A stretch of 64,000 nucleotides of DNA from a virus (Duplodnaviria > Heunggongvirae > Uroviricota > Caudoviricetes), in IMG/VR virus record IMGVR_UViG_3300011008_000007; one strand, given 5' to 3'. Positions 1 through 64,000 of the stretch are shown piece by piece. Within the stretch, counting starts at the first letter, position 1, and the number at the start of each line of letters is the position of its first letter. The translations under genes were made by a program, and so were the position numbers. The notes beneath the pieces were generated by a model that saw nothing but the letters and a program-made list of their open reading frames with translations, did no database searches and was not told the origin of the DNA.

Positions 1-211
1 CATATGAGTAAATATAAACGCCCCAAGGCATACCCAACTTTTCAGCTTTTTTAACATTGGCTGCAAACTGACTATCATCCTGAGAAGCAATATTATCGCC
101 GCTACCGCATTTAATCATTACCCAACTATATCCAGCTTGTTTGACTTTGCTGAGGTCGATATTGCCGTTTGCATATGAAATATCTACGCCTTTGGTTCTA
201 ACAATGCTCAT
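1..211 (-). CDS. Endolysin, GH25 muramidase (5' part only; runs off the window)
   Basis: Not in the ORF track. Manual translation gives MSIVRTKGVDISYANGNIDLSKVKQAGYSWVMIKCGSG...LGMPWGVYIYSY, with the GH25 GVDIS and G.Y.Y motifs. RBS AAAGGAGG upstream. Confidence 0.85.
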   Translation of the reverse strand, partial: MSIVRTKGVDISYANGNIDLSKVKQAGYSWVMIKCGSGDNIASQDDSQFAANVKKAEKLGMPWGVYIYSY

Positions 212-230
212 AATTAAGCCTCCTTTTTGT

Positions 231-265
231 GAAAAAGAGGCTATTGTAAAAAACAATAACCTCTT
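231..265 (-). terminator. Intrinsic terminator-like hairpin
   Basis: AAGAGG/CCTCTT plus TATTGT/ACAATA stem, followed by a U-run on the minus strand. Confidence 0.55.
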
Positions 266-281
266 AGTTGATAATTTTAAT

Positions 282-800
282 TTATTTAATATTTACTGGT
301 TTGTTTAAATTTCTTGATTCGGTGCAGAAATAGATTCCATCGTGTTCGCCAAAAATATCTTTGGCGAGTTCTTGATATAGTGTTGAACGGTTGCCGTGCG
401 GGTCTCCCAAAGAATCGTCGTGGTATTGAACAACTTCTTTTTCAAAAACAATATAGTTAAAATCATTTGTAGAGCCGATAGCTTCTTGACCGACTGTAAT
501 TATATCTGTTACAACGGGGTTTCCACTAAATGCTCTTCGGAATAAATCAACTTTAGACATTTTTAATTTGTTGTCTGGAATAATATCAATGTGCAAAGTA
601 ATATTGCCAAATGATTTTTCAGCAGGAATAAGTTGTGACAATGCATCATATTTATCCTGCCCGCACACATATATTTTTAAAGTGTAAGGGTCAACATTTC
701 CTTTATAAACAACAGTAACATCGGAGTCTTTTTTAAACATCGACTCTATTTCTCTGTAATAATTCACCCAAGGTGAAACAACTTTTATCTCATTTTTCAT
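282..800 (-). CDS. Hypothetical phage protein
   Basis: ORF track 282..854. Probable start ATG at 800 (MKNEIKVVSPW), just after the upstream gene. Confidence 0.6.
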   Translation of the reverse strand: MKNEIKVVSPWVNYYREIESMFKKDSDVTVVYKGNVDPYTLKIYVCGQDKYDALSQLIPAEKSFGNITLHIDIIPDNKLKMSKVDLFRRAFSGNPVVTDIITVGQEAIGSTNDFNYIVFEKEVVQYHDDSLGDPHGNRSTLYQELAKDIFGEHDGIYFCTESRNLNKPVNIK

Positions 801-816
801 TAATAAAACACTCCTT

Positions 817-1245
817 TTATTTAAAAATCCTATAATGAGGTTTTTCTTCATCAAAAAACCAATATCGAAGCCAATCGTCTAAAACAATTGCCGCCAAAGA
901 TAAGAAGAACCATAAAACAGAATATAATAAAGAAACTTGCCCGAAAATATTCAATGGCAAGTTGCTATAATCCCATACGTTTAATTTGAAGACAATATTA
1001 ATAAATACACCAGAAATAAATTCAATACCAGTAATACCCATAGCACAAATTAACATCTGTTTCCATAGTGGCATTTCCCAATCAAACCATTCGTTGATTC
1101 CACCACAAAATACAAAGCATAAGCCGCCCACAATGAACATAGTCCAATGTGTGCGACCTCTCCACGACATTTCTATTCCACAATAAATTAGTCCACCCAA
1201 CACAAATAGAATTAGAAGTTTAAGAATTAATCTAATCGTCTTCAT
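817..1245 (-). CDS. Multi-pass membrane protein (putative ABC-transporter type IV / CmpB-like family)
   Basis: About four hydrophobic segments; motifs GG.IY..IE..WRGRTHWTM and WDYS.LPLN..GQ. Confidence 0.65.
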   Translation of the reverse strand: MKTIRLILKLLILFVLGGLIYCGIEMSWRGRTHWTMFIVGGLCFVFCGGINEWFDWEMPLWKQMLICAMGITGIEFISGVFINIVFKLNVWDYSNLPLNIFGQVSLLYSVLWFFLSLAAIVLDDWLRYWFFDEEKPHYRIFK

Positions 1246-1990
1246 TTCCGAGCAATTCCTTTAATACATCGGATTGATATTCAACCGGTATCTCTGCACC
1301 ATATTCAATTGCTCCGATTTCCTCAATACTATCCAATGCTAAGATATAAGATTTTAAGCTATTGTAATAGGTGGTATGGTATGTAATTAATTCTTTTGCC
1401 TTACTAACAATTATTACTATATCTTCTGCGGAATAGTATTTACATAACTCTCCGTCTGCGTGATAAGCAATAGTTGTTTCTCCTGCTTTAACCAATTCAA
1501 ACAAACTCGTTAGATTTAACTGGTCTTGTACTGTCAACGAAAAATGATGCACATTTTCGTCCGATAGTTCGACATCTATTCCATTGACAATAGTTTGTTC
1601 GCAAACGTCAGACATTTTCTTAACTTTTTGGTTCTTAACCATTTCTAATGTGTTGTCATAAATTATTTCTTCGTCAGTTGGTTCAGGGTCTTCCTCTGGT
1701 TCTTCGGGTTCATCATAAATAATTTCCTCATTAAGCCCAAGAGCCTCTTTCAATATCTCATATTCCTCTTCATCTATTTCTACCAATTTGACTGTTTTGA
1801 AGTCTGGGGTTGGAAATTCGGTCATTCCGTCAATATGATAAAAGGTTTCCTGTGTTGAAGATTGTATTCCGCATGGAGAATCATTTGCTCCACAAATTAA
1901 ATAAATCTTATTCAATGGCTGATATAAAATATAAATCAAGCCATCTAACACATCAATAACATTCTTATCATAGATTACTTTGTAGAACAC
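1232..1990 (-). CDS. DUF4376-like tail-fibre-associated protein
   Basis: C-terminal HFSLT..DQLNL...YHADGELCKYYS...YHTTYYNSLK pattern; lies downstream of the receptor-binding gene. Confidence 0.55.
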   Translation of the reverse strand: MFYKVIYDKNVIDVLDGLIYILYQPLNKIYLICGANDSPCGIQSSTQETFYHIDGMTEFPTPDFKTVKLVEIDEEEYEILKEALGLNEEIIYDEPEEPEEDPEPTDEEIIYDNTLEMVKNQKVKKMSDVCEQTIVNGIDVELSDENVHHFSLTVQDQLNLTSLFELVKAGETTIAYHADGELCKYYSAEDIVIIVSKAKELITYHTTYYNSLKSYILALDSIEEIGAIEYGAEIPVEYQSDVLKELLGNEDD

Positions 1991-3141
1991 TTATTGTTAC
2001 CTTCCTTTCCTTTATTCTTTTTATTTTTAGACTTTTTCGATTTTTTAGGATAGCGCGGCACATAGCCAAACAATTCTTTATATAAGCTGTCCATATTTTG
2101 AACAGAATTATAGGAATTAAATCTAAGTGCAAATCCACGCCAAGACTTATATGAGTTCTCAATATGACTTAATGGCATTTTCCCATCTTCATACTTTTTC
2201 TTAAACTTTTTTAGTTTACGTCTTTCTCGTGTTATAGATTGCTTAGATAATCTGACCAAAATACTCCCATTTGGATTTAAAACTATTTTCTTTTTCAAAA
2301 ATGTAAATCCTTTGTCTATCCTAACAATATGTGTTTTGTTTTCGTTTAAAGTCAAACCAATTTTTGCTGATTCAATTTTGATTAATTCCAAAATTTCTTT
2401 TAGTTTTTCTTTATCATTATGGATAATAATTCCGTCATCCATATAACGAATGTAATACTTAAATCTATACTTGTCTTTAATCATATGGTCTACTGGATTG
2501 CCCATTAATAAAGCGAAGATTTGTGATAATTGACTGCCTAAGCCAATACCAACATAATCTCCGCTTTCGTTTTTTACATCTGCATAAATTTGCAAACTTT
2601 GTTTAATAAAATCTAAAATTCGAGTATCTTTAACGTATTTACTCATTAATTCTATTGCAATTCTGTGATTGATACTTCCAAAATAATTTTTATAATCAAA
2701 AATTAGGGCATATCCAACATTACCGTTTTTTCTATAATATTTTTGTAACATTGCTTTTAATCTATTTAAAGTAAAGTCTAATCCCTTACCTTTTAAAGAA
2801 GCTCCGTTATCATATATTAAAAGTGGTTCGATAATTTCAAGTATATAGTTATCACATAATGCTTTTTGAGGCACTCTTTCTTTTATGTTCATACTTTTTA
2901 TATGGCGGGCTTTGCCACGTTCATATAAATCAAATTCTAATTTACTTTTATATTGAAATGTACCATTAAACAATTCTTGTTGAGTATTATATGTATTAAC
3001 AAGTATTTTTGCGGCATAACTTTGAACGCTGGTTTTCCACCTAACGCCCCTTTGACAATCAATTCCTGCATTTAATAGATTACTAAAAGTGAATACCTCT
3101 TCAAACGTTTTGTTGTTTTCTTTCATATAAAATGCACGCAC
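1975..3141 (-). CDS. DGR reverse transcriptase
   Basis: RT motifs IGLGSQLSQ (DGR-type GxxxSQ) and YIRYMDDGII; adjacent to TR and avd. Start may be ATG at 3126. Confidence 0.95.
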   Translation of the reverse strand: MRAFYMKENNKTFEEVFTFSNLLNAGIDCQRGVRWKTSVQSYAAKILVNTYNTQQELFNGTFQYKSKLEFDLYERGKARHIKSMNIKERVPQKALCDNYILEIIEPLLIYDNGASLKGKGLDFTLNRLKAMLQKYYRKNGNVGYALIFDYKNYFGSINHRIAIELMSKYVKDTRILDFIKQSLQIYADVKNESGDYVGIGLGSQLSQIFALLMGNPVDHMIKDKYRFKYYIRYMDDGIIIHNDKEKLKEILELIKIESAKIGLTLNENKTHIVRIDKGFTFLKKKIVLNPNGSILVRLSKQSITRERRKLKKFKKKYEDGKMPLSHIENSYKSWRGFALRFNSYNSVQNMDSLYKELFGYVPRYPKKSKKSKNKKNKGKEGNNKCSTK

Positions 3142-3316
3142 TCCTTTTCTCCAATACCAAGTACAAGCCTTGATTGGAAGTAAATGCTAATTTATCTCAA
3201 TTTACTTCGAGAAAGGTTTTATACTCCTTCTGTAATTAAATAAATTACTTCTTCATCAAAAGACAATGTGCTGCCTTAGACTACTTGGAAGGCGAGCGCC
3301 TAAATTGTTTAAAATT

Positions 3317-3447
3317 ACAGAATCCGAGCGCCAGCGAATTACCGTTGTTGGCGTTGTTGTTGTTGCTGTTGCCGTTCGTATTGACATTGTAATAGTTGTT
3401 GGTGTTCCCCGTATTGGGTGAACGCAACCACCAGTTGACTGCGGAAC
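3317..3447 (-). ncRNA. DGR template repeat (TR), 131 nt
   Basis: Identical to 4051..4181 except at 12 positions, all A in the TR on the minus strand; 16 AAY codons in the target frame. Confidence 0.97.
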
Positions 3448-3496
3448 AACGAACAAGTTTTTAGCATAAAACCTATATATTATGAAGACCAAGGCA

Positions 3497-3913
3497 TCAT
3501 ATAATACCTTGGTCTTTCATTCTCCTGTTATCGCTCTTTTTGATACTATTAATTTGCTTCCCGATACCAACCGATAATCCAATCCATTTTTGGTGTTGAT
3601 TATCACTAATCTTATTGATGTTAGATTGATAATTTACAGTCAAGCGTCTATGAAAATCTTTTATATTATCAAGTACCAAATTGAAGAAATCGGTTCTTTT
3701 ATTATAGTTTTCTTCCGAAATTAATCTTGTTTGATTAGCCCTCCAAGAATAATATTGAATATTATAAACATCCTCTATTATTGGCTCAACAACAAGTTCA
3801 TAAGACCTTTTGCTTTGATGTTTTGACCAAGCAATAAGTTCCTTAGTCAAAATCCGTGAATCTTCGATAAACTGTATCGGCGACTTAGACCGGTCAAATA
3901 AAGGCACGGACAT
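3497..3913 (-). CDS. avd: DGR accessory variability determinant (Avd-like)
   Basis: Small basic helical protein between target and TR. Probable start MSVPLFDRSKS at 3913 after RBS AAGGTGAG. Confidence 0.8.
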   Translation of the reverse strand: MSVPLFDRSKSPIQFIEDSRILTKELIAWSKHQSKRSYELVVEPIIEDVYNIQYYSWRANQTRLISEENYNKRTDFFNLVLDNIKDFHRRLTVNYQSNINKISDNQHQKWIGLSVGIGKQINSIKKSDNRRMKDQGII

Positions 3914-3957
3914 ATCACTCACCTTCTTTCTGCACAATAAAATGTTTGTTTAATATG

Positions 3958-3983
3958 AAAAAGGGGAAACACGAAGTTTCCCC
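3958..3983 (-). terminator. Hairpin downstream of VR (terminator and/or DGR target-recognition hairpin)
   Basis: GGGGAAAC-TTCGT-GTTTCCCC followed by TTTTT on the minus strand, about 60 nt after the target stop codon. Confidence 0.7.
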
Positions 3984-4041
3984 AATTCGGTTTAATTCTT
4001 TCTAAATTGCTTCTGTTAAGATTTGTGTATTTCATATAGTA

Positions 4042-7000
4042 TCACCCCATACAGAAGCCGAGCGCCAGCGAATTACCGCCGTAGGCGATGTTGTAGCCGC
4101 TGGTGCCGTACGTACTGACATAGTAATAGTTGTTGGTGTTCCCCGTATTGGGTGAACGCAACCACCAGTTGACTGCGGAACCCGTACCCGTCAAGTTGAA
4201 TTGCTTTTTAATTCTTGCGCTCTGTGAAGAGTAGACGGGTAGGGCATTAGTTTCCGCATAATCAGAAACTTCATCAACGAAAGGCGAAGTCGCTCCGAAA
4301 CCAACATCAGTATAACCAAATAAGAACATATTACAAACCAAAGTAGTAATAGTTGTTGGAGCGTTTTGTCCGCCATTTGAGCAGATTTTTACCGGCGTAA
4401 TCATTGACCTCAACATATCGGGCATAGTCGGCTCAATTGAATTTTTGATATATCCTGGCATTTGTGATTGGGCATAACCACCAACATTGGTGTTACCACT
4501 ATGTATTGCACGTCCTGCATTATATACATCCACACAGCCAAATACAACGTGAGCCATATACTGTTGCCTAAACTTGGCAACACGATATTCTTCTGTATCG
4601 TGCGTATATGTTGTGCCTCCGATGTTTTCCGCGCCATTGGGTAACTCTAAATCTGTTGCAGCTTTCGCCCAAGCTCGCTTTGTTTCAGAAATATCACGAG
4701 TTGCCGCAATCGGACTATTTTCTTTCTCAAAGTGGTTAAAGCCTTGAACAGAATAAATAATAGCCTTATCGGTGATAGTTCCGGCATCTTTCAATGAAAT
4801 ACGAATTTTATCGCCATAATCAAGGTATTCTTTGTACTGTTCTGACATACAAATAGCATACAATCCCTCTAAGGTATATGCACTTGTAAAGTTCTCGGTA
4901 TCATTAGTCCATAGATAATCGTATTGTGATTTATCTGCAACTTTCGCAGGAAGTCCACATTGAGAGAAGCGTGCCTCTAACTTAATTACTCCAGTTGATA
5001 CAAATGGAGTTGCCAAAGTTTCGGTAATCTCAAATGTTTCTCTTAACTCATAGTATGAGCTTCCGCACTTCCAATCTCTAAAGATAGGGAATGAGGCATC
5101 CGATAAAGCAGCAACAGTAGGTGTGCTTGTTCCAGCCCATTGAGTTGTATCGCCATATTCAGCAGTAGTCGAATAATTTTCGTGTTCAACGTCGTCGTTA
5201 TCAATAACAACAAACTTGATTGTATATTCTCTTGCAGTTTCAGTATAGGTTGCTGTGAAAGTTTTGTCTTCCCAAACGGCACCCGCAATAGAATTATCCC
5301 AATCGTCAAATGTAAAATCTGATGTTAAATTGCTCGGTTTTGTAGGGGTTTCAAATAATCCTTGTGTAAACGGGTCTGTAATAGTATAACCCTCTTGAAC
5401 ATAGTCCGTGCCTAATAATGTTCCGTCATAGTTTTGATAGGTGATTTCATATTCTGTAATAAGTCTCTTGTATGTAATAGTTAATCCTGCTCCAAAGACG
5501 TTGTTCAGCCTTGTTAATGCTCTTTGTGTAATAGAATTAACCGTAACCGTTCCCTCAATGACGGGGTTATTGATGTTCTGTCCTAAACTATTATAACCTT
5601 TCCATTTATCTGCAATATCTAACAATAACTGTGCGTTAGTTAGTGTCCAATCCACTCCTATCATACGGATTCGACGAGTAGCTGAACCGCTTGCGTTAGT
5701 TGCATTTGTTAAATATGGAACCAGTGCATTACAGAAAGTGCTGTTGCAGTTCTCTACACGAACATCTGTTAGATTGCTTCCACTTTCCATTGTAAATGTT
5801 TCAACATCATTGAGGTTAAATGCGTTAATACCCGTGGCAGAATTAAGGTGAATGGTTTCAAGAGGCGCGTATGCTGGCAAGGTGATAACTCCAGCATTTG
5901 TACCTCTGGTATCAAGAGATTCAAGTTCCGCATTAACCGATAGGTCAAGGTTTTGCGAGAAATTAGTTAAATTACGAATAGAGAGTGTTTTTAATACTTC
6001 GGATGGAACGTCAAATTTTGAATTTGCGTTCCAAGCTGTGTTTATATTTTCACCATCTCCAAGTTCTACACTACTAAGTTTGTATGCGCCCGTTGCAGTA
6101 AATGTAGTAGCACTTGTTGTGGCAAGTGGAGCAACATATTCTATTAAACTTTCGGGAGTAAAATAAATAGTTGCATTTGAGTGTACTGTTGTATTTCCAA
6201 ATACCGCCGTGCCGCCCTTTGCAATTTTACGGGTGACTTTTGTACCATTATCAACGATAAGGGTTACATAGGTTTTAGCATATGCTTTAACAGTCAAATC
6301 TTCTGTTGTTCCAACCGTTGCATTTGCTCTCAAAGTAATTGCAGAGCCAGGAATACGATAACCATACTTACCATCCATATATTTTGATTGATAAGTTAAA
6401 AATTGTTTTCTTGGATATGTTTTTGAACCCTGTAAACTATCAAGATATGAAGAATCATATCCTTTTGGTTCTGTATCATTTCCGACAATAACTCCCGTTG
6501 TTTTATATGGGAGAATATATTTATTATAAGCGTCCGCAGCCATAGCGGCGTGAGGTCTTTTTGCTTGGTAATTATCCCATTTATTGATAATTGAATTGGC
6601 ATTAAATGCACCTCTTCCGCGCAAAGTGATATACAAATCGCTTAATTCGCTTGCGAATGCCTGTTGAATATTTACCCAAATGGTATTGCTTTCTGCATTA
6701 AATGGCGAACGTCCAGATACGATTTCGCCAAAATCAACGCCGTAATCAACAAGCGGTTTACCATCATTATCACAACCAAGAATGGTATCGTCATCATAGT
6801 TTTTACAGATGTTCCATAGATATTTGTTGGCTGTTGAATCGTACTCATATGAGTAGAATGTATTTTTAGATACATTGTCAAATGCGGCAAAGAACTCTAA
6901 ATATAAGAAATGGTATAACAAAGAAGTCAAAGCAAAATAATCTCCAACTTCATTTTTAAACTTTGCTAACCTGTATGCGGCTGAATCTGTAGTGTATTCT

Positions 7001-10000
7001 ACGCCGTCATAGGTAACATAGGGGTCAAGTTCTGCGTTTGTAGCCGCAGCCATATTAGTTGATACTACCCACGCAACTGTATCATCCCAAGCATCAATGA
7101 CTTCGCTATAATCCTCTTCTTTTGGCTCGGCGCGCCACTCGTAATCTTTTTTGACAGTAGGCGTACCATCAACAACGACAACCGACTGCCACTCGTCATC
7201 TGACGCATTATAAGTTGAAGTAGCTCTAAACTGTTGAGCCATTGTGTCGTTACCAGATACTTCAACGCAGCCCTTGGCGTAATGTTCGCCCTCTCCATCT
7301 TGTCCGAAGACTGCAAGGTTCTTTTTGCTGTTACAAATATCACCCATTGCATACAAAATCGTTGTATTGGACGGTACTTGTTGAGAGCCTGCCCAAACTG
7401 TATTTTCGCTTGTATTGGTAAAGAATACTGCACAAGGCTTACCCTCGATGGTATCTCTTACACCAGCGGTTGCTCTTGCGGGTACAAGATATGGCTGATA
7501 TGTGTTATACTCATCTGCGGCACATACGTTGTTTGCATTCTCTGAGGAAGCAACATTAACTTTAATGTTTAAATACGAAACGGGTATTGCATTTTCTGAT
7601 AATTTATAAGTTTCGCCTGTATTGGCAAAATCTATATCTAAGTTACCTGCCGAACGTATCTTATTTAGAGAAGAGGTACCCTGTAATCTATACCGAGTTC
7701 CACTACCCAAAGATAATGTGGTCGAACCGTCTTGGATAGTAACAGAGGCATTAATATAGTCTGATTTTTCTTTTCCTCCAGGGATTCGATTCGCCGCAAT
7801 AGTAACTATTGTCAAATCAGGACAAGCTGCGTGCAACAATGCCTTAGAAATTGATTCTCCCGAATAAACACTATTCACTTGACATCTTTGGATTTTTGCC
7901 AAAGTTGTAGGCGCAAGTGAAATATAGTTTTGTATCATATCTTTGAATGATAGGGAAGTATTATACACACGAATTGCATAAACCCATACGTCACAATGGT
8001 CTGAACCAATTACAAGAGAATTTTCATCCTGAACCAATGTGCCAGCAGTATATTGGTTTGTTAAAGCAGGAATACCATCAAGCCATACGGTCATTACACG
8101 TTGACTAACAACAGATTCAACATTTACAGATAGGTCGATTCTGTTATCTTCACAGTATCTAAATTTCTGACCAGCTACGTTGTTAAGCCTGAACTCACCC
8201 TCGTTAGCTCTAAGAACTAAACCCTTAGATTCGCCGTTGTTTAATTCCTGCATTGCAACAGCGTCATACAAATCACTATTCTTAATTTTGAATGATATAT
8301 CAATAGTTTTTCCGTTACCGTCTACGTCACCAAAGATTTGGCGCGGTAATGTCGCTCTATGTCCTTTCTTAACAACAAAAGCGGCGCCGTCAGCATCAGT
8401 ATGGAATCCACCATTAACCCAGTCGAAACCTGTGCTGAATGTTAGATTTCCGAAACTCGTTTTATCTGAGTCTGTATTGCTGTGACCTGTTGGGTCAATA
8501 ATATATCTAAGGTTATCGCCAGTAACCATACCAATGTTATAGTCACTTTGGGCGATAGTTAATGTCATAGTTGTTGAAACTGCTCCGCAAGTTAAAGTTA
8601 CGGTTTCTGTGCCATAACTCTGTGGAGAGTAAGGAATTGTCTGCATTGTGCGATTAGCACTCAGACTACGGGGAGTTGCGCTTCCAAACTGCATTGTGCA
8701 AGAAGCGGTTTCGTTTGAGGGGTCATATACGAAATAATTGATAACCGCAGTATCATACTGTGATACGCTCATTGTAGATTTAGCAAAAGCCACAACAGGC
8801 GTATTAACACCAATACCCCAAATAACCGTATAACTAATCGGGTCAGAAGTGTCGCTCAAATCCGAACTTGAAGCCATAATAGCAGTTATTTCATTTGCTC
8901 CAGCCGCAAATTTATCCGAGGTAAGCTCAAAGGTAATATCTCTGCTTCCCGTAACAGTTTTTGAGGCACTATAATTTCCAATAGATAATGTTACAACATT
9001 CTCTGAGTTAGCTTGTGCAGATACTTTAACTACGGCATAAACATTTTCACTCGTAGTTTGAAGCATAATTGGAGAAATTGCTTCGCCCCAAGAAAGTGAA
9101 AAAGCTGTTGAAGTAACATTCCATTGTCTGTTCAACTTTGCGCCGCCAACAGAGGTAATAACAGCCTTTACTTGGCTTGTGTCCGAGGGTTTTAGGTAAT
9201 CTTTAGCATTAAAGCTAAACGTTGAACCACTCGCTCTGTCGGGCTGGGTTTCAATAAGAGCATTGTCAACATACCACTTAACCGTAATATCTTCGTCGCT
9301 TGTTTCTGTGGCAACAAAACTAAATATTGCGTTAGCGCCGTTACGAACAGAAGTGGGCTTTACAACATCTGAGAGGTTAATGCCTGCGCCTCCGCCGCCT
9401 CCGCCGGTTCCAACGTAAAACGGGTCAAATCCATCAATATCTGTTCCGTTTAACGTGAGGTGCAATAAGCCATCTTCGTCAACTTTACCTCCATCAAATT
9501 TTAGTCCGCTTTTACTAATATTTATACAATCAGAAGCACTTTGTTTAATCCAGTAAGTCTGTTCATCATCAATTACACACACAAATACCTGTCCAACATT
9601 TAATGCAATGTATGCGGCAGAAGTTGTGTCGGGAGAAGAACTTGCGGCAGGTACTCTGATATTAGTGATAGAGTCGTCGGCAAGTTTCATAAATCCACTA
9701 TTTGCAACCTTATTATCAACCTCTGTTTTAGTATATGTCTGAGATTTTGAATACGAATCACCACCAACAGGTACATACTTTGTGCCGTTGAAACGATATT
9801 GCTGATAAATATCTTCTGCACTATTGTAAATGAAATATTTTAAATCTTCATCTCCATCAGCTACAGGGGGTAGTGAATTACCAATATAATCTCCTGCACC
9901 CATTGGGGTATATGTATAATTACCAGAAGTGCCTTGAATAATATATGCCTTATATCGTCCGCTTGTAGAGTCGAGTAATTTTACACCTTGTCCGGCTTTT

Positions 10001-10104
10001 GCATTGGGTGTAAATAAAAAGGCTTCCAACGCAGCCACCGTATCAAATATACGATTATCTTCGTGAGATGGTGAACTCGCATAAGCAGCTTTACCTATAA
10101 TCAT
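4042..10104 (-). CDS. Giant tail fibre / receptor-binding protein, DGR target with C-terminal C-type-lectin-like (DUF6273-like) domain
   Basis: 2020 aa; C-terminal WWLRS...GFC motif containing the VR; follows baseplate genes; RBS AAAGAGGTGG. Confidence 0.85.
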   Translation of the reverse strand: MIIGKAAYASSPSHEDNRIFDTVAALEAFLFTPNAKAGQGVKLLDSTSGRYKAYIIQGTSGNYTYTPMGAGDYIGNSLPPVADGDEDLKYFIYNSAEDIYQQYRFNGTKYVPVGGDSYSKSQTYTKTEVDNKVANSGFMKLADDSITNIRVPAASSSPDTTSAAYIALNVGQVFVCVIDDEQTYWIKQSASDCINISKSGLKFDGGKVDEDGLLHLTLNGTDIDGFDPFYVGTGGGGGGAGINLSDVVKPTSVRNGANAIFSFVATETSDEDITVKWYVDNALIETQPDRASGSTFSFNAKDYLKPSDTSQVKAVITSVGGAKLNRQWNVTSTAFSLSWGEAISPIMLQTTSENVYAVVKVSAQANSENVVTLSIGNYSASKTVTGSRDITFELTSDKFAAGANEITAIMASSSDLSDTSDPISYTVIWGIGVNTPVVAFAKSTMSVSQYDTAVINYFVYDPSNETASCTMQFGSATPRSLSANRTMQTIPYSPQSYGTETVTLTCGAVSTTMTLTIAQSDYNIGMVTGDNLRYIIDPTGHSNTDSDKTSFGNLTFSTGFDWVNGGFHTDADGAAFVVKKGHRATLPRQIFGDVDGNGKTIDISFKIKNSDLYDAVAMQELNNGESKGLVLRANEGEFRLNNVAGQKFRYCEDNRIDLSVNVESVVSQRVMTVWLDGIPALTNQYTAGTLVQDENSLVIGSDHCDVWVYAIRVYNTSLSFKDMIQNYISLAPTTLAKIQRCQVNSVYSGESISKALLHAACPDLTIVTIAANRIPGGKEKSDYINASVTIQDGSTTLSLGSGTRYRLQGTSSLNKIRSAGNLDIDFANTGETYKLSENAIPVSYLNIKVNVASSENANNVCAADEYNTYQPYLVPARATAGVRDTIEGKPCAVFFTNTSENTVWAGSQQVPSNTTILYAMGDICNSKKNLAVFGQDGEGEHYAKGCVEVSGNDTMAQQFRATSTYNASDDEWQSVVVVDGTPTVKKDYEWRAEPKEEDYSEVIDAWDDTVAWVVSTNMAAATNAELDPYVTYDGVEYTTDSAAYRLAKFKNEVGDYFALTSLLYHFLYLEFFAAFDNVSKNTFYSYEYDSTANKYLWNICKNYDDDTILGCDNDGKPLVDYGVDFGEIVSGRSPFNAESNTIWVNIQQAFASELSDLYITLRGRGAFNANSIINKWDNYQAKRPHAAMAADAYNKYILPYKTTGVIVGNDTEPKGYDSSYLDSLQGSKTYPRKQFLTYQSKYMDGKYGYRIPGSAITLRANATVGTTEDLTVKAYAKTYVTLIVDNGTKVTRKIAKGGTAVFGNTTVHSNATIYFTPESLIEYVAPLATTSATTFTATGAYKLSSVELGDGENINTAWNANSKFDVPSEVLKTLSIRNLTNFSQNLDLSVNAELESLDTRGTNAGVITLPAYAPLETIHLNSATGINAFNLNDVETFTMESGSNLTDVRVENCNSTFCNALVPYLTNATNASGSATRRIRMIGVDWTLTNAQLLLDIADKWKGYNSLGQNINNPVIEGTVTVNSITQRALTRLNNVFGAGLTITYKRLITEYEITYQNYDGTLLGTDYVQEGYTITDPFTQGLFETPTKPSNLTSDFTFDDWDNSIAGAVWEDKTFTATYTETAREYTIKFVVIDNDDVEHENYSTTAEYGDTTQWAGTSTPTVAALSDASFPIFRDWKCGSSYYELRETFEITETLATPFVSTGVIKLEARFSQCGLPAKVADKSQYDYLWTNDTENFTSAYTLEGLYAICMSEQYKEYLDYGDKIRISLKDAGTITDKAIIYSVQGFNHFEKENSPIAATRDISETKRAWAKAATDLELPNGAENIGGTTYTHDTEEYRVAKFRQQYMAHVVFGCVDVYNAGRAIHSGNTNVGGYAQSQMPGYIKNSIEPTMPDMLRSMITPVKICSNGGQNAPTTITTLVCNMFLFGYTDVGFGATSPFVDEVSDYAETNALPVYSSQSARIKKQFNLTGTGSAVNWWLRSPNTGNTNNYYYVSTYGTSGYNIAYGGNSLALGFCMG
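4051..4181 (-). repeat. DGR variable repeat (VR)
   Basis: Encodes SAVNWWLRSPNTGNTNNYYYVSTYGTSGYNIAYGGNSLALGFC; copy of the TR with A-to-N changes. Confidence 0.97.
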
Positions 10105-10160
10105 ATTTTTCCACCTCTTTCTTGAATAAAGTTTTCATAATTATTTTTTCTCCTTAAACT

Positions 10161-10185
10161 AAAAACCGTGCCTATTTAGGCACGG
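10161..10185 (-). terminator. Intrinsic terminator
   Basis: CCGTGCCT-4nt-AGGCACGG followed by TTTTT on the minus strand. Confidence 0.7.
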
Positions 10186-10190
10186 CGTTT

Positions 10191-11330
10191 CTATATAGTT
10201 TCTTTGATTGTCAGTTGAACAATTATATCTACAGTCGGTGTATTTCCTAAACAATGAGCAAAAACTTTATTATCGTTGTTTTCGTTGTTCACAACATAAA
10301 TTGCGGTACAATCATCTGCAATAAGTTGACTGTTGGCTGTAGAATCAAAATCAACATCAATTCTTGTGTGGTTTGTAATTGAATAGTAACTACTTAAATC
10401 AAGTTCCTGCACGTTATTATTCCAATTATTTGCCACAAGAGTATATGAAATGGTCTTACCTAAACATTGTGCTTGAAACTCAGGTGATAATTTCTCAAAT
10501 GTTATAGTGCCATCATTGATAATTGCTCCATCATAATAAAGCAATCTTCTTGATAATTCTGTTCCATTCCAATAATATATATATCCATTATTCTCACTTT
10601 CTGAATTAACGCACAAATATATTCCGGCAGATTTGCCTCTTAAATCGCTGGTCGTTTCAAACACACCTTTTGGGCTACCATCTGGTATATTATCAATAAT
10701 ATTGCTTAATCCAGTTTCTATTTGTGAGGAAAGTTGTTCTTTGGCATTTCTCACTTCCGTCAATGAAATAGCTGTTTTATCGTTAATTTCTTGAACAAAA
10801 TGGTCTTTTGCAACAAGAATCTTTTGATTGAGTGTTTCGGAATCTTCCGCAATGCCAGCTTTGATTTCATTGATAGCATTTTGATATGATTCTTCCAGCC
10901 CGCCAATTCTGACATTGACCATTTCTTCGGCTTGTGCAACCAATGCTTCAAGCCTTACTTTAAACTCGCTAATTTGTATAATCTCAACATTATCGCTGAA
11001 CTCAAAATCATCTGGTTTTGGTTTAGAATGAACTGGTAGCTCAACCTCATAAACAGTCCTACCTGTATCTTCCTCTAAATCATATAAGAAAACAAACATT
11101 GTAATTTGTTTGTTCTCAGTTAATAGAACATTGGGTACAGGAACAGAAACCACACCATCAGATAGTGTTGAGGTTACTGTTTTTGAAGTTTTACCAAACC
11201 TCGTAGCGAAATGGCATACAGGAGCAATATCATATTCAAAATCGTGAATTTTTAAACTCACATTTATATCCCATTGTGTTAGGTGGTCAATCTCTTTTCC
11301 GTATTTGTCATAACACTTTACTGTCGGCAT
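10191..11330 (-). CDS. Baseplate / tail-fibre-associated protein (BppU-like N-terminus), paralog 1
   Basis: LTQWD...VPN.LL N-terminus, coiled middle, GSPKGVF motif; similar to 11348..12445. Confidence 0.55.
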   Translation of the reverse strand: MPTVKCYDKYGKEIDHLTQWDINVSLKIHDFEYDIAPVCHFATRFGKTSKTVTSTLSDGVVSVPVPNVLLTENKQITMFVFLYDLEEDTGRTVYEVELPVHSKPKPDDFEFSDNVEIIQISEFKVRLEALVAQAEEMVNVRIGGLEESYQNAINEIKAGIAEDSETLNQKILVAKDHFVQEINDKTAISLTEVRNAKEQLSSQIETGLSNIIDNIPDGSPKGVFETTSDLRGKSAGIYLCVNSESENNGYIYYWNGTELSRRLLYYDGAIINDGTITFEKLSPEFQAQCLGKTISYTLVANNWNNNVQELDLSSYYSITNHTRIDVDFDSTANSQLIADDCTAIYVVNNENNDNKVFAHCLGNTPTVDIIVQLTIKETI

Positions 11331-11347
11331 ATCTTTTCACCTCCAGT

Positions 11348-12445
11348 TTATTCCCCAATAGATTGGATTGGAGTTAATGTTATTTGAATATCAATATCTT
11401 CTGTTGGAACGTTGCCAATATATTTTGCGGTCAAAGTGAGAGTGTTGTTGCTATAATTAGAAACGATATAAACTGCCGCACAATCATCTGCAAGTAATTG
11501 ACTGTTAGTTGTGGTATCAAAATCAACATCAGCACTAACCTCACCAGAATGTGTATAGTCATTTGGAACGGTAACAGATTGTTGACCGCTTGACCAACTT
11601 TCTGCAAGTAACGTATATGAAAAAACAACAGGAGCCGCATTAGCAATCTCTGTATTAATCCATTCTTTAGTTAATTGTGTTGTAGGTAATGTTGTATCAT
11701 TAACATTATTCCAAGTTTGAGAATCGGTAGATTTAGAAACCGTACTACTATTTAGCTTTGGAAATGTAACTGCTCCGTCTTTAATGTTGCCCGTTTCTAC
11801 TGCATTTGTACTTAGTTTATCGTGATTAACTGCACCATCTACAATATTATCTGTATCAACGGAATTGTCGTCCAATTGTGTGGCTTGATAAACAATACCC
11901 AAGTATTCTAAAGTAGAAGTAGGTTTATCCCAATAATACAAATAACCATTTTTTAATTGCGGGCTTACAGAAGTATTGTTCGAGCCCGTATATACATATA
12001 AACCACTATCTTTGTCGGAAAGCTCGCTTGTGGCTGAAAAGACTCCTTTTGGACTTCCACCCTCTAAGACCTCTGCGATAATATCGGTGAAAACATCTCT
12101 AATATTATCTACATATTCATAATAACTTGGCTTTGCTTTTGGAGTAACTGGCAAAACGCCTTTGGCAACTGTTACTCTTCCGCCATCTATATCTTCGACA
12201 TCCAAGTTGACATATATTGAATAAGGATATTTTAAAAGTTCATTGGGAACTTGAACAACAATTTTGCCGCTACTTATCAAAGAACCTTGTACTATAGCTT
12301 CATCGCTTTTAGAATTGAAGAAATGAAAAATGGGAGGGTCAGTATATGACCAAGTATTTGTTATATATAATTTTATACCCAAGTCCCATTGAGTTAAACT
12401 CACAATTTCTTCATTGTTAGCGTTAAGGAAATTTAAAGTCAACAT
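11348..12445 (-). CDS. Baseplate / tail-fibre-associated protein (BppU-like N-terminus), paralog 2
   Basis: Same motifs as above plus short fibre-type repeats (IVDGAVNHDKL / IKDGAVTFPKL). Confidence 0.55.
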   Translation of the reverse strand: MLTLNFLNANNEEIVSLTQWDLGIKLYITNTWSYTDPPIFHFFNSKSDEAIVQGSLISSGKIVVQVPNELLKYPYSIYVNLDVEDIDGGRVTVAKGVLPVTPKAKPSYYEYVDNIRDVFTDIIAEVLEGGSPKGVFSATSELSDKDSGLYVYTGSNNTSVSPQLKNGYLYYWDKPTSTLEYLGIVYQATQLDDNSVDTDNIVDGAVNHDKLSTNAVETGNIKDGAVTFPKLNSSTVSKSTDSQTWNNVNDTTLPTTQLTKEWINTEIANAAPVVFSYTLLAESWSSGQQSVTVPNDYTHSGEVSADVDFDTTTNSQLLADDCAAVYIVSNYSNNTLTLTAKYIGNVPTEDIDIQITLTPIQSIGE

Positions 12446-12458
12446 AAAACACTCCTTT

Positions 12459-12971
12459 CTATTTAATATCTATAATTGGGAGCTCACGAACCTTTATCAT
12501 TAATCCTTTCACATAACTATTGCCATTAAATATATTTTCATAATCACTATAGTTTTCTTCTAAGAATTTTAGCTGTTCTGAGGTTATTCCTTTCTTTTTC
12601 AAAGCATCATTACAATTGGTAATTATAGTGTTTTTCAATTGCTTGAAATTAACTTCTTGCTGCTCTCTCATTGTGTCCTTCATTTCGCCAATATCTTTTT
12701 TGATGTCGTTCATACCCTCAATTAAAGTTTGAATTTGGTTATCTTTATTTTTATGTTCATCTTCAAAATCTCTATACTTTGTGAATACCTTATATAGTTT
12801 GGAAGCCCCTACAACAAGTGTTGTGATTATCGCACCTATAACAATTACCCATGCGACAATTGTGCCTATAGGAATTGTAGATAATAATTCCCAAACACTT
12901 TTGGTATCATAAGTATTCATATAAAAATTTTCCTTTCCATAAAAATAGGTCGGATTTCTCCGACCCGTCAT
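12459..12971 (-). CDS. Membrane-anchored coiled-coil protein (holin/antiholin-like)
   Basis: One N-terminal transmembrane segment, then a coiled coil; probable start near 12920. Confidence 0.5.
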   Translation of the reverse strand: MTGRRNPTYFYGKENFYMNTYDTKSVWELLSTIPIGTIVAWVIVIGAIITTLVVGASKLYKVFTKYRDFEDEHKNKDNQIQTLIEGMNDIKKDIGEMKDTMREQQEVNFKQLKNTIITNCNDALKKKGITSEQLKFLEENYSDYENIFNGNSYVKGLMIKVRELPIIDIK

Positions 12972-13361
12972 TTATTCATCTGTATTTTTCTCAAACGTTT
13001 CATTAATAGTTTGTAGAGAGGTATCAATCTCATTATCTAACCAATCAATAAATTCGTTTTGGTCGGCAACCTTTTCGAGAATCGGATAGTCATTGTAAAT
13101 CTTTTTGATAACTTGGGCTCGCTTAATGTTGCCGGCAGATACCCAATCACTATAATCGAGTTCCGCTTGCATTGTATAGTGGTTAATAATGTGATGAATT
13201 AACTCTTTTATGTATTCAATTTTCTCTTCTTTGCTCTTTTTGCAAAATCTAATTATAAAACCAACTACTCCTATAATAAACAATACTATAGCAATAATGT
13301 TTGTTAAATTTGTAATTATAAAATTAAAAAAATTCATAGTTCCATTTAGAAATGCATCCAT
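12972..13361 (-). CDS. Putative holin
   Basis: N-terminal transmembrane helix followed by a soluble region (G..KRAQVI..IY..YP), as in small phage holins. Confidence 0.55.
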   Translation of the reverse strand: MDAFLNGTMNFFNFIITNLTNIIAIVLFIIGVVGFIIRFCKKSKEEKIEYIKELIHHIINHYTMQAELDYSDWVSAGNIKRAQVIKKIYNDYPILEKVADQNEFIDWLDNEIDTSLQTINETFEKNTDE

Positions 13362-13363
13362 TT

Positions 13364-13567
13364 TTATTTCTCCTTTTTTGTTTTTTCTTGATTTTGAACA
13401 AATTCTTGTTTTTCTTGCTCTGTTACATTTTTTGCCGTTAAACTTACCTGTTCAAAAATTTGTTGCAGTATCATTTCGATAACAGAAATATGTAAACCCG
13501 AGGAATTGATGTCCTCAACAAGTTTTTGTTTAAATTCTTCTATTATCATAGAATAAGGTTTATTCAT
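13364..13567 (-). CDS. Small hypothetical protein
   Basis: 67-aa ORF with RBS, tightly packed in the operon. Confidence 0.6.
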   Translation of the reverse strand: MNKPYSMIIEEFKQKLVEDINSSGLHISVIEMILQQIFEQVSLTAKNVTEQEKQEFVQNQEKTKKEK

Positions 13568-13587
13568 TTTATTATCTCCCCCTTATG

Positions 13588-16500
13588 CTACATCAATCTA
13601 TTTGTTCTTAGAATGTTTTCCACATAATGTCTTAATGTTATATTAGTATAATTGGCGTCAGTAATTGTCATTTCATTACCGTCTCCTGCTACAAATTTAT
13701 TGGCTGTAATTATTCCGGTTGTAATATTGTCGGAATCAAATGCCAAAGATTCAATTGAACTTGCTATTATACTCTCAGCCGAAACCGTACTACACTCAAC
13801 ATCTCCAGCCTTGATTTTACCATTATTATACAAAATTGTTTTTGCCGTATTAAAATCAGGGGAACCAGAAACCAGCTTAACATCAATTGCCATTATTGGA
13901 ACAATCGAATGATTTAAAGATTGAGAATTTAAGTAAGTATATCCGCTTACTGAACTTTCAACCTCATAAGACAATAATACGTTGTAATTTTTATCTGCCC
14001 CTTCGGGTATGTAGACGTTATTTTTATCTCCATCATCCGACTGTGCGGTATCATAAAGAGGCTCATAAAAGTCGCCATCATCGCCTAAATCATCGGCAAA
14101 TGTAGTTTTGGCATTCATTACAGCAATTCTTATATTGTTTGTGCTAATCGCCTCTTCAATAGGTCTAACTTGCCCCTTTAAAATCCTTTTTTCTGCCGAC
14201 ACACTCTCTTGCGTTTCGATAACACAATAAGCTCCTATGGGCAAATCTGTACTATGGTTGGTTGATAGAACCTCTCCTAACAAAATTGGCGTTCCTTGAT
14301 ATTGACTGGAGTACACTCGAACCGTATCTACTGCTCCACTTGTTGTACTAATGTTTTGATTATCAGCCTCTTCCATTAGCATATAATGTATTTCATTATC
14401 GAAGCCAACTTGACGAACATAGTAATGAAAATATGGTTCGCTTGAACTGTTGTGAACAGTAAAATCATATTTATCTTGATATTGCCCCCAACCATAAGCT
14501 GCCTTTTTCTTAGTTAAAGAGCAAATATAACTAATTTTATCTGATTCTATTGAAGTCCCTCTGAGATACATTCCGTTATTTTCAATATCCCAATGACCAA
14601 TGCTACCAGATGAGGCAGTTATTGCTCCATTTACTGATAACGTAGAGCCATTATAGTTAATTTTGCCGTTACCAAAGCTAATTGTGCCATCTGCCCTAAT
14701 AATCGTTTCATTATTAGCTCCGCCATATAAATTACCCGAGGCATCAATAAATATTCCGTTTGTTCCAGTAGATGAACTCGTTCTATTACCAGTAGATAAT
14801 GTTGTTGCCGTAACCTTACCACTAACTTCAAGACTCGTTCCGTTCCACACTAATTTTTCGCCGCCAAAACTAAATGTTCCGTCATTTAATCTCAAAATAC
14901 TACCAGTTTTGTTTGTTTGGTTATAATTGTTTGATTGTATGGAACCAGTAGAAATACATCCGCCATCAATTATAGTTGTTCCAGAAGCCAATCCTTGAAA
15001 TGTTGCGGATTGGGAGGTAAGAGAATTTAATTTAACTGTGTCTAAAATAATATTAGTTACTCTTGAACCAAATAATTCTGTACTCAGCAATTTGCCAAGC
15101 ATAGTGTTACTGATTGTAATATCTATTCCATCTATTTCTCCCAAATTGTCGCCCGAACCGCTTCCTCCAGAACTACTTGAACTTCGGCTCGAACCGCCCT
15201 TTTCGTTACCAAGCAAACTCTCTACATCGGTTACTCCAGTTTTTGAACGAATATAACTACTAAAAGTTATTGAAAAATCTTGCGAAGTAGGTAACAAAGG
15301 ATTAAATGTGTAAGATACCATTCTTAATTTCACATATATATTATCCTTATACTCTATATACATATAGTTGCCATTTTTAAAGTCTTCCCAAAAAGACTTA
15401 TATTCTGGTAATCCTAATAAATTATCCAGCTCCAATTTGAAATTTAATTGTGGTCTTGAATTTTCTGAGAGCTTATTTTGTCCATCTTCTAACAATTCTT
15501 TTAATATATCAATTTGTTCATCGGAGGTTGTAATGTTGGTTACTAAAAAGTTTTCGTTGCTATAATCTGCATCTTTATATAACCTATATATGGTTTGTAT
15601 TTCAGAATCAGTAAAACCTCTATTGCCATTGATTGTATAGTTTTCAATCTGCACATTTGCAACTATATTTTTTCTATTATCTTGCACAATTTTTAATTCA
15701 GTTTCCAATTCGGCTATTTGTTGTTGCAAATTAACCAACTCTGCTTGTGCTGAACAATAATTCTTATAATGTTCTAAATAAACATCGAAATAATAATTTG
15801 TGCTTATATTACCAAACAATAACCTCTCATTATCCGTCAAATCAAATGCACTATTATATGTGAGTGTATTGGTGTTCCAAAATTTTATTCCAAAATTATA
15901 AAAATGCTCCCCAATAATGTTGTTGTAGTAATTTGATATTGAATTATTATATGTGGCTTTTTCAGTAGAAGTAAAACTATCCCAAACACTTTGATAAGGT
16001 GCTTTTTCTTCTGAGGATAAATTAGACCAAGATTTATTAAAACATTTATTAACCCCGTCAACTAAAATGCTTCTTTGTGCCGCATTATAATAACTCGATT
16101 TTTGAGATGAACTAAGGTCTTCCCAATTGTATGTTTTATTACTAACGACCATAATTACTGATTTTTCAGCAAGGAGTTCCATTTCAGTTTTGTAGATGGA
16201 GGTTTTGTTTTTTAATTCAACCGAACCAAATAAACTCCATTCCGTTTCCCACTCTTTGATTTTGGCTTTATATAATGATTTATTTAATTCTGTCCACTTT
16301 TCTTCGTCCGAATAATATGGGAATGTTGAAATTGCGCAATTTACCTCTTCGATTAGATTTTTATAAGCAACGTAATCATACCAATACTCTGTGTGTTTCA
16401 TATAGCTTTCATTAACACTATCATCCTGATTTAATGCGCCGCTTTCTTTTCCATAATCTTCTTTATACAAAACAATCAGCGCATTTAGAGAATTGGTGTA

Positions 16501-17967
16501 TGCAATTAAATACTGTTCAAGGTCATCCATAGAAAATGTGCTCCAATCATTCTTTAAATCATCGTTTGGAACACGATATTTTATTTCATTGATTTGTGTT
16601 TGCAGCCTATCATACTGCTTAGAATAATTGATATAATTTTCTCGTTCGCCATCACGATAGGCTATAAAACCGCTATACTTTGCTGCAAGAGCATCTTTAA
16701 CATATATTCGTTTTCCTTGTGAATCTTTTGCGTTCATTTTATAAGATAAATCTTCAATATACTCTGAACCAAAATTCACCCTCGTTATATCAATATCGTC
16801 TGCACCAGTAACTTTTAGCCTCGTGGCAAAATCTTCATCTTCTGCCGAAACACCAAGAGAATTGATAAGATTATCATAAGACATCACTATACCGGTATCT
16901 TCGCCTATATATTCTACTGGCGTTATATTTATTTTTCTGTCAAAAATATCATACTCAATCAGACATTCTAAATATTGAGCTAAAGTGGTTGATAAAAAGG
17001 CATAAATTCCATCTCCATCGAGTTCAAATTGCGCCTTTCGGTTTGCCAAAGAATAATCACCACTTGAAACTCCGTAAATATTCCCGATTTGCCAACCGCT
17101 ACCAGTTCCATCTAAAACCAAATCTAATAAACTTAACTGATTGCCGTATATAGTATAAAATTCAACCAGTCTTTCGATTCTGCCAATAAATCCTGTATAA
17201 ACATCTATCTGTGTAACATTACCATTGTTATCATATGTATATTGAAAATAAAAAACTGGCTCGTATTCATCATTGAAATTTTTTATATATTCAGTTTGCA
17301 TTCGGGGAACAAGGTCAGCCATAGCCTTAAATTCTGCTATGGCGTCGGAATCTGTAATAGTACAAGTATAATCATAGGTCACATTATCTTGTACTATATC
17401 CAAATTTCCAAAATGAAGCGTTAAATATTTGCTTAAAAAATCTTCTAATTGTTCGGCAAATAAATTTTTTAAAACTATCCAATCTATAGGTACTCCCTTA
17501 TATGGGTCAACAATAAGCTCAAAATAATCGTCGTTCTCATATGTATAATGTATTTCTCCATTATCATTAACATTGTCCGACAATAAATATTCTTGGGATG
17601 TTTTTGTACCCATATTTATTGATATATATGTATTTTTATCATCAAGTTCAATATTGCAACTTGTTGCCGTTATAGATTTTGTATAAACGTCTCCCATTAT
17701 TGTATCTTCGGGCGAGTTGACTTTAAACAAACCAATCTTTTCGACTAACAAGTACATTCCTTCTTGAACATAGTCATACCACGAATCGTTTTGGTTTTCA
17801 CTCTTTTTCATTTCAAAAGATAATTCATAAAAATTATTGAGATTAAGGGTGATATTTGCTGTTCCAAAGTCTATTTCATTATCCAAACATCCCAAAGGTT
17901 CTCCGCTCGGTCTGGCTATATATATGCTTAATGGGTCAATATTTCCTAAAAGATTAACAGAAAACAT
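13588..17967 (-). CDS. Tail tip / baseplate hub (Tal-like) protein
   Basis: 1459 aa directly after Dit; N-terminal hub-like region, coiled coil, C-terminal beta-rich region. Confidence 0.7.
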   Translation of the reverse strand: MFSVNLLGNIDPLSIYIARPSGEPLGCLDNEIDFGTANITLNLNNFYELSFEMKKSENQNDSWYDYVQEGMYLLVEKIGLFKVNSPEDTIMGDVYTKSITATSCNIELDDKNTYISINMGTKTSQEYLLSDNVNDNGEIHYTYENDDYFELIVDPYKGVPIDWIVLKNLFAEQLEDFLSKYLTLHFGNLDIVQDNVTYDYTCTITDSDAIAEFKAMADLVPRMQTEYIKNFNDEYEPVFYFQYTYDNNGNVTQIDVYTGFIGRIERLVEFYTIYGNQLSLLDLVLDGTGSGWQIGNIYGVSSGDYSLANRKAQFELDGDGIYAFLSTTLAQYLECLIEYDIFDRKINITPVEYIGEDTGIVMSYDNLINSLGVSAEDEDFATRLKVTGADDIDITRVNFGSEYIEDLSYKMNAKDSQGKRIYVKDALAAKYSGFIAYRDGERENYINYSKQYDRLQTQINEIKYRVPNDDLKNDWSTFSMDDLEQYLIAYTNSLNALIVLYKEDYGKESGALNQDDSVNESYMKHTEYWYDYVAYKNLIEEVNCAISTFPYYSDEEKWTELNKSLYKAKIKEWETEWSLFGSVELKNKTSIYKTEMELLAEKSVIMVVSNKTYNWEDLSSSQKSSYYNAAQRSILVDGVNKCFNKSWSNLSSEEKAPYQSVWDSFTSTEKATYNNSISNYYNNIIGEHFYNFGIKFWNTNTLTYNSAFDLTDNERLLFGNISTNYYFDVYLEHYKNYCSAQAELVNLQQQIAELETELKIVQDNRKNIVANVQIENYTINGNRGFTDSEIQTIYRLYKDADYSNENFLVTNITTSDEQIDILKELLEDGQNKLSENSRPQLNFKLELDNLLGLPEYKSFWEDFKNGNYMYIEYKDNIYVKLRMVSYTFNPLLPTSQDFSITFSSYIRSKTGVTDVESLLGNEKGGSSRSSSSSGGSGSGDNLGEIDGIDITISNTMLGKLLSTELFGSRVTNIILDTVKLNSLTSQSATFQGLASGTTIIDGGCISTGSIQSNNYNQTNKTGSILRLNDGTFSFGGEKLVWNGTSLEVSGKVTATTLSTGNRTSSSTGTNGIFIDASGNLYGGANNETIIRADGTISFGNGKINYNGSTLSVNGAITASSGSIGHWDIENNGMYLRGTSIESDKISYICSLTKKKAAYGWGQYQDKYDFTVHNSSSEPYFHYYVRQVGFDNEIHYMLMEEADNQNISTTSGAVDTVRVYSSQYQGTPILLGEVLSTNHSTDLPIGAYCVIETQESVSAEKRILKGQVRPIEEAISTNNIRIAVMNAKTTFADDLGDDGDFYEPLYDTAQSDDGDKNNVYIPEGADKNYNVLLSYEVESSVSGYTYLNSQSLNHSIVPIMAIDVKLVSGSPDFNTAKTILYNNGKIKAGDVECSTVSAESIIASSIESLAFDSDNITTGIITANKFVAGDGNEMTITDANYTNITLRHYVENILRTNRLM

Positions 17968-18845
17968 TAAAAACCACCCGCCTTTGCTATTCCTTGTGCA
18001 GATATTTCAATTGACTTTACTCCGCCATATTGCGCAAGAAAAGATAAATCATTCTTTTTTGGTAATAATCTCAGCCAATAAAGAGATGCGTTGATTACTG
18101 ATAAATATGAATAATAATCCGAATTTTCAGAAACAACCATAGATTCGCTTAATGGAATAATGTTTCCAAGATTATCTTTCACAATTTTCTTTTTGCAATC
18201 TACAGTAATATATGATGCACTTGATGGTAATTTCAACAACATATATTTATTATTATCGGTTCCATTTTCTATTTTTAAGGTTTTGCCATTACCAAATGAA
18301 TTTGCGGCACTAACTTTGATTATGGGTTTAACAAAATCATTGAGTTCACCGGTATTCAAATAATAAGAATCGGTTTTGACGCTTGTGCTTCCGTTTATAG
18401 AAAATGTTTTTTTATTCTCTTTGTAATAACCGTATGGAGAATCACAAGTAAACGTCAAATATAGTCCATAACAACGAGTAGCAACAAGAAAAGGTCTAAC
18501 TTCGGTAAAAACACCATAGTATATAATTTCTCGGTTATTATCTGTTAATTCTAATGCCACTGGATATTTAGGACTTTCAAGCCAAGCCCTAATATTGTTT
18601 ATTTCTTTTGCATCAAGCTCAAAGTCGTTACCGCTATATATTTCATCATTCTTAATAATTAAAAATTCCAATTTTTCTACGTCTGAGTAATGAACACCAT
18701 AGTGGTTTGGCTGTGGGCGCATAGAAGAAATATCGGCTTTATCTATCTCTCTCGAAACCCAAATTTGTTCATTTTCAGGGTCATACATCGCCATACCAAA
18801 ATCAGATAATGCCTTGCCGTTGAATAAAAAGTCTTCACCAATCAT
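17967..18845 (-). CDS. Distal tail protein (Dit)
   Basis: Directly after the tape measure; FLFNGKALSDFG N-terminus and F.CDSPYGY motif. Confidence 0.75.
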   Translation of the reverse strand: MIGEDFLFNGKALSDFGMAMYDPENEQIWVSREIDKADISSMRPQPNHYGVHYSDVEKLEFLIIKNDEIYSGNDFELDAKEINNIRAWLESPKYPVALELTDNNREIIYYGVFTEVRPFLVATRCYGLYLTFTCDSPYGYYKENKKTFSINGSTSVKTDSYYLNTGELNDFVKPIIKVSAANSFGNGKTLKIENGTDNNKYMLLKLPSSASYITVDCKKKIVKDNLGNIIPLSESMVVSENSDYYSYLSVINASLYWLRLLPKKNDLSFLAQYGGVKSIEISAQGIAKAGGF

Positions 18846-18873
18846 TTATACCATTCCTCCTTTACTCTTTAAT

Positions 18874-18902
18874 AAAAGGGTTGCCCAACTAATGGGCAAC
18901 CC
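18874..18902 (-). terminator. Intrinsic terminator after tape measure gene
   Basis: GGGTTGCCCA-5nt-TGGGCAACCC followed by TTTT on the minus strand. Confidence 0.7.
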
Positions 18903-18908
18903 TAAATG

Positions 18909-21900
18909 TTAGATTTGGCGCTTACCGCCAGCTTTTCTAATTCCTTGATACATTTTTTTACTTGTGTTTCTATAAGATTGTTCAAGTAAATCTTTTCCTA
19001 ATTTCTTCAAATCTTCGACAGTCGCGGCATCTGCGCTTCCCTCTATGTTGATAAGATTATCATAATATTGAGTTACTGTACCGAGATTATCGACGTTCAA
19101 TTTTGGTATATTGGTTTCCGGAGCCTTTATAATTTCAGACATATCTCCTTGCGCCAATGCAATAAGTCTACCAGTTAATGTAGCAGGTATAACACCATCT
19201 CCTTTTGCAAGAGGTGTAATTGTACCTTTGTTTGAAGTAATTAGTTCTTGACCTCTTTCGTTTATCCACGAATACATATTTCGAGGTACAGAACGTGTAC
19301 CCGAAGCATTGTGCCCCAATACAAGACTACTTGCTGTATTGGTTCCAATTCCTAAGTGCGTTAGCAATTGTATTAGGGTTTCATTTACTCCATTTACAGA
19401 ATCAGCCACTAATGATTGCCCTGACGAAAAGACTTCCATAAGCGAATCAATATCTTGACTAATTTCTTTCCAATTATCATCAAATGCTTCTTGAAGAGTA
19501 TCTTTTAAATCAGAAAGAGAATCTTCACTTATTTCAAGCAAATGGTCTTGAACGGTCTCATCGAGTTCTTCCTGTGCTTCTGCTAAATCCGACAATAGCT
19601 GTGCTTTTTTGGCTTTTGCAGCAGCAGAATTTATACCTTCGAGTGCCGCCAATTCAGATTGCAATTCTTGAATATTTTTGTTCTTCTCACGAATAGATTT
19701 ATCGTATTCATAATAATCTTTTTTGGCTTGGAGTGCATCATTCCTTGCGTCTATCAATTCAAACAAATTATCCAATTCTGTTTGAGCCATTTCTTTATAC
19801 ATAGATACAATTTCGTCCACGGCAGACTTCATATCCTTTGCGCCAGACAATATTTTGTCTTGTAAATCGGCAACTTTTTCAGCATACTCTTCGGCGGTCA
19901 AAATGGACGTGTTGTATAACTCTCCCAACGCCCTGTAACCATCCAAGTATTCATCATAAGTAATTGCTCCGCTATGTAGCTGTTCTAAAAGGACTTGATG
20001 TTGTTCGTTAAATTCTGCATTATTTAATAGATTTTTATTTCTCAATTCATTTAGTTTTTCTAATTCTTTTTCATATTCAGAAATAGAATTTCTGGCATTT
20101 TCATAATTTTGAACCTCTGTGGCTGCTCTTGCTATACCATATTCCGTTAGCTGTCCGTCTTTATCAAATAACATATCGTCACTAATTAAATCTCCCAATC
20201 CATCAACTATTTTTTGGAATCTTTCTATTCCAACGATTGCTTTTTCAAACGGATTCAAATAATACTCTACCAATGAATTGCTAATATCTTTAACTTCGGC
20301 TAAATATTTGTACTCGTCCGCCAAATATCCTTCTTCGAGAGCTCTCCATTGTGCGATAGTTTTTCCGCCATAAACACCATCAGAAGAGCCCTGAGCTAAT
20401 ACCATATTATTATGGGCTTCTTCTGCTTCTCTTCTTGCGGCAATAGCTTTCCTTTGAGCTACAGCTAACTCTTCTCGATAAACAGCAGAACCCTCATCTT
20501 GACCGAGTTTTTGCTGTAAATCGACTAATGCTTCCAGGCGGTTTTTAAATGCATCCAATAATTCTAATCCTTTTTCTAAGGTGTCTATTGGGAGCATAGC
20601 GATAGCATTATTCCACTCTTCTTGGGATATTCTACATTCCTCAGCAGAGTTTTGATAACCCCAATATGCTTCCATAGCGTCTTTATATTCTTGCGAATCG
20701 GTTGTCCAGTAACCGCTTGCTAAGTTTTTCTGAATTTGGTCATACACAGCTTGCGCTTCTTGTTCGTAGAGTTGCTGGTCAATAACAGATTGGGCGATTA
20801 GGGTTTGATAATCTGTTGCCGTTAATGTCAAACCTCTTGTGGTAGCCAATTTTTGAGCAGTTTCGATTTTAGTAGTTTTTGCTTTATTTTCATTACGTTT
20901 GTTTTCGTACTCTTTTTCTACATTGGAAACCATCTCTGCACCAATAGCAGCCTTTTCCGCTTTTGCGGTTTGCTCGTCAATTGCTTTTTGAGCTTCTGCT
21001 TCTCTAAGGTGTTCTAAGGCGTTATTATAATCAACACAAGCCTTATAGAATTTGTATGTGATATAACCCTTGGAATAATATTCTGCCAACTTAGCAATAA
21101 CATTAGCAGGAATAATAGTATTGGCTTTCGCGGCTTTTTGTGCCTTATCAATATATTTATCTACCGTCTTCTTTTGGGACTTGCTAAGATTACCATAATT
21201 CTTGCCACGATGAGCTTTATTAGCCATATTATTGGCTATAATTTTATTTCTGTTTTTATTCTTGTCTTTCTTAAACTCGTTGATTTCTTTTTGGTCATCA
21301 GAAAGAATAGTATCATATCCAGATGCAACCTTTTCAAGATATTGGTTTGCTTCTTTTGCATTTTTAGCATTATCTGCTTTCTGTCTATTTAACTCTTGTG
21401 TATTTGAAGTGGCTGTATCTTTGTTTCCGTACTTAGTAGCAATGTTTTCTAATTTTTCAGCAGAATTTGCAGCATATTCCGTGGCTTGTTCGAGCCTTGC
21501 GGTTTCAACATTTTCTAAAGATAAATTGTAAGCATACAAACGGGTATATACAGACTGATTTACAGAGCGAATAGTGTTAAGGTCAGAATTTGAAATAGGC
21601 TTTTTCTTTTTAATAGCATTACGAGCGTTTTGTAAAGCCTTTTTATATTTCTTCCTCTTTTTCTTATTTTTAATTTTCTTTAGGTTCTTCTTTTTAAGTT
21701 GTTTGTTAATGTTGCTTTTCGCCGTTCTACCCAAAGAATCTCTATCCGATTGTGCTTGTGAAGTCGCGGTCGAATAAGCACTATTCTCCTTATCAATAGC
21801 AGAATTACTATAAGATAGTTGGCTGTTTGCCGCACCATAAAAACTACCAGATGTACTTGTATATCCGCTTGTTCCAATAGATTGATATGTACTTACCTTG

Positions 21901-24900
21901 TCGATTTTAGCATCTCTTTGAGCATCATGTAAATCTTTAAGGTCGTTGATATAAGTGCGAATATTACCGTGTAATTCAGTTAAGGCATCGCTGGCATCTT
22001 GTGCTTTGTCATACCAATCTTGATAAGAACTAATAACTTCTTGCATTCTATCGCCATATGAACTAATATCCATAGTACCATTGGCAACTTTTTTCTTAAT
22101 ACTCTTTGCTTGCTTCTTATTGATTATACCAAGAGAAACCGCTTTATTTAAAGTTTTATTTGCTTGTTTAGTATATTTTGAATATGCAGTTTTTTCATTT
22201 CCAGTTTGAACAGCGGTTGCACTTATTGCTTTTCTATAATTCTTTGTAGCAGAAGAATAATTATTATTATTTGTGGCATTTTCAGCCTTAGTAATATATC
22301 GGTCAATCCTATCAGTTTGACGTTCAAGTTTAATCTCAATCCAATCAAATAATTTATCGAACCAATTTTGGAATTTGGTTAATAGTTTATCCTCAGACGA
22401 ACTGCTTGAAGAACTACTCGATGAACTGCTTGAAGAACTACTCGAAGAACTACTCGATGAACTACTTGAAGAATTGTTAGACGTGTTAAAGCTGCCACTT
22501 CCTTTAGAACCACTAAAAGCATTACCCCAAACAAAAGATTGTCCTCTCTTTTTACCCGTGGTAATCTGTCCCGTTGATAGAAGTTGCTTAGATTGGTTGT
22601 GGTCAAAAATAATATCTCCACTTTTAACATCTATCATTTCGGCACTTTTTTCGCCGATAGTATAATAGTGTCCGTTGCGAGCTAAGATTTCAAATCCTTT
22701 TTCTCCAACTAAGGCTTTGCTGCTATACTTTCCGCTATATAAACCATCTGCGGCAGAAACTCCAAAATTAGAGGTCGTTGTCGTTTTCTTTGTATCTTTA
22801 ACTTTGCCTTTTTTGTCTAAGGTTATTTCAGTTGTAGTAACAGTAACGTTTTTCATTCCTGACGTATCGGTTTTATATTTAAACTTTGCCTCTACGTCGT
22901 GTTTTCCGTCTTTTACGTCTTTTTCAAAATTTGTTATTAAACCAAAAAACGGATTGTAAGAAACAAGTACGGTTTGCTGTTGAGGTTCTTCTTTTTTGGC
23001 TTCGCCATTCTCATCTTTATATCCAACATCAACCATAACCTTTGGCGTAATTGCTTCGATACTACCTTGTAATTGAGTAAGGTCATCTTCGGAAACAGTT
23101 ACACCGGATTTTATCTTTATTCCTTCTTTTCCGCTCTTTTTATCTCCTGTGATATTATCAATAGTGTTTTGAAACTCTTTTGTGTCAAGATTTAATTTTG
23201 CCTTTGTTTCTTCTGGGAGCTTTTTAATCTCCTCCGAACACTCTTTGATTTTTTGAACACTATCTGAGGTTTCGCTACCCGTTTTAACGGCAACCTCATA
23301 GTCGTTGATATATCCTTGGAGTTCTTGAAGTTTGGCAACAGCCTTAGCGCCATCGGATTCTGGGTCGTCAAAATCACTTTTTACATCAATATCCATAATG
23401 GCAGGCTGTTGAAGTTCTTGTTTCTTTCTAATTAGATTTGCCAAAACAATTTGAACTTGATTGGCGTCTTCATCATCTATTCCGACTTTGAAGTTACCAT
23501 TACCATCGTCCCAATTGTTTTTCTCCATTGTTTTTTGGACTTCGAGAATTTTATCTGCGATATTATCAGAATTTACATCCTCTAATTCATAATCTAATTT
23601 AAGAACTCCGCTTTTTTCTAATTTGCTTTTTGCACTTTCAAAAGAACTCTTTAAATCATCCTCAGACATTTCTGCTACGTCAATATCAACCTCAAAACCA
23701 TATTCGGTTAATTTTGAAAGCATATCTTCGACAAATTCAGTAGTGGTTCCCAATTGGTCAGCAAGGTCGTCTTTATCGGAAATATCAAATGAATAATTGC
23801 CATTCTTGTCTTTTGTGGCATATTTATTACCCTCAGAATCTTCCAGTTCTGTAAGCGCTTCTACGAAATTTTTAACGCCCTTTTCGTCTTCATCAAGGAA
23901 ATCTAAAATAGAATAGCTTGTACCTTTTATAGTATTTCCAAGATTTTCATAGGCAGAAGTAACCTCATCAACGCTTGCAGTAGACAAATCCTTGCCAGAA
24001 AGCAAATCAACATAAGTTCTAAATTCTTCCGTACCAACTAAACCTTTGTCATACAAGTCCTTGATGTCACTAAGTTTATCCCTAATATCATCATAAGTGT
24101 CGCCAGCTTCGCCATTATTTAAAGCATCTTGCCACGCTTGATATTTCGACGTTAAGGCTTCATATTGAGAAGCTAATTGCTCTGTATCTTGAATCTTTTG
24201 GGCAATTGCAGACCTTTCGCTTTCAAGCTGGGTTAATTTTGCAGTATTATTTCCGCAAGATTTAATCTCGTCTGTTAGTGAATTGTATTTATTTTGAAGT
24301 TTCGTAAGTTGTGTTGTAATTTCGCTCTTCTTACTGTTGTTATATTCGGATTGTAGCTTTTTAAACTCAGTTGTGTTTAAACGAATACCTTGCGCAGTAT
24401 GTTCAAACAGTTCAAATTGGTCATATTCGTCCAAATCGCCAAATAATTCTTTTACTTTTGAAATACTGTCGTCTGATAATCCAGTATCTCCAAATCCTTC
24501 AGAAATAATTGTATTTATTTCTTCCAGGTTATCTTTGACTCCGGACAAATCAAATTCAAAACTGTCTGTATCTGTTGCTTTAAATTCTTCAATTTTGGTT
24601 TTCAATTCATCCCAAGAAGTTATAGTATCATCGTCGATTTTTAGAATAGTAGAAATATCATCATAAGTCCAAGTCGATAATTTCTTTTTTGCGTCAGAAA
24701 CCGAAATCATACCGTTAGATAATGAGTTGATTCTATTATATACAGTATCTAAATTTTCTCCTTCCGCACCTATATCGCGGAATCCAGACATAATAGCGTC
24801 TTTTGTTTCTTTGGTTATTCCGTCAATACTATTTAATTCCGATGTTAATGCTTTATGATATTCTCTATATTTTTGTAAATCAATTTCTCCATTTTTGAAT

Positions 24901-26738
24901 AAGTCAAATGCTTCGGATAAATCAGTATATTTTGAAATATCAAACTGACTATTTTTAAAAATGGATATAATATTATTTTTAATATAGTCTTTGGCTGCGT
25001 TTGCATCTTCAAATTTTAAATTTGAATAATCGAGATTGTTTATAGCTTTTTGTACGATACCTTGAAACTCATCCGACAATGCAACATAAGAATCCTCTGT
25101 ATTCAACCACGCAAACAAGGTTTGAGTTAAAGAGCCCCAGTTTTGTTTGATTTCTCCCTTTTTGGTTGTTATTTGTTTTTCAATATCATTAACTTCTTCG
25201 TTAAAAACGTTTTCTATTTGCTGAAATCCTGCTCTCAATACTCTTGTTTGTTCGTCAGAAATTCCTCTTTCATCTCCGCCAATAAGAAATCTAAAACCTC
25301 CGCCAAATGAATATGATTCGCTTTCGTCTTGATACTCTATCCCTGCCGATTGAAGTAAATTTCCAATATATTCCTTGTAAGCCTTCACATATGCTTTCGC
25401 ATTATCGCGATTTTGACTATCGCTCAAATTATTATCAAACTTAAATCCCAAATCTTCGGCTGAATAATCTAAGTAATAAGAATCATATACTGTTTTACCA
25501 AATGCGGTTCCAGCTTTGGGCTTGGCTTGCAATTCATCAATAATTTGCTTTTGAATATCAATTTCTTTTCCGTTTTTGTCCGTGAAAGTAAGCCCGTTAG
25601 AAACAACTGTATCTACCATTAATTCATAAGTAGATTTGTTATTGATAAGTTCTTGCAACTCTTCTTGATATTTTTTGTCCTTTTCGAGCGCATCATTATA
25701 TACATCGTCTATGTTTTCGGCAATTTTTTGATTTGCAAGCTGTTGTTCTACCTCTAATAAATTCCTTAAAGAACTGGTAATGTCATTAACGTTTCCGTCT
25801 AATTTTACAATAGCGTTGCCGTTTTCATCATAAATAACTGGTAAATTAGAAAAATTATCCGCAAGTTCTTTGCTTATATCTAAAAACTCACTATACTCAT
25901 CTGCATTTAAACTTTTGTTTTTTCCTGTAAACGTATCAATGCCTTGGGATAACTCTGCAAATCGCTTACTTGAATTACTAATAACATCTTGCTGGGATTG
26001 TAATGCATCAGATACTTCTTGAATTTTCGACTTAGCCTCTTCTGCGGCTTCGGCAAGTTTTTCTGTTCTGTTAAGAACATTATCAAGAAATGTTGTAATA
26101 CCAGTCATAAGAAGTTGCACAATTAAACCAATTCCCATGCCGATTGCAGTATTTAAGGCAGTTGTGGCAACCTGTAATCCGATTGAGGCAACCTTCGAGG
26201 AAATAAGTGTGCCTATATAACCCCTCATTGAAGCATTGCCAGAATCAACATTCGACAAATATTTTCCAAGTATTCCGTTGGACTTGCCTGCGGCTTCTGC
26301 AAATTGTTCTTGGTTGAGAGATGTTGATTCTAAATCATTGTTATATGTGTTAATAAGAGAACGCACAGAACTAAAAGATTTATTTTGTGCAGCGGTTTGT
26401 ACGGTCATTGCGTCGCTTTTGACTACATAACCATTTACTGCTGCTTCCATTTCTTCAACATCCCTTGAAACCGCGTTTAAACTTAAAGCATATTCTTGCG
26501 CTTCTGCCGATGCTTCACGCATTGACATTTCAAAAGCCTCATTTGCTGGAACGCCTTGGTTAATCAATGATAAATAATTCTGTATGGAAGACATATCGGT
26601 GGTTAGGTCTTCAAAACCAGAAAACGTAATTCCTTGGCTCTCTTGGAAAATTGAGGTAATCTGACTTTTTAATGTTGAAAAAATAGACGAAATTTTTAAT
26701 TTGCTTTGTTCTGCTTCGTCTTCTATTGTTTTAAATAT
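18909..26738 (-). CDS. Tape measure protein, exon 2 (2609 aa)
   Basis: Long helical ORF. The ORF-track TTG start overlaps the intron-terminal G at 26739; joins in frame to exon 1. Confidence 0.85.
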   Translation of the reverse strand: MFKTIEDEAEQSKLKISSIFSTLKSQITSIFQESQGITFSGFEDLTTDMSSIQNYLSLINQGVPANEAFEMSMREASAEAQEYALSLNAVSRDVEEMEAAVNGYVVKSDAMTVQTAAQNKSFSSVRSLINTYNNDLESTSLNQEQFAEAAGKSNGILGKYLSNVDSGNASMRGYIGTLISSKVASIGLQVATTALNTAIGMGIGLIVQLLMTGITTFLDNVLNRTEKLAEAAEEAKSKIQEVSDALQSQQDVISNSSKRFAELSQGIDTFTGKNKSLNADEYSEFLDISKELADNFSNLPVIYDENGNAIVKLDGNVNDITSSLRNLLEVEQQLANQKIAENIDDVYNDALEKDKKYQEELQELINNKSTYELMVDTVVSNGLTFTDKNGKEIDIQKQIIDELQAKPKAGTAFGKTVYDSYYLDYSAEDLGFKFDNNLSDSQNRDNAKAYVKAYKEYIGNLLQSAGIEYQDESESYSFGGGFRFLIGGDERGISDEQTRVLRAGFQQIENVFNEEVNDIEKQITTKKGEIKQNWGSLTQTLFAWLNTEDSYVALSDEFQGIVQKAINNLDYSNLKFEDANAAKDYIKNNIISIFKNSQFDISKYTDLSEAFDLFKNGEIDLQKYREYHKALTSELNSIDGITKETKDAIMSGFRDIGAEGENLDTVYNRINSLSNGMISVSDAKKKLSTWTYDDISTILKIDDDTITSWDELKTKIEEFKATDTDSFEFDLSGVKDNLEEINTIISEGFGDTGLSDDSISKVKELFGDLDEYDQFELFEHTAQGIRLNTTEFKKLQSEYNNSKKSEITTQLTKLQNKYNSLTDEIKSCGNNTAKLTQLESERSAIAQKIQDTEQLASQYEALTSKYQAWQDALNNGEAGDTYDDIRDKLSDIKDLYDKGLVGTEEFRTYVDLLSGKDLSTASVDEVTSAYENLGNTIKGTSYSILDFLDEDEKGVKNFVEALTELEDSEGNKYATKDKNGNYSFDISDKDDLADQLGTTTEFVEDMLSKLTEYGFEVDIDVAEMSEDDLKSSFESAKSKLEKSGVLKLDYELEDVNSDNIADKILEVQKTMEKNNWDDGNGNFKVGIDDEDANQVQIVLANLIRKKQELQQPAIMDIDVKSDFDDPESDGAKAVAKLQELQGYINDYEVAVKTGSETSDSVQKIKECSEEIKKLPEETKAKLNLDTKEFQNTIDNITGDKKSGKEGIKIKSGVTVSEDDLTQLQGSIEAITPKVMVDVGYKDENGEAKKEEPQQQTVLVSYNPFFGLITNFEKDVKDGKHDVEAKFKYKTDTSGMKNVTVTTTEITLDKKGKVKDTKKTTTTSNFGVSAADGLYSGKYSSKALVGEKGFEILARNGHYYTIGEKSAEMIDVKSGDIIFDHNQSKQLLSTGQITTGKKRGQSFVWGNAFSGSKGSGSFNTSNNSSSSSSSSSSSSSSSSSSSSSSSSSSEDKLLTKFQNWFDKLFDWIEIKLERQTDRIDRYITKAENATNNNNYSSATKNYRKAISATAVQTGNEKTAYSKYTKQANKTLNKAVSLGIINKKQAKSIKKKVANGTMDISSYGDRMQEVISSYQDWYDKAQDASDALTELHGNIRTYINDLKDLHDAQRDAKIDKVSTYQSIGTSGYTSTSGSFYGAANSQLSYSNSAIDKENSAYSTATSQAQSDRDSLGRTAKSNINKQLKKKNLKKIKNKKKRKKYKKALQNARNAIKKKKPISNSDLNTIRSVNQSVYTRLYAYNLSLENVETARLEQATEYAANSAEKLENIATKYGNKDTATSNTQELNRQKADNAKNAKEANQYLEKVASGYDTILSDDQKEINEFKKDKNKNRNKIIANNMANKAHRGKNYGNLSKSQKKTVDKYIDKAQKAAKANTIIPANVIAKLAEYYSKGYITYKFYKACVDYNNALEHLREAEAQKAIDEQTAKAEKAAIGAEMVSNVEKEYENKRNENKAKTTKIETAQKLATTRGLTLTATDYQTLIAQSVIDQQLYEQEAQAVYDQIQKNLASGYWTTDSQEYKDAMEAYWGYQNSAEECRISQEEWNNAIAMLPIDTLEKGLELLDAFKNRLEALVDLQQKLGQDEGSAVYREELAVAQRKAIAARREAEEAHNNMVLAQGSSDGVYGGKTIAQWRALEEGYLADEYKYLAEVKDISNSLVEYYLNPFEKAIVGIERFQKIVDGLGDLISDDMLFDKDGQLTEYGIARAATEVQNYENARNSISEYEKELEKLNELRNKNLLNNAEFNEQHQVLLEQLHSGAITYDEYLDGYRALGELYNTSILTAEEYAEKVADLQDKILSGAKDMKSAVDEIVSMYKEMAQTELDNLFELIDARNDALQAKKDYYEYDKSIREKNKNIQELQSELAALEGINSAAAKAKKAQLLSDLAEAQEELDETVQDHLLEISEDSLSDLKDTLQEAFDDNWKEISQDIDSLMEVFSSGQSLVADSVNGVNETLIQLLTHLGIGTNTASSLVLGHNASGTRSVPRNMYSWINERGQELITSNKGTITPLAKGDGVIPATLTGRLIALAQGDMSEIIKAPETNIPKLNVDNLGTVTQYYDNLINIEGSADAATVEDLKKLGKDLLEQSYRNTSKKMYQGIRKAGGKRQI

Positions 26739-26765
26739 CAAACTATAAAACTATCTAAAAAACTA

Positions 26766-26794
26766 TTGACAAATATAATAAACAATGATATAAT
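26766..26794 (+). promoter_or_regulatory. sigma70/sigmaA promoter of the intron cargo gene
   Basis: TTGACA-17 nt-TATAAT, with TG near the -10 box. Confidence 0.85.
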
Positions 26795-26821
26795 ATAATA
26801 AATCAAAAAGGAGTTGTGTTT

Positions 26822-27280
26822 ATGGGATTACATTACTATTATTGTCCAAATTGCGCTAAAGTAGATATTAGACCGTGGAAACAATGTGCAAACTGTGGAA
26901 CAAATATACCACCTATAAAGTCAAAAATGGAAATGTATTTTTATATGAATAAAGCACAGGAGATATATGGTGATAGCAATCATTGGTATGATTGCCTATT
27001 GTCAGAAGTAAAAAAGCATCCTTGTTTTAATGAAGATGCACCTTATTCACAAGTTGCAAAAGAAATAACCAGTAATTACAAAAAGCATTACGAAAAAATT
27101 GCCGAAAGGGCAATAAATAAGGTTAATCAAGCAAATGCACCAAAATGTCCAACCTGCAAATCGACAAATATAAGAAAACTATCTGCCGTAAATCGCGCGG
27201 CACACGGTTATGCCTTTGGATTGTTTAGTAAAACTGCAAGGTCGCAATTCTGTTGTAATAACTGTGGATATAAGTGGTAA
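26822..27280 (+). CDS. Zinc-ribbon protein (four CxxC pairs), antisense inside the intron
   Basis: CPNC..CANC at the N-terminus; CPTC...CNNC at the C-terminus. RBS AAGGAG 8 nt before ATG 26822 (track start 26816). Confidence 0.85.
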   Translation: MGLHYYYCPNCAKVDIRPWKQCANCGTNIPPIKSKMEMYFYMNKAQEIYGDSNHWYDCLLSEVKKHPCFNEDAPYSQVAKEITSNYKKHYEKIAERAINKVNQANAPKCPTCKSTNIRKLSAVNRAAHGYAFGLFSKTARSQFCCNNCGYKW

Positions 27281-27288
27281 TATGTTTT

Positions 27289-27322
27289 AGGTAAATGTTT
27301 CGACATTTACCTTTATTTTTTT
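27289..27322 (+). terminator. Intrinsic terminator of the cargo gene
   Basis: AGGTAAATGT-TTCG-ACATTTACCT followed by a T-rich run on the plus strand only. Confidence 0.85.
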
Positions 27323-27647
27323 GTCAATAGTTTTAAATATTATTATATAAAATAGTTCCGAGCGCATATTATCGTGACATAGTTGCATATAATCACGACC
27401 ACCTGTTGTCGCTACTGTGAGGGCTTGTCTATGTAAGACCTATCCCTGCGAACCAACGGAGCGCAACATTTTTACGACCCTAAATTGTCGCCAAAGTAGG
27501 GGAGTAGTTACGTTGTACCGTTTTCCTCGCATATTGAGGCTTCGTTTAAACGAATGTATCTCATTCGCCGCAATATCTAAACTGTCTATATCTAAACAGA
27601 ACTGTTATTGCTATCGGCATATTTATGAGGACAAACATTTTAGTCCT

Positions 27648-29912
27648 ACCGATGTTTTTAAATGAAAGAGCACCCATTGCAACGCTTATCAATGTTGGCA
27701 ATGTTCCAAAAGTATTGTTTACTCCTTCAAATATTTGCAACAATCCGCTTCCCATATCAATGAGAGTCTTTACACCCTCTGAATCAACAAGAGAAGTTGA
27801 ATAAGATTCCCAAGACGCTTGTAATTGGTTTAAGTGTCCTTGAATACTATTCATGTATTTTGCTTGTTCATTTGCAGCGGTTCCAGTTGCATCCGTTGCG
27901 GCTTGTGTTGCTTTTTCAACTTGGTCAAAATTGTTAATTACAGCCGCAACAGCATTAGCATTTCGCTTTCCGCTTATACTTTCAAGTAAATCGGCTTGTG
28001 CGGTGTCGCTCAAATCATCATATACTTCGGAAATTTCTTTTAAAATTTGATATGTACTTTTGAAATCTCCGCTATCTTCAAAAATATTTACTTTTCCGTT
28101 AGTAAGGTTAAGAATATGGGTTTGCATTTGAGAAACCGACTCAACGTTTTCGTCAACTTCTTCTCCTAATTCTTCTAACTCGCCCTTCATGCCGCGCAAA
28201 CGCAAACTTGTGGTGTTAAGCACGGTTCCAGCTTTCTCGGCATTTTGAATAACCTCAATCATACCAGTTGCCAAACCCGTAGATTCCTGAATGGAGTTAT
28301 TGGCTTCTGATAAAGCAGAAGCAGAACGTTCCATTGCGGCACCTACATCTGCGGCACTCAAAGCAAATTCATTACCTAATTTGTCATAAATATCACTTAA
28401 ATAAGAAACAGCTTCCGTTGTATTACCTTGATAAACCTCATCTAATTGTTCTTGGAAGCCTTTATATGCGGTAATTAAGTTTTTGGTAGCTGTATCTGTA
28501 TCAAGGTCTGTAACGTGTTGATATTGGGTTGTGATTTCTGCCAAGCCCTCAGCGGTGTCGGTATCAAATCCAAGTTTTACCCAGCCTGTAGTTAAATCTA
28601 CAATATCTTTGAGTGTGGCTCCGTATTCTTTTGCAGAATCCTTCATTTGATTGAAGAGGTCTGTATAGCCACTTTTTGTTAAATTTGTTACACGATATAA
28701 GCCGGTCATTGCCGTATCAATATTTACAACATTTTGATACATTTCTTTCATTGCCGCAACTGCACGATATATCAATTGCGCCGAAGAAATATATTTAGAT
28801 ACTGTTGTAAATGATTGTTTGAATACTGTACCTAAACTTTGACCAGTCTTACCCAACGAAGTCGCTTGGGCTTTAATCGAATTAAATTCGTTTTCAACTT
28901 GTTTAAACTGACCGACAGTTGCGTTTCCAGAGGAATTTAGCTGAGTTAGCTTATCTCTTAACGACTGTATTGCCGAACCAAAATCTTTACTTGCTTTAGA
29001 GTTTTTAGACATCCAAGTGGAAATCTGATTATCTAAATTCGTTATTTGAAGCGAACTAACAAAAGTTTTAGATTCAGCCGATATAGTAGATAAATTACTT
29101 TTGACTCTTGAAAGAGTTGAATCCCACTTATCATATGCGGCAACTAATTCATCTCCGCTTGCCGAACTAATAGTAGCCTGCAAACTGTTTAGGGTGTTTA
29201 AGTCCTGTTGAACAACTGCTAATTTGCTATGACCAGTTGTGCCAAGTCTTTCATATTGAGCTGTAACCTGAGCAATTGAGGCGGTCATTTTTTCTGGAGC
29301 GCCCTGTAAGTTCATTGCTTGGCTCAACGAAGTCGAATATCTTTTTGCCGCCGCTTCACCTGCATCAAATGTTTGAGTCAAAGTATTACCTTGGCTAATC
29401 AACTTTCCTGTTTCCGTTTCAATTTCTCTAAAAGTAGTTACAATATTACCAGACTTATCTAACCCTTGAATATCAAAACGAATAGTATTTCCTTTTTCTC
29501 TGGAGGTAATACGTTTTATAGCAATATCTAAGTTTTCTAAATCTTTTGTTACATTGCTTATCGAGCTTTTATCAACTCCAATTTTTGATAGGCTCGTTCT
29601 TAATTCATCTATAGTATTTGCGGTAATTTTTACTTGTCCTTTTATTCCTGAGATACCCGATTGAAAACCTTTTGCAAAACTACTTGCCGCACTCGACCCC
29701 GCAGATTGCATATCTCCCGACATTTTAACGGGATTGATATTTATATCGAATTTATGCTTGCTCAGTTCAGACTGTATTTCGTTAATTAAAGCCGCCGTTT
29801 CTGCTTTGAAATTTGAAATTTTGTATTGTTTATCTTGTATTTCTTGTACTTGCTGCAAAAATTTCGCTGTATTTAATTCAGCTTGAAACAGCGCACTAAA
29901 ATTGTCTGCCAT
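27648..29912 (-). CDS. Tape measure protein, exon 1 (755 aa; TP901-type core)
   Basis: Core motifs VVNIDTAMTGLYRV...AEKAGTVLNTTSLRLRG. The last 28 codons of the track ORF are intron read-through. Confidence 0.85.
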
Positions 29913-29928
29913 ATTTACCTCCTTTCAT

Positions 29929-29953
29929 AAAAAACACCCACTAATAATGGGTG
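29929..29953 (-). terminator. Intrinsic terminator between recombinase and tape measure
   Basis: CACCCA-7nt-TGGGTG followed by TTTTTT on the minus strand. Confidence 0.55.
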
Positions 29954-29963
29954 AAAACTAAAA

Positions 29964-31010
29964 TTATAAATCCTCTAATCCTTTTTGTTCAACTTTCTTT
30001 ATTCCCTCTGCTCCAAAGTATTTATCAAAAGAATCTTCTGCATCGAGGTCTGAATAAACGTCAACAAGTGAAACATCAGACCACCCGAATATGTCTTTGA
30101 TTACATTTGCAGGAATACCAGCCTCTACATATCTTGTGGTTGCCCTATGTCTGCATAAATGCGGGAACCAAGGCTTACCTGCCAATTTAGTGAAAGTTCG
30201 AGCATATGAATCCATTGTGCTTGTGTTCATTGGTTCATCTATCCATTTTCCGTCCTTATACATAGGGAAGAGCCAATCACTTGTAATGCCCAATCTTTCT
30301 CTTTCTTCTATCCACATATCTAAATATGGCTGAAATGGCTTTGCTAAAGTGTAGCAATAAAGAAGTTTACCTCTCTGCCCGCGACCTTTGGTTTTAATTT
30401 TTTCAGGAGTCTTATATAATGCCCCTTCACAAATTAAGTTTTCTTTATCAAAATAAGAAACCTTAAAGCGCGGAATTTCGGCTTTTCTTCTTCCACCATA
30501 TATCATCAATGCCAAAACGCAGGCTTTCATATAATGTTTTCGCTCAACCAATTTCCCCAATAAATCTTCCAATTCTTCATCGGTAAAGACTGGTTGTTCT
30601 CTAACAGCCTCGTTGACTGGATTTTCTATCTTATCCCATATTTTTTGATAATTTGGATATTCATCGTCAAGGATTTTTACGATAAAATTCTCCATACTTC
30701 GCATAACAGATTTAACAAATCTCATTCTTCTCGGCGACCAACCCCATTCATTCAATGCGGTATTTTGAAATTTAGATACTTCACGTTTTTTCATTTCAAC
30801 AAAACTTTTATTCTTGTTATGGTCTAAATTCCAACACCAAAGAATATGGAGCGCCGCACGATATTGATTTATTGTGCTTGGAGCTCTATCAATTGAAACC
30901 AAATGTTCCAAAAAATCATCTTCGAGTTCAAGACTCTCTTCGTTGGCTTGTGCCAATTTATCCTCAGAAGTTAAATCATTATAAACAGTTGAACGTCCTT
31001 GTTTAGCCAT
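29964..31010 (-). CDS. Tyrosine recombinase
   Basis: Catalytic set: R in GGRRKAEI, HLCRH, FGWS...VYS. Probable start ATG at 31010. Confidence 0.9.
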   Translation of the reverse strand: MAKQGRSTVYNDLTSEDKLAQANEESLELEDDFLEHLVSIDRAPSTINQYRAALHILWCWNLDHNKNKSFVEMKKREVSKFQNTALNEWGWSPRRMRFVKSVMRSMENFIVKILDDEYPNYQKIWDKIENPVNEAVREQPVFTDEELEDLLGKLVERKHYMKACVLALMIYGGRRKAEIPRFKVSYFDKENLICEGALYKTPEKIKTKGRGQRGKLLYCYTLAKPFQPYLDMWIEERERLGITSDWLFPMYKDGKWIDEPMNTSTMDSYARTFTKLAGKPWFPHLCRHRATTRYVEAGIPANVIKDIFGWSDVSLVDVYSDLDAEDSFDKYFGAEGIKKVEQKGLEDL

Positions 31011-31031
31011 TTTGTCACTTCCTTTCAACAG

Positions 31032-31463
31032 CTATTTAAAGACATTTCCCATTGTTTCAATATAATCTTCCTTCATCTTTTCTTTGGCTCGCTCCCAATA
31101 GCCTTGTTTACCAACAGTTTTGCGTAAATATCCCGAATTTTTACTGTTTGTAATTCCATAGTTGGTTAAATTCAGTATGTCTTCCATAGTTGGGCTTTTA
31201 CCCGTTGTGTACTGATGGCTATCATCTAATTTCATTTCTAACTCAATCGTATTTCCCTTTTCCGTAATGCCGCCGATTTGCGGAGTGTCGCCTAATGCGC
31301 CAGTTCTCTCATACACCTTTGGTTCACCGCCGGTATAAAAGTCGCCGGTTTCCTCATATAAATCGGCAAGCATTTTTTGTGAAGCCGCATTGGTTGCGTT
31401 TTTAATCCTTTGCTTCATAAGGCGCTCCAGTTGCGCCATATTTGTTATTTTCATTAATATCAC
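31032..31463 (-). CDS. Putative tail component / hypothetical
   Basis: 143-aa ORF with a Y.RTG.L motif seen in neck/tail proteins. Confidence 0.45.
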   Translation of the reverse strand: MILMKITNMAQLERLMKQRIKNATNAASQKMLADLYEETGDFYTGGEPKVYERTGALGDTPQIGGITEKGNTIELEMKLDDSHQYTTGKSPTMEDILNLTNYGITNSKNSGYLRKTVGKQGYWERAKEKMKEDYIETMGNVFK

Positions 31464-32008
31464 ATCTGTTTAGATACTTTTGCACTTGCCGCCGCTTCTT
31501 GAACTGCGTTGATTAAACTCTCTGCCGAAACGCCCTTTTCCTGTAAGCTCTGTGCAATTACTCCGACATTGGCAATAGACTCTGGGTTTACTGTTTCACT
31601 CATTTTTTCGAGGAATACGCCAATCATATCTCCAATAAGCTCTACTGTGCCTGCAAGAGTTGTTCTCTTAGATTGCACAATTTCCATAGCATCCATAAAT
31701 GCGTGACCAAAATCAAAGCCAGCATATTCCATATTATTGAAAACAAGTGCTTTATTAAATTCTGCGACGAAATCTTTGTCATTGGCTAATTCTTCAATGT
31801 CGCTTAAATCAATAATCTCATCTCCATACTTTTCTCTGTAAACACTATCCTCAACACAATAGTTATAGAAATTCATCATTGCGCACAGTTTACCTATATG
31901 TGGCTGATATTTACCCTCTGTGTTAAAATAATATAAAGCAATATCCTCAACTGCCGCCGCATATTCCTTGTAATCAAATTGTGTTTTTATCTCAAATTTC
32001 TTTTCCAT
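31460..32008 (-). CDS. Hypothetical protein (possible tail assembly chaperone)
   Basis: Acidic 182-aa ORF in the tail module. Confidence 0.45.
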   Translation of the reverse strand: MEKKFEIKTQFDYKEYAAAVEDIALYYFNTEGKYQPHIGKLCAMMNFYNYCVEDSVYREKYGDEIIDLSDIEELANDKDFVAEFNKALVFNNMEYAGFDFGHAFMDAMEIVQSKRTTLAGTVELIGDMIGVFLEKMSETVNPESIANVGVIAQSLQEKGVSAESLINAVQEAAASAKVSKQM

Positions 32009-32077
32009 ATTCGTAATCCTTTCTAAATAAAAAAATCCGCACCCATTGCGGTACGGTCAATCAAATTGTTATTTTAT

Positions 32078-32236
32078 TTAATTCCCATCGTCAACAACGG
32101 CAACTACCAATTCATCTCCGCCATTTTTGACAGAGATAACAGATACAAATGTCTCAGTAGCATTGTCATCTAAATAATCTTGTAGCTGGGTAGAGATGTT
32201 TCCGTCATTAACTCTAAACTCTACGATTTTCTGCAT
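32078..32236 (-). CDS. Small hypothetical protein (52 aa)
   Basis: Manual ORF MQKIVEFRVNDG... with RBS GAAAGG. Confidence 0.5.
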   Translation of the reverse strand: MQKIVEFRVNDGNISTQLQDYLDDNATETFVSVISVKNGGDELVVAVVDDGN

Positions 32237-32342
32237 TTTATTATCCTTTCTATTTGCCGAGAATCGCTCTGTATCGCTTTTTTGTTATCGGAATACACCG
32301 TAACGTTTTTTATATAAAATCATAGCAGAACAAAGCACAGGC

Positions 32343-32906
32343 TCAAATAACGCATTCTTTTAGGAATTTTTCGATGTTATATGTATATCGTGTTCTTGCT
32401 TTGGTCTGTTCTATTTTTATATAATTATAGTTTTGTAAATCTTCAAAATTAAAACTCTTTTTTGGTATCTCTCTCATTATTTTGTTAAATTCCGCAATGT
32501 CAATAAATACTGTGGTTTCAAGTTCCCGAAATTCAATTACAAAACCGCAAATTATTCCATCATATTTATTCCAATCATTTAGTCCTTTTATTTGGTGGTA
32601 ATGAATAACTTTTGAATTTTCTCCTTTTTCTCTCTCAAAAGAAATGCTTTTACCTTTTACTGTTTTCATTTCTAAGGCATATAATATTCTTGTTTTTGAA
32701 TTAAATAAGATGTAATCAAAAGGGTTTTTGTTACTAAATCTTAAAAATTGACTCCCACCAAATGATTGCGCAGAATCGGGTAAGCGATATAGCAAAGCAT
32801 AATCCGGCACCGATTTTTTAATTTGTTGCTCGAAGTTTTGACCGATTTTTTTACCATTAGCCATCGTTTTTATTAGGCGCATTTTCGCACCACTTGCGAT
32901 AGGCAA
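32343..32906 (-). CDS. recU: RecU-like Holliday junction resolvase
   Basis: G..FE..I, PFDY, ALEMKT, HQIKGL motifs (PD-(D/E)xK RecU family). Confidence 0.8.
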   Translation of the reverse strand: MPIASGAKMRLIKTMANGKKIGQNFEQQIKKSVPDYALLYRLPDSAQSFGGSQFLRFSNKNPFDYILFNSKTRILYALEMKTVKGKSISFEREKGENSKVIHYHQIKGLNDWNKYDGIICGFVIEFRELETTVFIDIAEFNKIMREIPKKSFNFEDLQNYNYIKIEQTKARTRYTYNIEKFLKECVI

Positions 32907-33097
32907 AGGCAGTTTCGCCTTTTAGAAACCACGCTGAGATTTTTCCTGGTTTTACTTGGTTTTCAAAAACGAATTTTGGCTGACAACCCAATCCAGTATA
33001 AAAAATTATTTGTTTAAGGTTGTCAATTGCTATTAAGTTTTCTCGTCCATAACAGTCAAATACTTCTTCTAAATTAGTAAATTGTATAGTTTTCATT
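32857..33097 (-). CDS. Small hypothetical protein
   Basis: ORF track; probable start MKTIQF near 33097. Confidence 0.5.
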
Positions 33098-33187
33098 TCT
33101 CTATCCTTTCTCAAAAGCGCAAAAATAAAGGGAGGTAGTACCGTATCTATATTGGTATTACCTCCCTTAATTAAATACAATACAACC

Positions 33188-33463
33188 TTATTTATGCTTC
33201 TTATACGGTTTCTTTCCGTAAGTTGTTTTCTTATCTTTATTCTCTGGCTTAAAGATAGGTTTATTTTCTATCTTTTCTACCTTCTGTTTTTCTTTATAAT
33301 CGTCACCAACAACGATATATTTACCATCTTTATATAGAATATTAACATAGTCAATATCATTTTTTATAGATGGGATTTGAACTTCACGTCCATCAAAATT
33401 TATAACTGTAACAGCTTCGTTGTTGATTAAGACTTCACATTTTTTAACCATTTTAATCACCAC
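33188..33463 (-). CDS. Hypothetical protein
   Basis: ORF in operon with a basic C-terminus. Confidence 0.55.
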   Translation of the reverse strand: MVIKMVKKCEVLINNEAVTVINFDGREVQIPSIKNDIDYVNILYKDGKYIVVGDDYKEKQKVEKIENKPIFKPENKDKKTTYGKKPYKKHK

Positions 33464-33471
33464 CGAAATCT

Positions 33472-33500
33472 AAAAGAGAGCTACCGAAAGGCAGCTCTCT
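33472..33500 (-). terminator. Intrinsic terminator after major tail gene
   Basis: AGAGAGCT/AGCTCTCT stem with a U-run on the minus strand. Confidence 0.65.
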
Positions 33501-33509
33501 AAATCTTTA

Positions 33510-34541
33510 TTATTCAGTAACAGTTACCGTAATAACCTTAGTCTGAGAAGCTGTGTCAGTTAATGTAACTGTGTATGTACCAGCCGCAGCATCATTATCC
33601 GCAGAGATAATTACTGTATCGCTATCTCCAGAAATAACAGCCTTTACCTTAGCATAAGCTGTGCTTGAAGAGTCTTTAACAGACGCAGTTACGGCACCTG
33701 TGGCACCAGTAATTCTAATGTCAGGAGCAGTTCCGCCCTGAGCAATGCTGATGGTATCAACGTTTACACCTAACTCAGCTTCACCAGCGTCATCAATTTC
33801 AACCATATCAAATACATTGCCGTTCTTATCTTCTAACAAATCGAAGTTAAGAGTTACTGTTGCAGGGTCGCCCTCTGAGCTAAATGATAGCTCGAAATCT
33901 CTCTGAACAGAAGCCTTATAAGCAATCATCTTAAATGGTGTGAATACGCCATTCTCATCCTTATCAACAGTAGACATTGTGATAAAGTAATCCTTTGGTA
34001 ATTTCTTGTTGTTGAAAGAAACTTTCTTAACTCCAGCAGACTTAGATACAACATAGCCTACTTCGTACTTTCTGCCTGCAACGATGTCACCAGTAGTTGT
34101 TGCTGTAAATGTACCAGCAGAGAATGTGCCGGCGATTACAGAACTGTCATCACCAAAAGCTCCTTCAGGATAAGCGAATACTGAACCCGCCTGGATTGTG
34201 CCGTTTGTGATAGTAGGCAGGGTTAATGAACCGTTACCAACGGCTGTAATTGTTGTCTTATCGGGATAAACCGCAGTTGACTCAACAACTCCATCAGACA
34301 ATAAAGCAAAGAATTTGAAAGGATAAACCTGTGCCTCGATGCTCATTGTACCCTCTAATGGGTCTTGGAATGCAATTCTCTTGCTGCCCTTAGCCATAGC
34401 ATATACGCTTTCGCCAGTTAAGCCAGCAGTTGTAGTATTGGCTGTATCAAAGAATAGATAGGGAGCCATTGTCTTTAAAATACGAATATCAACGTCACAT
34501 ACGCTTCTATTAGCCTTATTATAATCTGGCATAAATTTCAC
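33510..34541 (-). CDS. Major tail tube protein with C-terminal Ig-like extension
   Basis: Position; ANR.VCDV N-terminus; F.S.GDPA..T..FD motif; beta-rich C-terminus ending ITVTVTE. Confidence 0.75.
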   Translation of the reverse strand: MKFMPDYNKANRSVCDVDIRILKTMAPYLFFDTANTTTAGLTGESVYAMAKGSKRIAFQDPLEGTMSIEAQVYPFKFFALLSDGVVESTAVYPDKTTITAVGNGSLTLPTITNGTIQAGSVFAYPEGAFGDDSSVIAGTFSAGTFTATTTGDIVAGRKYEVGYVVSKSAGVKKVSFNNKKLPKDYFITMSTVDKDENGVFTPFKMIAYKASVQRDFELSFSSEGDPATVTLNFDLLEDKNGNVFDMVEIDDAGEAELGVNVDTISIAQGGTAPDIRITGATGAVTASVKDSSSTAYAKVKAVISGDSDTVIISADNDAAAGTYTVTLTDTASQTKVITVTVTE

Positions 34542-34583
34542 TCCTTAAAAATAAAAATATCCGCAAGTATTTGCGGACTTGTA

Positions 34584-35381
34584 CTATTCATAAATGTTTT
34601 TATACCAAAGCTCAGAATTGAAAGTATTCTTTTCGTCACCCCAAACAGAAACACCTCTTGCATTAATGTTATACATTTCGTTGTTTTGTTGTTTCTTGAA
34701 AGAGTCAATCAATTGAAATACTGTCATATCCCAAACATTTATAGGATTAATCGAAAAACTTCTATTTGAAACAGAAGATATGATATTGCCAAAAGTCATA
34801 TTTTTATCATTACCTTCACGTTTGCTTTTTTCAGCCTGAGCTTTTTCCATTCTTTTCATCAATTTTTGAGCCAATTTGTTTTTATATTTTGGTTGCTCTT
34901 CTTCTTTTGGCTCACTATAAATTGCGCAAACTTGTTGAAGTATTTTCATAACACCCTCAAAATTGTCTGCATTAACTACCCCGACTAAATGTTCTGGTTT
35001 CATTTCCTCTGTCTGTTCATAATCTTTACTCAAAAAAATAAATCCCTCTTTTGAAAAAATCACCGTTTCTTCAAAAAAGAAATTTAAAATTGAAATGTAT
35101 TGATTTCTTATATTTTCATCTATAAACAAAACGTCGAACATTGTGGCATTTTTCTTTTCTTCCGCCGTTAATTTTTCCCACATCTCTTTGCTGTCATTAG
35201 ACTTGAATGTGGAATAATACTCTTGTGGAGTTATCTTTAAAAATAGCTTATACAAATTAAAAGCCTCAAAGGTTATTTCTTCTGCTATTTGTCGGAGTGT
35301 ATGTTTTTTGACCGTTCCAATAGTTAGCTTAATTGGAACCGGACTTAAAAGGTCTTCATAACTTAATAACATAAGTTTCAC
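34584..35381 (-). CDS. Tail-associated hypothetical protein
   Basis: 265-aa ORF between head-tail genes and the tail tube. Confidence 0.5.
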   Translation of the reverse strand: MKLMLLSYEDLLSPVPIKLTIGTVKKHTLRQIAEEITFEAFNLYKLFLKITPQEYYSTFKSNDSKEMWEKLTAEEKKNATMFDVLFIDENIRNQYISILNFFFEETVIFSKEGFIFLSKDYEQTEEMKPEHLVGVVNADNFEGVMKILQQVCAIYSEPKEEEQPKYKNKLAQKLMKRMEKAQAEKSKREGNDKNMTFGNIISSVSNRSFSINPINVWDMTVFQLIDSFKKQQNNEMYNINARGVSVWGDEKNTFNSELWYKNIYE

Positions 35382-35866
35382 CTAAAATTAGGAACACTAA
35401 AATACATAACGCAACCATAATAGCGTTCCGAACCATATATATCAACACTATCAAGAGATAATTCGCCTATGCCGAAATTTCTTACAGTATCTTTATCGTT
35501 AATCAAAACCTCTTCTATCATTTGAGATAAAACATCGGCTCGATTGCCGTAAAAGCCTTCTTTTTCATAATTGTCTAAAATACTCCTATGACAAATCGCA
35601 TACATAATAACAGTACAATGTTTTATATGCGGTTTTAACGCAGGAAATTTAACATCATAAAAAATATAAGAATCTGCATCGGTTAAAGTATCGTCCACAA
35701 ATAAATGTGACTTGACGTGATTTTGAAAATTTGTGATTACTTGCTTTTTACTCATATCATTCGTATTTCCAAGCAATAATTCCTTAATATCAGAACTTTG
35801 AAATAGCGCACTCTGTATTTCCTCTTTGAAAAGTCCGCGCTCAGAGGTGTCTTTCTTTTTACTCAA
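35378..35866 (-). CDS. Putative tail terminator / completion protein
   Basis: Position and size. Confidence 0.5.
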   Translation of the reverse strand: MSKKKDTSERGLFKEEIQSALFQSSDIKELLLGNTNDMSKKQVITNFQNHVKSHLFVDDTLTDADSYIFYDVKFPALKPHIKHCTVIMYAICHRSILDNYEKEGFYGNRADVLSQMIEEVLINDKDTVRNFGIGELSLDSVDIYGSERYYGCVMYFSVPNFR

Positions 35867-35879
35867 ATAATATCACCCC

Positions 35880-36956
35880 TTATATAAAATCTTTTACTTT
35901 AAAAATCACAGATGAACTCTCATATCCATCTGCACTTAAAAATAATTCAAATGATTTATTGATTAGCTTTTTATTATTGGCAGAAATACAAATAGAGTTA
36001 TCGAAGTATTCAACATTTAATTTATCCGCACACTCGCCGCGGATTTCCCAATTAGGATAAGCAATGGCTTCATTGCCGTTTTCATCATAGTATTTGGCAA
36101 AGAAAACACAATCATCAATACCGTTATAAATTTCAAGACTATCATATTCAATTTTTGTTGATGAAACAGAAGTTTTATCAACGGATTCTTTTGGAGTTTT
36201 ACACAACCAATATCCTTTGTCGTCAATTACATAGTAACCATCTGTTTCTCGTTGTTCATCTTGTGTTACCATAAATTCAAAATACCCACCATCTACATAG
36301 TCAAATAGTACCGAATCAGAACGAGTAACTTTATACACAATAACAGGATTATTGCAATCTGTTTTGTTGTGTTGTGAAAGTTCTTTCTCATAAACTCTAC
36401 AACGACTATCTATGATAAATCTTTGACCTGTATTGATTTTTAAACTTTCGTCGTCATTTGAAATTGCCACCATCAACTGGTCACTTCGGAAATTATAATA
36501 ATTAAATCTTGTGCTTGTTTCACCATTGTTATACTGAGAGGCAGACACAACGTTTGCCCAACGTTGAATGATTTTGCCTCTATCATTTGTCCAAGTTAGT
36601 AAATAATTACACAATGACATTACGGCTTTTTCAAACATTTTGTTGTCGTCAACTAAGCCGGTTATTAGCCAATAACGATTTTTATACTTAACATACATTC
36701 CTGACTTGCACGTTCCAATAGGAACATATAAATGTCGCACCAAAGATTTTAATCCTGTATCTTGTATATTATTTTGCACAACCGCCTTTATCTGTTTACA
36801 ATCGGATAAATTATAGTTGCAAAGTTCAACCGTTACCGCCATTTCAGAATCGAGTATTTCAGCAAAACTCTCTTCTGCAAAGTCATCAAGTGCCTCACTC
36901 TCATAACCACTAAGCTGACTATATGGACTTTTTAATAAATACCAATCTTGTGCCAT
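35880..36956 (-). CDS. Head-tail joining / neck protein
   Basis: Position; G.YV.Y.N.YWLI...CNY.L.W pattern. Confidence 0.55.
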   Translation of the reverse strand: MAQDWYLLKSPYSQLSGYESEALDDFAEESFAEILDSEMAVTVELCNYNLSDCKQIKAVVQNNIQDTGLKSLVRHLYVPIGTCKSGMYVKYKNRYWLITGLVDDNKMFEKAVMSLCNYLLTWTNDRGKIIQRWANVVSASQYNNGETSTRFNYYNFRSDQLMVAISNDDESLKINTGQRFIIDSRCRVYEKELSQHNKTDCNNPVIVYKVTRSDSVLFDYVDGGYFEFMVTQDEQRETDGYYVIDDKGYWLCKTPKESVDKTSVSSTKIEYDSLEIYNGIDDCVFFAKYYDENGNEAIAYPNWEIRGECADKLNVEYFDNSICISANNKKLINKSFELFLSADGYESSSVIFKVKDFI

Positions 36957-36967
36957 ATAATCACCGC

Positions 36968-37366
36968 CTAATCATAAGCTGTCGGCAACTGATTAAATAT
37001 CATTGTTTCAGATTTAGTGGAATCATATTCTAATTCGTTTCTTGCGGCAGTCTTAGAACCATTATTGCCGTCAACACTTAAATCCTTACCAACGATAGAC
37101 ACCCTCTTATTTACCTTAGATACTTCTCGCTCTTGATATGATTGTTTCATAAATGCGGCAAGAGTATCTATAACGTACTGATGCAATTTTGTATCAAAGA
37201 CCAGATTTTCGTCATCGAAGTTAAGAGGGTCAAGCTCGACTGAAAATCTCGCAATAGCCTTAATTAACCATTGTAATTCCAAACTGTCTGGAATAATCTT
37301 CTTATCTTGGAATGAGGCTTCAAAGCTATTGAAAACATCTTCTGCTGTTGTGTATTCTTTAGCCAT
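36968..37366 (-). CDS. Putative head-tail adaptor
   Basis: Position downstream of the capsid gene. Confidence 0.5.
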   Translation of the reverse strand: MAKEYTTAEDVFNSFEASFQDKKIIPDSLELQWLIKAIARFSVELDPLNFDDENLVFDTKLHQYVIDTLAAFMKQSYQEREVSKVNKRVSIVGKDLSVDGNNGSKTAARNELEYDSTKSETMIFNQLPTAYD

Positions 37367-37382
37367 AATTACCTCCTCAAAA

Positions 37383-37868
37383 TTAATCTAATTTATATCC
37401 CGTATATTTTTCAATAAAACGGATTTTTGAATAATCGTTTAAATTCAATCTTTTAATTGACTCGATAATTGCATATTTTTCCGCTCTTGTAACGATATTC
37501 TTTTTAACGGCTTCCTCGAAATTTGCCTGAACCGCATAGTCAAACAGTTTCTTAACAAGTTTATCGCTAAAAATTGCCTGCTTTGTTTTGCCGTCTTCGC
37601 TATCAAATCCAACTTCTTTTCTCGTTGGAGCATCATCAATAAATATCGTTGCGTGACTTCCAAGACCGTCTGAGCCAGAAAATAGTTTATTACCGCTTTG
37701 AACTTGTGCAATAATTTCATTTCTACTCATCCGATAGGTTCCATTTGGATTGATTGAAATATCTCCTATGCCGTCGGCTTTTCTGGAAAAATGAACATTC
37801 CAACCCGCCAAATTTTTTACTGTCACTTTTTCATCAAGATTTACTTTTTCGTTTGCTTTATCTGCCAT
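37383..37868 (-). CDS. Hypothetical virion-associated protein
   Basis: 161-aa ORF with RBS. Confidence 0.55.
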   Translation of the reverse strand: MADKANEKVNLDEKVTVKNLAGWNVHFSRKADGIGDISINPNGTYRMSRNEIIAQVQSGNKLFSGSDGLGSHATIFIDDAPTRKEVGFDSEDGKTKQAIFSDKLVKKLFDYAVQANFEEAVKKNIVTRAEKYAIIESIKRLNLNDYSKIRFIEKYTGYKLD

Positions 37869-37908
37869 AACAATACCTCATTTCAACTATTTTTATGTTT
37901 TCAACTAT

Positions 37909-38094
37909 TTATATTTCGTGTTTAATTGAATTGTAAGAATTAATTAGTTTGTCCAATCTTTCAGACTTCTTAAATACCCAATATCTCTTATTACTCATCT
38001 GATTGATTTTCGATGCATAACACTTTTCATTGAAAGCAGAGAGATAATGGAACAGCCTCAAAGAATAACAATAGAAGTTTTCTCGTTTTTCCAT
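37909..38094 (-). CDS. Small hypothetical protein
   Basis: 61-aa ORF. Confidence 0.5.
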   Translation of the reverse strand: MEKRENFYCYSLRLFHYLSAFNEKCYASKINQMSNKRYWVFKKSERLDKLINSYNSIKHEI

Positions 38095-38112
38095 TTATCT
38101 GCCCTCATATAT

Positions 38113-38143
38113 AAAAGGGTAGGGCATTTAAAATACCCTACCC
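38113..38143 (-). terminator. Intrinsic terminator after major capsid gene
   Basis: GGGTAGGG/CCCTACCC stem followed by TTTT on the minus strand. Confidence 0.65.
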
Positions 38144-38155
38144 GTAAATATTTGA

Positions 38156-39253
38156 TTATTCTAAGCCGCCAAGATTGCTATCGTAGAATACACCAATCTG
38201 ATGCTCTCTACCCTTCGCAACGTCGCAACCAACTTCAAGGTCAAATCTTGTAAGAATCTTGCCTGTGTGTACGTCGTTACCAGAGAATGATGTTAAGCCA
38301 CCACGGCTATATGTAGCGATAGGTGACTGAGCGCCTGTAGGAACGATAAAGCCAAGACCGATAGGTAACATTGTTTCAAAGTTTGAACCATCAGCATTTA
38401 GCTTATACTCGTTGTAAGGATTAGCCATCTCTGAAAGAACAGCGCCGTTGTAGATTGACGGAATACCGTTCTGAGCAATCTCATCAAGGGTCTTCTGAGA
38501 GATGCCGATTACGTCCTTTGTAGAGATACTACCAACATATCCCTGCCAAGGTGTGAACTGTGACAATAGAGCATAGTCGCCGATTACTGTAGGACGACCA
38601 TTTCTGCGAACCTTTGTCAACAGATTGTCTATACCAGTCTTTGTTAAGCCAGTAAACTCATCCCAATACTTAACGCCTGTAGCATTCTTGATAGCGTTGT
38701 AAACTTTCTTGATAATAGCAAGTTTAGCCTGATTAAGAATGTCTGTCTTAACCTGAGCGATACCCTCGTTCTCTTTGCTCATATCGCCAAGTGAAACTCT
38801 GCGATAATCAACAGCATAACCACCAGAAACGGTGAATGTAGGAACAGGATATACTTCCTTTGTAATTACAGGGAATGTAACGTCGCCGCTTGCAGCCTGC
38901 TGACGAGCATCGGGGTCAGAGTGAGTGTAAAGCTCTCTCTCGATTGTTTCGTCATAACCAACATTCTGATATGAACCAAATACGCCAAGAAGTTTGATTT
39001 CTTCCATTACAGGAGTTTCGATAGCAAATCTCCTAATAGTATTAAGCTCAGAAATTGCGTTAAAATCGCCATTTTCGGCTTTTGCGCCCAAAGCCTTAAT
39101 ATACTTTACAGCTTCGTCGCCCTTTTTACCGAATTTATCTAAAGATTCGCCGTTTACCCAAGCAGAGAAAATCTCAACAACAGGAGATTTCTTTGTAATC
39201 TTACCGTTTACTACCTGAGCGTCATTGCGAGCATTATTCATTTCGTAAATCAT
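38156..39253 (-). CDS. Major capsid protein
   Basis: 365 aa, after scaffold and decoration genes; strongly biased codon usage; followed by a terminator. Confidence 0.8.
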   Translation of the reverse strand: MIYEMNNARNDAQVVNGKITKKSPVVEIFSAWVNGESLDKFGKKGDEAVKYIKALGAKAENGDFNAISELNTIRRFAIETPVMEEIKLLGVFGSYQNVGYDETIERELYTHSDPDARQQAASGDVTFPVITKEVYPVPTFTVSGGYAVDYRRVSLGDMSKENEGIAQVKTDILNQAKLAIIKKVYNAIKNATGVKYWDEFTGLTKTGIDNLLTKVRRNGRPTVIGDYALLSQFTPWQGYVGSISTKDVIGISQKTLDEIAQNGIPSIYNGAVLSEMANPYNEYKLNADGSNFETMLPIGLGFIVPTGAQSPIATYSRGGLTSFSGNDVHTGKILTRFDLEVGCDVAKGREHQIGVFYDSNLGGLE

Positions 39254-39283
39254 AATATATTAACCTTCCTTTCTAAAGATTTA

Positions 39284-39835
39284 TTATTCAGTTGCGTCAG
39301 CCGCAGGAGCCCACTTAGAACCGTCATACTTTAGAACCTGTCCGTTTGTAGCGCCTGTTGTATCAACGTCTGTCAAACCAGCAAGAGTTGTAGCACCAGC
39401 TTCGCCAGCAGCGTCAACAACGATTACTTTAGCTTTTACGGCTTTTTCAGTTAGAGATGTCTTCTCTGTAACCTTGAAATATACACCAGAAGCAGGAGCG
39501 TTCTGCGCAATAACAAGTTTGCCTTCACTGATTGTTAGAAGAGTTGTACCAGCAGTAATGCTTGCATAAGACTCTCCTACGCCATAAGTAATGTGGCTTT
39601 CGTCAATTACTAACTCTTGGCTCTCCCAAGCCTTAACAAGATAGCAGTTTAGGAAATCGCCGGCAGGAATAGTTACGTTCTTCTTATAAGAATCGTCGCC
39701 AACGATAGTGTTGCTTACCAAATATACGTCGCCATCATTAGTGATGAAGCTATAGTTAGGTGTAGCAGCAACCGCTTTGATTGTAGGGTTATTCTTAGAA
39801 TTTTGAATCATTCCGATAGTGTTTACCTTAATCAC
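39284..39835 (-). CDS. Capsid decoration / cement protein
   Basis: Between scaffold and capsid genes; C-terminal LTDVDTTGATNGQVLKYDGSKW repeat-type motif. Confidence 0.6.
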   Translation of the reverse strand: MIKVNTIGMIQNSKNNPTIKAVAATPNYSFITNDGDVYLVSNTIVGDDSYKKNVTIPAGDFLNCYLVKAWESQELVIDESHITYGVGESYASITAGTTLLTISEGKLVIAQNAPASGVYFKVTEKTSLTEKAVKAKVIVVDAAGEAGATTLAGLTDVDTTGATNGQVLKYDGSKWAPAADATE

Positions 39836-39854
39836 TGTTAATCATCCTTTCTAA

Positions 39855-41063
39855 TTAAAAAATATTTGTATCTTCAATATCGTCGGCAGAAGCGTCATCA
39901 ATTACTTCGCTAAAAATATCTTCGATTTCATCTTTCTTGCTGTTCAATTCCTGAATCTCTTTTTCAGCCTGTGACTTAGCATTTTTACCGATTTCCTCGT
40001 AAATTTTGCTAACTACAGAATTGATTTCAGATTCAATTGGATTTTCATTGAACGCCTCAATTTCGGCTTTTGCGTAATCTTTTTCTGTGTCGCTGAATAC
40101 AGAAATAGCCTGACTGAGTTCATTAATTCTCTCCTTAGCTTTAGCTTCACTCAAAGCCTTTTCGAGAACTCTCTTTTCTTCCCAAAGAGTGTTATATCTT
40201 TCGTTTAGCTCATCGTACTCAGCCTTAATATCATCAAGAGCCTTTTGGATTTGCTCAGAACTTGCAACAAGCTCGTTCTTTTCCTGAGTAACTGTTTCTA
40301 CAGCCTGATTAGCCTCAGCGATTTTTGTTTCGCACTCAGCTTGTAGGGCATCTTTTTCGGCTTTTAAGTTATTCATTTCAGCTACTACTTCTGCAACAAT
40401 AGCCTTAATTTCTGACTTATCCATTGTTTTGTCCTCCTTATGTTTTTCTTCATTGAGTTCAAGTAGTTTGGCACTATCATCTGCGGGAGCTATACCTAAT
40501 AGGGCATACCCCGAAAAAATAAACTCTGTGGGTATTCTTCCTTGCTCTTTGTAGCCATACTTATAAATAATTCCTTCTTGCCCTTTAGCTCTCATTATTT
40601 CTACGCTACCGCTTGGATAGATACCGTTTGCTATATCTTCGTCTAACTTGGTTACATAGTTGTGATAACATTGGGCATCAATTTCGCCCTCTCCGATAAG
40701 TGCCAATATCTTGCCTTTATCGGTTTCGATTTCGTCAATATATCCCTTTTTGAAAGTGCCGATTACTACCGCATTTTCAAATGTAGGACTATCATCTATT
40801 ACTCCAGTATCACCGTGACCAAATATTTCGGTTCTTTCGTCGTCAATAAATTCACAACGAAGGCTCATTCCCTCGATACTCGGCAAAGCCTTTTCACAGT
40901 ATTCTTGGAGCCAAGTTATACCGTTTTTGTTGTACATAGTGCCAACTTCATTAACTTCATCAACACAAGAATCGGGAAATATCTCGCATAAAATTAGCTT
41001 GAAATTCCGTCTGCCGTTTTCATCTTTCTTGCTGAAAATTTCAAACTTCTTCATACTTTTCAC
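39855..41063 (-). CDS. Prohead protease-scaffold fusion
   Basis: N-terminal domain with GHG and GSVEI motifs, then a long coiled coil. Confidence 0.6.
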   Translation of the reverse strand: MKSMKKFEIFSKKDENGRRNFKLILCEIFPDSCVDEVNEVGTMYNKNGITWLQEYCEKALPSIEGMSLRCEFIDDERTEIFGHGDTGVIDDSPTFENAVVIGTFKKGYIDEIETDKGKILALIGEGEIDAQCYHNYVTKLDEDIANGIYPSGSVEIMRAKGQEGIIYKYGYKEQGRIPTEFIFSGYALLGIAPADDSAKLLELNEEKHKEDKTMDKSEIKAIVAEVVAEMNNLKAEKDALQAECETKIAEANQAVETVTQEKNELVASSEQIQKALDDIKAEYDELNERYNTLWEEKRVLEKALSEAKAKERINELSQAISVFSDTEKDYAKAEIEAFNENPIESEINSVVSKIYEEIGKNAKSQAEKEIQELNSKKDEIEDIFSEVIDDASADDIEDTNIF

Positions 41064-41143
41064 CGCCTTTCGTGTGCATATGTATATATATAAAAAGAGA
41101 ACCTATGCGAACATAGATTCTCTGATTGAATAATTAATTAGTA

Positions 41144-42787
41144 TTATTTGTCGCTTGGACTCGGCATACTATTTCCGTTATTGGCACGAGATTTGACTGT
41201 ATTCTCGCTTGGGTCATCTGTTTCTGGTCGTCCCGCTTTTTTATCATTTTTTGAAATAGTAAAAGAAGTCTGATGGACTGGATATTTATTCTCAATATCT
41301 AATTCCAGTTCGTAATCCAAAAGTGCCACAAAAATATCTGGTGAGATACCACAAGCACTTGCCCATAAAAGCAAAGAACCCCGACCTTGCAGGTAGAGGT
41401 CTTTCGCATAACCAACCATTTTATCTCTATTAACAAATGTCGTATTGAGATATTTAAGCTCAATTGTAACATCTCTATCCTTGATAATATTGTTGGCAAT
41501 AACTTTATTTAATTCATTCTCAATTGGTTCAAGCCATTGGAATAACTGAGCTGTAATTAACTCTAAATTCTGTTCTTGCGCGGCATAACTTCCACTACCA
41601 ACACCATTTAATAGCGCTGCGGCAAAGCCAATATCAAGCGCAATTTTATCTCCTAAATTTGATTCATATTTTTCATCAAAAATATCTGTGTTACTTGCAT
41701 TAAGAGAATTTATTTTTGTACCTGCCGCAACTGAGAATACAGATGTACCGCCGCGATTGTTTTTGCTCAAAATAGCATTCTTAACTAAATCGTGCTGTTT
41801 TTGCTGTTGTGTCTTATTTAAAGCAGAAGTGCCCTTATCTTTTCCTTCGGGAAATGTTTGGTAAATTATTCTGTTATTTATCTCGTCAAGAACGTTGCGT
41901 TTTGTTTGAGTAAAATAATCTCCATAAAGAATATCGCAAATCGCCGCCAAAACGAGAGGTCTTCCATATCGTTCCTCTTGCTTTGAACGTATCTTATGTA
42001 CGATAGTTTTATTGCTATCTAAAATTAACCAATTACCATTTTTAGAGTTCTTCTTTTTCCACTTCACATATCCATCTCTAATTTCTTTTGGATATTTTCT
42101 TAATTTGCTTTCGGTCTTTTCGTTATCTCCAACATCAAAATATTCAAGATTGAAAGCAATAACATATACATTATTTTTGCGTCCGATTATTTTCGTGTAA
42201 TTGGTCGGTAAAGAAATAATATCTGCATTTACGCCATATTCGTTAATCTCAGAGATAGAATCTACCTCATAATCGGTTAGAAATGCTGCGGGCATTTTGG
42301 GGCGCTTTGTAGTTTCAAAATAATAAAAAGCGATGCCCTCAATCATACCCTTGAATAAAGCATCTCTTACAAATTCTTTATGTTTAATTTTCTTTAAAAT
42401 ATCTTCTGCTATTTGTTTTTTCTCAGCTATTTTCTTTCGTGCTTTTTCTGTATGTTTCCTACTATATCCAACAATTACCTTATCGAGCGTCGGCATTGAT
42501 TGCATATAATCTACCGCATTTGTAAAGGCGCCGTTGGTTCCATATAGAATTAACGAAAGTTCTCTAAGAGTTTCGTTATTTTGCATTGGTTTCCGCACCA
42601 AATCTTCAAGCTGTTGTGGAGTCCAATAATCAAATATATTTAGTCCGCCAAAATAACTTTCTGAATAAATTACTGAGTTTTGATAAGAATTAAATTCATA
42701 ATCTTTATTTGGCTTCTCGTTATTTGTTTCACTCACCTTTGGCTTAGGAGAATGATAGGAACGATTTTTATTCTTTTTATATGCCAT
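41144..42787 (-). CDS. Portal protein
   Basis: 547 aa directly after the large terminase. Confidence 0.8.
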   Translation of the reverse strand: MAYKKNKNRSYHSPKPKVSETNNEKPNKDYEFNSYQNSVIYSESYFGGLNIFDYWTPQQLEDLVRKPMQNNETLRELSLILYGTNGAFTNAVDYMQSMPTLDKVIVGYSRKHTEKARKKIAEKKQIAEDILKKIKHKEFVRDALFKGMIEGIAFYYFETTKRPKMPAAFLTDYEVDSISEINEYGVNADIISLPTNYTKIIGRKNNVYVIAFNLEYFDVGDNEKTESKLRKYPKEIRDGYVKWKKKNSKNGNWLILDSNKTIVHKIRSKQEERYGRPLVLAAICDILYGDYFTQTKRNVLDEINNRIIYQTFPEGKDKGTSALNKTQQQKQHDLVKNAILSKNNRGGTSVFSVAAGTKINSLNASNTDIFDEKYESNLGDKIALDIGFAAALLNGVGSGSYAAQEQNLELITAQLFQWLEPIENELNKVIANNIIKDRDVTIELKYLNTTFVNRDKMVGYAKDLYLQGRGSLLLWASACGISPDIFVALLDYELELDIENKYPVHQTSFTISKNDKKAGRPETDDPSENTVKSRANNGNSMPSPSDK

Positions 42788-42804
42788 TTTTCATCCTCCT
42801 GTCA

Positions 42805-44712
42805 TTAATTTATAAAGGTTTCAAATTCGTATTCTTCGCTCTGCGAAATTAAATCTTGTTCAAGTTGTGAAGCAAAGAATGAACCGTAGCTCACACTCGT
42901 ATAACGGTCTTTGCGATTATTGCCTTGTTCGTGAATAATGATTGCGCCGGTTTGTTCTTTTTTTTCATAAATTAAACTTGTTGTTTCGCTAATTAGAGCT
43001 TGTGTTTCCAAAAATGGAGATTCATAGAAAATTTGTTCATATGCATCTGGACTTGAAATATATTCCTTAATATTTGGTAATATTTCTTCTTTAGCTTGTT
43101 CAAAATTGATTAATAAATCAATTCTTTCCTCGCTTAGTACGCGCCTAAAATCTTTTGCAATATCACTATTGAGATTTTGGCTTGCATTAATACAATAAAT
43201 GCACGGGTTTGCTCCCTCGGATTTAATTCTATTTGCTATTTTATCGTCATTACTACAAGACAAGGGAGAATATTCGACGCCACGTTCTTCATCATACATA
43301 ACTCTTGCAAGACAGTCATACACCGAAATTCCTGCATTTCTGGTATCAAGTACAATATAGTCGGCTTTAAAATCTTCAAACAATTGTCTAATTCTAATTG
43401 CTTGCTTTACGGTTTCTCCGCCTTGAACAGATTCTATATATGGAATAATCCGTCTATAACCATTCTCGTAAGAAATGTTTTTGTCTCCATCGTGTGTAAA
43501 AGTTATTTTTTCAGGAAGCAATCTCATACAAGAGAAAATAGAGTTATCATTTTTCTCGTCGGTAACAAAAGCCATATCACAACTTACAACCCTAATTTCT
43601 CCTTTTTGTTTAGGAATATCATATGGGTTCTTTTTGCCCATTTTAAAATCAAGCGCATTGCGTGGATAAAATGGTTGTTTTGAACGTTGGTTTTTCTGTA
43701 ACATTGTATATGTAAAAAATGCAGATTGATTTTCTTTTAATCTTGCATTCAAAAACTCTAATTGCCAAGTAATAGGGTCTTGTTTTCTTTTTTCTTTGAC
43801 CAACTGTGTCATCAGTTTGATTTCGTGTTTGAGAACCACAGATTCATCAAACGATAAAACGCAGGCTGGTTCGTTCTTTTCCATTTGATTAAAGGCATTA
43901 TCAACAATCTCCCACATCCAATGTCCATTATCAAGCCAACTCGAACTAATATAAATATCTACAGGTTCTTCTTTTAATCCTTTAATGTTTTTATAATATG
44001 GTTTGTTCATATATGGAGCATGGCGAACTATCTGACAAGGAGATAAAACACTATCGTCTATGTGCTTGTCGATTTGTCTAAACTCTTCTCGCACAATGCA
44101 ATTTGAACGATTTCCGCGCGCATTATCATTGGCAACTACAACTGTTATCTTGCTACCATTTTTGAACTTAACAACTGTTTTCCTTTGGTTTTCTTCAATC
44201 TTAGCAATTTCTCTCGCTAACATTGGCGACCATTCCATAAGTTCTGTTTTTATCTTTTCCGAAACAATTAATTCTGACTGCCCTTTCGTCGCACTTGACA
44301 AAAGTATTTTTGTTCCAGGATATAAAATACACCTTATACAAGCGTATAAGGCAATTAAAAAAGATTTGGCTGTGGCACGAGCCGCCACAATCACAATCAT
44401 ATTGTTTACACCTAATTCATACAAAGCTAATGCTTGGTATTCGTGTAAATCTAATTTTAAATAATCTATTGCAAATCTATGTAAATTTCTGCGAAAAAAA
44501 GTGTTCCACTCTAAAAAGTGGTCACAATTTTGGGGATTACCCAAAAAATGACTCGTAGGAAATTGTTTATACAATTCTTTTTGTATATCATCTGCCGCAG
44601 GATTGAACTTGTAATTACTCGCCATCGCTATCATCCTCGTCTTCTTCGTGGACGTAATACTCTGTATCACGGGTTTGCGTTCCAAACTTAGTATTAAACA
44701 ATGGTCTTGCAC
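42805..44712 (-). CDS. Terminase large subunit
   Basis: Walker A-like AARATAKS, Walker B IVREEF, nuclease VVSCDMA and RKDRYTSVSYG. Real start probably near 44625-44634. Confidence 0.9.
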   Translation of the reverse strand: MQDHCLILSLERKPVIQSITSTKKTRMIAMASNYKFNPAADDIQKELYKQFPTSHFLGNPQNCDHFLEWNTFFRRNLHRFAIDYLKLDLHEYQALALYELGVNNMIVIVAARATAKSFLIALYACIRCILYPGTKILLSSATKGQSELIVSEKIKTELMEWSPMLAREIAKIEENQRKTVVKFKNGSKITVVVANDNARGNRSNCIVREEFRQIDKHIDDSVLSPCQIVRHAPYMNKPYYKNIKGLKEEPVDIYISSSWLDNGHWMWEIVDNAFNQMEKNEPACVLSFDESVVLKHEIKLMTQLVKEKRKQDPITWQLEFLNARLKENQSAFFTYTMLQKNQRSKQPFYPRNALDFKMGKKNPYDIPKQKGEIRVVSCDMAFVTDEKNDNSIFSCMRLLPEKITFTHDGDKNISYENGYRRIIPYIESVQGGETVKQAIRIRQLFEDFKADYIVLDTRNAGISVYDCLARVMYDEERGVEYSPLSCSNDDKIANRIKSEGANPCIYCINASQNLNSDIAKDFRRVLSEERIDLLINFEQAKEEILPNIKEYISSPDAYEQIFYESPFLETQALISETTSLIYEKKEQTGAIIIHEQGNNRKDRYTSVSYGSFFASQLEQDLISQSEEYEFETFIN

Positions 44713-45559
44713 AATGACGTTGATAATAGTCGTCTAAGCCATCCATATCTTTATAAAGCTGTTGGTCTCTATAATACTCTTCTACTGTATATTGACTAAC
44801 ATCTTTAACTAATTGACCCCAACAAGAATCTGCGTCATTGGAAACATCTTGTTCTGTTTTTAATCCTGCTTTTTCAAAAGTTTTTCTGTATGTTTCTGAG
44901 AGCTTTTTGAAATCATCAACATTACCAGATTTTAGAGCTCTTGCTTTTAACATATATATCTGACATAGCTCAATAATAAATATCTCTTGGTTGCTATCAC
45001 AATTGGGGTTGGCGCTTTTTAAATATTTGTAGTGCGAATTAAGATTTTCATAATCTTCTGGTTCAAAACCGTCGCCCCATTTATTAATATCTCTTGAACT
45101 GATTTCTTTTTTGTCTTCTTGTTTTGGTTCTTCCTTACGCACCGGCAGAGTGATAAACTCAGTTTGGCTGATTTCTTTCCTTTTGTTGTGAAAGAAGAAA
45201 TCTCCCTCTAAGGTTGAGTCAAACGTTTTACCTTTATATTGAACCAGATTTATACGCTTAATATAATTTCCAACTATTACCGAAATGTCATCGTCGGCGC
45301 AAGTGTCAAAAATACTATCGTCATAATATAAGTCAAAAGCCATACACATTCTTTTTATAGCTTTTTTGCTATTGTTATATTTTTTAAAATATCTATAGAA
45401 TATATCTCCAAGACATTCTTTACAAACAGGCAAATATCCCGATGTTCCATACAAAATACTGTTTGTTTTATAAAATTGTGTCGTTGAAGCATATTCTTTT
45501 TTACAGCGACAACATATAATTTTTTCTGCCGCCTTTTTTGTAACAGGCATATATGCCAC
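44615..45559 (-). CDS. Zn-finger protein, probable terminase small subunit
   Basis: CCRC...CKEC; overlaps the start of the large terminase gene. Confidence 0.5.
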   Translation of the reverse strand: MAYMPVTKKAAEKIICCRCKKEYASTTQFYKTNSILYGTSGYLPVCKECLGDIFYRYFKKYNNSKKAIKRMCMAFDLYYDDSIFDTCADDDISVIVGNYIKRINLVQYKGKTFDSTLEGDFFFHNKRKEISQTEFITLPVRKEEPKQEDKKEISSRDINKWGDGFEPEDYENLNSHYKYLKSANPNCDSNQEIFIIELCQIYMLKARALKSGNVDDFKKLSETYRKTFEKAGLKTEQDVSNDADSCWGQLVKDVSQYTVEEYYRDQQLYKDMDGLDDYYQRHCARPLFNTKFGTQTRDTEYYVHEEDEDDSDGE

Positions 45560-45692
45560 CCACTTTCTATCAACTAATTTGTTATAATATCAACTAAAAG
45601 CAGAGGTCGCTTATTTAAGCGACCTCGTTTCTCCGCCTATCTAATAGTGATAGGTGAGATATAAGTCGTCTCTGACACAGGCGCTTACCTAA

Positions 45693-45769
45693 TGGAGCTG
45701 GTGGACGGATTTGAACCCGCGACCTCCGACTTATGAGGACGGCGAGCTGACCATCTGCTCTATCCCGCA
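45693..45769 (-). pseudogene. Chimeric / degenerate tRNA, anticodon CAT
   Basis: Met-like D arm and anticodon arm, but the acceptor stem pairs only 2/7 and the T stem 3/5; ends in CCA. Confidence 0.7.
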
Positions 45770-45775
45770 ATATAT

Positions 45776-45803
45776 AAAAACCCCTCTCGTTTATCGAGAG
45801 GGG
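45776..45803 (-). terminator. Intrinsic terminator
   Basis: CCCCTCTCG/CGAGAGGGG stem followed by TTTTT on the minus strand. Confidence 0.7.
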
Positions 45804-45809
45804 ATAGTC

Positions 45810-46334
45810 TTATAAATCTATGACAAAGCCAATTAAATCTCCGTCGTCATTTTTTCTCGCTCTACATCCGCTGAAAATAAACTGAAATAACTCTGGAATC
45901 TCATCTAATACATCCGATATATAATCATCGTCTATATCTTCGTCATAATAATATATGCTATCTCTAACATAAATCTCTACACATTTTTTCTCTGGAATAT
46001 CTTTTATAATTTTTGAAGAAGCATCTCCACTAATCAATGTAATATCAGCGTCGGCTGATAAATAATCGCCATCACGAAATGCCGGCTCAACACAAGCTAC
46101 CATATCGTCTGCTAACGATACATAATATTCTTTGTCATAGCCGCCATACCATTCTGGTTCAATATTAATTGATTCAAAATCAACTTCTTCATTTTTTAAT
46201 AATTCACTCATTAGCTCTTTGGCATCATAATATAAAAGCACAGCCACGATATAATTACCGTGCTGCGCCTCTGATACCATAGTGTTAGCCAATGATTTAT
46301 ATGTTTCAAAAACTTTACGTTTCATTGTCTTCAC
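45810..46334 (-). CDS. Acidic hypothetical protein
   Basis: 174-aa ORF in operon. Confidence 0.55.
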   Translation of the reverse strand: MKTMKRKVFETYKSLANTMVSEAQHGNYIVAVLLYYDAKELMSELLKNEEVDFESINIEPEWYGGYDKEYYVSLADDMVACVEPAFRDGDYLSADADITLISGDASSKIIKDIPEKKCVEIYVRDSIYYYDEDIDDDYISDVLDEIPELFQFIFSGCRARKNDDGDLIGFVIDL

Positions 46335-46609
46335 TTCCCATTTACAGCGTTCTTAATAGAATCGCTGACCTTGCAATTTATTCTTTTCATTGCCGCAAAA
46401 GTTGTAATTTCTCCTGTTTTTGGATGCCGAGCTTTTCTCTCAGGAATATCTTTAACAGTAAAACTCACAAACCCTTTAATTGTTACTTTCCCATCTTTAA
46501 TAAGTCCTTCTTTAACGGTTTCTACAAAACTATCAATAACTTGTTCGCAACAATTTTGAGAAAAGCCCGTCTGTGCGGCAATTTTTCTAATTGTATCTAT
46601 CTTTCTCAT
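46331..46609 (-). CDS. HU-like DNA-binding protein
   Basis: V.IKGFVSF.V....ERKARHPKTGE HU/IHF signature. Confidence 0.9.
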   Translation of the reverse strand: MRKIDTIRKIAAQTGFSQNCCEQVIDSFVETVKEGLIKDGKVTIKGFVSFTVKDIPERKARHPKTGEITTFAAMKRINCKVSDSIKNAVNGK

Positions 46610-46613
46610 TCGC

Positions 46614-47597
46614 TCACCATTTATCTATTACTTTCACATATGATTTATCTCTTAATAAATTTCCATCTTCATCTTGGCAAATAATGGCGAATCCCGATTT
46701 TTGTGGTGCGAGCAATCGTCCGTCAGCATATACCATTTTTGTAACGTCGGCAAAGGCGCCTTGTTCCAATAGTCTGATAAAACCTTTTGTCGAATCTCCA
46801 ACTTTGTGGGTATGCGCCATTACAACGCAATCAAAAGGTTCTTTTTGGGTGTCTTGTAAATAGTCTTTTGCTTTGTCGGCGGTTGCAAGCATTCCTTGCC
46901 TATAAGCCAAAGGATGAACGAAAAACGTTTTTCCAATGCGGCACTTCCAATCATCAACATATTCGATTTCAATATCTTCAAATACTTTACATAAAGGTTC
47001 ATATTTGATTTTAGATTCGCTTCGTTTATCATAGTGGTTGAAACCGTCTACAAAAATCAGCTCCAATGAAGTGTCCGGCAATAGTTCTAAAATATCTGTA
47101 TCTATATTTTTTGCAAAGTAGTTTGCAAATCTTTTATCGTGGTTGCCGTAATTGCAAACAACCTTAGATGGATTCAAATACTTAATTAAATCAATTAAAT
47201 ACTGCCTTCCTATAATAATTTCTTCCATAGGAGAAATTCTATATTGTTTGCTAAACTTAGATAATGCCTGGCAATCCACAATGTCGCCATTTATCTGTAA
47301 GATGTCAATCTTGTTTCTGTAATCTTTTAATAAACTATAATCAAGCTGAAAAGGTATGTGTAAATCTGATATGGAAAGAATAGTAGTTGCAACACCACTT
47401 GTTTCTTCATTATCTATAATCTCTATCAACCTCTTCATACCATACATTCGTTTTCTTACCTCAGATTCATTGAAGCAATTTCCTTCTCCAAAAAGTCTTT
47501 CGCTTAAATCCTCGTAAGGAGTATTATCCGTTTTGGAAATTAATTTATTATAAACCAATTCCTTAACTTCTTTATATGTAATATCTATTTTTCTCAC
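46614..47597 (-). CDS. Calcineurin-like metallophosphoesterase
   Basis: SDLH, GDIVD, GNHD, AHTH motifs. Confidence 0.85.
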   Translation of the reverse strand: MRKIDITYKEVKELVYNKLISKTDNTPYEDLSERLFGEGNCFNESEVRKRMYGMKRLIEIIDNEETSGVATTILSISDLHIPFQLDYSLLKDYRNKIDILQINGDIVDCQALSKFSKQYRISPMEEIIIGRQYLIDLIKYLNPSKVVCNYGNHDKRFANYFAKNIDTDILELLPDTSLELIFVDGFNHYDKRSESKIKYEPLCKVFEDIEIEYVDDWKCRIGKTFFVHPLAYRQGMLATADKAKDYLQDTQKEPFDCVVMAHTHKVGDSTKGFIRLLEQGAFADVTKMVYADGRLLAPQKSGFAIICQDEDGNLLRDKSYVKVIDKW

Positions 47598-47602
47598 TCA
47601 CT

Positions 47603-48220
47603 CTATAATATTTCGTCTATTTCGCAATCTTCTCCAATTATATAATCTACTACGCCAAGTTCTTTTCCTTCCTTGGGTAGAAAATACCATTCTACTCTAT
47701 ATTTATTTTGATATAATTCTTCACTAATATTTGTTCTGCCCAATATAAGCTCTTTAGCCATATCTCGCAATTGGGTGGTTTCAAATGATATTCTATCCTG
47801 CAATTTTGCCATAGAATCACAACCAAAAGAAGAACCATCGTGCATTAAAAATTCGCTATGGGGCATAGCAAACCTTTTATCCCCCGAAAGGAATATATCG
47901 AATGCCATTGACGCACATTGCGCTAAATTTATTGTATAAACAGGCGTTTGACTTGTTAATATAGCGTCAATTATTCCATAGCCATCGACTATGGTTCCGC
48001 CAGGCGAATTAATGAATACTTTAATTGGTTGTCTTTCTTCAATTGGAATGTCTTTATCTAAACGATTATATCTCATAATGTGATATACGACCGTAGATAT
48101 AAAATGTTCGTCTATTTGTGCATTAATAAATAAATTGCGGTTTTCTATATCTTCAATTTGAAAACTATCTTCAAAACAATAATTGAAAGTTGCGTCAGTT
48201 GGATTTGCTACATAACTCAT
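47603..48220 (-). CDS. clpP: ClpP-family serine protease
   Basis: INSPGG, CASMA (catalytic Ser), FLMHD (catalytic His). Confidence 0.85.
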   Translation of the reverse strand: MSYVANPTDATFNYCFEDSFQIEDIENRNLFINAQIDEHFISTVVYHIMRYNRLDKDIPIEERQPIKVFINSPGGTIVDGYGIIDAILTSQTPVYTINLAQCASMAFDIFLSGDKRFAMPHSEFLMHDGSSFGCDSMAKLQDRISFETTQLRDMAKELILGRTNISEELYQNKYRVEWYFLPKEGKELGVVDYIIGEDCEIDEIL

Positions 48221-48247
48221 TCTTTCTTCCTCGCTAAATTCTGACCT

Positions 48248-48424
48248 TTATAATTTTTGCGCGATGGCTACATACTTATCTTCAATGTATCTTTTATTCT
48301 TAGTTCTGTAAAATCCAACCTCGTAGCCTCTTTTATCTCTAAATCCACCATACTGATTGATGATGTATTCGTTCTTTATAAGTTTCTCCATTTCCTTTTT
48401 GCTAATCTGTTTTATATTAAACAC
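48248..48424 (-). CDS. Small hypothetical protein (58 aa, GTG start)
   Basis: Manual ORF with RBS AAAGGA. Confidence 0.45.
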   Translation of the reverse strand: MFNIKQISKKEMEKLIKNEYIINQYGGFRDKRGYEVGFYRTKNKRYIEDKYVAIAQKL

Positions 48425-48576
48425 GTCCTTTTAAAATTTGCCATAGGTATATTAAGTCCCCTATGTGGACTTGCAGTTTTTTGTCTTAAAGACATAGCCG
48501 CAAACAGGGTCACTACAAACCATCCAAGAGCCTCGGTATTCACTCACACGGCGAAGGAAAATACTTCATCGACTAA

Positions 48577-48653
48577 TGGTGCCGCCTCGTGGAATCGAAC
48601 CACGTCAAGCCAAGGGCTTCAACCTTGCGCTCTACCTATTGAGCTAAAGCGGC
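48577..48653 (-). tRNA. tRNA-Phe (GAA)
   Basis: Full cloverleaf; CAAGG-TTGAAGC-CCTTG; encoded CCA. Confidence 0.9.
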
Positions 48654-48756
48654 ATATTGACAGCCATTCTCCTGCTGCCGCGAAGCTCCCTTAGTACGCA
48701 TACCGTAGGGGTGGGTTTTCATCTTCTATGTCCCGCAGGTACATACCCATTACCGC

Positions 48757-48832
48757 TGGCTCCCACAGGTGGGCTCGAACCACCGACAACCCGATTAACA
48801 GTCGGGTGCTCTACCAACTGAGCTATACGGGA
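48757..48832 (-). tRNA. tRNA-Asn (GTT)
   Basis: Full cloverleaf; CCCGA-CTGTTAA-TCGGG; encoded CCA. Confidence 0.95.
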
Positions 48833-48841
48833 ATATCTAAA

Positions 48842-48918
48842 TGGCGACTACGGTGGGAATTGAACCCACGACCTCCGCCGTGACAGGGCGGCGTTCTAAC
48901 CATCTGAACTACGCAGCC
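48842..48918 (-). tRNA. tRNA-Asp (GTC)
   Basis: Full cloverleaf; CCGCC-CTGTCAC-GGCGG; encoded CCA. Confidence 0.95.
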
Positions 48919-49116
48919 TTGTATTAAGGATTCTCTGACGCAGCTATTGCCGCGCCAGAGTCACAAAGAAAAGAGAAAGAGAGAGATAATGAAAGAAATG
49001 AGAACAGGGAATTTTATTATATTCCCTTCATATAACATATTTTACTCTTTTAGAACATTCGTTTTATCCTCTCTATAATAGGGGGAAATTAAGGCATATT
49101 TTTTTTTCTCTCAAAA

Positions 49117-50058
49117 TTAAACTGTGGACATATCATTATTTTGACGTTGTTTTTGTTTATTTTCCTTGTAGTATTTACGCCTATATTCCTCATAACAACC
49201 ACTACATCTTGTGGTTCTTTTGTTATTTCCGCTAACTGCAAACTCTTTTCCGCAATCAACACAAGTTATTAATTTTGTTTCTTTTTTTGTGTAGTGGTCG
49301 CAATCTTTACAATATTTTCTGTTCTTGTATTTATTGTTGCGAATCAAAACTCCGCACTCGGCGCATCTAATCAGCTTGACACCGCAATAAAGCATATATT
49401 CATATCCAAGTTCTCTAAAATCTGAAACTTTCAATACGGGTTCGCTCTTATTATCTGCAAAAGTAACCCGAACATTGAGGTTATCTATTCTTTTTGCTTT
49501 TTCTAAGAAACCAAGCCGACGTAGCATTCCGAGATACTTGAACCTTTCATCTACCGCACAATTGATTCTCGCCAACTTGTATATTTCTCTTGCTTCTTGG
49601 TTTACCCAACTGTTATTCTTTGCATTGCGCTCATTATTGAGCTTGGCAATACACAAAAGAGTAAATGCAAGTCGTTCCAAAATCTTATTATTCAAACTGT
49701 TTATCTTATTTATCTCATTTTGTGTAATCCATATTCCGTCAATTTCGTGTAGTGCGGTTTTGCCGGCATTTTTCGCAATTTTTTCAATGCTTTCATCCCA
49801 AGCAGCTTTATTTCCCTCATATCTTGGATAGTATTGAGAAATGAACTCAGTAAGTAATTCTGCTATCTTCTTTTTGCGATAACCAAAATACTGATAGTAA
49901 TAGCGTGCCAAAATTGTTAAAGTATAATACGGATTGTCATTAAGGGTTCGTTGTTGCAGACATTCTTCTGCATATTCTTTTTCATTAAGTATAATCATCA
50001 CTATCACCAATCGCTTTCTTGCACATCTTGAAGTTTTCGCCGCAATATTCAAAATCAC
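49117..50058 (-). CDS. Zn-finger protein coupled to the RNA polymerase gene
   Basis: Overlaps the RNAP 3' end; four C-terminal CxxC pairs. Real start probably near 49998 (MIILNEKEY). Confidence 0.65.
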   Translation of the reverse strand: MILNIAAKTSRCARKRLVIVMIILNEKEYAEECLQQRTLNDNPYYTLTILARYYYQYFGYRKKKIAELLTEFISQYYPRYEGNKAAWDESIEKIAKNAGKTALHEIDGIWITQNEINKINSLNNKILERLAFTLLCIAKLNNERNAKNNSWVNQEAREIYKLARINCAVDERFKYLGMLRRLGFLEKAKRIDNLNVRVTFADNKSEPVLKVSDFRELGYEYMLYCGVKLIRCAECGVLIRNNKYKNRKYCKDCDHYTKKETKLITCVDCGKEFAVSGNNKRTTRCSGCYEEYRRKYYKENKQKQRQNNDMSTV

Positions 50059-51118
50059 CGTCTTTTTCTACTTTCACAGGATAGTGAATAATTCCATTGT
50101 TTCTCTTATGTAAATTATCAATTATTTTTTCGCCACACACATCCCAAACAAATTGTTTTGATTTCTCGGACTTATAACACATATCAATCAAGATGTTGCA
50201 AAGCTCATCTTCATTTGGACAAATTTCCTCGCAATTTCTTCTGAACCAATTAATTAAAACTTGTTTTTGCTGATTGGAATCAAAGGAGTCTATTCTTTCA
50301 TTTCTACTCTTTGCTTGATAAGCGTCCAATTTATTTTTGTATTCTTGATATATTTGTAAGAGCAAATTATATGTTTTGTTGTTATACCCCCCATTTGATT
50401 TCAAGATGGTATAATCGAATTTGGGTTGAGTGTATTTTTTTGATAAATAACCATCGAATATATTTTCAAAAATCCAGCAAATTCTATTGACAACGCAAGC
50501 GCTATTGCCAACAGGAATAAATCTTTCATAATAATCCAAAAAGACTTCCATATCCTTTGTTTTTGGTTCATACTCATATAAATCTTGAATTGAAGAAATG
50601 CCATATTCCTCAAACATTATGTTGGCGGAATTATTACTATTGGTTAAATAAGTATTATTCTTCTTTCTAAGGTTTGGATAAACATAGGTCATAAAATAAG
50701 GTTTATTGGCGGCAGAAATACTTCTATTAAATGATTTGAGTTCTATTTCTTCTTTACTGTCATTTTCATTTGCTATGTTATCTCGAATGCTGAACCAATT
50801 TTCCGGCATAGGCTTGGCAATAATGCCCTTCGCGCGGTCTATCGTGTTCTGCTGGAACAATTGTCCACACATTATTCTATACTGTAAAGTTTTATATTCT
50901 TCTGAATCTTTATCGAAATTTTCTATAACCTCAAACATACTTGTGACGTGATTAGTTACCGTTCCAATGTCATCATTGAACGCTAACTTGTTTGCGGCAA
51001 TTATATCTTCCTCGGTTGGAATTATCTTGTCCGCTCTTTTTTGCATACACATAATAGTAGGGGAGTTCTGTGTATTTTTTGAAATTATTGGATTATCTGT
51101 ACACATATTTGTGTCGCC
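49985..51118 (-). CDS. YonO-like single-subunit RNA polymerase, exon 3 (377 aa)
   Basis: Begins GDTNMCTDN, completing the DKD|GD motif after splicing. Confidence 0.85.
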   Translation of the reverse strand, partial: GDTNMCTDNPIISKNTQNSPTIMCMQKRADKIIPTEEDIIAANKLAFNDDIGTVTNHVTSMFEVIENFDKDSEEYKTLQYRIMCGQLFQQNTIDRAKGIIAKPMPENWFSIRDNIANENDSKEEIELKSFNRSISAANKPYFMTYVYPNLRKKNNTYLTNSNNSANIMFEEYGISSIQDLYEYEPKTKDMEVFLDYYERFIPVGNSACVVNRICWIFENIFDGYLSKKYTQPKFDYTILKSNGGYNNKTYNLLLQIYQEYKNKLDAYQAKSRNERIDSFDSNQQKQVLINWFRRNCEEICPNEDELCNILIDMCYKSEKSKQFVWDVCGEKIIDNLHKRNNGIIHYPVKVEKDGDFEYCGENFKMCKKAIGDSDDYT

Positions 51119-52151
51119 CATTTATACCCTCGGTTTCCCGATATTTAATGAGGGATTAGACTATATCTTCAAATATTATTCTATTACCAAATAATATTTG
51201 CTTGGCACTTCCACTTATGGAATTTCACCATAAATGTACTCTACTCGCTTCTTCACATAAAGTTTTCTTTTATGTTATGCTTTCGATAGTCGTTGCACCC
51301 ATATTAGTGGGCACAGAATTAGCTTGTGTGTGTATATTTTTAATGAATTGGAGCAAACTCTCCAAAATATTGTTTTTCAGCTAAAAGCCTTGAATTTATT
51401 GCATCTGTCTTGTTATTAAAACGTCCTAAGTAAATACGTTTATTATTGCAATTAATATATGAAATCCATTTATTTGATTTTTTATCAAAATGTACCCCAT
51501 TATAACCACTCATATTATTTGAGTAAAGCCCCTTGTTCTTTACATTATCTCTTTGAGTGCATTTCCTCATATTGCTTCTTCTGCAATCTTTTGGATTTCT
51601 ATTTATATGGTCAATAATAGTTCCTTCATTGACACCCATTATATATTGATGCAGGGCTACTCGCTTCTTAGTTGTGGTATTATATCCATAAATATATCCT
51701 TTTTCATTTTCGTACCAGCATATATCCTTAATTTTATCAACGTCATCCAAATCCACATAAAACTCACTTGAAGTATTATGTGTTAAAAAGATAGCAACGT
51801 TGTCTTTTATTGTATATTGGTTGTGGTAGTGTTCAAAAGGTATTGAATTTTTATGGGCAATTTTTAAATAACACGACTTACACATTTTTGCACCATTTTT
51901 CAATTTGTACATATCTTTATCTATAATCGTTCCGCAGTCACATCGGCATTTTAATCTTTTATGGTGTTTGCCAGACGAGTCGATGCGGTCAGACGCATTA
52001 TCAATAATTGTCCAATTCCCGAATCTATCTCCGATTTGTATTTTTTATCACCGCTTATTTATTTTACACACATTTAGCCGTTCTCTGTTAGCATATTTCT
52101 ATACACCCAACATTTGTTGGTTCACCAAGTTTTACAAGGACAGGTTTGTTC
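51119..52151 (-). mobile_element. Group I intron 2 (1033 nt) with HNH homing endonuclease
   Basis: P1 AAGGAU/GUCCUU with terminal U.G; R-like CAACGACUA and S-like AAGAUAUAGUCU; terminal G; in-frame junction. Confidence 0.9.
51340..51912 (-). CDS. HNH-AP2 homing endonuclease (frame open upstream to 52041)
   Basis: IDHINRNPKDCRRSNMR (HNH) and GVHFDKKSNKW...YLGRF (AP2); lies inside intron 2. Confidence 0.9.
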   Translation of the reverse strand: MYKLKNGAKMCKSCYLKIAHKNSIPFEHYHNQYTIKDNVAIFLTHNTSSEFYVDLDDVDKIKDICWYENEKGYIYGYNTTTKKRVALHQYIMGVNEGTIIDHINRNPKDCRRSNMRKCTQRDNVKNKGLYSNNMSGYNGVHFDKKSNKWISYINCNNKRIYLGRFNNKTDAINSRLLAEKQYFGEFAPIH

Positions 52152-52286
52152 ATCCTTGTCAGCCCCGTTCATTGCATCGCAGGCTGTGTCCCACGCATTA
52201 TAAACTAAAGCTGATTTTATATATTGATACCAATAATTTGTTTGTTCATTTGGTTGAAGTTTCATTTTACGAATATTGTTATGACA
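52152..52286 (-). CDS. YonO-like RNA polymerase, exon 2 (45 aa)
   Basis: CHNNIRKMKLQPNEQTNYWYQYIKSALVYNAWDTACDAMNGADKD; exactly 135 nt; missed by the ORF track. Confidence 0.9.
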
Positions 52287-52562
52287 CATTATCTTAAACA
52301 AATCACGCTACCGATTTGTTAGGGATTAACCCTCTCTTGCTTTCGCAAGAAGTTGAGACTATATCTTCATCCGTAAGGATGCCTACCGCTTCCACCATCA
52401 ATCGCTTATGGTGTACTCTACTCGCTTCCGAATTATATTCGTGCTTTCGATAGTCGTTGAACCTTACCCGTTAGGGTCTTGGCTGCTGATTATCCCGTAG
52501 GACTTCCCAGCAATTCAATAGGAGTTGCCCCATATATTCCTATATAGGCGACCTGTCATTCA
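52287..52562 (-). mobile_element. Group I intron 1 (276 nt, no ORF)
   Basis: P GAAUUGCUGGGA, Q AAUCAGCAG, R GUUCAACGACUA, S AAGAUAUAGUCU; exon ends in U, intron ends in G. Confidence 0.92.
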
Positions 52563-54068
52563 AGTCATTGGCGCGCGAAAACAAGTAATTTCGTCCGCTC
52601 CCTTATCAATCCAATATTTGTGATACACTTCACCACTTTTTAATAATCCAGTAACCTCTAAACCAAACATACTTTGACATAGGGCATAGGGGTCGCCCGA
52701 AATCATCGCAAAATTAGCATTAACCTTAATTGCCCCGCGTTTTGCCATTTCAATTCTCTTGGAAATCATATTCCAAATTTTGCGCCGCACATACGGGTCA
52801 TTAATCATTCGCTCATCTGCCATAAGTGCCCGAACACAAAAATCATAGTTGTCGTTAAGAACATTCTCGTCTGTTATTCCAAATCCAGCCATAAATACGA
52901 GGCTCCTACGATAATCCATTCCTAATACACCGGCAATTTCATCAATCGTAGGTTGACACAATTCTTGAAGCTCGCTATCCGTAAATTGATAACTTTGCAA
53001 AAACTGATAATTCGTATTCCTAACATTTTCAAGTTCGTCGGGAGTAATTTTAGGTGTTGAGAATTGATAGTGGTTTTCTTGGCAATTTGCGTAGTAGTCT
53101 TCCCAGCTATCATAACACTCCCACAACTTCAACATAGACTCCGTTAAAATTACATCTGCTTCACGAATATCTCTTTTGTCGCCCCACACATCCTCAATCT
53201 CGTATGTGCCGGCGATTTTCTCGGCAAACTCCACAAAGTCAAAAGTATAAACCATACCTTTAGTCCAAGCATACCGTGTATTCATTCCTGATAACGGTTC
53301 GTCTGAACCAGTAAGATATTGATTAACCTTGCGAGAATATGAGGGGAGCATTAAACCATATCCATCAGAATCATTGTGTTCTATCTCGAATCCATCCTCA
53401 TATGTAAGAATAGGTTCTCCGTCCGTTTCATCGTTTATAAGGATAACATTATCTTTGAAGTGGGTTATGCAGTCTTTTATAACTATAAACCCTCGTGGTT
53501 CAGGGATGGGGGTTGAACCAGAACAGATAAGGGCTTGATATGCCTCTAATTTTGCCGGCACCAAAGGAACGTTCTTGTTACGCCCGTTGTCGAGCCTCTT
53601 TTTCAGCTCAGGATAAAGTAGTTCATTTACATAAACAATTGTAGAGTTCTTTATTCCGCCGTTCGTTCCAAGGAAGCGCCTGTACTTTATTCCGTTTATT
53701 GAAAATCCGCAATTTGCTCGGTCATAGTCTTTATTGCTATCCATAATGACGCATACATAGTCTTTTTGAAATTGAAGCTCATAAAGTTTATTGTATAAGG
53801 CTTTAACTTCTGCTTTGGTTTCTCTTGATTTTGGTTTACGCTTTGTATATTTGATTTTCTTTTGTATGGATTTTATTTCCTCGTCTATGCCGCAAACTCC
53901 GTTAAGTTCATCTATGAACCTTAGCAGTTGACTATCGTTCAATGAAACAATGTTGTCGGGATAATCACTCATTGCAACATTAAGAGGAAGAGTTAAGTTC
54001 CACTTGGCTTTTTTAAGCTGCTTGCTATGGATTTTATAAATTAACTTCAAGCAACTTTTTTGTTCCAT
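52563..54068 (-). CDS. YonO-like single-subunit RNA polymerase, exon 1 (502 aa)
   Basis: Ends CFRAPMT and splices to CHNN; the spliced 924-aa product has the two-barrel polymerase DxDGD motif. Confidence 0.85.
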
Positions 54069-54204
54069 TTATATTACCTTCTTTCGCGCGCTCATAAATA
54101 CCTCTCACTTGCCCTCTGTTGTATTTTTATATGTAGGAATATCTCGATATGGACAACCAATAAAAAACATAAGAAGAGCCAAAAGAAAGAATAATAAGCA
54201 CGTC

Positions 54205-54588
54205 CTAAAGTTTTTGTGTTAGGTTTATTAAAGAAACGCAAAAACACTCATCCTCCGGCAAGTAAGTAACCGCAAGATTGTCGTGTTCGTATTTAAGTAG
54301 CTCTTTAATTTGATATATATAGTAACAGTAGTCAACTTCACCCTGGCGAATAGTGTTCAGAATGCTATTTATAAACTCGCAATATCTTGTCCATTGGGTT
54401 TCCTCTTGAAAAGAAACTTTAGTACCATTCACAAGGCAATAAGACTTAGGAAGCTCCATTCTTCTTTTGCCGCTTGGTGAAACCAAATACTTTAATACTT
54501 TAAATGCTTCCTGCCACTCGTCATCAGTTGTGCCACTTGGCAAACCTTTTGCGGCGGCGCCCATTTGTTGTAGTTCTTCTAATTTCAT
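54205..54588 (-). CDS. Hypothetical protein, first gene of the RNAP operon
   Basis: 127-aa ORF after the promoter and RBS AGAAGGA. Confidence 0.6.
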   Translation of the reverse strand: MKLEELQQMGAAAKGLPSGTTDDEWQEAFKVLKYLVSPSGKRRMELPKSYCLVNGTKVSFQEETQWTRYCEFINSILNTIRQGEVDYCYYIYQIKELLKYEHDNLAVTYLPEDECFCVSLINLTQKL

Positions 54589-54653
54589 ATCCTTCTCACA
54601 TCAACTAACATAAAATAAGAAACCAAAGAAGAAGCTCTTTGTTTTCTGATATT

Positions 54654-54682
54654 ATTATAGACGCGTTTTATAAACTTGTCAA
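54654..54682 (-). promoter_or_regulatory. sigma70 promoter driving the RNAP operon
   Basis: TTGACA-17 nt-TATAAT on the minus strand. Confidence 0.85.
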
Positions 54683-54728
54683 TAGTTTTTTAGGAAAGTT
54701 TATAAAAGTTTAACAAAAAAACTCCCTT

Positions 54729-55003
54729 ATATTAGCGTATATATAATATAAGCTAATATAAGTTATATATATTAATATAAGTATCTTATATAAGTAACTG
54801 ATATTAAAATAAGTACCTTATATTAGTAATTTATATTATATTAGTTTCTTATATAAGTTATATATATAATATAAGTAGTGTATATAAGTTAATTATATTA
54901 ATATAAGTTTCTTATATAAGTAACTGATATTAATATTAGTATTGTATATAAGTAACTTATATTAATATTAGTACCTTATATAAGGAAACTATTATTATAT
55001 AAG
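54729..55003. repeat. AT-rich array of 31-32-bp units (18 ATATWAG copies), iteron-like
   Basis: Copies at 54729, 54746, 54756, 54775, 54788, 54807 (variant AAATAAG), 54820, 54838, 54851, 54869, 54882, 54901, 54914, 54933, 54946, 54965, 54978, 54997. Confidence 0.85.
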
Positions 55004-55599
55004 TAAACTTTACTTACACAAATATATTTATCTTCTTATACTTATATAATAATAGTCACTCGACCTACTCAACGGTTTCGGACAGAAATGAGTTCAAATA
55101 CATAATTTTTTCTCCATAAATCACCCAATTTAATATCAGTTTTTAACCAATAATCTAATGGATTCAGAATCCGAAACCAAAGTTTTATTTACAAATTTGC
55201 CGGCACATACACAAATGTCCTTTAACCCATTAATATATTTTAGATTAGACTTTTAGCTCTGTTTTTGAGGGTTAAAGCCAAAAAACAAGTTTTTGGTCAT
55301 TCGCTGCATAATAAGCCAAATTTATTAGTCTTCGGATTTACCGAAAATTTATTCCGTAATTATCCTCTATTTTAGAGGGTTTTGTTATTTTAAAGGTCGT
55401 TTTCGAGAAAAAGATTAAAACCCTCAATAATAGGGAGTTATTGTGTATCGGGATATATTTTTCGGTAAAGTAGAGAAATAGGGTGTTATTGAGTAGGTGT
55501 GGATAGGGTGGGGGAGTGATTTTTGGATGAGAGTGAAGGGTTGCACACCGACTCCCGCGGAGCTACCGAACAAATGTTTGAAATGTAAATTACCCCCTA

Positions 55600-55940
55600 C
55601 TTTAGAGCTTTAAAGCGTTAAATTCCGAAATTGTGCAAAAGTCGGACTTTACCGAGTTAAAGCGATAAAGTGAATATAACGCTGATTTTATGCAAAAAGT
55701 GAATAAATATGCAGGATTTTAGCGTAGTAAAGCATTGAAGTATTTTCGGAGAATTGTTCACATTTCACAGTCCAATAAATCGGACTTTCCTCCCTCACAG
55801 TCCAATTAATCGTACTCTGCTTTACCATATTAAAGCACTAAAGCGTTTTTTAGCTCCTGGCGTACCATAAAACAATTTACTACTTTAAAACGCTAAAGTG
55901 ATTTTGCAGCTCCGATATATAAGACTTTAGCATATTAAAG
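55600..55940. repeat. Six dispersed CTTTA-N6-TAAAG palindromes
   Basis: Starts at 55600, 55647, 55717, 55820, 55875, 55925; the spacer is always 6 nt. Confidence 0.8.
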
Positions 55941-56125
55941 CATTTATTTATTTTAATTATTGAATATAATATATAATACTTATATAGCGCAAAAATTTAA
56001 TTCTTAAAAAGAATATATCACATTAAACCGGTTATTTTATAAAACTTTTTAATTCCTGGAATCCGCATCAAATCTGACTTTTTTATATTTCAGTAAATTT
56101 TTTTAAAAAAAATTTGCAAAAAGTA

Positions 56126-56154
56126 TTGACAATTTAAAAACACTATGCTATATT
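56126..56154 (+). promoter_or_regulatory. Early sigma70 promoter 1
   Basis: TTGACA-17-TATATT, AT-rich UP region. Confidence 0.75.
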
Positions 56155-56237
56155 ATAAGCACAACAAAGGCAACGGCGCAAAACATAACGCCGTAAATCA
56201 AAACAAAAAACATTTTTAAAAAACTTTTAAAAAACAC

Positions 56238-56266
56238 TTGACAAACAAAAAATATTGTGATATAGT
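56238..56266 (+). promoter_or_regulatory. Early sigma70 promoter 2
   Basis: TTGACA-17-TATAGT with extended -10 TG. Confidence 0.85.
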
Positions 56267-56314
56267 AACATCACAATAAACCGAACAATAAAATTATTGC
56301 AGGGAGGCAATACT

Positions 56315-56659
56315 ATGGTAACTGATTATAAAATTATTCTGGGTTTATTAAATCAGGATGGGCGCGACGTTGTAGCGACTCCGGCGAAGGCAAAAGATAT
56401 TATTAAAAAAGTAATATTAAAACCTAATTATCAAATAGGCGGCGCGACTCTGACAGAGTGCGAAGGCGTTTATACTATGAACGACGGGCGCCAGGTGACA
56501 GAGCCCTCCATCCAGATTGATATTACAGTAAATACAGATTACGACGCGACGACTAAAGAACAAATATTATTATTTGCTAAAGATTTAAAGAATATGTTTA
56601 ATCAGGAATCAATATTCTTTTCATTTGTTGAAAATTCAAATAGTACATTGATATTTTAA
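56315..56659 (+). CDS. First early gene; DUF3574-like / candidate SAM lyase
   Basis: G.Y...G....E.S...A..LK..F.QES pattern; RBS GGGAGG before ATG 56315. Confidence 0.45.
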   Translation: MVTDYKIILGLLNQDGRDVVATPAKAKDIIKKVILKPNYQIGGATLTECEGVYTMNDGRQVTEPSIQIDITVNTDYDATTKEQILLFAKDLKNMFNQESIFFSFVENSNSTLIF

Positions 56660-56671
56660 GGAGGTTACACT

Positions 56672-56941
56672 ATGTATTATTATAATGGATTTAAAAGGCT
56701 GCGCGAACATAAAAGCGCGCAATGTGGAGTATATAACAACGGCGACGCCGTGGAGTTTTGGAGCTATTCCACTAAAGTTATAACAATTCTTTACAAGGCG
56801 GGCAAAAGGTTTATCGAATGTACCGGCACATATAGCCCGACGACTCGCCGCCAAATAGGCTGGTTTTTGCGTGAATACGCGCCGGACTTGAACTATTACG
56901 ACGTTAAAAATATTGTAGGGCGCGGCTCCGTTGCCTTATAA
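56672..56941 (+). CDS. Small early protein
   Basis: SYSTKV...YSPTTRRQI motif; RBS GGAGG. Confidence 0.65.
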   Translation: MYYYNGFKRLREHKSAQCGVYNNGDAVEFWSYSTKVITILYKAGKRFIECTGTYSPTTRRQIGWFLREYAPDLNYYDVKNIVGRGSVAL

Positions 56942-57011
56942 ACCTAACAATAAAACTATTGATAAAAATATTATAGCTGCGCTATCGGCTCGACGGGCGG
57001 GAGGTTTAATC

Positions 57012-57218
57012 ATGACTAAATACATATTAAATTATAGTTACGATGATGGCACATCCGACTCTGAATATTGTTTTGACGAGTACGACGCCCATGAGCGTTA
57101 TGATGAGCTTATATCTGAGCCAGGCATCGAGTGGGTAAAATTAGAGTCCGTGACGGTTTACGGCGGTATGATGTGCGACTCTGAGGTAATAAAAGAATAT
57201 GATATTTGTTACGCTTGA
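57012..57218 (+). CDS. Small acidic early protein
   Basis: RBS GGGAGG before MTKYILNY. Confidence 0.6.
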   Translation: MTKYILNYSYDDGTSDSEYCFDEYDAHERYDELISEPGIEWVKLESVTVYGGMMCDSEVIKEYDICYA

Positions 57219-57321
57219 ATACGCGGGCTATTACGCCCGTACCATCTCAAATAGTGAGCCTTGACGCGGCGGGATGGCTTTTTACCAATCACTATAAAAC
57301 AACTATAAAGGCGGTTATATT

Positions 57322-57672
57322 ATGAGAATAACAAAAAAGCAATTTATTGAGGAAATGACAAACGGTAAAGTTTGGTTTGCCGGAAGGACTCATGAGCTAT
57401 TACCAGAAAAAGAATGCGCATCGGCTATCTATGCACAAATGATAATTGAAAAAATGCAGCCCGAACTGCGCACCTATCGCGCCCGTTCTACCTTTTTGGA
57501 GTCGAATGAAGATACAAGATTATCTACGGTCGCCGGCAAGGGCATGGCAATAGAATTTTTTAAAAGATTTTATTCCGATATGGAGGTTTTAATCTCACGA
57601 CTTTATAACACTGATAATTATGAGGGTGCAAGGGATTTTATTTGCTACTACGTTAAAAAAGAATGGAATTAA
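57322..57672 (+). CDS. Hypothetical early protein
   Basis: ORF with RBS. Confidence 0.6.
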   Translation: MRITKKQFIEEMTNGKVWFAGRTHELLPEKECASAIYAQMIIEKMQPELRTYRARSTFLESNEDTRLSTVAGKGMAIEFFKRFYSDMEVLISRLYNTDNYEGARDFICYYVKKEWN

Positions 57673-57685
57673 AGGAGGTTACACT

Positions 57686-58264
57686 ATGTATTACTACGAC
57701 AAGGAAACAGCAATAAACAAAGTTAAAACGAGAATAAATAACTATAAAAAGTGCTTGGCACTAATTGAGGAATTGAAACCGGTTGTAAAACGTTTTGACG
57801 GCAAAATCTACAATGTAAAATTTGATAGAGCTTTGAAGGAAGTCTGCAACTATATCAATGTAGATTTTGAATATAGCAGCTTTGATATTAAAGTTTTAAC
57901 GTACATGAACGGAAACGGCGGCGGAAGGAATAGCGCAAAAGCTCCAGTTTGTATGAACGGAAGCGAATACTATTATTTGACATCAAGGCTCGGCACACGA
58001 GCGGGCGGATATGGAATCTGTCCTTTTGAGGAAACGGAAACGGGCAAGCGCCGAATTATAGCGGATAAAATCATTGAGGGGCTTGACTACCAGGCGGAAT
58101 ATTACAACAGAGTTATAACGGAAAATTCTGAGGGTTTAAAGCACATCGACGAGTACGCGGCAAAAGTTGCGGAAATAGAGCGCCGAGTTAAAGAGCTTGA
58201 AGAAATCCCGCATGACATCAAAAACTATTTTGATTGGAATTTGTACCTCAAAAACTATTATTAA
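57686..58264 (+). CDS. Hypothetical early protein
   Basis: RBS AAGGAGG before MYYYDKE. Confidence 0.65.
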   Translation: MYYYDKETAINKVKTRINNYKKCLALIEELKPVVKRFDGKIYNVKFDRALKEVCNYINVDFEYSSFDIKVLTYMNGNGGGRNSAKAPVCMNGSEYYYLTSRLGTRAGGYGICPFEETETGKRRIIADKIIEGLDYQAEYYNRVITENSEGLKHIDEYAAKVAEIERRVKELEEIPHDIKNYFDWNLYLKNYY

Positions 58265-58347
58265 TCAGAACGGAAAAATTGAAAAGAAAAGGGGTGGGGA
58301 CTTGCCACTACGCCGGAGCTTTTCCGGCGTAGCCACAAGCATCCAGC

Positions 58348-58671
58348 TTGGAGGGAAGGTATAAGAATATGGAAAAATTAAACAATACAACTATTGAGGA
58401 AATCAGATGGGCTGAGGCTAAACGCTGCCGGAAAACTATGCAGAAATTAGCTGAACGAAAAAAACAAGAGAAGGCAATACGCCGGAAAACTTGGGGCTTT
58501 AAGCTCCTGGGGCTTGCCTTAATAGCTATATCCCTTTGGCTTGCCTTTAGTGGAATCCTTATTGAGCCTAACGGAAAATTTGACGGGTTATATTTAATCA
58601 TAGCCATTCCCATCGGCTTGATTATGATATTCGCTGACAGCTCTAACTTATGGAAAAAATCACGGAGGTAA
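58348..58671 (+). CDS. Small membrane protein (two TM helices)
   Basis: Basic N-terminus followed by two hydrophobic segments. Confidence 0.6.
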   Translation: MEGRYKNMEKLNNTTIEEIRWAEAKRCRKTMQKLAERKKQEKAIRRKTWGFKLLGLALIAISLWLAFSGILIEPNGKFDGLYLIIAIPIGLIMIFADSSNLWKKSRR

Positions 58672-58674
58672 ACT

Positions 58675-59010
58675 ATGCACAAAAAAGCAATGCACAACGT
58701 AACAAGTGACTCGGAAAAAATACTCAGAAGAGCTATATTCAAAACGAGTTTGGCAATTAGCGGAAAAAATCAAGACTTTATTGTCTTTATCACGGCGGAC
58801 TCAAAACTGTCCGAAAGTGAGATGGATAAACTTATAAACCTGCGCGACGATATACGCAACGGAAAAATTAATCTCGGCGCATTTAAAGAGGAAGGCGACT
58901 ATTTTTATAACGATAACGGCGAAGAGGTCGCCATGTTAGCGGAAAAAATCGAGCTCAACAGAGTCGGTACAACTATTATTGAAATCTCAATGCTGCCGGA
59001 AAAATTCTGA
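58675..59010 (+). CDS. Hypothetical early protein
   Basis: RBS GGAGG. Confidence 0.6.
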   Translation: MHKKAMHNVTSDSEKILRRAIFKTSLAISGKNQDFIVFITADSKLSESEMDKLINLRDDIRNGKINLGAFKEEGDYFYNDNGEEVAMLAEKIELNRVGTTIIEISMLPEKF

Positions 59011-59096
59011 TAATGAGGTGGAAAATTTGATTAGCTTTTTTGTAGTAATTATTATCGGAATCGCGGCAATTTTCGCAAGATAAGGGGGCGGAAAAT

Positions 59097-59354
59097 ATGG
59101 CAAAAATACACAACGTAAATATTAAAGCATTCGCGGAAAAATTCCACAAGGAATATGATTTTCTTTACGAGCATAACGACAATGTAGCCGGCTACTCTGA
59201 GGCGGTAGAAGACTTTGACACCAGGATAAAAGCGTCGGAAAATTTTAATAACTTTGTGGGCGGTTTTGTGGATTATCGCGGCGACTTCATAAGCAGCGAC
59301 AGAGAAGCGGCGGCGTTTATGTTCACAATGGAATCCCTGGGACTGTTAGACTAA
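59097..59354 (+). CDS. Hypothetical early protein
   Basis: ORF with RBS. Confidence 0.6.
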   Translation: MAKIHNVNIKAFAEKFHKEYDFLYEHNDNVAGYSEAVEDFDTRIKASENFNNFVGGFVDYRGDFISSDREAAAFMFTMESLGLLD

Positions 59355-59516
59355 CAGAAAATTTGATGGAGGTTTATAATGGACAAGCTGATAACAATAA
59401 CTATTACTGACGGAGAAAATGAGTATTCTTTAGATTTTATTATGGAAAATGTAAAGGACTTTTCCGAAGTAATCAAACGTATTGAACAGGACTTGGATAT
59501 TTGACGGAGGTTTACA

Positions 59517-60005
59517 ATGGAAAATTTGAATAGATATGAAATGGCAATAAATACCTTGGAAAAAATCAAGAGTATTATGGAAAATACCATAAAAAAGTAC
59601 GGAGTGAATCCGGCGGACTTGTGCGAAAATGGCGGAATTTTCTATATGAACGCTAATGACGGCACTGTATTTGATTGGCTTATGAACGGCAACACCTGCG
59701 AGTTTTTCACCTTTTGGAAAAGCTGCGAGCTTGGATTTTGTAAACTGCAAGCCTGCCAAAACGGAAATATTATCGGTTATGTGTTCAAAGAGGGTGAGTA
59801 TAAAGCAACGGAAAATTTCAAAGAATACGTTGGAGAATCCGAGTGCCGTGCCCTTGCTGACCTTATGTACCTGGTTGCTGATTGTCGCAACGAGTACGAT
59901 GAGAATATAAAGAACATTAACTTTGACGACTTTCACACAAATAGCGCCGGCGACGATATGAGATGGGTTTTTGAACTTGACGAAGAAGAAGAGGAGGACT
60001 ACTAA
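59517..60005 (+). CDS. Hypothetical early protein
   Basis: RBS GGAGG. Confidence 0.65.
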   Translation: MENLNRYEMAINTLEKIKSIMENTIKKYGVNPADLCENGGIFYMNANDGTVFDWLMNGNTCEFFTFWKSCELGFCKLQACQNGNIIGYVFKEGEYKATENFKEYVGESECRALADLMYLVADCRNEYDENIKNINFDDFHTNSAGDDMRWVFELDEEEEEDY

Positions 60006-60253
60006 TGGAAAAAATCATAAGACTTGACATCATAGATAACGATTGGGACGAAGAGAATCCGCGCATTATGGACACATTTTATCTTGTGAATCCCGATATG
60101 GAAAAATTGGATAAACTTCAAAAGCTAATGAATAATCGTTTTGATTATGAAGAGGATAACGAAGAAAATATCGAATACTTTGAGGAAATCTACGACTATA
60201 TTGAGGAAAATTTCACAAGTATTGATATTGAGTTAAAAGAAATTGAGTGGTAA
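60005..60253 (+). CDS. Acidic hypothetical early protein
   Basis: Translationally coupled to the upstream gene. Confidence 0.6.
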   Translation: MEKIIRLDIIDNDWDEENPRIMDTFYLVNPDMEKLDKLQKLMNNRFDYEEDNEENIEYFEEIYDYIEENFTSIDIELKEIEW

Positions 60254-60282
60254 CACAACGGAAAAATTAAGGAGGCAACACA

Positions 60283-60696
60283 ATGTTAGATTATAATAAA
60301 ATGACAATAAATCAGCTCCAGGATTGCTACACGGAATTTATCGACAAAAGCGAATACCCATCCTTTTTATCTTGGGTTAAAGCTCTGACGGCTGAAGGTC
60401 GGCTGCGTAACATCTGCGAGCTTGTGGAAAATACAAAGAAATACAAATGGGCTTGCGCAACGGAACTACGCGGCATTTACGATGACCGTTACGATATGAC
60501 CATTATTGTAGAAGAAGAGTATATTCTCGATACAGACGGCTCTGTACGCAATACAACGGCTGTTGTGGGGTGGTATCACGGAGAACCTGACGACGAGCTA
60601 AACGAAAAGTATTACGGAAAAACCTTTGGAATAATCGACTTCCCTGCCGGCGAGTTTGATGATGAGCAACTAAAGCATATGGGATTATTAGAGTAA
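60283..60696 (+). CDS. Hypothetical early protein
   Basis: RBS AAGGAGG. Confidence 0.65.
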   Translation: MLDYNKMTINQLQDCYTEFIDKSEYPSFLSWVKALTAEGRLRNICELVENTKKYKWACATELRGIYDDRYDMTIIVEEEYILDTDGSVRNTTAVVGWYHGEPDDELNEKYYGKTFGIIDFPAGEFDDEQLKHMGLLE

Positions 60697-60725
60697 AGTT
60701 TTTTGAAAAACTTTTTATAAAATAC

Positions 60726-60754
60726 TTGACAAACGGAAATTTTTGTGGTATAAT
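60726..60754 (+). promoter_or_regulatory. Early sigma70 promoter 3
   Basis: TTGACA-17-TATAAT with extended -10 TG; upstream AAAAACTTTTATAAAATAC resembles the context of promoter 2. Confidence 0.9.
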
Positions 60755-60840
60755 ACAAGTACAATAAAGAAACCGAGCCGGACGGAATCCGGCACTCAAT
60801 AAAAGTTATAAACCTATCAATAAAATTCAAGGAGGATATT

Positions 60841-61440
60841 ATGGGCTGGACATTTCAACACGCAACATATTATAAGGGCGGAAAAGTTGACCGCAGAGCC
60901 GAGTGCGACGCACTATGGAACAACGATGCTTGCTTCCAGGTGGAAAAATCGGCAATGGTAGGCTCGACATACTATGCAGCGGTTAGACAGACAGGAAAGA
61001 GGGTTGACGGAAAAATTGAAGACATCCCGCGCGAGAATCAGAAGGTTTTCGGAACTGTATGCTTAACTTCCCTGAATAGCAAGGATTATTTCAACTTTGG
61101 CTACAAGGACATGGACGAAACCGCGAATCCTTATTGCTATGATTGTCCGGTTGGTATTCTCAACTTGCTAACAGAAACCGACTCCGAGTACGCGAAAGAT
61201 TGGCGGAAAACTTGCCGCGAAAAACGAGCAGAGAAGAACGCGGAAAAGAGGAATCCCGACAGCTTGGAAAATTTGCCGATTGGCTCCATTATCGAATGCA
61301 ACGGCAGACAGCTTGTAAAGCATTATCCGAGTTATCAATTTAAAAGACTGTTTTGGATGTACGTCGGAGAATTTAAGTATAGCAATATAAACTATATTAA
61401 ACGCAACGGCTACAAGGTTATTGAGAGAGCGGCAAATTGA
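60841..61440 (+). CDS. DUF6927-like protein
   Basis: MGW... N-terminus; KDMDET.NPYCYDCP..IL.LLT.T.SEYA..WR motif. Confidence 0.55.
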   Translation: MGWTFQHATYYKGGKVDRRAECDALWNNDACFQVEKSAMVGSTYYAAVRQTGKRVDGKIEDIPRENQKVFGTVCLTSLNSKDYFNFGYKDMDETANPYCYDCPVGILNLLTETDSEYAKDWRKTCREKRAEKNAEKRNPDSLENLPIGSIIECNGRQLVKHYPSYQFKRLFWMYVGEFKYSNINYIKRNGYKVIERAAN

Positions 61441-61450
61441 GGTGGAGAAT

Positions 61451-61663
61451 ATGAAAGACAATAAATATATTAAGGGCAAAAGAAAAGACGAGATTATACA
61501 GGCGCTTTTCAAAGGTATTTTAAAACTAAGCACAAATGACGAAGAGGCATATAACTTTTTAACAGATTGTTGCGACTTGACCGACAATGAGATTGATTAT
61601 CTATCTGGAAACTTTGACGATAGGTTATACGAATTTATCGACGAAGATGACGAGGACTACTGA
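61451..61663 (+). CDS. Small hypothetical early protein
   Basis: RBS GAGGTGG before MKDNKY. Confidence 0.55.
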   Translation: MKDNKYIKGKRKDEIIQALFKGILKLSTNDEEAYNFLTDCCDLTDNEIDYLSGNFDDRLYEFIDEDDEDY

Positions 61664-61673
61664 GGTGGAAAAT

Positions 61674-61925
61674 ATGAATCATTTTAATCATTATATAGTT
61701 ATTTGCGAATACTGTTGTGACGGAGAATCCGGAGTTGATGTTATTGCTGTTATGCACACACGCGCAAACGCTTTAGGTGTATATCAAATAGAATTGATAA
61801 AAGGAAAGCAGAATGCCGAGAACAGAAACTATGATTGCATAGAGGAAATGGAAACGAGCTTTGAGGCTTGGGAAGACGGAGAATATCTTTTTAATCATAT
61901 TCGATTATATATCCAGGGCGTTTAA
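61674..61925 (+). CDS. Small hypothetical early protein
   Basis: RBS GAGGTGG before MNHFNH. Confidence 0.55.
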   Translation: MNHFNHYIVICEYCCDGESGVDVIAVMHTRANALGVYQIELIKGKQNAENRNYDCIEEMETSFEAWEDGEYLFNHIRLYIQGV

Positions 61926-61928
61926 AAG

Positions 61929-62249
61929 ATGGAAGAAATGAATAACACGGAAAAAATAAAAAGAATCAAAAGGTTTATTGCAGACCTGCAAAAAGAAAAA
62001 ATGGTTGACAAATATCTTTATCCTTATACTTGGTTATCTGGTTCTTCTACAAACGTAAGACCTATAACGGTTTGGCACAGGTATATTGAGCTGCAATGGA
62101 ATAGCAGAAAAAGAATGTTTGACAAATTCATAGATAAAACTGTGCGAGATAATTCAGACCTATTATCCGATGGAAGTTTTTGCAAGGGCGACGGTTCTTG
62201 TCCGGCTACAATTATATTCTACTTTAACAAAGAGTATTGGGGTGATTAA
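61929..62249 (+). CDS. Hypothetical early protein
   Basis: ORF track. Confidence 0.55.
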   Translation: MEEMNNTEKIKRIKRFIADLQKEKMVDKYLYPYTWLSGSSTNVRPITVWHRYIELQWNSRKRMFDKFIDKTVRDNSDLLSDGSFCKGDGSCPATIIFYFNKEYWGD

Positions 62250-62251
62250 AC

Positions 62252-62473
62252 GTGAAAAAGAAAAAGGATGATAAATTCGTTAATCTGACGGAAAATTTGA
62301 AACAGGAGCTTATACGAGCCGGTAAGGCGATATGCGGAAAATCCTTTTTACTTACTTCCGGCAGAGTCGTCACTAAATACGATACCGAGTGGCAGCAGAT
62401 GACATTTTGCGACAAAGTACAAAGAACGGTAGCTGCATACGACAGCAATACAAATGAGATTAAATTACTTTAA
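62252..62473 (+). CDS. Small hypothetical early protein
   Basis: GTG start after GGGGTG. Confidence 0.5.
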   Translation: MKKKKDDKFVNLTENLKQELIRAGKAICGKSFLLTSGRVVTKYDTEWQQMTFCDKVQRTVAAYDSNTNEIKLL

Positions 62474-62660
62474 GGAGGATTAAAAAGTGCAACTACATAA
62501 GCTATAAGCGCTCCAAACTGCCGTATAAGACCGGAACTATTATGCTAACTTATCTTATGTATAATCCTAAAACGACTTACACGGACGACGTGGTGGAAAG
62601 ATACGATTACATACTTGAATAGCGAAATCTTTTATGATATAATTTTGAAAGAGGAAAACA

Positions 62661-62840
62661 ATGCAATTATTGATTATACTCGGAATTGTCGCGATTGCCG
62701 GCGGAATCACAGCTTACGAAAATCGCGCTCCGAGAAACACCAAACCGCACACGCACTCCGAAATGGATTCAATGCTGCGTGAGATGACCGGAAAATCTAA
62801 GAGAGAATGCAGAGCTATTCTACGCAAGTATAGGAGGTAA
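62661..62840 (+). CDS. Small protein with N-terminal hydrophobic helix (59 aa)
   Basis: Manual ORF MQLLIILGIVAIAGG... with RBS GAGG. Confidence 0.5.
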   Translation: MQLLIILGIVAIAGGITAYENRAPRNTKPHTHSEMDSMLREMTGKSKRECRAILRKYRR

Positions 62841-62844
62841 ACAA

Positions 62845-63102
62845 ATGAATATTGACAAATACTTTGCAGCTACAAATGGAACATATGACAGACAAAAGCT
62901 CATTGAATGTATGGCTGAGTACGGCAATTCCGAAATGCCGTTTACCGGAACAAACGAAGATGGCGAAACTGTAACTGTGCACGTTTCTAAAGACAACATT
63001 GTAGTTGAAACATACCAAAATAATGGTTGGGTACGAAAGAACTATTATAACGCCGAGGGTATTGCCGATGGTGAAACCTTTGAGGGCAGATGGGATAAAT
63101 AA
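62845..63102 (+). CDS. Hypothetical early protein
   Basis: RBS AGGAGG. Confidence 0.6.
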   Translation: MNIDKYFAATNGTYDRQKLIECMAEYGNSEMPFTGTNEDGETVTVHVSKDNIVVETYQNNGWVRKNYYNAEGIADGETFEGRWDK

Positions 63103-63107
63103 TCAAA

Positions 63108-63563
63108 ATGTTAGAAAAACTCAAAGTTGTTATGCTCATTGATTATTCTTCTCGCCCTTCTGGCAAATTCTATGGGTATAGATACTATATTCAATTTGAA
63201 CCGTTGCGCGAGCTTTTAACAAACAACAAACGTTTTTATGAGGCTCTTGAAGAAGGGCAGACATACGAGATTGATTATCAACCGATTACTCCAGCAAAAT
63301 GCATCGCACCAAATACAGCATCCATTATGATAGATATGAAGAATCCAAAAATAAAAAATAGATTGGGGGGATTAGCTATGAAACCTGATTGCAAATTAAT
63401 AGGAGAAGACGGCAACGTGTTCAACCTTATGGGTATTGCATCTAAAACATTAAAACGCAATGGTATGCAAGATAAAGCAAAAGAAATGAACGACCGTATT
63501 TTTGATTGCGAGAGCTACGATGAGGCGCTAAGCATTATTGGAGAATATGTCAATATAGTTTAA
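63108..63563 (+). CDS. Hypothetical protein with a C-terminal module (LIGEDGNVFNLMG...SYDEAL); possible internal start
   Basis: ORF track; internal G-rich RBS before ATG 63378. Confidence 0.55.
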   Translation: MLEKLKVVMLIDYSSRPSGKFYGYRYYIQFEPLRELLTNNKRFYEALEEGQTYEIDYQPITPAKCIAPNTASIMIDMKNPKIKNRLGGLAMKPDCKLIGEDGNVFNLMGIASKTLKRNGMQDKAKEMNDRIFDCESYDEALSIIGEYVNIV

Positions 63564-63604
63564 GGAAGAATCCGTAATAAATAAGAACCTTAGGAGGAAT
63601 AATA

Positions 63605-63832
63605 ATGCTTATTAAAAATCTTATTGAATTAAATATTTATGACGAGAATGAACAGATTATAATTCTCTCTGGAGACGTTGAAAATCCAATAATACACTAC
63701 AAAGGCAGATTATGTAACATTTCCGATGAATTTATAAATAAATCGGTTATTCAAATTGCGGCTATGGGAGAATCGCGTAGAGAAAAACTTATGCTCAACA
63801 AATATGGTTGGACAGAGTTTTGGCTGGATTGA
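63605..63832 (+). CDS. Small hypothetical early protein
   Basis: RBS AGGAGG. Confidence 0.55.
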   Translation: MLIKNLIELNIYDENEQIIILSGDVENPIIHYKGRLCNISDEFINKSVIQIAAMGESRREKLMLNKYGWTEFWLD

Positions 63833-63842
63833 GGTAAACAAT

Positions 63843-64000
63843 ATGAACGAGTTTTATAATTGGAAAAATCACGAACTCAACGATGCGGAAATTTTGGCAG
63901 CCTTAAAACAGGCTATAACAGACTATGAGGATGGCGCGATTGTCGAAGTGCAATCTGTATGTTCTTCAATTGCCGACGCCATACAGGAGTATTCAGACGA
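63843..64000 (+). CDS. Hypothetical protein (partial, runs off the window)
   Basis: RBS GAGG before MNEFYNWKN. Confidence 0.5.
   Translation, partial: MNEFYNWKNHELNDAEILAALKQAITDYEDGAIVEVQSVCSSIADAIQEYSD

Follow-up and report, generated by a model that had tools for sequence, protein, structure and literature searches.

A group I-like intron in a phage tape-measure gene carrying an antisense gene for a predicted zinc-ribbon protein

Introduction

In the phage genome examined here, the gene for the tail tape-measure protein appears as two separate open reading frames on the minus strand, which raises the question of whether the giant gene has been broken or whether the intervening sequence is removed at the RNA level. 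A sequence-only reading of the 64,000-nucleotide stretch analysed in this study (hereafter the window) had proposed that positions 26739..27647 form a group I intron, which carries an independently transcribed accessory gene instead of a homing endonuclease gene. Group I introns in tape-measure genes have already been published for prophages of the Bacillus cereus group (PMC2504315), and thus the insertion as such is not new. Here, we examined the boundaries, structure, distribution and gene content of this insert by comparative analysis.

Results

Boundaries of the insert

The two open reading frames, 27561..29912 (783 aa) and 18909..26741 (2610 aa), were both confirmed on the minus strand. 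The first one encodes a tape-measure protein (PF10145 PhageMin_Tail, 8.7e-17; phrog_4211, 2.8e-62), and the profile match stops at the insertion point. Removal of 26739..27647 joins the two frames as SFKNIG/IFKTIE and gives a protein of 3364 aa. The second frame has no Shine-Dalgarno sequence or proper start codon context of its own and only a TTG three bases upstream. The main features are as follows:

27648..29912, minus strand, tape-measure exon 1 (755 codons, ending in SFKNIG)
26739..27647, minus strand, intervening sequence of 909 nt (5' ribozyme core 27647..~27350; the 3' part holds the antisense gene)
18909..26738, minus strand, tape-measure exon 2 (2609 codons plus a stop, beginning with IFKTIEDE)

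Three IMG/VR relatives (L010, L011 and L012) have one continuous frame of more than 3000 codons and read KNVG/IFKTIEDE across exactly the same point, which indicates that the 909 nt are an insertion relative to intact genes. Exon 2 is 37% identical to the continuous L012 protein from its first residue. An antisense 154-aa frame inside the L012 tape-measure gene is unrelated to the gene described below and was dismissed as a chance frame. The only ambiguity of the boundary is one base (A27647 = A26738), and only the choice given here places U before the insert and G (G26739) at its end. The joined exons would read AACAUCGGU followed directly by AUAUUUAAAAC.

A family of inserts in gut Firmicutes (pro)phages

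A blastn search of the region against GenBank phages found no match, and a protein search for exon 2 in five other records found nothing. However, homologues of the embedded protein led to two contigs, L014 and L016, in which the same gene lies antisense between tape-measure exons broken at the same codon. Pattern scans with a conserved core motif then identified further copies, including 8 in IMG/VR, 10 in species genomes (Ruminococcus, Lachnospiraceae, Faecalimonas, Clostridia and Bacilli MAGs) and 18 in metagenomes. Three pattern matches were judged to have occurred by chance, namely the GC-rich proteobacterial contigs L025 and L031, and L047, which was not recovered by a covariance model built for the family (R1). 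Model R1 recovered 35 copies at 81-229 bits. All copies in which both ends are readable are located at the same K-N-x-G codon, and in the 16 copies aligned with their 5' ends the insert follows AAAAAYNTYGGT, which encodes K-N-x-G (L036 has GTT for GGT). The ribozyme core of the window copy is 95% identical to that of L016 while the flanking exons are 51-61% identical, which indicates lateral movement.

Comparative evidence for a group I architecture

The predicted RNA elements of the window copy are listed below in 5' to 3' order of the intron, followed by the guide sequence:

27628..27647, minus strand, hairpin inside the P1 loop (AGGAC/GUCCU) with the conserved loop UAAAAUGUUU
27550..27611, minus strand, P2 (27611..27570) and P2.1 (27569..27550) hairpins
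27537..27540, minus strand, P3 5' strand GCCU, pairing with AGGU 27404..27401 (pseudoknot across P4-P6 and P7)
27421..27531, minus strand, P4 (UGCGAG 27531..27526 / UUCGCA 27452..27447), J4/5 GAAAA, P5 with extension and P6 (27446..27421)
27359..27417, minus strand, P7 5' strand C-N-G-U-AGCG (27417..27410), J7/3 ACAAC, P3' (27404..27401), P8 hairpin (27400..27371), J8/7 AAUAU and P7 3' strand GCGCUCG (27365..27359)
27352..27358, minus strand, P9.0 5' strand GAACUAU, pairing with AUAGUUU 26746..26740 just before the terminal G26739
27613..27624, minus strand, internal guide sequence: GCCGAU (27618..27613) pairs with exon 1 AUCGGU 27653..27648 (P1, U.G at the splice site) and AAAUAU (27624..27619) pairs with exon 2 AUAUUU 26738..26733 (P10)

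The guide sequence and the P2, P4, P6, P8 and AACUAU/AUAGUU pairings noticed in the sequence-only reading were all recovered. RNAalifold on 16 members predicted 81 pairs, 51 of which showed compensatory changes. P1 has a U.G pair at the splice site in 16/16 aligned copies, and five exon/guide combinations covary (AUCGGU/GCCGAU, GUCGGU/GCCGAC, GGCGGU/GCCGCC, GUUGGU/GCCAAC and UUCGGU/GCCGAA). The hairpin inside the P1 loop has 5 pairs, 3 of them with compensatory changes, and P2 and P2.1 also covary and appear in the single-sequence fold (-86 kcal/mol, z = -3.2). P4 is 100% paired with 3 covarying pairs, P5, P5a-c and P6 covary, and P8 has 8 of 10 pairs covarying. On 35 members, 98% of cells were paired against 84% in shuffles and 33-43% when the partners were slid, and 30 of 50 pairs were compensatory, which was reached by 0 of 500 shuffles, although this alignment was fitted to the model and leans somewhat towards the structure. 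The P3 pseudoknot, which was added by hand, has all four pairs kept in 31/31 members with six pair combinations.

The 3' end is also consistent with a group I intron. P9.0 covaries (GAACUA/UAGUUC in L018, GAACAA/UUGUUU in L019, GUACUA/UAGUAC in L032 and GUACU/AGUAC in L044), and so does P10 (AAAUAU/AUAUUU in the window, GAAUAU/AUAUUC in L024 and AAAGGU/AUUUUU in L014), with the exception of L016, in which the P10 pairing is offset. The nucleotide before the first exon 2 codon is G in all 11 members where both ends are known. A blind scan of every G followed by a long open frame ranked the homology-defined 3' splice site first in 7 of 12 members on the basis of P10, P9.0 and a terminal G. The helix order is P1, P2, P2.1, P3, P4, P5 (extended), P4', P6, P7, P3', P8, P7' and P9.0, which is the group I topology with its P3/P7 pseudoknot. 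J4/5 (GAAAA) and J8/7 (UAAUAU or UAAGAU) are A-rich, and the P4 flanks (AAUAUGCGGGAA / AAUCCGCAG) and J8/7 (UAAGAU) resemble by eye the consensus of the Rfam group I model RF00028, whereas the R element and the P7 sequence differ.

On the other hand, RF00028 did not detect this copy, seven relatives or the isolated 326-nt core at E<=10, and permissive Rfam searches gave only chance matches to a plastid UTR and to snoRNA or miRNA models. In the same phage, RF00028 scored 86.9 bits on an intron at 52334..52571 and 23 bits at 51137..51256. Model R1, searched against the whole window, hit only the tape-measure intron, and homology with the intron at 52334..52571 could not be shown this way. P3 has only 4 pairs and J7/3 is 5 nt. 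There is no P7.1/P7.2, implying that this is not the usual phage IA type. P7 (GUAGCG/CGCUC) needs an extra unpaired U and is invariant in all members, such that covariation could not test it; the variable N at 27416 fits a bulged base, but the G-binding site is assigned by analogy only. In addition, this copy and L016 lack the P9 pseudoknot domain found in other members.

The antisense gene

The 3' two thirds of the insert are not ribozyme but contain a complete unit on the opposite strand:

26766..26794, plus strand, promoter of the antisense gene (TTGACA-17-TATAAT with TG)
26822..27280, plus strand, antisense gene of 152 aa, with AGGAG 8 nt before the ATG
27289..27322, plus strand, intrinsic terminator (10-bp stem plus T run)
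26759..26773, no strand assigned, one arm of a 15-bp perfect inverted repeat (other arm 27320..27334) that boxes the antisense cassette and could close it as a stem in the intron RNA

The promoter matches the sigma-70 consensus at 12/12 positions, and the terminator (27289..27312) has no U tract when read in the tape-measure direction. With about 25 nt upstream, the promoter is one of eight copies of a promoter family, the other seven of which lie in the early, plus-strand region of the phage or beyond the window. The gene is therefore probably expressed with the early genes by the host RNA polymerase. The upstream element of the promoter, an A-tract, overlaps the P9.0 strand and the 3' splice site.

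The structural model of the protein (pLDDT 86) shows an N-terminal zinc ribbon, a helical hairpin and a C-terminal zinc ribbon, the last of which is nearly invariant (FGLFSKTARSQ..CxNCGYKW). Library searches assigned it to no family: there was only a sub-threshold zinc-ribbon hit in Pfam, nothing above cut-off in NCBIfam (a weak match to NF011481, 'Zn-ribbon RNA-binding', E 0.005), one weak match to an unannotated family in PHROGs (phrog_3845, E 0.0049) and none in PADLOC. Foldseek against PDB and AFDB clusters and the ESM Atlas returned only generic zinc ribbons and phage hypothetical proteins. Thus, no homing-endonuclease family (LAGLIDADG, GIY-YIG, HNH, His-Cys, PD-(D/E)xK or EDxHD) and no nuclease fold matched the embedded gene.

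The sequence-only reading had regarded this gene as a sheltered accessory gene. However, a homologous gene was found in 13 of the first 20 members examined, as well as in L041, L044 and L064 identified later, and it is always antisense and next to the 3' splice site. It is therefore part of the backbone of the intron family rather than arbitrary cargo, and a role in the life cycle of the intron itself could not be excluded. Two observations argue against a strict link to the ribozyme. First, full-length homologues occur without any ribozyme in Tn7-like elements (L013 and L039) and beside McrBC and an IS3-type element (L042); a weak R1 hit inside a TniQ gene in L013 was judged spurious. Second, the protein is only 48% identical between the window and L016 in spite of their 95% identical ribozymes, which implies that the element is mosaic.

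Defence genes between the ribozyme and the zinc-ribbon gene

In relatives, the space between the ribozyme and the zinc-ribbon gene is a hotspot. In L044 (a Bacilli MAG), the insert is about 4.7 kb and holds an HTH gene, ToxN/AbiQ (1e-40), an ORF6N anti-repressor, a MazF-like gene and the zinc-ribbon gene, with the 3' site AAGUACG followed by AAUAUUAAA. In L061, AbiEi (7e-77), AbiEii (4e-79) and an NsnA-like gene follow the core. In L064, a 150-kb viral contig closely related to L061, the insert spans 257..8343 (about 8.1 kb) and holds NsnA, NsnB and NsnC (3.5e-121, 1e-112 and 4e-37) nested inside a split AbiE pair, followed by a further NsnA-like gene, two unknown genes and the antisense zinc-ribbon gene, after which exon 2 resumes with IFQTFDDE. 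Other members carry DUF2513, DUF3825 or a PsyrT-like gene. The window copy is a minimal member, composed of the ribozyme and the zinc-ribbon gene without extra cargo.

Discussion

Taken together, the comparative evidence supports the boundaries and the group I interpretation of the sequence-only reading, and we consider it probable that the insert is a divergent group I self-splicing intron, although splicing is inferred here and not shown. In this model, the late transcript is read through the insert and the 5' 300 nt fold into the ribozyme, whose guide sequence holds the last six bases of exon 1 and the first six of exon 2. The stretch after P7 pairs with the last bases of the intron and so brings the terminal G to the active site, and two transesterifications then join the exons and allow translation of one 3364-aa tape-measure protein. 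Expression of the antisense gene early or in lysogeny is likewise an inference.

Among the alternatives, the one that survives best accepts the same ribozyme but considers the zinc-ribbon protein as the intron's own factor, that is, a new kind of homing, target-site or splicing (maturase-like) protein that occupies the place of a homing endonuclease. In favour of this, the gene keeps its antisense position next to the 3' splice site even when 4-8 kb of other genes lie between it and the ribozyme, the intron is evidently mobile, and zinc ribbons often bind nucleic acids. However, the absence of a detected nuclease fold or motif, the occurrence of homologues without any ribozyme and the lack of co-inheritance with the ribozyme make this possibility rather doubtful. 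It is also unlikely that the insert is a self-splicing or self-cleaving ribozyme of a new class that only resembles group I at its splice-site helices. Neither covariance model detects the other kind of intron and P7, J7/3 and P3 are atypical, but the whole helix order is present together with the U.G pair, P10, P9.0, the terminal G, A-rich J4/5 and J8/7, and P4 flanking sequences close to the group I consensus.

A third alternative, that the insert is an unspliced mobile cassette or decayed element that left two polypeptides or a defective prophage, appears very unlikely. Direct RNA evidence is lacking, the first frame runs 28 sense codons into the insert and ends normally, Rfam is silent, and inserts of 4.7 and 8 kb in relatives would be extreme for a group I intron. 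However, exon 2 lacks a start signal, the exon-flank/guide pairings covary with the exons in many divergent phages, which has no purpose without splicing, the exons are in frame after removal in every member with both ends known, and CheckV rates the provirus as 100% complete. A group II intron, an intein and DNA-level excision were also dismissed, since the insert is too short for a group II intron, has stops in frame and encodes no recombinase.

Several known systems share part of this architecture. The introns TMP-IVS1/2/3 of B. cereus-group prophages (Tourasse and Kolsto 2008, PMC2504315) also lie inside tape-measure genes, have guide sequences adapted to the insertion site and have spread between unrelated phages, but they are IA1/IA2 ribozymes with or without remnants of homing-endonuclease genes, whereas the present intron has no P7.1/P7.2, is not detected by RF00028, is located at another site and carries an antisense gene with its own promoter. 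The nearest architectural analogue appears to be the IStron (CdISt1 of Clostridioides difficile and BcISt1 of B. cereus), in which a 5' group I ribozyme is likewise probably followed by a long coding module, an IS200/IS605-type transposon (TnpA/TnpB) in the sense orientation. No transposase is present here, and the zinc-ribbon gene is the only frame of 60 aa or more in the insert apart from frames that overlap exon 1. Canonical phage group I introns with homing endonucleases, including the RF00028-positive intron at 52334..52571, also interrupt an essential phage gene and have the P1 U.G pair, terminal G and P3-P9 core, but the latter intron has a GACUA/UAGUC P7 and a long insertion between P7 and P3', where subgroup IA introns have P7.1/P7.2. 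Nuclear rDNA introns such as L2066 (PMC9548176) carry a protein gene on the strand opposite to the ribozyme, but those genes are His-Cys box endonucleases in eukaryotic rDNA, whereas here the gene has a bacterial promoter, no nuclease signature and a location in a phage protein-coding gene. Finally, the antisense unit fits the description of a moron in having its own promoter and terminator, the content of the insert varies between family members, and prophage defence hotspots such as those of P2/P4 (PMC9122126) also hold swappable defence systems at a fixed position; however, known hotspots lie between genes and not inside an intron within an essential structural gene. Full-text searches found no paper on antisense or defence cargo in phage group I introns, although absence from the library searched is not proof.

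A more far-reaching possibility, for which support is only tentative, is that this family is a mobile vehicle for accessory genes. The compact ribozyme and the constant antisense zinc-ribbon gene would form a backbone that lets phages park independently transcribed genes, up to whole defence islands (AbiE, NsnABC, ToxN and MazF-like; 4.7-8 kb), inside an essential late gene at no cost to the tape-measure protein. The zinc-ribbon protein would be a new kind of intron-associated factor, and antisense early transcription across the 3' splice site would couple cargo expression to control of tail-gene splicing.

Standard annotation misses this ribozyme, so that giant tape-measure genes are called as two genes. 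For this phage, the spliced protein predicts an unusually long tail, and the length of roughly 500 nm given in the sequence-only reading is a reasonable extrapolation. Group I introns in phages are usually seen as selfish elements that carry at most a homing endonuclease. In contrast, this family keeps an unrelated, separately promoted gene on the opposite strand, and in relatives it holds complete abortive-infection and nuclease defence systems. This would make a self-splicing intron a safe harbour for accessory genes inside an essential gene, and a concrete case of benefit passing from intron to host.

Other introns and transcription signals in the phage

A search with the Rfam group I model (RF00028), which does not detect the tape-measure intron, revealed a canonical group I intron in the same window, which follows the 502-aa ORF 52560..54068, as well as a second and weak hit 1.1 kb downstream:
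52334-52571 (-), canonical group I intron, 86.9 bits, with a long insertion where subgroup IA introns have P7.1/P7.2
51137-51256 (-), weak RF00028 hit, 23 bits

We also identified a family of promoters of about 50 nt (consensus TTTATAAACCTATCAAAAAAACTATTGACAAA ... TGTTATAAT) that marks the early plus-strand region of the phage. One copy, at 26744-26795 (+), drives the gene inside the tape-measure intron, and the others were found in seven places in the same genome (G000 positions 6238, 21709, 22293, 24825, 36231, 44233 and 46505).

Two further features lie in the intron:
27098-27114 (-), a weak terminator-like hairpin with a T run, in the tape-measure direction and antisense to the zinc-ribbon ORF
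27561-27647 (-), continuation of the exon 1 frame for 28 codons into the intron before a stop

It is possible that the hairpin could attenuate read-through of the late transcript. The extended exon 1 frame implies that unspliced RNA would give a 783-aa truncated tape-measure fragment.

Variation among intron copies and homologs of the zinc-ribbon protein

Differences were observed in the guide region and in the 5' part of some related copies. In the close relative L016 (minus strand, 2302-2344 and 1489-1503), the bases 5' of the P1 strand do not pair with the first six exon-2 bases; instead, AAUGGUGGU pairs perfectly with exon-2 positions +7 to +15. Three genome copies (L026, L030 and L035) keep the P3-P9 core but lack a recognisable 5' exon, P1 or guide sequence, and they may be rearranged or decaying copies.

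Full-length homologs of the zinc-ribbon protein were also found outside any intron, in three loci (L013 4001-4477, L039 3501-3971 and L042 166-648). Two of them sit at the cargo end of Tn7-like elements (after TniQ), whereas one sits near an IS3-type transposase and McrBC.

Finally, a nested insertion was observed inside the intron of a relative, the viral contig L064 (745-4798), in which an NsnABC system sits between an N-terminal AbiEi fragment and a C-terminal AbiEii fragment. Thus, in this intron one defence system was disrupted by the arrival of another.

Follow-up and report, generated by a model that had tools for sequence, protein, structure and literature searches.

Phage group I introns are usually viewed as selfish RNA plus a homing nuclease, and phage morons, such as those of lambda and HK97, are self-contained units that stand between late genes and have a promoter and a terminator of their own. 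In Bacillus cereus-group prophages, tape-measure genes carry the group I introns TMP-IVS1-3 (Tourasse and Kolsto 2008, PMC2504315); these are of the IA1/IA2 types and occur with or without endonuclease genes, and some of them have no complete homing endonuclease gene and spread passively with the phages (PMC2504315). The IStrons CdISt1 and BcISt1 are group I introns with an IS200/605 element embedded at the 3' end (PMC4227781, PMC3984707), and the endonuclease genes of the T4 td, nrdB and nrdD introns stand under their own promoters (PMC2988022). A search of the literature found no paper describing phage introns whose cargo is antisense, promoter-driven and other than an endonuclease.

We describe here a plus-strand unit in a window of 64,000 nucleotides (the whole stretch of DNA analysed, from a 103-kb phage genome). 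The tape-measure gene is split by a group I intron, and the unit is probably, though by no means certainly, a self-contained accessory gene (moron) placed antisense in the intron's periphery, at the P9 position. As in TMP-IVS1-3, a group I ribozyme occupies a conserved tape-measure site, to which P1 and P10 are adapted; unlike TMP-IVS1-3, for which no antisense promoter-driven cargo is reported, the present family carries such cargo, is missed by the Rfam model RF00028, and occurs on large contigs from gut and rumen phages. As in the IStrons, a large non-endonuclease cargo lies between ribozyme core and 3' splice site and would be excised with the intron, so that an insertion of this kind would be harmless. 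The IStron cargo, however, is a transposon that moves the whole element, whereas the cargo here is a promoter-terminator cassette directed against the host gene and variable in content among relatives; in the window's intron its sole ORF is the zinc-ribbon gene described below, and no IS200/605-type transposase was found there with Pfam. The cassette resembles phage morons in having its own host-type promoter and terminator around an ORF in a late structural operon, with presence and content differing between related phages; unlike morons between genes, it stands inside an intron and on the opposite strand, and the host gene is intact only if the RNA is spliced. As in the T4 td, nrdB and nrdD introns, the ORF would stand in a loop that extends from a peripheral element of the phage's group I intron, and apparently uses its own promoter rather than read-through, but the T4 ORFs are sense-strand GIY-YIG or HNH homing endonucleases, whereas the present ORF is antisense and shows no nuclease features in family profiles or sequence motifs. 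The coordinates of all features are given in Table 1.

Table 1. Features of the intron-split tape-measure gene and of the antisense cassette (positions in the window)
Feature	Position	Strand	Remarks
Tape-measure exon 1, 755 codons	27648..29912	-	PF10145 PhageMin_Tail, 8.7e-17
Group I-type intron in tape-measure gene, 909 nt	26739..27647	-	5' splice site after GGT (Gly755); omega-G 26739
Tape-measure exon 2, 2609 codons plus stop	18909..26738	-	C-terminal part matches CB473P1 residues 1383-1480
Ribozyme core P1-P8	27361..27653	-	manual group I structure, 25-sequence alignment
P1	27648-27653/27613-27618	-	core helix
P10 guide	27619-27624	-	core element
P3	27537-27540/27401-27404	-	core helix
P4	27526-27531/27447-27452	-	core helix
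P5	27518-27522/27455-27459	-	core helix
P6	27444-27446/27421-27423	-	core helix
P7	27408-27413/27361-27365	-	core helix
P8	27392-27399/27371-27378	-	core helix
Predicted closing stem, 5' arm (intron RNA)	27320..27349	-	exact core 27320-27334; orphan copy of promoter 15-mer without -10
Predicted closing stem, 3' arm	26744..26773	-	exact core 26759-26773; plus-strand core is UP/-35 module of cassette promoter
Promoter, sigma-A/sigma-70-type	26766..26794	+	TTGACA 26766-26771, 17-nt spacer, TGaTATAAT (TATAAT 26789-26794)
Ribosome-binding site AAGGAG	26808..26813	+	direct reading of letters; 8 nt upstream of ATG 26822
Gene, 152-aa double zinc-ribbon protein	26822..27280	+	N-terminal ribbon, helical middle, highly conserved C-terminal ribbon
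Intrinsic terminator of cassette	27289..27322	+	10-bp stem and TTCG loop 27289-27312, then T-run TTATTTTTTT

Exon 1 aligns with residues 51-440 of the tape-measure protein of Enterocloster phage CB473P1 (1510 aa, contiguous); since exons 1 and 2 match the N and C ends of this one contiguous protein, they are a single gene that has been split. The exon 1 ORF continues into the intron as far as a stop at 27561, and no Shine-Dalgarno sequence was found ahead of the first start codon of exon 2. All six introns with a mapped exon 2 (those of the window and of the related loci L012, L014, L045, L033 and L016) have a G before exon 2 and an exon join in frame, and the 3' splice context AGUWYG, which ends at the splice site, is conserved. 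P1 (AUCGGU/GCCGAU in the window) is 97.7% paired in a 25-sequence alignment, with three of its six pairs covarying; the 5' splice site carries the U.G pair in 20 of 22 sequences and C.A in L052. Covariation also links P10 to exon 2 (window, AAAUAU/AUAUUU; L016 and L033, GAAUAU/AUAUUC). Among GenBank phages, blastn gave no match to 26400-27900; tblastn gave none to the first 250 aa of exon 2, and in four DNA runs, as short contig pieces only, no record bridged an intron-less or cargo-less form. Many of the DNA-run pieces that fell on 26757-26797 are other promoters of similar sequence.

The intron core has the topology P3-P4-P5-P6-P7-P3'-P8-P7' with a P3/P7 pseudoknot and a bulged P7, and contains canonical-looking P and Q elements (AAUAUGCGGGAA and AAUCCGCAGGG). 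In the 25-sequence alignment, the 77 pairs of 15 helices are paired in 93.5% of cells (33-44% in slid controls), compensatory changes occur in 52 of them, and the observed covariation was reached by none of 500 shuffles. P3, P4 and P8 are 99.5-100% paired, P3 reaching 100% with all four pairs covarying; P7 is invariant across the alignment and hence uninformative for covariation. Two candidate elements were rejected: the local hairpin CCUC/GAGG at 27528-27543, which is broken in relatives and whose bases belong to P3 and P4, and the first GCGCUC copy as a P7 strand, which varies without a covarying partner. For the 909-nt intron, the alignment thus speaks in favour of the complete group I fold, from P1 to P8 and including the P3/P7 pseudoknot. 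RF00028 gave no match to the intron even at E <= 10 on 361 nt, and Rfam at E <= 1 to 10 gave no group I match in the window's 909-nt intron, L002, L012 or L014; the same model does detect another intron in the window (86.9 bits). The P9/P9.1 hairpins are kept in relatives and lost in the window's intron and in L014, and because of this loss the splicing competence of the window's intron is assumed from its intact long exons only.

The first-pass annotation had placed in the 3' peripheral loop of the intron a self-contained plus-strand unit, composed of a promoter, an AAGGAG site, an ORF for a 152-aa protein that contains four CxxC pairs, and a terminator facing the plus strand only, and had described it as enclosed by an exact 15-bp inverted repeat; every element was found again at its position. 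The cassette starts about 27 nt past P7' of the covariation-supported core, and 20 nt separate its end from the 3' splice site. Its promoter matches the consensus in 12 of 12 positions, with TG ahead of the -10, and is the sole 12/12 site within 26000-28500. The ORF encodes 152 aa from ATG 26822 or 154 aa from GTG 26816, with the pairs CPNC, CANC, CPTC and CNNC. Only for the plus strand was a terminator called at this place; the hairpin is not followed by a U-run in minus-strand RNA.

The promoter 15-mer occurs in six exact copies in the 103-kb genome and heads four other promoters, each with a TG-extended -10; a sense-strand promoter at the orphan copy was rejected for want of a -10. The cassette promoter belongs to the phage's own sigma-A-type promoter set, which is consistent with the earlier proposal that the unit is read by host RNA polymerase, and the sharing of its module with this host-type set suggests early or lysogenic expression. 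Host RNA polymerase would transcribe the cassette from the early/host-dependent promoter class of the phage, so that the zinc-ribbon protein would be made early, and possibly in a lysogen, independently of the late minus-strand transcript.

The inverted repeat consists of AAAACTATTGACAAA and its exact reverse complement, the two cores listed in Table 1. An exact inverted repeat of 15 nt occurred in 1 of 500 dinucleotide-preserving shuffles of the 909-nt intron, and pairing between the arms extends to 30 nt at 80% complementarity. The suggestion that the repeat pair forms one stem in the minus-strand RNA agrees with the prediction for a 1001-nt RNA, in which the closing stem has pair probabilities of about 1.0 and, in the MFE structure, spans from 8 nt past P7' to a point 5 nt short of omega-G. 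In the late transcript, the arms would pair over the exact 15 bp, widening to about 24 of 30; the stem would replace the missing P9/P9.1 hairpins of the window's intron and L014, loop out the 546-nt cargo, and put omega-G beside the G-binding site. With these two juxtaposed, the tape-measure mRNA would be spliced and encode 3364 aa.

The repeat might instead be two copies of a promoter UP/-35 module, one functional and one orphan, rather than an RNA structural element; it would then have originated by recombination between promoter copies, or would be a paired protein-binding site (for RNA polymerase or a regulator) flanking the cassette. We regard this as unlikely, though not negligibly so. 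It accords with the six exact genomic copies, of which the four outside the intron head promoters, with the absence of a -10 at the minus-strand (orphan) copy, and with the pattern in relatives, where the 15-bp repeat is not conserved: the closest relative, L014, shows no more than 8 bp, interrupted by a bulge, the pair in L045 is a different one of 10 bp, and the others have none that is significant. Because the exact repeat is thus unconserved and one arm is a genome-wide promoter module, a non-RNA origin may indeed apply to it. However, relatives already carry YUUGAC followed by a structural hairpin at the position of the window's terminator and orphan arm, and the orphan arm is therefore at least partly ancestral intron sequence. 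Further, the complementarity outruns the 15-mer and ends close to both P7' and omega-G, the 10-bp pair of L045 is arranged in the same topology, its 3' arm likewise covering the -35 (4.5% of shuffles fold equally well), and the window's intron is without the P9 hairpins that would otherwise position the 3' end. A 9-bp pair in L012 (UAGAAACUU/AAGUUUCUA) is probably due to chance; it competes with a conserved hairpin, and 13% of shuffles fold equally well.

Relatives in IMG/VR were reached via intron core motifs; searches there for related loci with the zinc-ribbon protein or exon 1 found none. The intron family was located on at least 42 viral contigs at the one tape-measure site: of 51 loci with the core, 42 have a tape-measure homologue ahead of it, which in most ends at that site. 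As a rule, the first cargo gene in the family lies antisense. An antisense zinc-ribbon gene directly follows the core in L011, L012, L014, L026/46, L041/48, L044, L045, L053 and L078, with promoters that score 9-12.5 of 12 and, in most, a GGAG-type ribosome-binding site. Other cargo of the slot comprises ToxN (1.4e-34), GmrSD_N proteins (on the sense strand in five family members), DUF2513, and a small membrane protein family at 11 loci; beside toxN in L016, no ToxI-like tandem array was found. The idea of a swappable cargo slot thus holds across the intron family, whose contents differ, but not among the nearest relatives, which have kept the same type of gene (39-49% identity, always antisense with its own promoter) and not the repeat. 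As these nearest relatives carry a homologue and not a swapped gene, the zinc-ribbon cargo is old in this clade.

Full-length homologues of the 152-aa protein were found at 36-55% identity, and the zinc-ribbon family comprises 3388 representative clusters at E <= 1e-3; members outside introns lie as cargo after TniQ in Tn7-like elements or beside IS and McrBC genes. Judged by homology, the protein is a member of a large uncharacterised family that is also cargo of Tn7-like elements. Compared with L014, dN/dS is 0.42 over the whole gene and falls to 0.15 for the last 50 codons, and by this measure the ORF is under purifying selection; the C-terminal 50 residues are strongly constrained, with 22 invariant columns made up of the Cys residues plus the block FGLFSKTARSQ. 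An AF2 model reached a mean pLDDT of 84.9, and a PDB fold search, in which the ribbons were searched only within the whole protein, gave no match at E <= 0.1 (best Z 4.0, on helical parts only). The best match in a PDB sequence profile search (eL34, E 0.25) and the only PADLOC matches (LmuB/LmuC, E 0.02-0.13) were taken as noise, and tblastn against GenBank phages gave no match.

A TFIIS/RpoP-like role had also been proposed, and a TFIIS/RPB9/RpoP-like factor that modulates the phage's own RNA polymerase would fit two zinc ribbons joined by helices and the top BFVD match, a homologue from the gut virome that bears the automatic name 'RNA polymerase I-like protein' (E 1.9e-6). The proposal found no backing in Pfam, where neither TFIIS_C nor RPB9 matched, nor in the fold comparison, where the TFIIS-named BFVD rows had E 0.16-1.2 and TM < 0.25; there is no conserved acidic hairpin, and the homologues in Tn7-like elements occur without such a polymerase. 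We consider this role extremely unlikely.

A functional tie of the protein to the intron, either as a new mobility factor (a site-specific DNA binder or homing-promoting nuclease) or as a splicing cofactor, is improbable as well. The gene does recur right after the core in at least nine distinct introns in the same orientation and position, and so steady a link to one intron clade might reflect a functional tie and not free cargo; the constraint on the C-terminal 50 residues, and the lack of any other candidate mobility gene in the window's intron, point the same way. Descent within one intron clade can nevertheless explain the association, many family members are without the zinc-ribbon gene and carry other genes, and full-length homologues exist outside introns. 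Moreover, Pfam, PHROGs, NCBIfam and PADLOC gave no nuclease family, only sub-threshold zinc-ribbon matches; no homing endonuclease motif (LAGLIDADG, GIY-YIG, HNH, His-Cys box, PD-(D/E)xK, EDxHD) was found in the sequence, the invariant columns hold no conserved acidic or His catalytic set, and the sense-strand GmrSD_N proteins are better nuclease candidates. On the accessory-gene reading the zinc-ribbon protein would not be the intron's nuclease; most likely it would be an accessory factor that binds nucleic acid or protein and serves host takeover, exclusion or defence.

The unit could also act mainly through convergent transcription that silences or delays tape-measure expression or splicing until late, with the ORF secondary. 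A strong promoter directed against the late operon from within the intron would suit such a function, as would the antisense rule for the first cargo gene and the overlap of the antisense promoter with the 3' splice site in L016 and L033. We hold this to be very improbable, given that the ORF is conserved as a protein, synonymous change being far above non-synonymous, and that the strong terminator in the window ends the transcript before the ribozyme core.

With the accessory-gene reading preferred, a wider interpretation may be offered tentatively, as one that could well prove wrong: the intron family would be a conserved 'safe harbour', in which insertions into an essential late gene are harmless because of splicing and where large gut and rumen phages maintain and trade genes for accessory and defence functions that are driven by host promoters. 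The double zinc-ribbon protein would then be a novel effector, made early or in the lysogen for superinfection exclusion or host takeover, and shared with Tn7-like elements. Automatic annotation misses the slot, since Rfam does not detect the intron and the two parts of the tape-measure gene are called as separate ORFs. The window's intron is a clean test case for the tolerance of a long cargo loop by a ribozyme lacking the P9 domain, and the large zinc-ribbon family, whose thousands of clusters occur in phages and in Tn7-like elements, is a target for functional work. This widespread intron family, at one tape-measure site, carries genes of other kinds, mostly antisense with host-type promoters, and some can be recognised as defence genes. 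Should these cassettes be expressed, introns would form a further place where phage accessory genes are stored and exchanged, beside inter-gene morons and defence hotspots.

The two tape-measure ORFs (see the table) flank a 909-nt intervening sequence, at 26739-27647, in a 103-kb IMG/VR provirus that was rated complete by CheckV, and of which the window represents the minus strand. ORF 1 aligns with residues 51-440, and the end of ORF 2 with residues 1383-1480, of one contiguous tape-measure protein (1510 aa) in Enterocloster phage CB473P1; the two are therefore halves of one gene. When GGT is joined to ATA, the halves are in frame and encode a 3364-aa protein.

Immediately upstream of the tape-measure gene, and like it on the minus strand, is a 354-aa tyrosine recombinase gene (PF00589, 1.1e-15); this site in the middle of the tail module is unusual for an integrase. 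In the cultured Thomasclavelia phage TR-TP1 (L005), tape-measure homology falls into two pieces on either side of a gene annotated as HNH endonuclease, the record having two matching places; this suggests another interrupted tape-measure gene.

The Rfam search gave no match for the intervening sequence, even at E <= 10 on 361 nt, though the group I model RF00028 does detect a different group I intron in the window (86.9 bits), and relatives were therefore sought. L014 and L012, both short metagenome contigs, carry the nearest zinc-ribbon homologues in the layout of the window, i.e. an antisense gene between two tape-measure pieces. Their non-coding part is 91% (L014) and 73% (L012) identical to the window in nucleotide sequence, whereas the exons share only 38-64% protein identity. 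Searches with a 19-nt core motif (45 IMG/VR contigs) and a second motif (25) were used to collect relatives; the core is present in 51 fetched loci, is preceded by a tape-measure homologue in 42 of them, and in most of these 42 the tape-measure alignment ends at the same residue.

A group I structure was written by hand on an alignment of 25 sequences (P1, P1a, P2, P2a, P2.1, P3, P4, P5, P5a-c, P6, P6a, P7 and P8, with the P3/P7 pseudoknot), and partners slid by 1-3 columns as well as shuffles served as controls. Standard pairs occupy 93.5% of cells, compared to 33-44% for the slid partners; two-sided changes were found in 52 of 77 pairs, and no shuffle reached the observed covariation. P3 is 100% paired (4/4 pairs covary), P4 100% and P8 99.5%; the P4 strands resemble the classical P and Q elements (AAUAUGCGGGAA and AAUCCGCAGGG), while P7, with a bulged A, is invariant and hence uninformative for covariation. 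In 20 of 22 sequences a U.G pair marks the 5' splice site, which lies after its U; the pair is C.A in L052, which would preserve wobble geometry. At the 3' splice site, a G in the conserved context AGUWYG precedes the junction in the six introns whose exon 2 is recognisable. The opening bases of exon 2 pair with a guide segment beside P1, which co-varies with them (P10; AAAUAU/AUAUUU in the window versus GAAUAU/AUAUUC in L016 and L033). By its anatomy, the intervening sequence is a group I intron unrecognised by RF00028. Its splicing competence is an assumption, the P9 domain being lost, and is based on the two long intact exons and the completeness rating of the genome.

A 130-aa antisense ORF closely follows, in the minus sense, the intron that Rfam detects at 52334-52571; the ORF has neither a Pfam match nor a good promoter and may be spurious.

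The cassette elements described in the first-pass annotation (inverted repeat, promoter, AAGGAG ribosome site, zinc-ribbon ORF with four CxxC pairs, and one-way terminator) were all found in place, and the interpretation given there is supported in part. The inverted repeat extends to 30 nt at 80% complementarity; when the 909-nt region was shuffled 500 times with dinucleotides preserved, an exact inverted repeat of 15 nt arose only once. Facing the minus strand within the cargo is a weak terminator-like hairpin (6-bp stem, three G-C pairs) followed by a T-run, which might act as an attenuator of sense transcription if the polymerase is terminator-sensitive.

Coordinates of features in the window, the full genome record (G000:C1) and related loci (L-numbers)
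Feature	Location	Strand	Details
Tape-measure ORF 1, 783 aa	27561-29912	-	PF10145 PhageMin_Tail
Tape-measure ORF 2, 2610 aa	18909-26741	-	without Shine-Dalgarno sequence
Tyrosine recombinase gene	29964-31028	-	
Exact inverted repeat, 15 nt	26759-26773 / 27320-27334		
Cassette promoter TTGACA-17-TATAAT		+	12/12 matches, TG-extended -10
Ribosome site AAGGAG		+	8 nt upstream of ATG 26822
Zinc-ribbon ORF, 152 aa	from ATG 26822	+	four CxxC pairs
Terminator		+	10-bp stem, TTCG loop, then T-run; + only in terminator scan
Hairpin within cargo	27098-27114	-	
Antisense ORF, 130 aa	51905-52297	+	
Promoter family	26759-26773, 54675-54689, 56119-56245, 56952-56966; G000:C1 6260, 22293, 24846, 36235		
3' peripheral pairings	~20-130 nt after GCGCUCG		L012, L011, L026, L053, L078, L018, L033
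ToxN	L016, L043, L054	sense	PF13958, 1.4e-34
GmrSD_N/DUF262 proteins	L021:1223-2167(+), L024:581-1549(+), L035:1845-2750(-), L040:738-1766(-)	sense	after core; 300-345 aa; E 6e-13 to 2e-22
L016 intron cargo	L016:5043-8172		3.1 kb between core and 3' site with perfect 6-bp P10
Split tape-measure homology	L005 (PQ571309.1) 25995-26766		
Tape-measure ORF end and following stretch	L002 (GenBank MT837120.1, fecal phage contig) 3640-6246		

The 15-mer of the repeat has six exact copies in the 103-kb genome, nearly all facing the plus strand of the window. Each of the four copies outside the intron is followed after 17 nt by a TG-extended -10, and upstream of them is a aaaCCTAtCAaa block that the cassette promoter has as well; the extended consensus is aaaCCTAtCAaa, AAAACTATTGACAAA, ~14 nt, TGnTATAAT. 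The plus-strand arm is a standard promoter module of the phage, very likely of the host-polymerase (early) class, and this promoter family probably marks the host-RNAP (early) transcription units; with the arm read as such a module, there is a stronger case that the cassette would be co-regulated with early genes. As a rival origin, the repeat might have arisen by recombination between promoter copies, as the 15-mer is a genome-wide promoter module and the minus-strand arm an orphan copy without a -10. The promoter-copy and RNA-stem readings are compatible; the fixed -35 could have served as template, to which an ancestral UUGAC arm became complementary.

In most relatives, three elements come between P7' and any cargo: a P9 hairpin, another hairpin that pairs through its loop with a strand downstream, and YUUGAC plus a hairpin. 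The loop pairing covaries (CUUAUC/GAUAAG, CUUGCC/GGCAAG, CCUAU/AUAGG), as does a further loop-to-strand pairing in the 3' peripheral domain (GUAUGA/UCAUAC), which suggests pseudoknots in the region of P9.1/P9.2. Neither P9 nor P9.1 survives in the window and L014, which have kept UUGAC plus hairpin alone, and the window's hairpin is the cassette terminator read from the other strand. P7' ends at 27361; the extended repeat starts at 27349, with 11 nt between it and P7', and runs to 26744, leaving 5 nt to omega-G. The first-pass annotation proposed that one stem loops the gene out. When a 1001-nt minus-strand RNA was folded, the core repeat paired at probability ~1.0 and the minimum-energy stem reached 27347/26744; it is thermodynamically and topologically reasonable that such a stem would loop out the gene and return the 3' end to the core, with comparative support only partial. 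In L045 a different 10-bp pair has the same topology, and its 3' arm likewise overlies the -35 (an equally good fold is reached by 4.5% of shuffles); L014 has 8 bp with a bulge; no significant closing-stem pair was found in L012, L033 and L016.

Common to the full-length homologues of the zinc-ribbon protein (36-55% identity) are a CPxC...CxxC ribbon at the N-terminus, helices in the middle and the C-terminal block KCPTCxSTN...FGLFSKTARSQFxCNNCGYKW; overall, 22 columns are invariant. A profile search matched 3388 representative clusters at E <= 1e-3, of which 101 reach E <= 1e-30; many of the clusters have the C-terminal ribbon alone in common, behind other N-terminal parts. With a dN/dS against L014 of 0.42 overall and 0.15 over the last 50 codons, the ORF is a genuine gene and under selection. 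The only matches in Pfam, PHROGs, NCBIfam and PADLOC were to zinc ribbons, all sub-threshold. The AF2 model (mean pLDDT 84.9) had no significant match in PDB; the best viral structural match is a gut-virome homologue automatically named 'RNA polymerase I-like', and neighbours in the Atlas are hypothetical proteins, mostly of viruses and Bacillota. Every TFIIS-type structural match had E > 0.1. The recurrent association of the gene with the intron family gives a small chance that the protein serves the intron itself. Homologues outside introns are located directly after TniQ in Tn7-like elements and beside IS and McrBC genes. We conclude that the protein represents accessory cargo of mobile elements, without recognisable nuclease identity.

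A zinc-ribbon gene, full-length or C-terminal domain, was found immediately after the core and always antisense in L011, L012, L014, L026/46, L041/48, L044, L045, L053 and L078, with promoters of 9-12.5 of 12, mostly with TG. Other antisense cargo comprises a family of 73-86-aa membrane proteins (11 loci), two more small families, DUF2513 proteins and several singletons, most of these genes with GGAGG-type ribosome sites. Sense-strand cargo comprises ToxN, a Cro/CI-type HTH protein, a DUF6088 protein and GmrSD_N/DUF262 proteins; the last could be the homing nuclease of the intron family or a defence gene, and their place inside the intron is putative. Cargo was taken as confirmed within the intron where both splice sites were mapped: zinc-ribbon genes in the window, L012, L014 and L045, a 63-aa antisense ORF in L033, and in L016 a sense-strand toxN plus five antisense ORFs, one with a zinc ribbon at its C-terminus. 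A ToxI-like repeat array was looked for next to toxN in L016 and not found. The 'swappable cargo slot' of the first-pass annotation is supported across the intron family by this varied cargo, but not in the window's own clade, where the zinc-ribbon cargo is, from the sequence comparison, inherited without recent swap.

In L002, a distantly related fecal phage contig, the same Gly-codon site is where the tape-measure ORF stops; by eye, the ORF is followed by a matching P1 (GCUGGGU/GCCCAGC) and P/Q/R/S-like motifs, and this stretch looks like a more distant group I intron. Promoter-driven genes lie beyond it, with a TTGACA-17-TATAAT promoter and a sense ORF first; at a greater distance, an antisense gene encodes a 74-aa protein that has the same zinc ribbon at its C-terminus. 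The contig does not extend to exon 2.

Group I introns in tape-measure genes, some without a complete endonuclease gene, are known from Bacillus cereus-group prophages (PMC2504315), IStrons comprise a group I intron able to carry large non-endonuclease cargo at the 3' end (PMC4227781, PMC3984707), and intron ORFs of T4 are under their own promoters (PMC2988022). The literature search turned up no phage group I intron described as carrying accessory or defence genes that are antisense and host-promoter-driven; the cassette within an intron therefore extends known kinds, group I intron and moron, rather than forming a new category. Transcription of the cassette, splicing of the intron and a role for the stem are what we infer for the window, and the importance of the finding lies less in the single cassette than in the family-wide pattern that it exposed.

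Follow-up and report, generated by a model that had tools for sequence, protein, structure and literature searches.

The question raised by this locus is how a gut or rumen phage could obtain an active RNA polymerase from a gene whose catalytic aspartate codons lie in separate open reading frames. The reading that we favour, with a probability of roughly 0.88, is that the region, contained in a window of 64,000 nt (the whole stretch of DNA analysed here), corresponds to one YonO-type two-barrel polymerase gene of a ~103-kb provirus, interrupted by two mobile group I introns. The provirus record holds one copy of the YonO-type polymerase gene. As the phage's only gene of this type, it would yield an active enzyme only after two splicing events.

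The gene lies on the minus strand and is made up of three exons, all free of stop codons and frameshifts, at exactly the coordinates and in the frames given in an earlier note on this DNA, with all of the exon ends named there (RAPMT, CHNN...NGADKD and GD). Exon 1 (52563–54068, 502 codons) is an ORF that ends in RAPMT and codes for the first barrel as well as for the R498-x-P500 motif. Exon 2 (52152–52286, 45 codons, CHNN...NGADKD) is the stretch separating the RxP motif from the first two catalytic Asp, while exon 3 (49985–51118, 377 codons plus stop) starts with GD and holds the invariant G599, N603, R628, D641 and K644. Joining the exons (1506 + 135 + 1134 nt) gives, in frame, a product of 924 aa plus stop in which DKDGD occupies residues 545-549; that is, D545, D547 and D549 occur together only in the spliced product. 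The last base of exon 1 is the T at 52563, and the next bases, TGA, open intron 1 and form the stop codon of the unspliced reading frame. A U precedes both introns and a G ends both (52287 and 51119), and the window sequence thus bears out the U-to-G junctions that had been proposed to keep frame across D-K-D and G-D in a 924-aa chain.

Homology to SPbeta YonO, with the Asp triad aligned to the DNDGD of YonO, supports the YonO-type identity that the note had assigned to the host gene. Exon 1 matches phrog_25339 (3.9e-183) and phrog_8308 (1.1e-65), exon 2 corresponds to positions 512-557 of phrog_25339, and exon 3 matches phrog_35857 (3e-67). By tblastn, exon 1 finds the yonO gene of 24 Bacillus (SPbeta-group) phage records at ~1e-20 and Clostridium phage c-st at 4e-137; YonO of phage Goe12 matches the window (exon 1) at 1e-27. 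YonO of SPbeta, for which RNAP activity, the Asp triad and a late-gene role have been reported (Forrest et al. 2017, PMC5467207), is likewise a single-chain two-barrel homologue whose gene heads a block of structural genes. It is ~28% identical to the window protein over the N-terminal two thirds only, and the 924-aa product is colinear with it in a MAFFT alignment. The yonO gene of Goe12 is one continuous CDS of 839 codons as annotated, whereas the window gene is split. All 19 columns that are invariant in a 98-sequence family alignment are present in the spliced product, and R498 and P500 of the RxP motif in the beta'-like barrel are retained, as are K173, D235, K270 and K314 among the conserved Asp and Lys residues of the N-terminal, beta-like half; these were matched to the eight residues described as universal in PMC2919709 by pattern and not by superposition. 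The fold evidence comes from L005, an intronless relative with 72% identity, and not from the window's own spliced chain: the AlphaFold model of L005 (pLDDT 93.5, pTM 0.88) matched RDR2 (1e-18) and QDE-1 (~1e-14) in Foldseek, with RDR2/QDE-1 hits ranging from 1e-18 to 1e-12, followed by single-subunit two-barrel RNAPs of phages, with P74 gp62 and P32 gp64 at ~1e-6 and the crAss phi14:2 RNAP at 8e-3. By this model, the enzyme is predicted to have a QDE-1/RDR2-like two-barrel polymerase fold. The search proposed in the note, made by sequence for the product and by structure for L005, returned YonO homology and two-barrel matches, respectively.

The two-intron gene structure is confirmed by relatives in which the polymerase gene is uninterrupted. 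Residues 8-456, 458-501 and 502-822 of the RNAP of Enterocloster phage PMBT24, whose gene is intronless, align to exons 1, 2 and 3, respectively, with nothing lost, and about 33 of 45 related IMG/VR contigs have a single open frame that is colinear with residues 1-924, at up to 74% identity. Exon 2 also aligns to residues 514-558 of CST179 from c-st, and exon 3 to CST178. Intronless alleles agree with the joined exons at the DNA level, the joined exon 1/2 DNA being identical to the intronless L009 allele over 36 of 36 nt at junction 1. This structure is far beyond chance. Both introns end in an AUG that is in frame with the next exon, so that exon 3 can be read as an ORF beginning with M-G-D, and jumbo phages do have split two-barrel RNAPs with beta and beta' subunits (PMC2919709). 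It is nevertheless very improbable that the pieces are translated separately into such a split polymerase, with no RNA splicing: such a break would part D-K-D from G-D inside a single metal-binding loop and leave exon 2 as a peptide of 46 aa. Moreover, the chain is continuous in most relatives, and the RNA between the exons has group I structure.

Both interruptions had been taken for group I introns in the earlier note, and both hold up as such. Intron 1 (52287–52562, minus strand, 276 nt, no ORF) lies at a position named site A, after codon 502 (RAPMT/C) and two codons past the invariant RxP motif. It fits the full model (1-253) of the Rfam family RF00028 (Intron_gpI) at 86.9 bits (E 9e-21), above the gathering score of 50 bits. 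Its P1 helix is GACUUG/CAGGUC, with the final U of the exon paired to G. The site-A introns of three relatives score 89-93 bits on the same model, and the one of L046 is 91% identical to intron 1, whereas the corresponding exon 1 sequences are only 70% identical.

Intron 2 (51119–52151, minus strand, 1033 nt) is located at site B, where it separates the second catalytic Asp codon from the third (DKD/GD). Its core is formed by about 52151-52080 and about 51316-51119, and between these halves lies a peripheral insertion of ~770 nt carrying an HNH ORF. Because this insertion splits the core, intron 2 alone gives a weak and partial match to RF00028, limited to the 3' part (51256-51137, 23.1 bits, E 0.009) and below the gathering score; the ORF-less site-B intron of L025 reaches 41.3 bits (E 1e-8), which is still <50. 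The group I assignment is supported by a P1 helix (ACAAGGAU/GUCCUUGU) whose last pair, at the 5' splice site, is U.G, the terminal G of the intron, a P7 core of the GACUA...UAGUC type that is present in both introns (AACGACUAUCG ... GAUAUAGUCU), the HNH ORF, and orthologues at the same site. That is, the core of intron 2 aligns with the ORF-less site-B introns of L025, L027, L034, L046 and L048, in all five of which the U.G splice-site pair is invariant. The RNAalifold consensus of these five introns has 77 pairs, 32 with compensatory changes, and covers P1 to P8, the covariation sample being small (n=5) and the window intron 2 only aligned to that consensus.

An intein, a group II intron, an IS element or an assembly artefact would be the other kinds of interruption to consider, and we regard their probability as close to negligible, since nothing specific points to them apart from the low score that intron 2 alone obtains on Rfam. 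The insertions hold stop codons in the exon frame and therefore are not inteins. Intron_gpI was the only Rfam family matched, and contigs independent of one another have the same elements at identical positions. No transposase was found.

The ORF within intron 2 (51340–52044, minus strand, open over 234 codons) has the features of an HNH_3 + AP2-like homing endonuclease. It scores 30.8 bits for HNH_3 (Pfam cut-off 24.8) and 21.5 for AP2, the latter under its cut-off of 33.3, and matches phrog_99 at 2e-36. An observation that the earlier note overlooked is that this ORF has no canonical start ahead of its conserved N-terminus: the first ATG/GTG/TTG is at 51912, with none between the upstream stop (52047-52045) and this position. 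The 44 codons upstream of 51912 fit the family profile, the match to phrog_374 improving from 2e-15 to 8e-28 when they are included. An ATA codon, with GGTGA 6 nt ahead of it, is a possible start. Given that no canonical start precedes the conserved N-terminal part, the endonuclease could be in decay or weakly expressed.

An alternative is that the introns are real but that one or both no longer splice, the polymerase gene being a pseudogene in a decaying provirus. The record is indeed classed as a provirus, and inactivity would therefore be compatible with the sequence alone; the start of the HNH ORF and the score of intron 2 under the Rfam threshold point in the same direction. We consider this improbable, although less so than a split enzyme, because the exons have no stops or frameshifts and keep 19 of 19 family-invariant residues, intron 1 fits the full Rfam model, and intron 2 has preserved its core helices, which conform to the covarying consensus. 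Moreover, CheckV completeness of the provirus is 100%, and many phage genomes that are otherwise intact have introns at these same sites.

Under the preferred reading of a functional gene with two introns, the primary transcript would be self-splicing: guanosine would attack 3' of the U in the P1 U.G pair, and the exons would be ligated after the terminal G to give the mRNA for the 924-aa enzyme. Unspliced RNA would stop at the first intron codon and encode a 502-aa product devoid of the catalytic barrel. In the family as a whole there are three recurrent intron sites, A (RxP), B (DxD/GD) and C (D641), each at invariant residues. Some relatives have up to three introns (A, B and C) in one polymerase gene, and intron presence or absence varies between close relatives. 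This patchy presence, together with the better conservation of intron 1 than of exon 1 relative to L046, suggests that the introns are mobile. They would spread by homing, and may persist because they target codons that are invariant and that the phage is unable to alter. The intron-plus and intron-minus alleles constitute a natural series for testing how introns home, and how phages compete, at the active site of a polymerase.

Another feature overlooked earlier is that a YonO-like C-terminal zinc ribbon sits in a separate overlapping ORF. This downstream ORF (49117–49998, minus strand, 293 aa, ATG at 49998; phrog_30716) overlaps the polymerase stop by 14 nt and encodes two CxxC...CxxC zinc ribbons, and a counterpart is located directly 3' of the polymerase gene in 47 of the 47 related loci searched. 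In YonO the C-terminal zinc ribbon is fused to the polymerase, whereas here the catalytic part would be one chain after splicing and the similar ribbon is encoded apart; the likeness between the last ribbon of the 293-aa protein and the C-terminal tail of YonO is weak (hhalign E 4e-4, probability 36%). A predicted complex of the polymerase and the 293-aa protein has an ipSAE of 0.72, against 0.15 for the best control. The zinc-ribbon protein is thus a probable polymerase-associated protein, predicted to bind the enzyme and probably working together with it. This conserved protein is a candidate second subunit, and would bear on promoter recognition by YonO-type enzymes.

The polymerase gene heads a morphogenesis block: on the same strand, 3' of it, are tRNAs and protease, terminase and portal genes. 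By analogy with YonO in SPbeta and from this gene order, the enzyme probably transcribes these morphogenesis genes, i.e. has a role in late-gene transcription.

A group I intron in a phage RNAP gene has already been studied experimentally, in jumbo phage PhiPA3, where an HNH-bearing intron resides in the gene of a virion RNA polymerase subunit (gp210; Birkholz et al. 2024, PMC11620839). Like the window, PhiPA3 has a group I intron with HNH beside conserved Asp codons of a phage RNA polymerase gene, with intron-plus and intron-minus alleles across related phages. The host gene of PhiPA3 codes for a beta-like subunit of a multisubunit RNAP, whereas the window gene codes for a single-chain YonO-type enzyme and has the intron at the beta'-type DxDGD triad; furthermore, cleavage and competition have been demonstrated by experiment for PhiPA3 (PMC11620839). 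As with PhiPA3 gp210, endonuclease-bearing introns at RxP, DxD/GD and D641 might, during co-infection, cleave the polymerase genes of competitors in which the intron is absent. A broader picture, in which the enzyme of this clade consists of two proteins, the endonuclease introns serve as inter-phage weapons and splicing gates the late programme, is tentative and, taken as a whole, rather unlikely.

The locus is one more case of a familiar phage parasite, common in the YonO-type gene family. Classical phage group I introns include those of T4 td, nrdB and nrdD, of SPO1-type DNA polymerase genes, and of SPbeta bnrdE and bnrdF. They are small, interrupt essential phage genes where the codons are highly conserved, are patchily distributed among relatives, and occur with or without an HNH or GIY-YIG endonuclease ORF in peripheral loops. 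That group I introns settle at such codons is textbook knowledge and not new; what differs from the classical cases is the host gene, as well as the presence of up to three introns in some YonO-type relatives.

The closest relative from a cultured phage is c-st (AP008983; CST179/CST178/CST177), with 44% and 35% identity. It has the same ORF downstream of the polymerase and is interrupted at site B, where CST179 ends in DMD-K-stop and the frame resumes with GD 317 nt further on. It has no site-A intron, and its site-B intron is without an endonuclease ORF. CST179 has been cited as YonO-like, with the intron unmentioned (Iyer et al. 2021, PMC7824862), and the c-st record annotates a YonO homologue 'N-ter only', a hypothetical protein and a homologue 'C-ter only', again with no intron mentioned. 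This public record carries the kind of annotation that arises when gene callers fragment the polymerase and lose its active site, as the earlier note had anticipated for ORF-based annotation: the c-st exons stand as separate ORFs and, among the best 150 family representatives, 21 are ORFs cut at an intron site (8 at site C, 1 at site A and 12 at site B, these last ending at DxD).

The polymerase gene lies on the minus strand in three open pieces, which were re-derived and have exactly the boundaries that the earlier note had assigned to them: exon 1 (54068-52563; 502 codons) ends in RAPMT and is directly followed by a TGA, exon 2 (52286-52152; 45 codons) runs from CHNN to NGADKD, and exon 3 (51118-49985) begins with GD. 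Spliced together, the exons make up 2775 nt, i.e. 924 aa plus a stop codon, with the DKDGD motif at residues 545-549. Both introns are preceded by a U and have G as their terminal base, and the predicted joints, ...CCAATGACT|TGTCAT... for exons 1 and 2 and ...AAGGAT|GGCGAC... for exons 2 and 3, maintain the reading frame, as had been proposed. In Enterocloster phage PMBT24, the RNA polymerase is encoded by one uninterrupted ORF of 831 aa, of which residues 8-456, 458-501 and 502-822 align to window exons 1, 2 and 3, respectively, indicating that no residues are lost or gained at either joint. Furthermore, about 33 of the 45 related loci obtained from a scan of IMG/VR contain a single open frame that aligned to the spliced protein from residue 1 to ~920, the nearest ones showing 72-74% identity. 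At the DNA level, the joined exon sequence is matched at 36/36 nt around junction 1 by the intron-free allele of the related locus L009, and at 32/36 nt around junction 2 by that of L005, another such locus. The sequence anatomy of the split gene is confirmed. A megablast search with positions 49000-55000 against phage and plasmid collections returned no near-identical record. It can also be noted that the last three bases of both introns are AUG, in frame with the next exon (52287-52289 and 51119-51121, minus strand), so that ORF finders give exon 3 as a seemingly complete ORF starting with M-G-D; AUG is also terminal in most of the relatives' introns that interrupt the DxDGD motif.

No model in Pfam or NCBIfam matched any of the exons. 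With exon 1 as query, the yonO gene of SPbeta-group phages is matched at E values near 1e-20; conversely, the YonO protein of Goe12, a phage of that group, matches the window at 1e-27. In a colinear alignment, DKDGD of the spliced protein falls on the DNDGD motif of YonO. Searched with a profile, a set of 1.8 billion representatives yielded a family of 2,478 members at E <=0.001, and a 98-sequence family alignment contains 19 invariant columns (K173, Y177, D235, G236, K270, G271, K314, Y354, Q355, R498, P500, D545, D547, D549, G599, N603, R628, D641 and K644). The spliced window protein keeps 19 of the 19, which together with its alignment to YonO supports the YonO-type identity put forward in the earlier note. 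That the interrupted gene might instead be a pseudogene was considered very unlikely and rejected. The polymerase is single-copy in the provirus record (103,196 bases; CheckV 100%). Searching the PDB with the family profile gave no match, and therefore no YonO structure was obtainable by sequence. A first AlphaFold model, built from 14 close sequences, had pLDDT <50 at residues 450-578, that is, in the catalytic region, and was discarded; raising the input to the 98-sequence alignment cured this defect. The model of L005, an intronless relative 72% identical to the window protein, has a pLDDT of 93.5, and Foldseek retrieved RDR2 and QDE-1 first (E 1e-18 to 1e-12), next the single-subunit two-barrel RNA polymerases of phages P74, P32 and phi14:2, and then beta' subunits. 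The structure search that had been recommended thus points, for this modelled relative, to a two-barrel fold like that of RDR2 and QDE-1, and the predicted placement agrees with published work in which YonO-like proteins stand beside eukaryotic RdRPs (PMC2919709; PMC5467207).

The sequences and predicted pairings of the two insertions support their assignment to group I introns, as read in the earlier note. Intron 1 (52562-52287, minus strand; 276 nt, without ORF) aligns to the full Rfam model RF00028 with 86.9 bits (gathering score 50), and the introns located at the same codon in three related loci (L025, L046 and L048) reach 89-93 bits on that model. Its P1 is GACUUG/CAGGUC, with a G opposite the last exon U. 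Intron 2 (52151-51119, minus strand; 1033 nt, with an HNH ORF inside) gives a partial match, in that its 3′ part alone was recognized by Rfam (23.1 bits, E 0.009). The P7 strands and the neighbouring core are common to both introns, and both ends of intron 2 align with ORF-less introns of 271-322 nt inserted at DxD|GD in five related loci (L025, L027, L034, L046 and L048), the L025 copy matching the whole Rfam model (41.3 bits, E 1e-8). The consensus fold of five ORF-less copies at this site comprises 77 pairs, compensatory changes being present in 32, and has as its P1 ACAAGGAU/GUCCUUGU, where the splice-site U.G is invariant in the five copies. When its ORF is removed, window intron 2 refolds to the same P1, P2, P3 and P8. 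The extra ~770 nt (about 52080-51316) contain the endonuclease ORF and are inserted between two strands that we read as P4, i.e. in a peripheral loop. In the Rfam alignment of both introns, a long insertion after the 5′ strand of P7 resembles P7.1/P7.2, which would tentatively place both introns in subgroup IA, the type of group I intron usually found in phages. An intein was rejected as the nature of the insertions because these contain stop codons within the exon frame. Likewise rejected, as having hardly any likelihood at all, was a split polymerase produced without splicing.

Among the related loci, interruptions are confined to three sites, designated A, B and C. Site A follows residue 502 (RAPMT|C) and lies two residues past the invariant P500; site B follows residue 547 (DxD|GD); and site C follows residue 640/641, adjoining the invariant D641. 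All three sites are occupied in L025 and L046, while the window is occupied at A and B without C. Among the best 150 cluster representatives of the family, 98 are full length, and the called ORFs that end at intron sites do so at site B in 12 cases, at site C in 8 and at site A in 1. Together with the occupancy among the related loci, these numbers show that YonO-type genes commonly carry such introns. ORF-bearing site-C introns encode GIY-YIG endonucleases; a site-C group I intron is seen in L009, L012, L016, L034 and L046, often about 1.03-1.09 kb long with a GIY-YIG ORF. Window intron 1 (52287-52562) is 91% identical to its counterpart in L046 (4507-4783), versus 70% for exon 1 and 83% for exon 2, as would be expected if the intron had been transferred horizontally and its flanks had been co-converted to some extent. 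The higher identity of the intron than of exon 1 points to a transfer of intron 1 that was probably recent.

In Clostridium phage c-st, a 317-nt ORF-less insertion (5666-5982) is found at DxD|GD, after which the frame picks up again with GD. Judging from this sequence arrangement, CST179 and CST178 represent two exons of a single YonO-type gene; the c-st record lists them as individual proteins. The insertion occupies site B as in the window, but the c-st copy is ORF-less whereas the window copy carries the HNH ORF. CST179 has been cited as a YonO-like enzyme by Iyer et al. 2021, with the intron unmentioned (PMC7824862), and literature searches on YonO and YonO-like polymerases, on group I introns in connection with YonO and on phage PMBT24 turned up no account of an intron in a gene of the YonO type. 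Other RNA polymerase genes of phages are already known to contain group I introns: a mobile intron resides in gp273/274 of 201phi2-1 (PMC2919709), and in PhiPA3 an HNH intron, for which a role in phage competition has been shown, adjoins the conserved Asp codons of a virion RNA polymerase subunit (PMC11620839).

The ORF of intron 2 (51912-51340, minus strand; frame open from 52044) encodes an HNH_3 domain, which exceeds the Pfam cut-off, and an AP2-like domain, which does not, and it matches HNH PHROGs. Its match to phrog_374 goes from 2e-15 to 8e-28 once 44 upstream codons are added; among these open codons (51913-52044, minus strand), which precede the first canonical start, there is no ATG, GTG or TTG. 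An ATA codon at 52041 is preceded by GGTGA at 6 nt. The presence of 44 family-matching codons without a canonical start suggests that the HNH gene may either use a rare start codon or be decaying. Among the 45 related loci, no intron was found to encode a close relative of this HNH protein; the sole match is a free-standing copy in L044 with 38% identity.

Downstream of the polymerase gene and on its strand come three tRNA genes and then the genes for a ClpP-like protease, the large terminase and the portal, with the tape-measure gene further along. The three tRNA genes (48580-48918, minus strand) are directly downstream of the polymerase module, and a fourth, weak tRNA match (45702-45765, minus strand) is located ahead of the terminase gene, on the strand of the morphogenesis genes. 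This position resembles that of yonO, which sits ahead of the late operon in SPbeta (PMC5467207), and by analogy a late-gene role of the window polymerase may be inferred. For the group I intron claimed in the tape-measure gene, no Rfam match was obtained in positions 25500-29000 at E up to 0.1.

Overlapping the polymerase stop by 14 nt is an ORF (49998-49117, minus strand) for a 293-aa protein with two zinc ribbons, which directly follows the polymerase gene in each of the 47 related loci that were searched; among them are c-st, where the ORF is CST177, and PMBT24. In an hhalign comparison with YonO, only the last ribbon resembles the C-terminal tail (E 4e-4, probability 36%), and hence the label 'YonO C-ter' given by the c-st annotators appears weakly founded. 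Complex prediction was carried out with residues 365-925 of the L005 polymerase, the L005 downstream protein and three controls. The ipSAE score was 0.72, versus 0.15 for the best control. Of 80 solved complexes, 58 reached this mark, as did 2 of 110 mismatched pairs; these counts apply only roughly since our own alignments were used in the prediction. Contact agreement between runs was at least 82% and the partner pLDDT at least 83. These models support binding of the downstream protein to the polymerase; in the window's clade, YonO-type polymerases may have this protein as a second subunit. The predicted interface involves polymerase residues 705-745 and partner residues 136-174.
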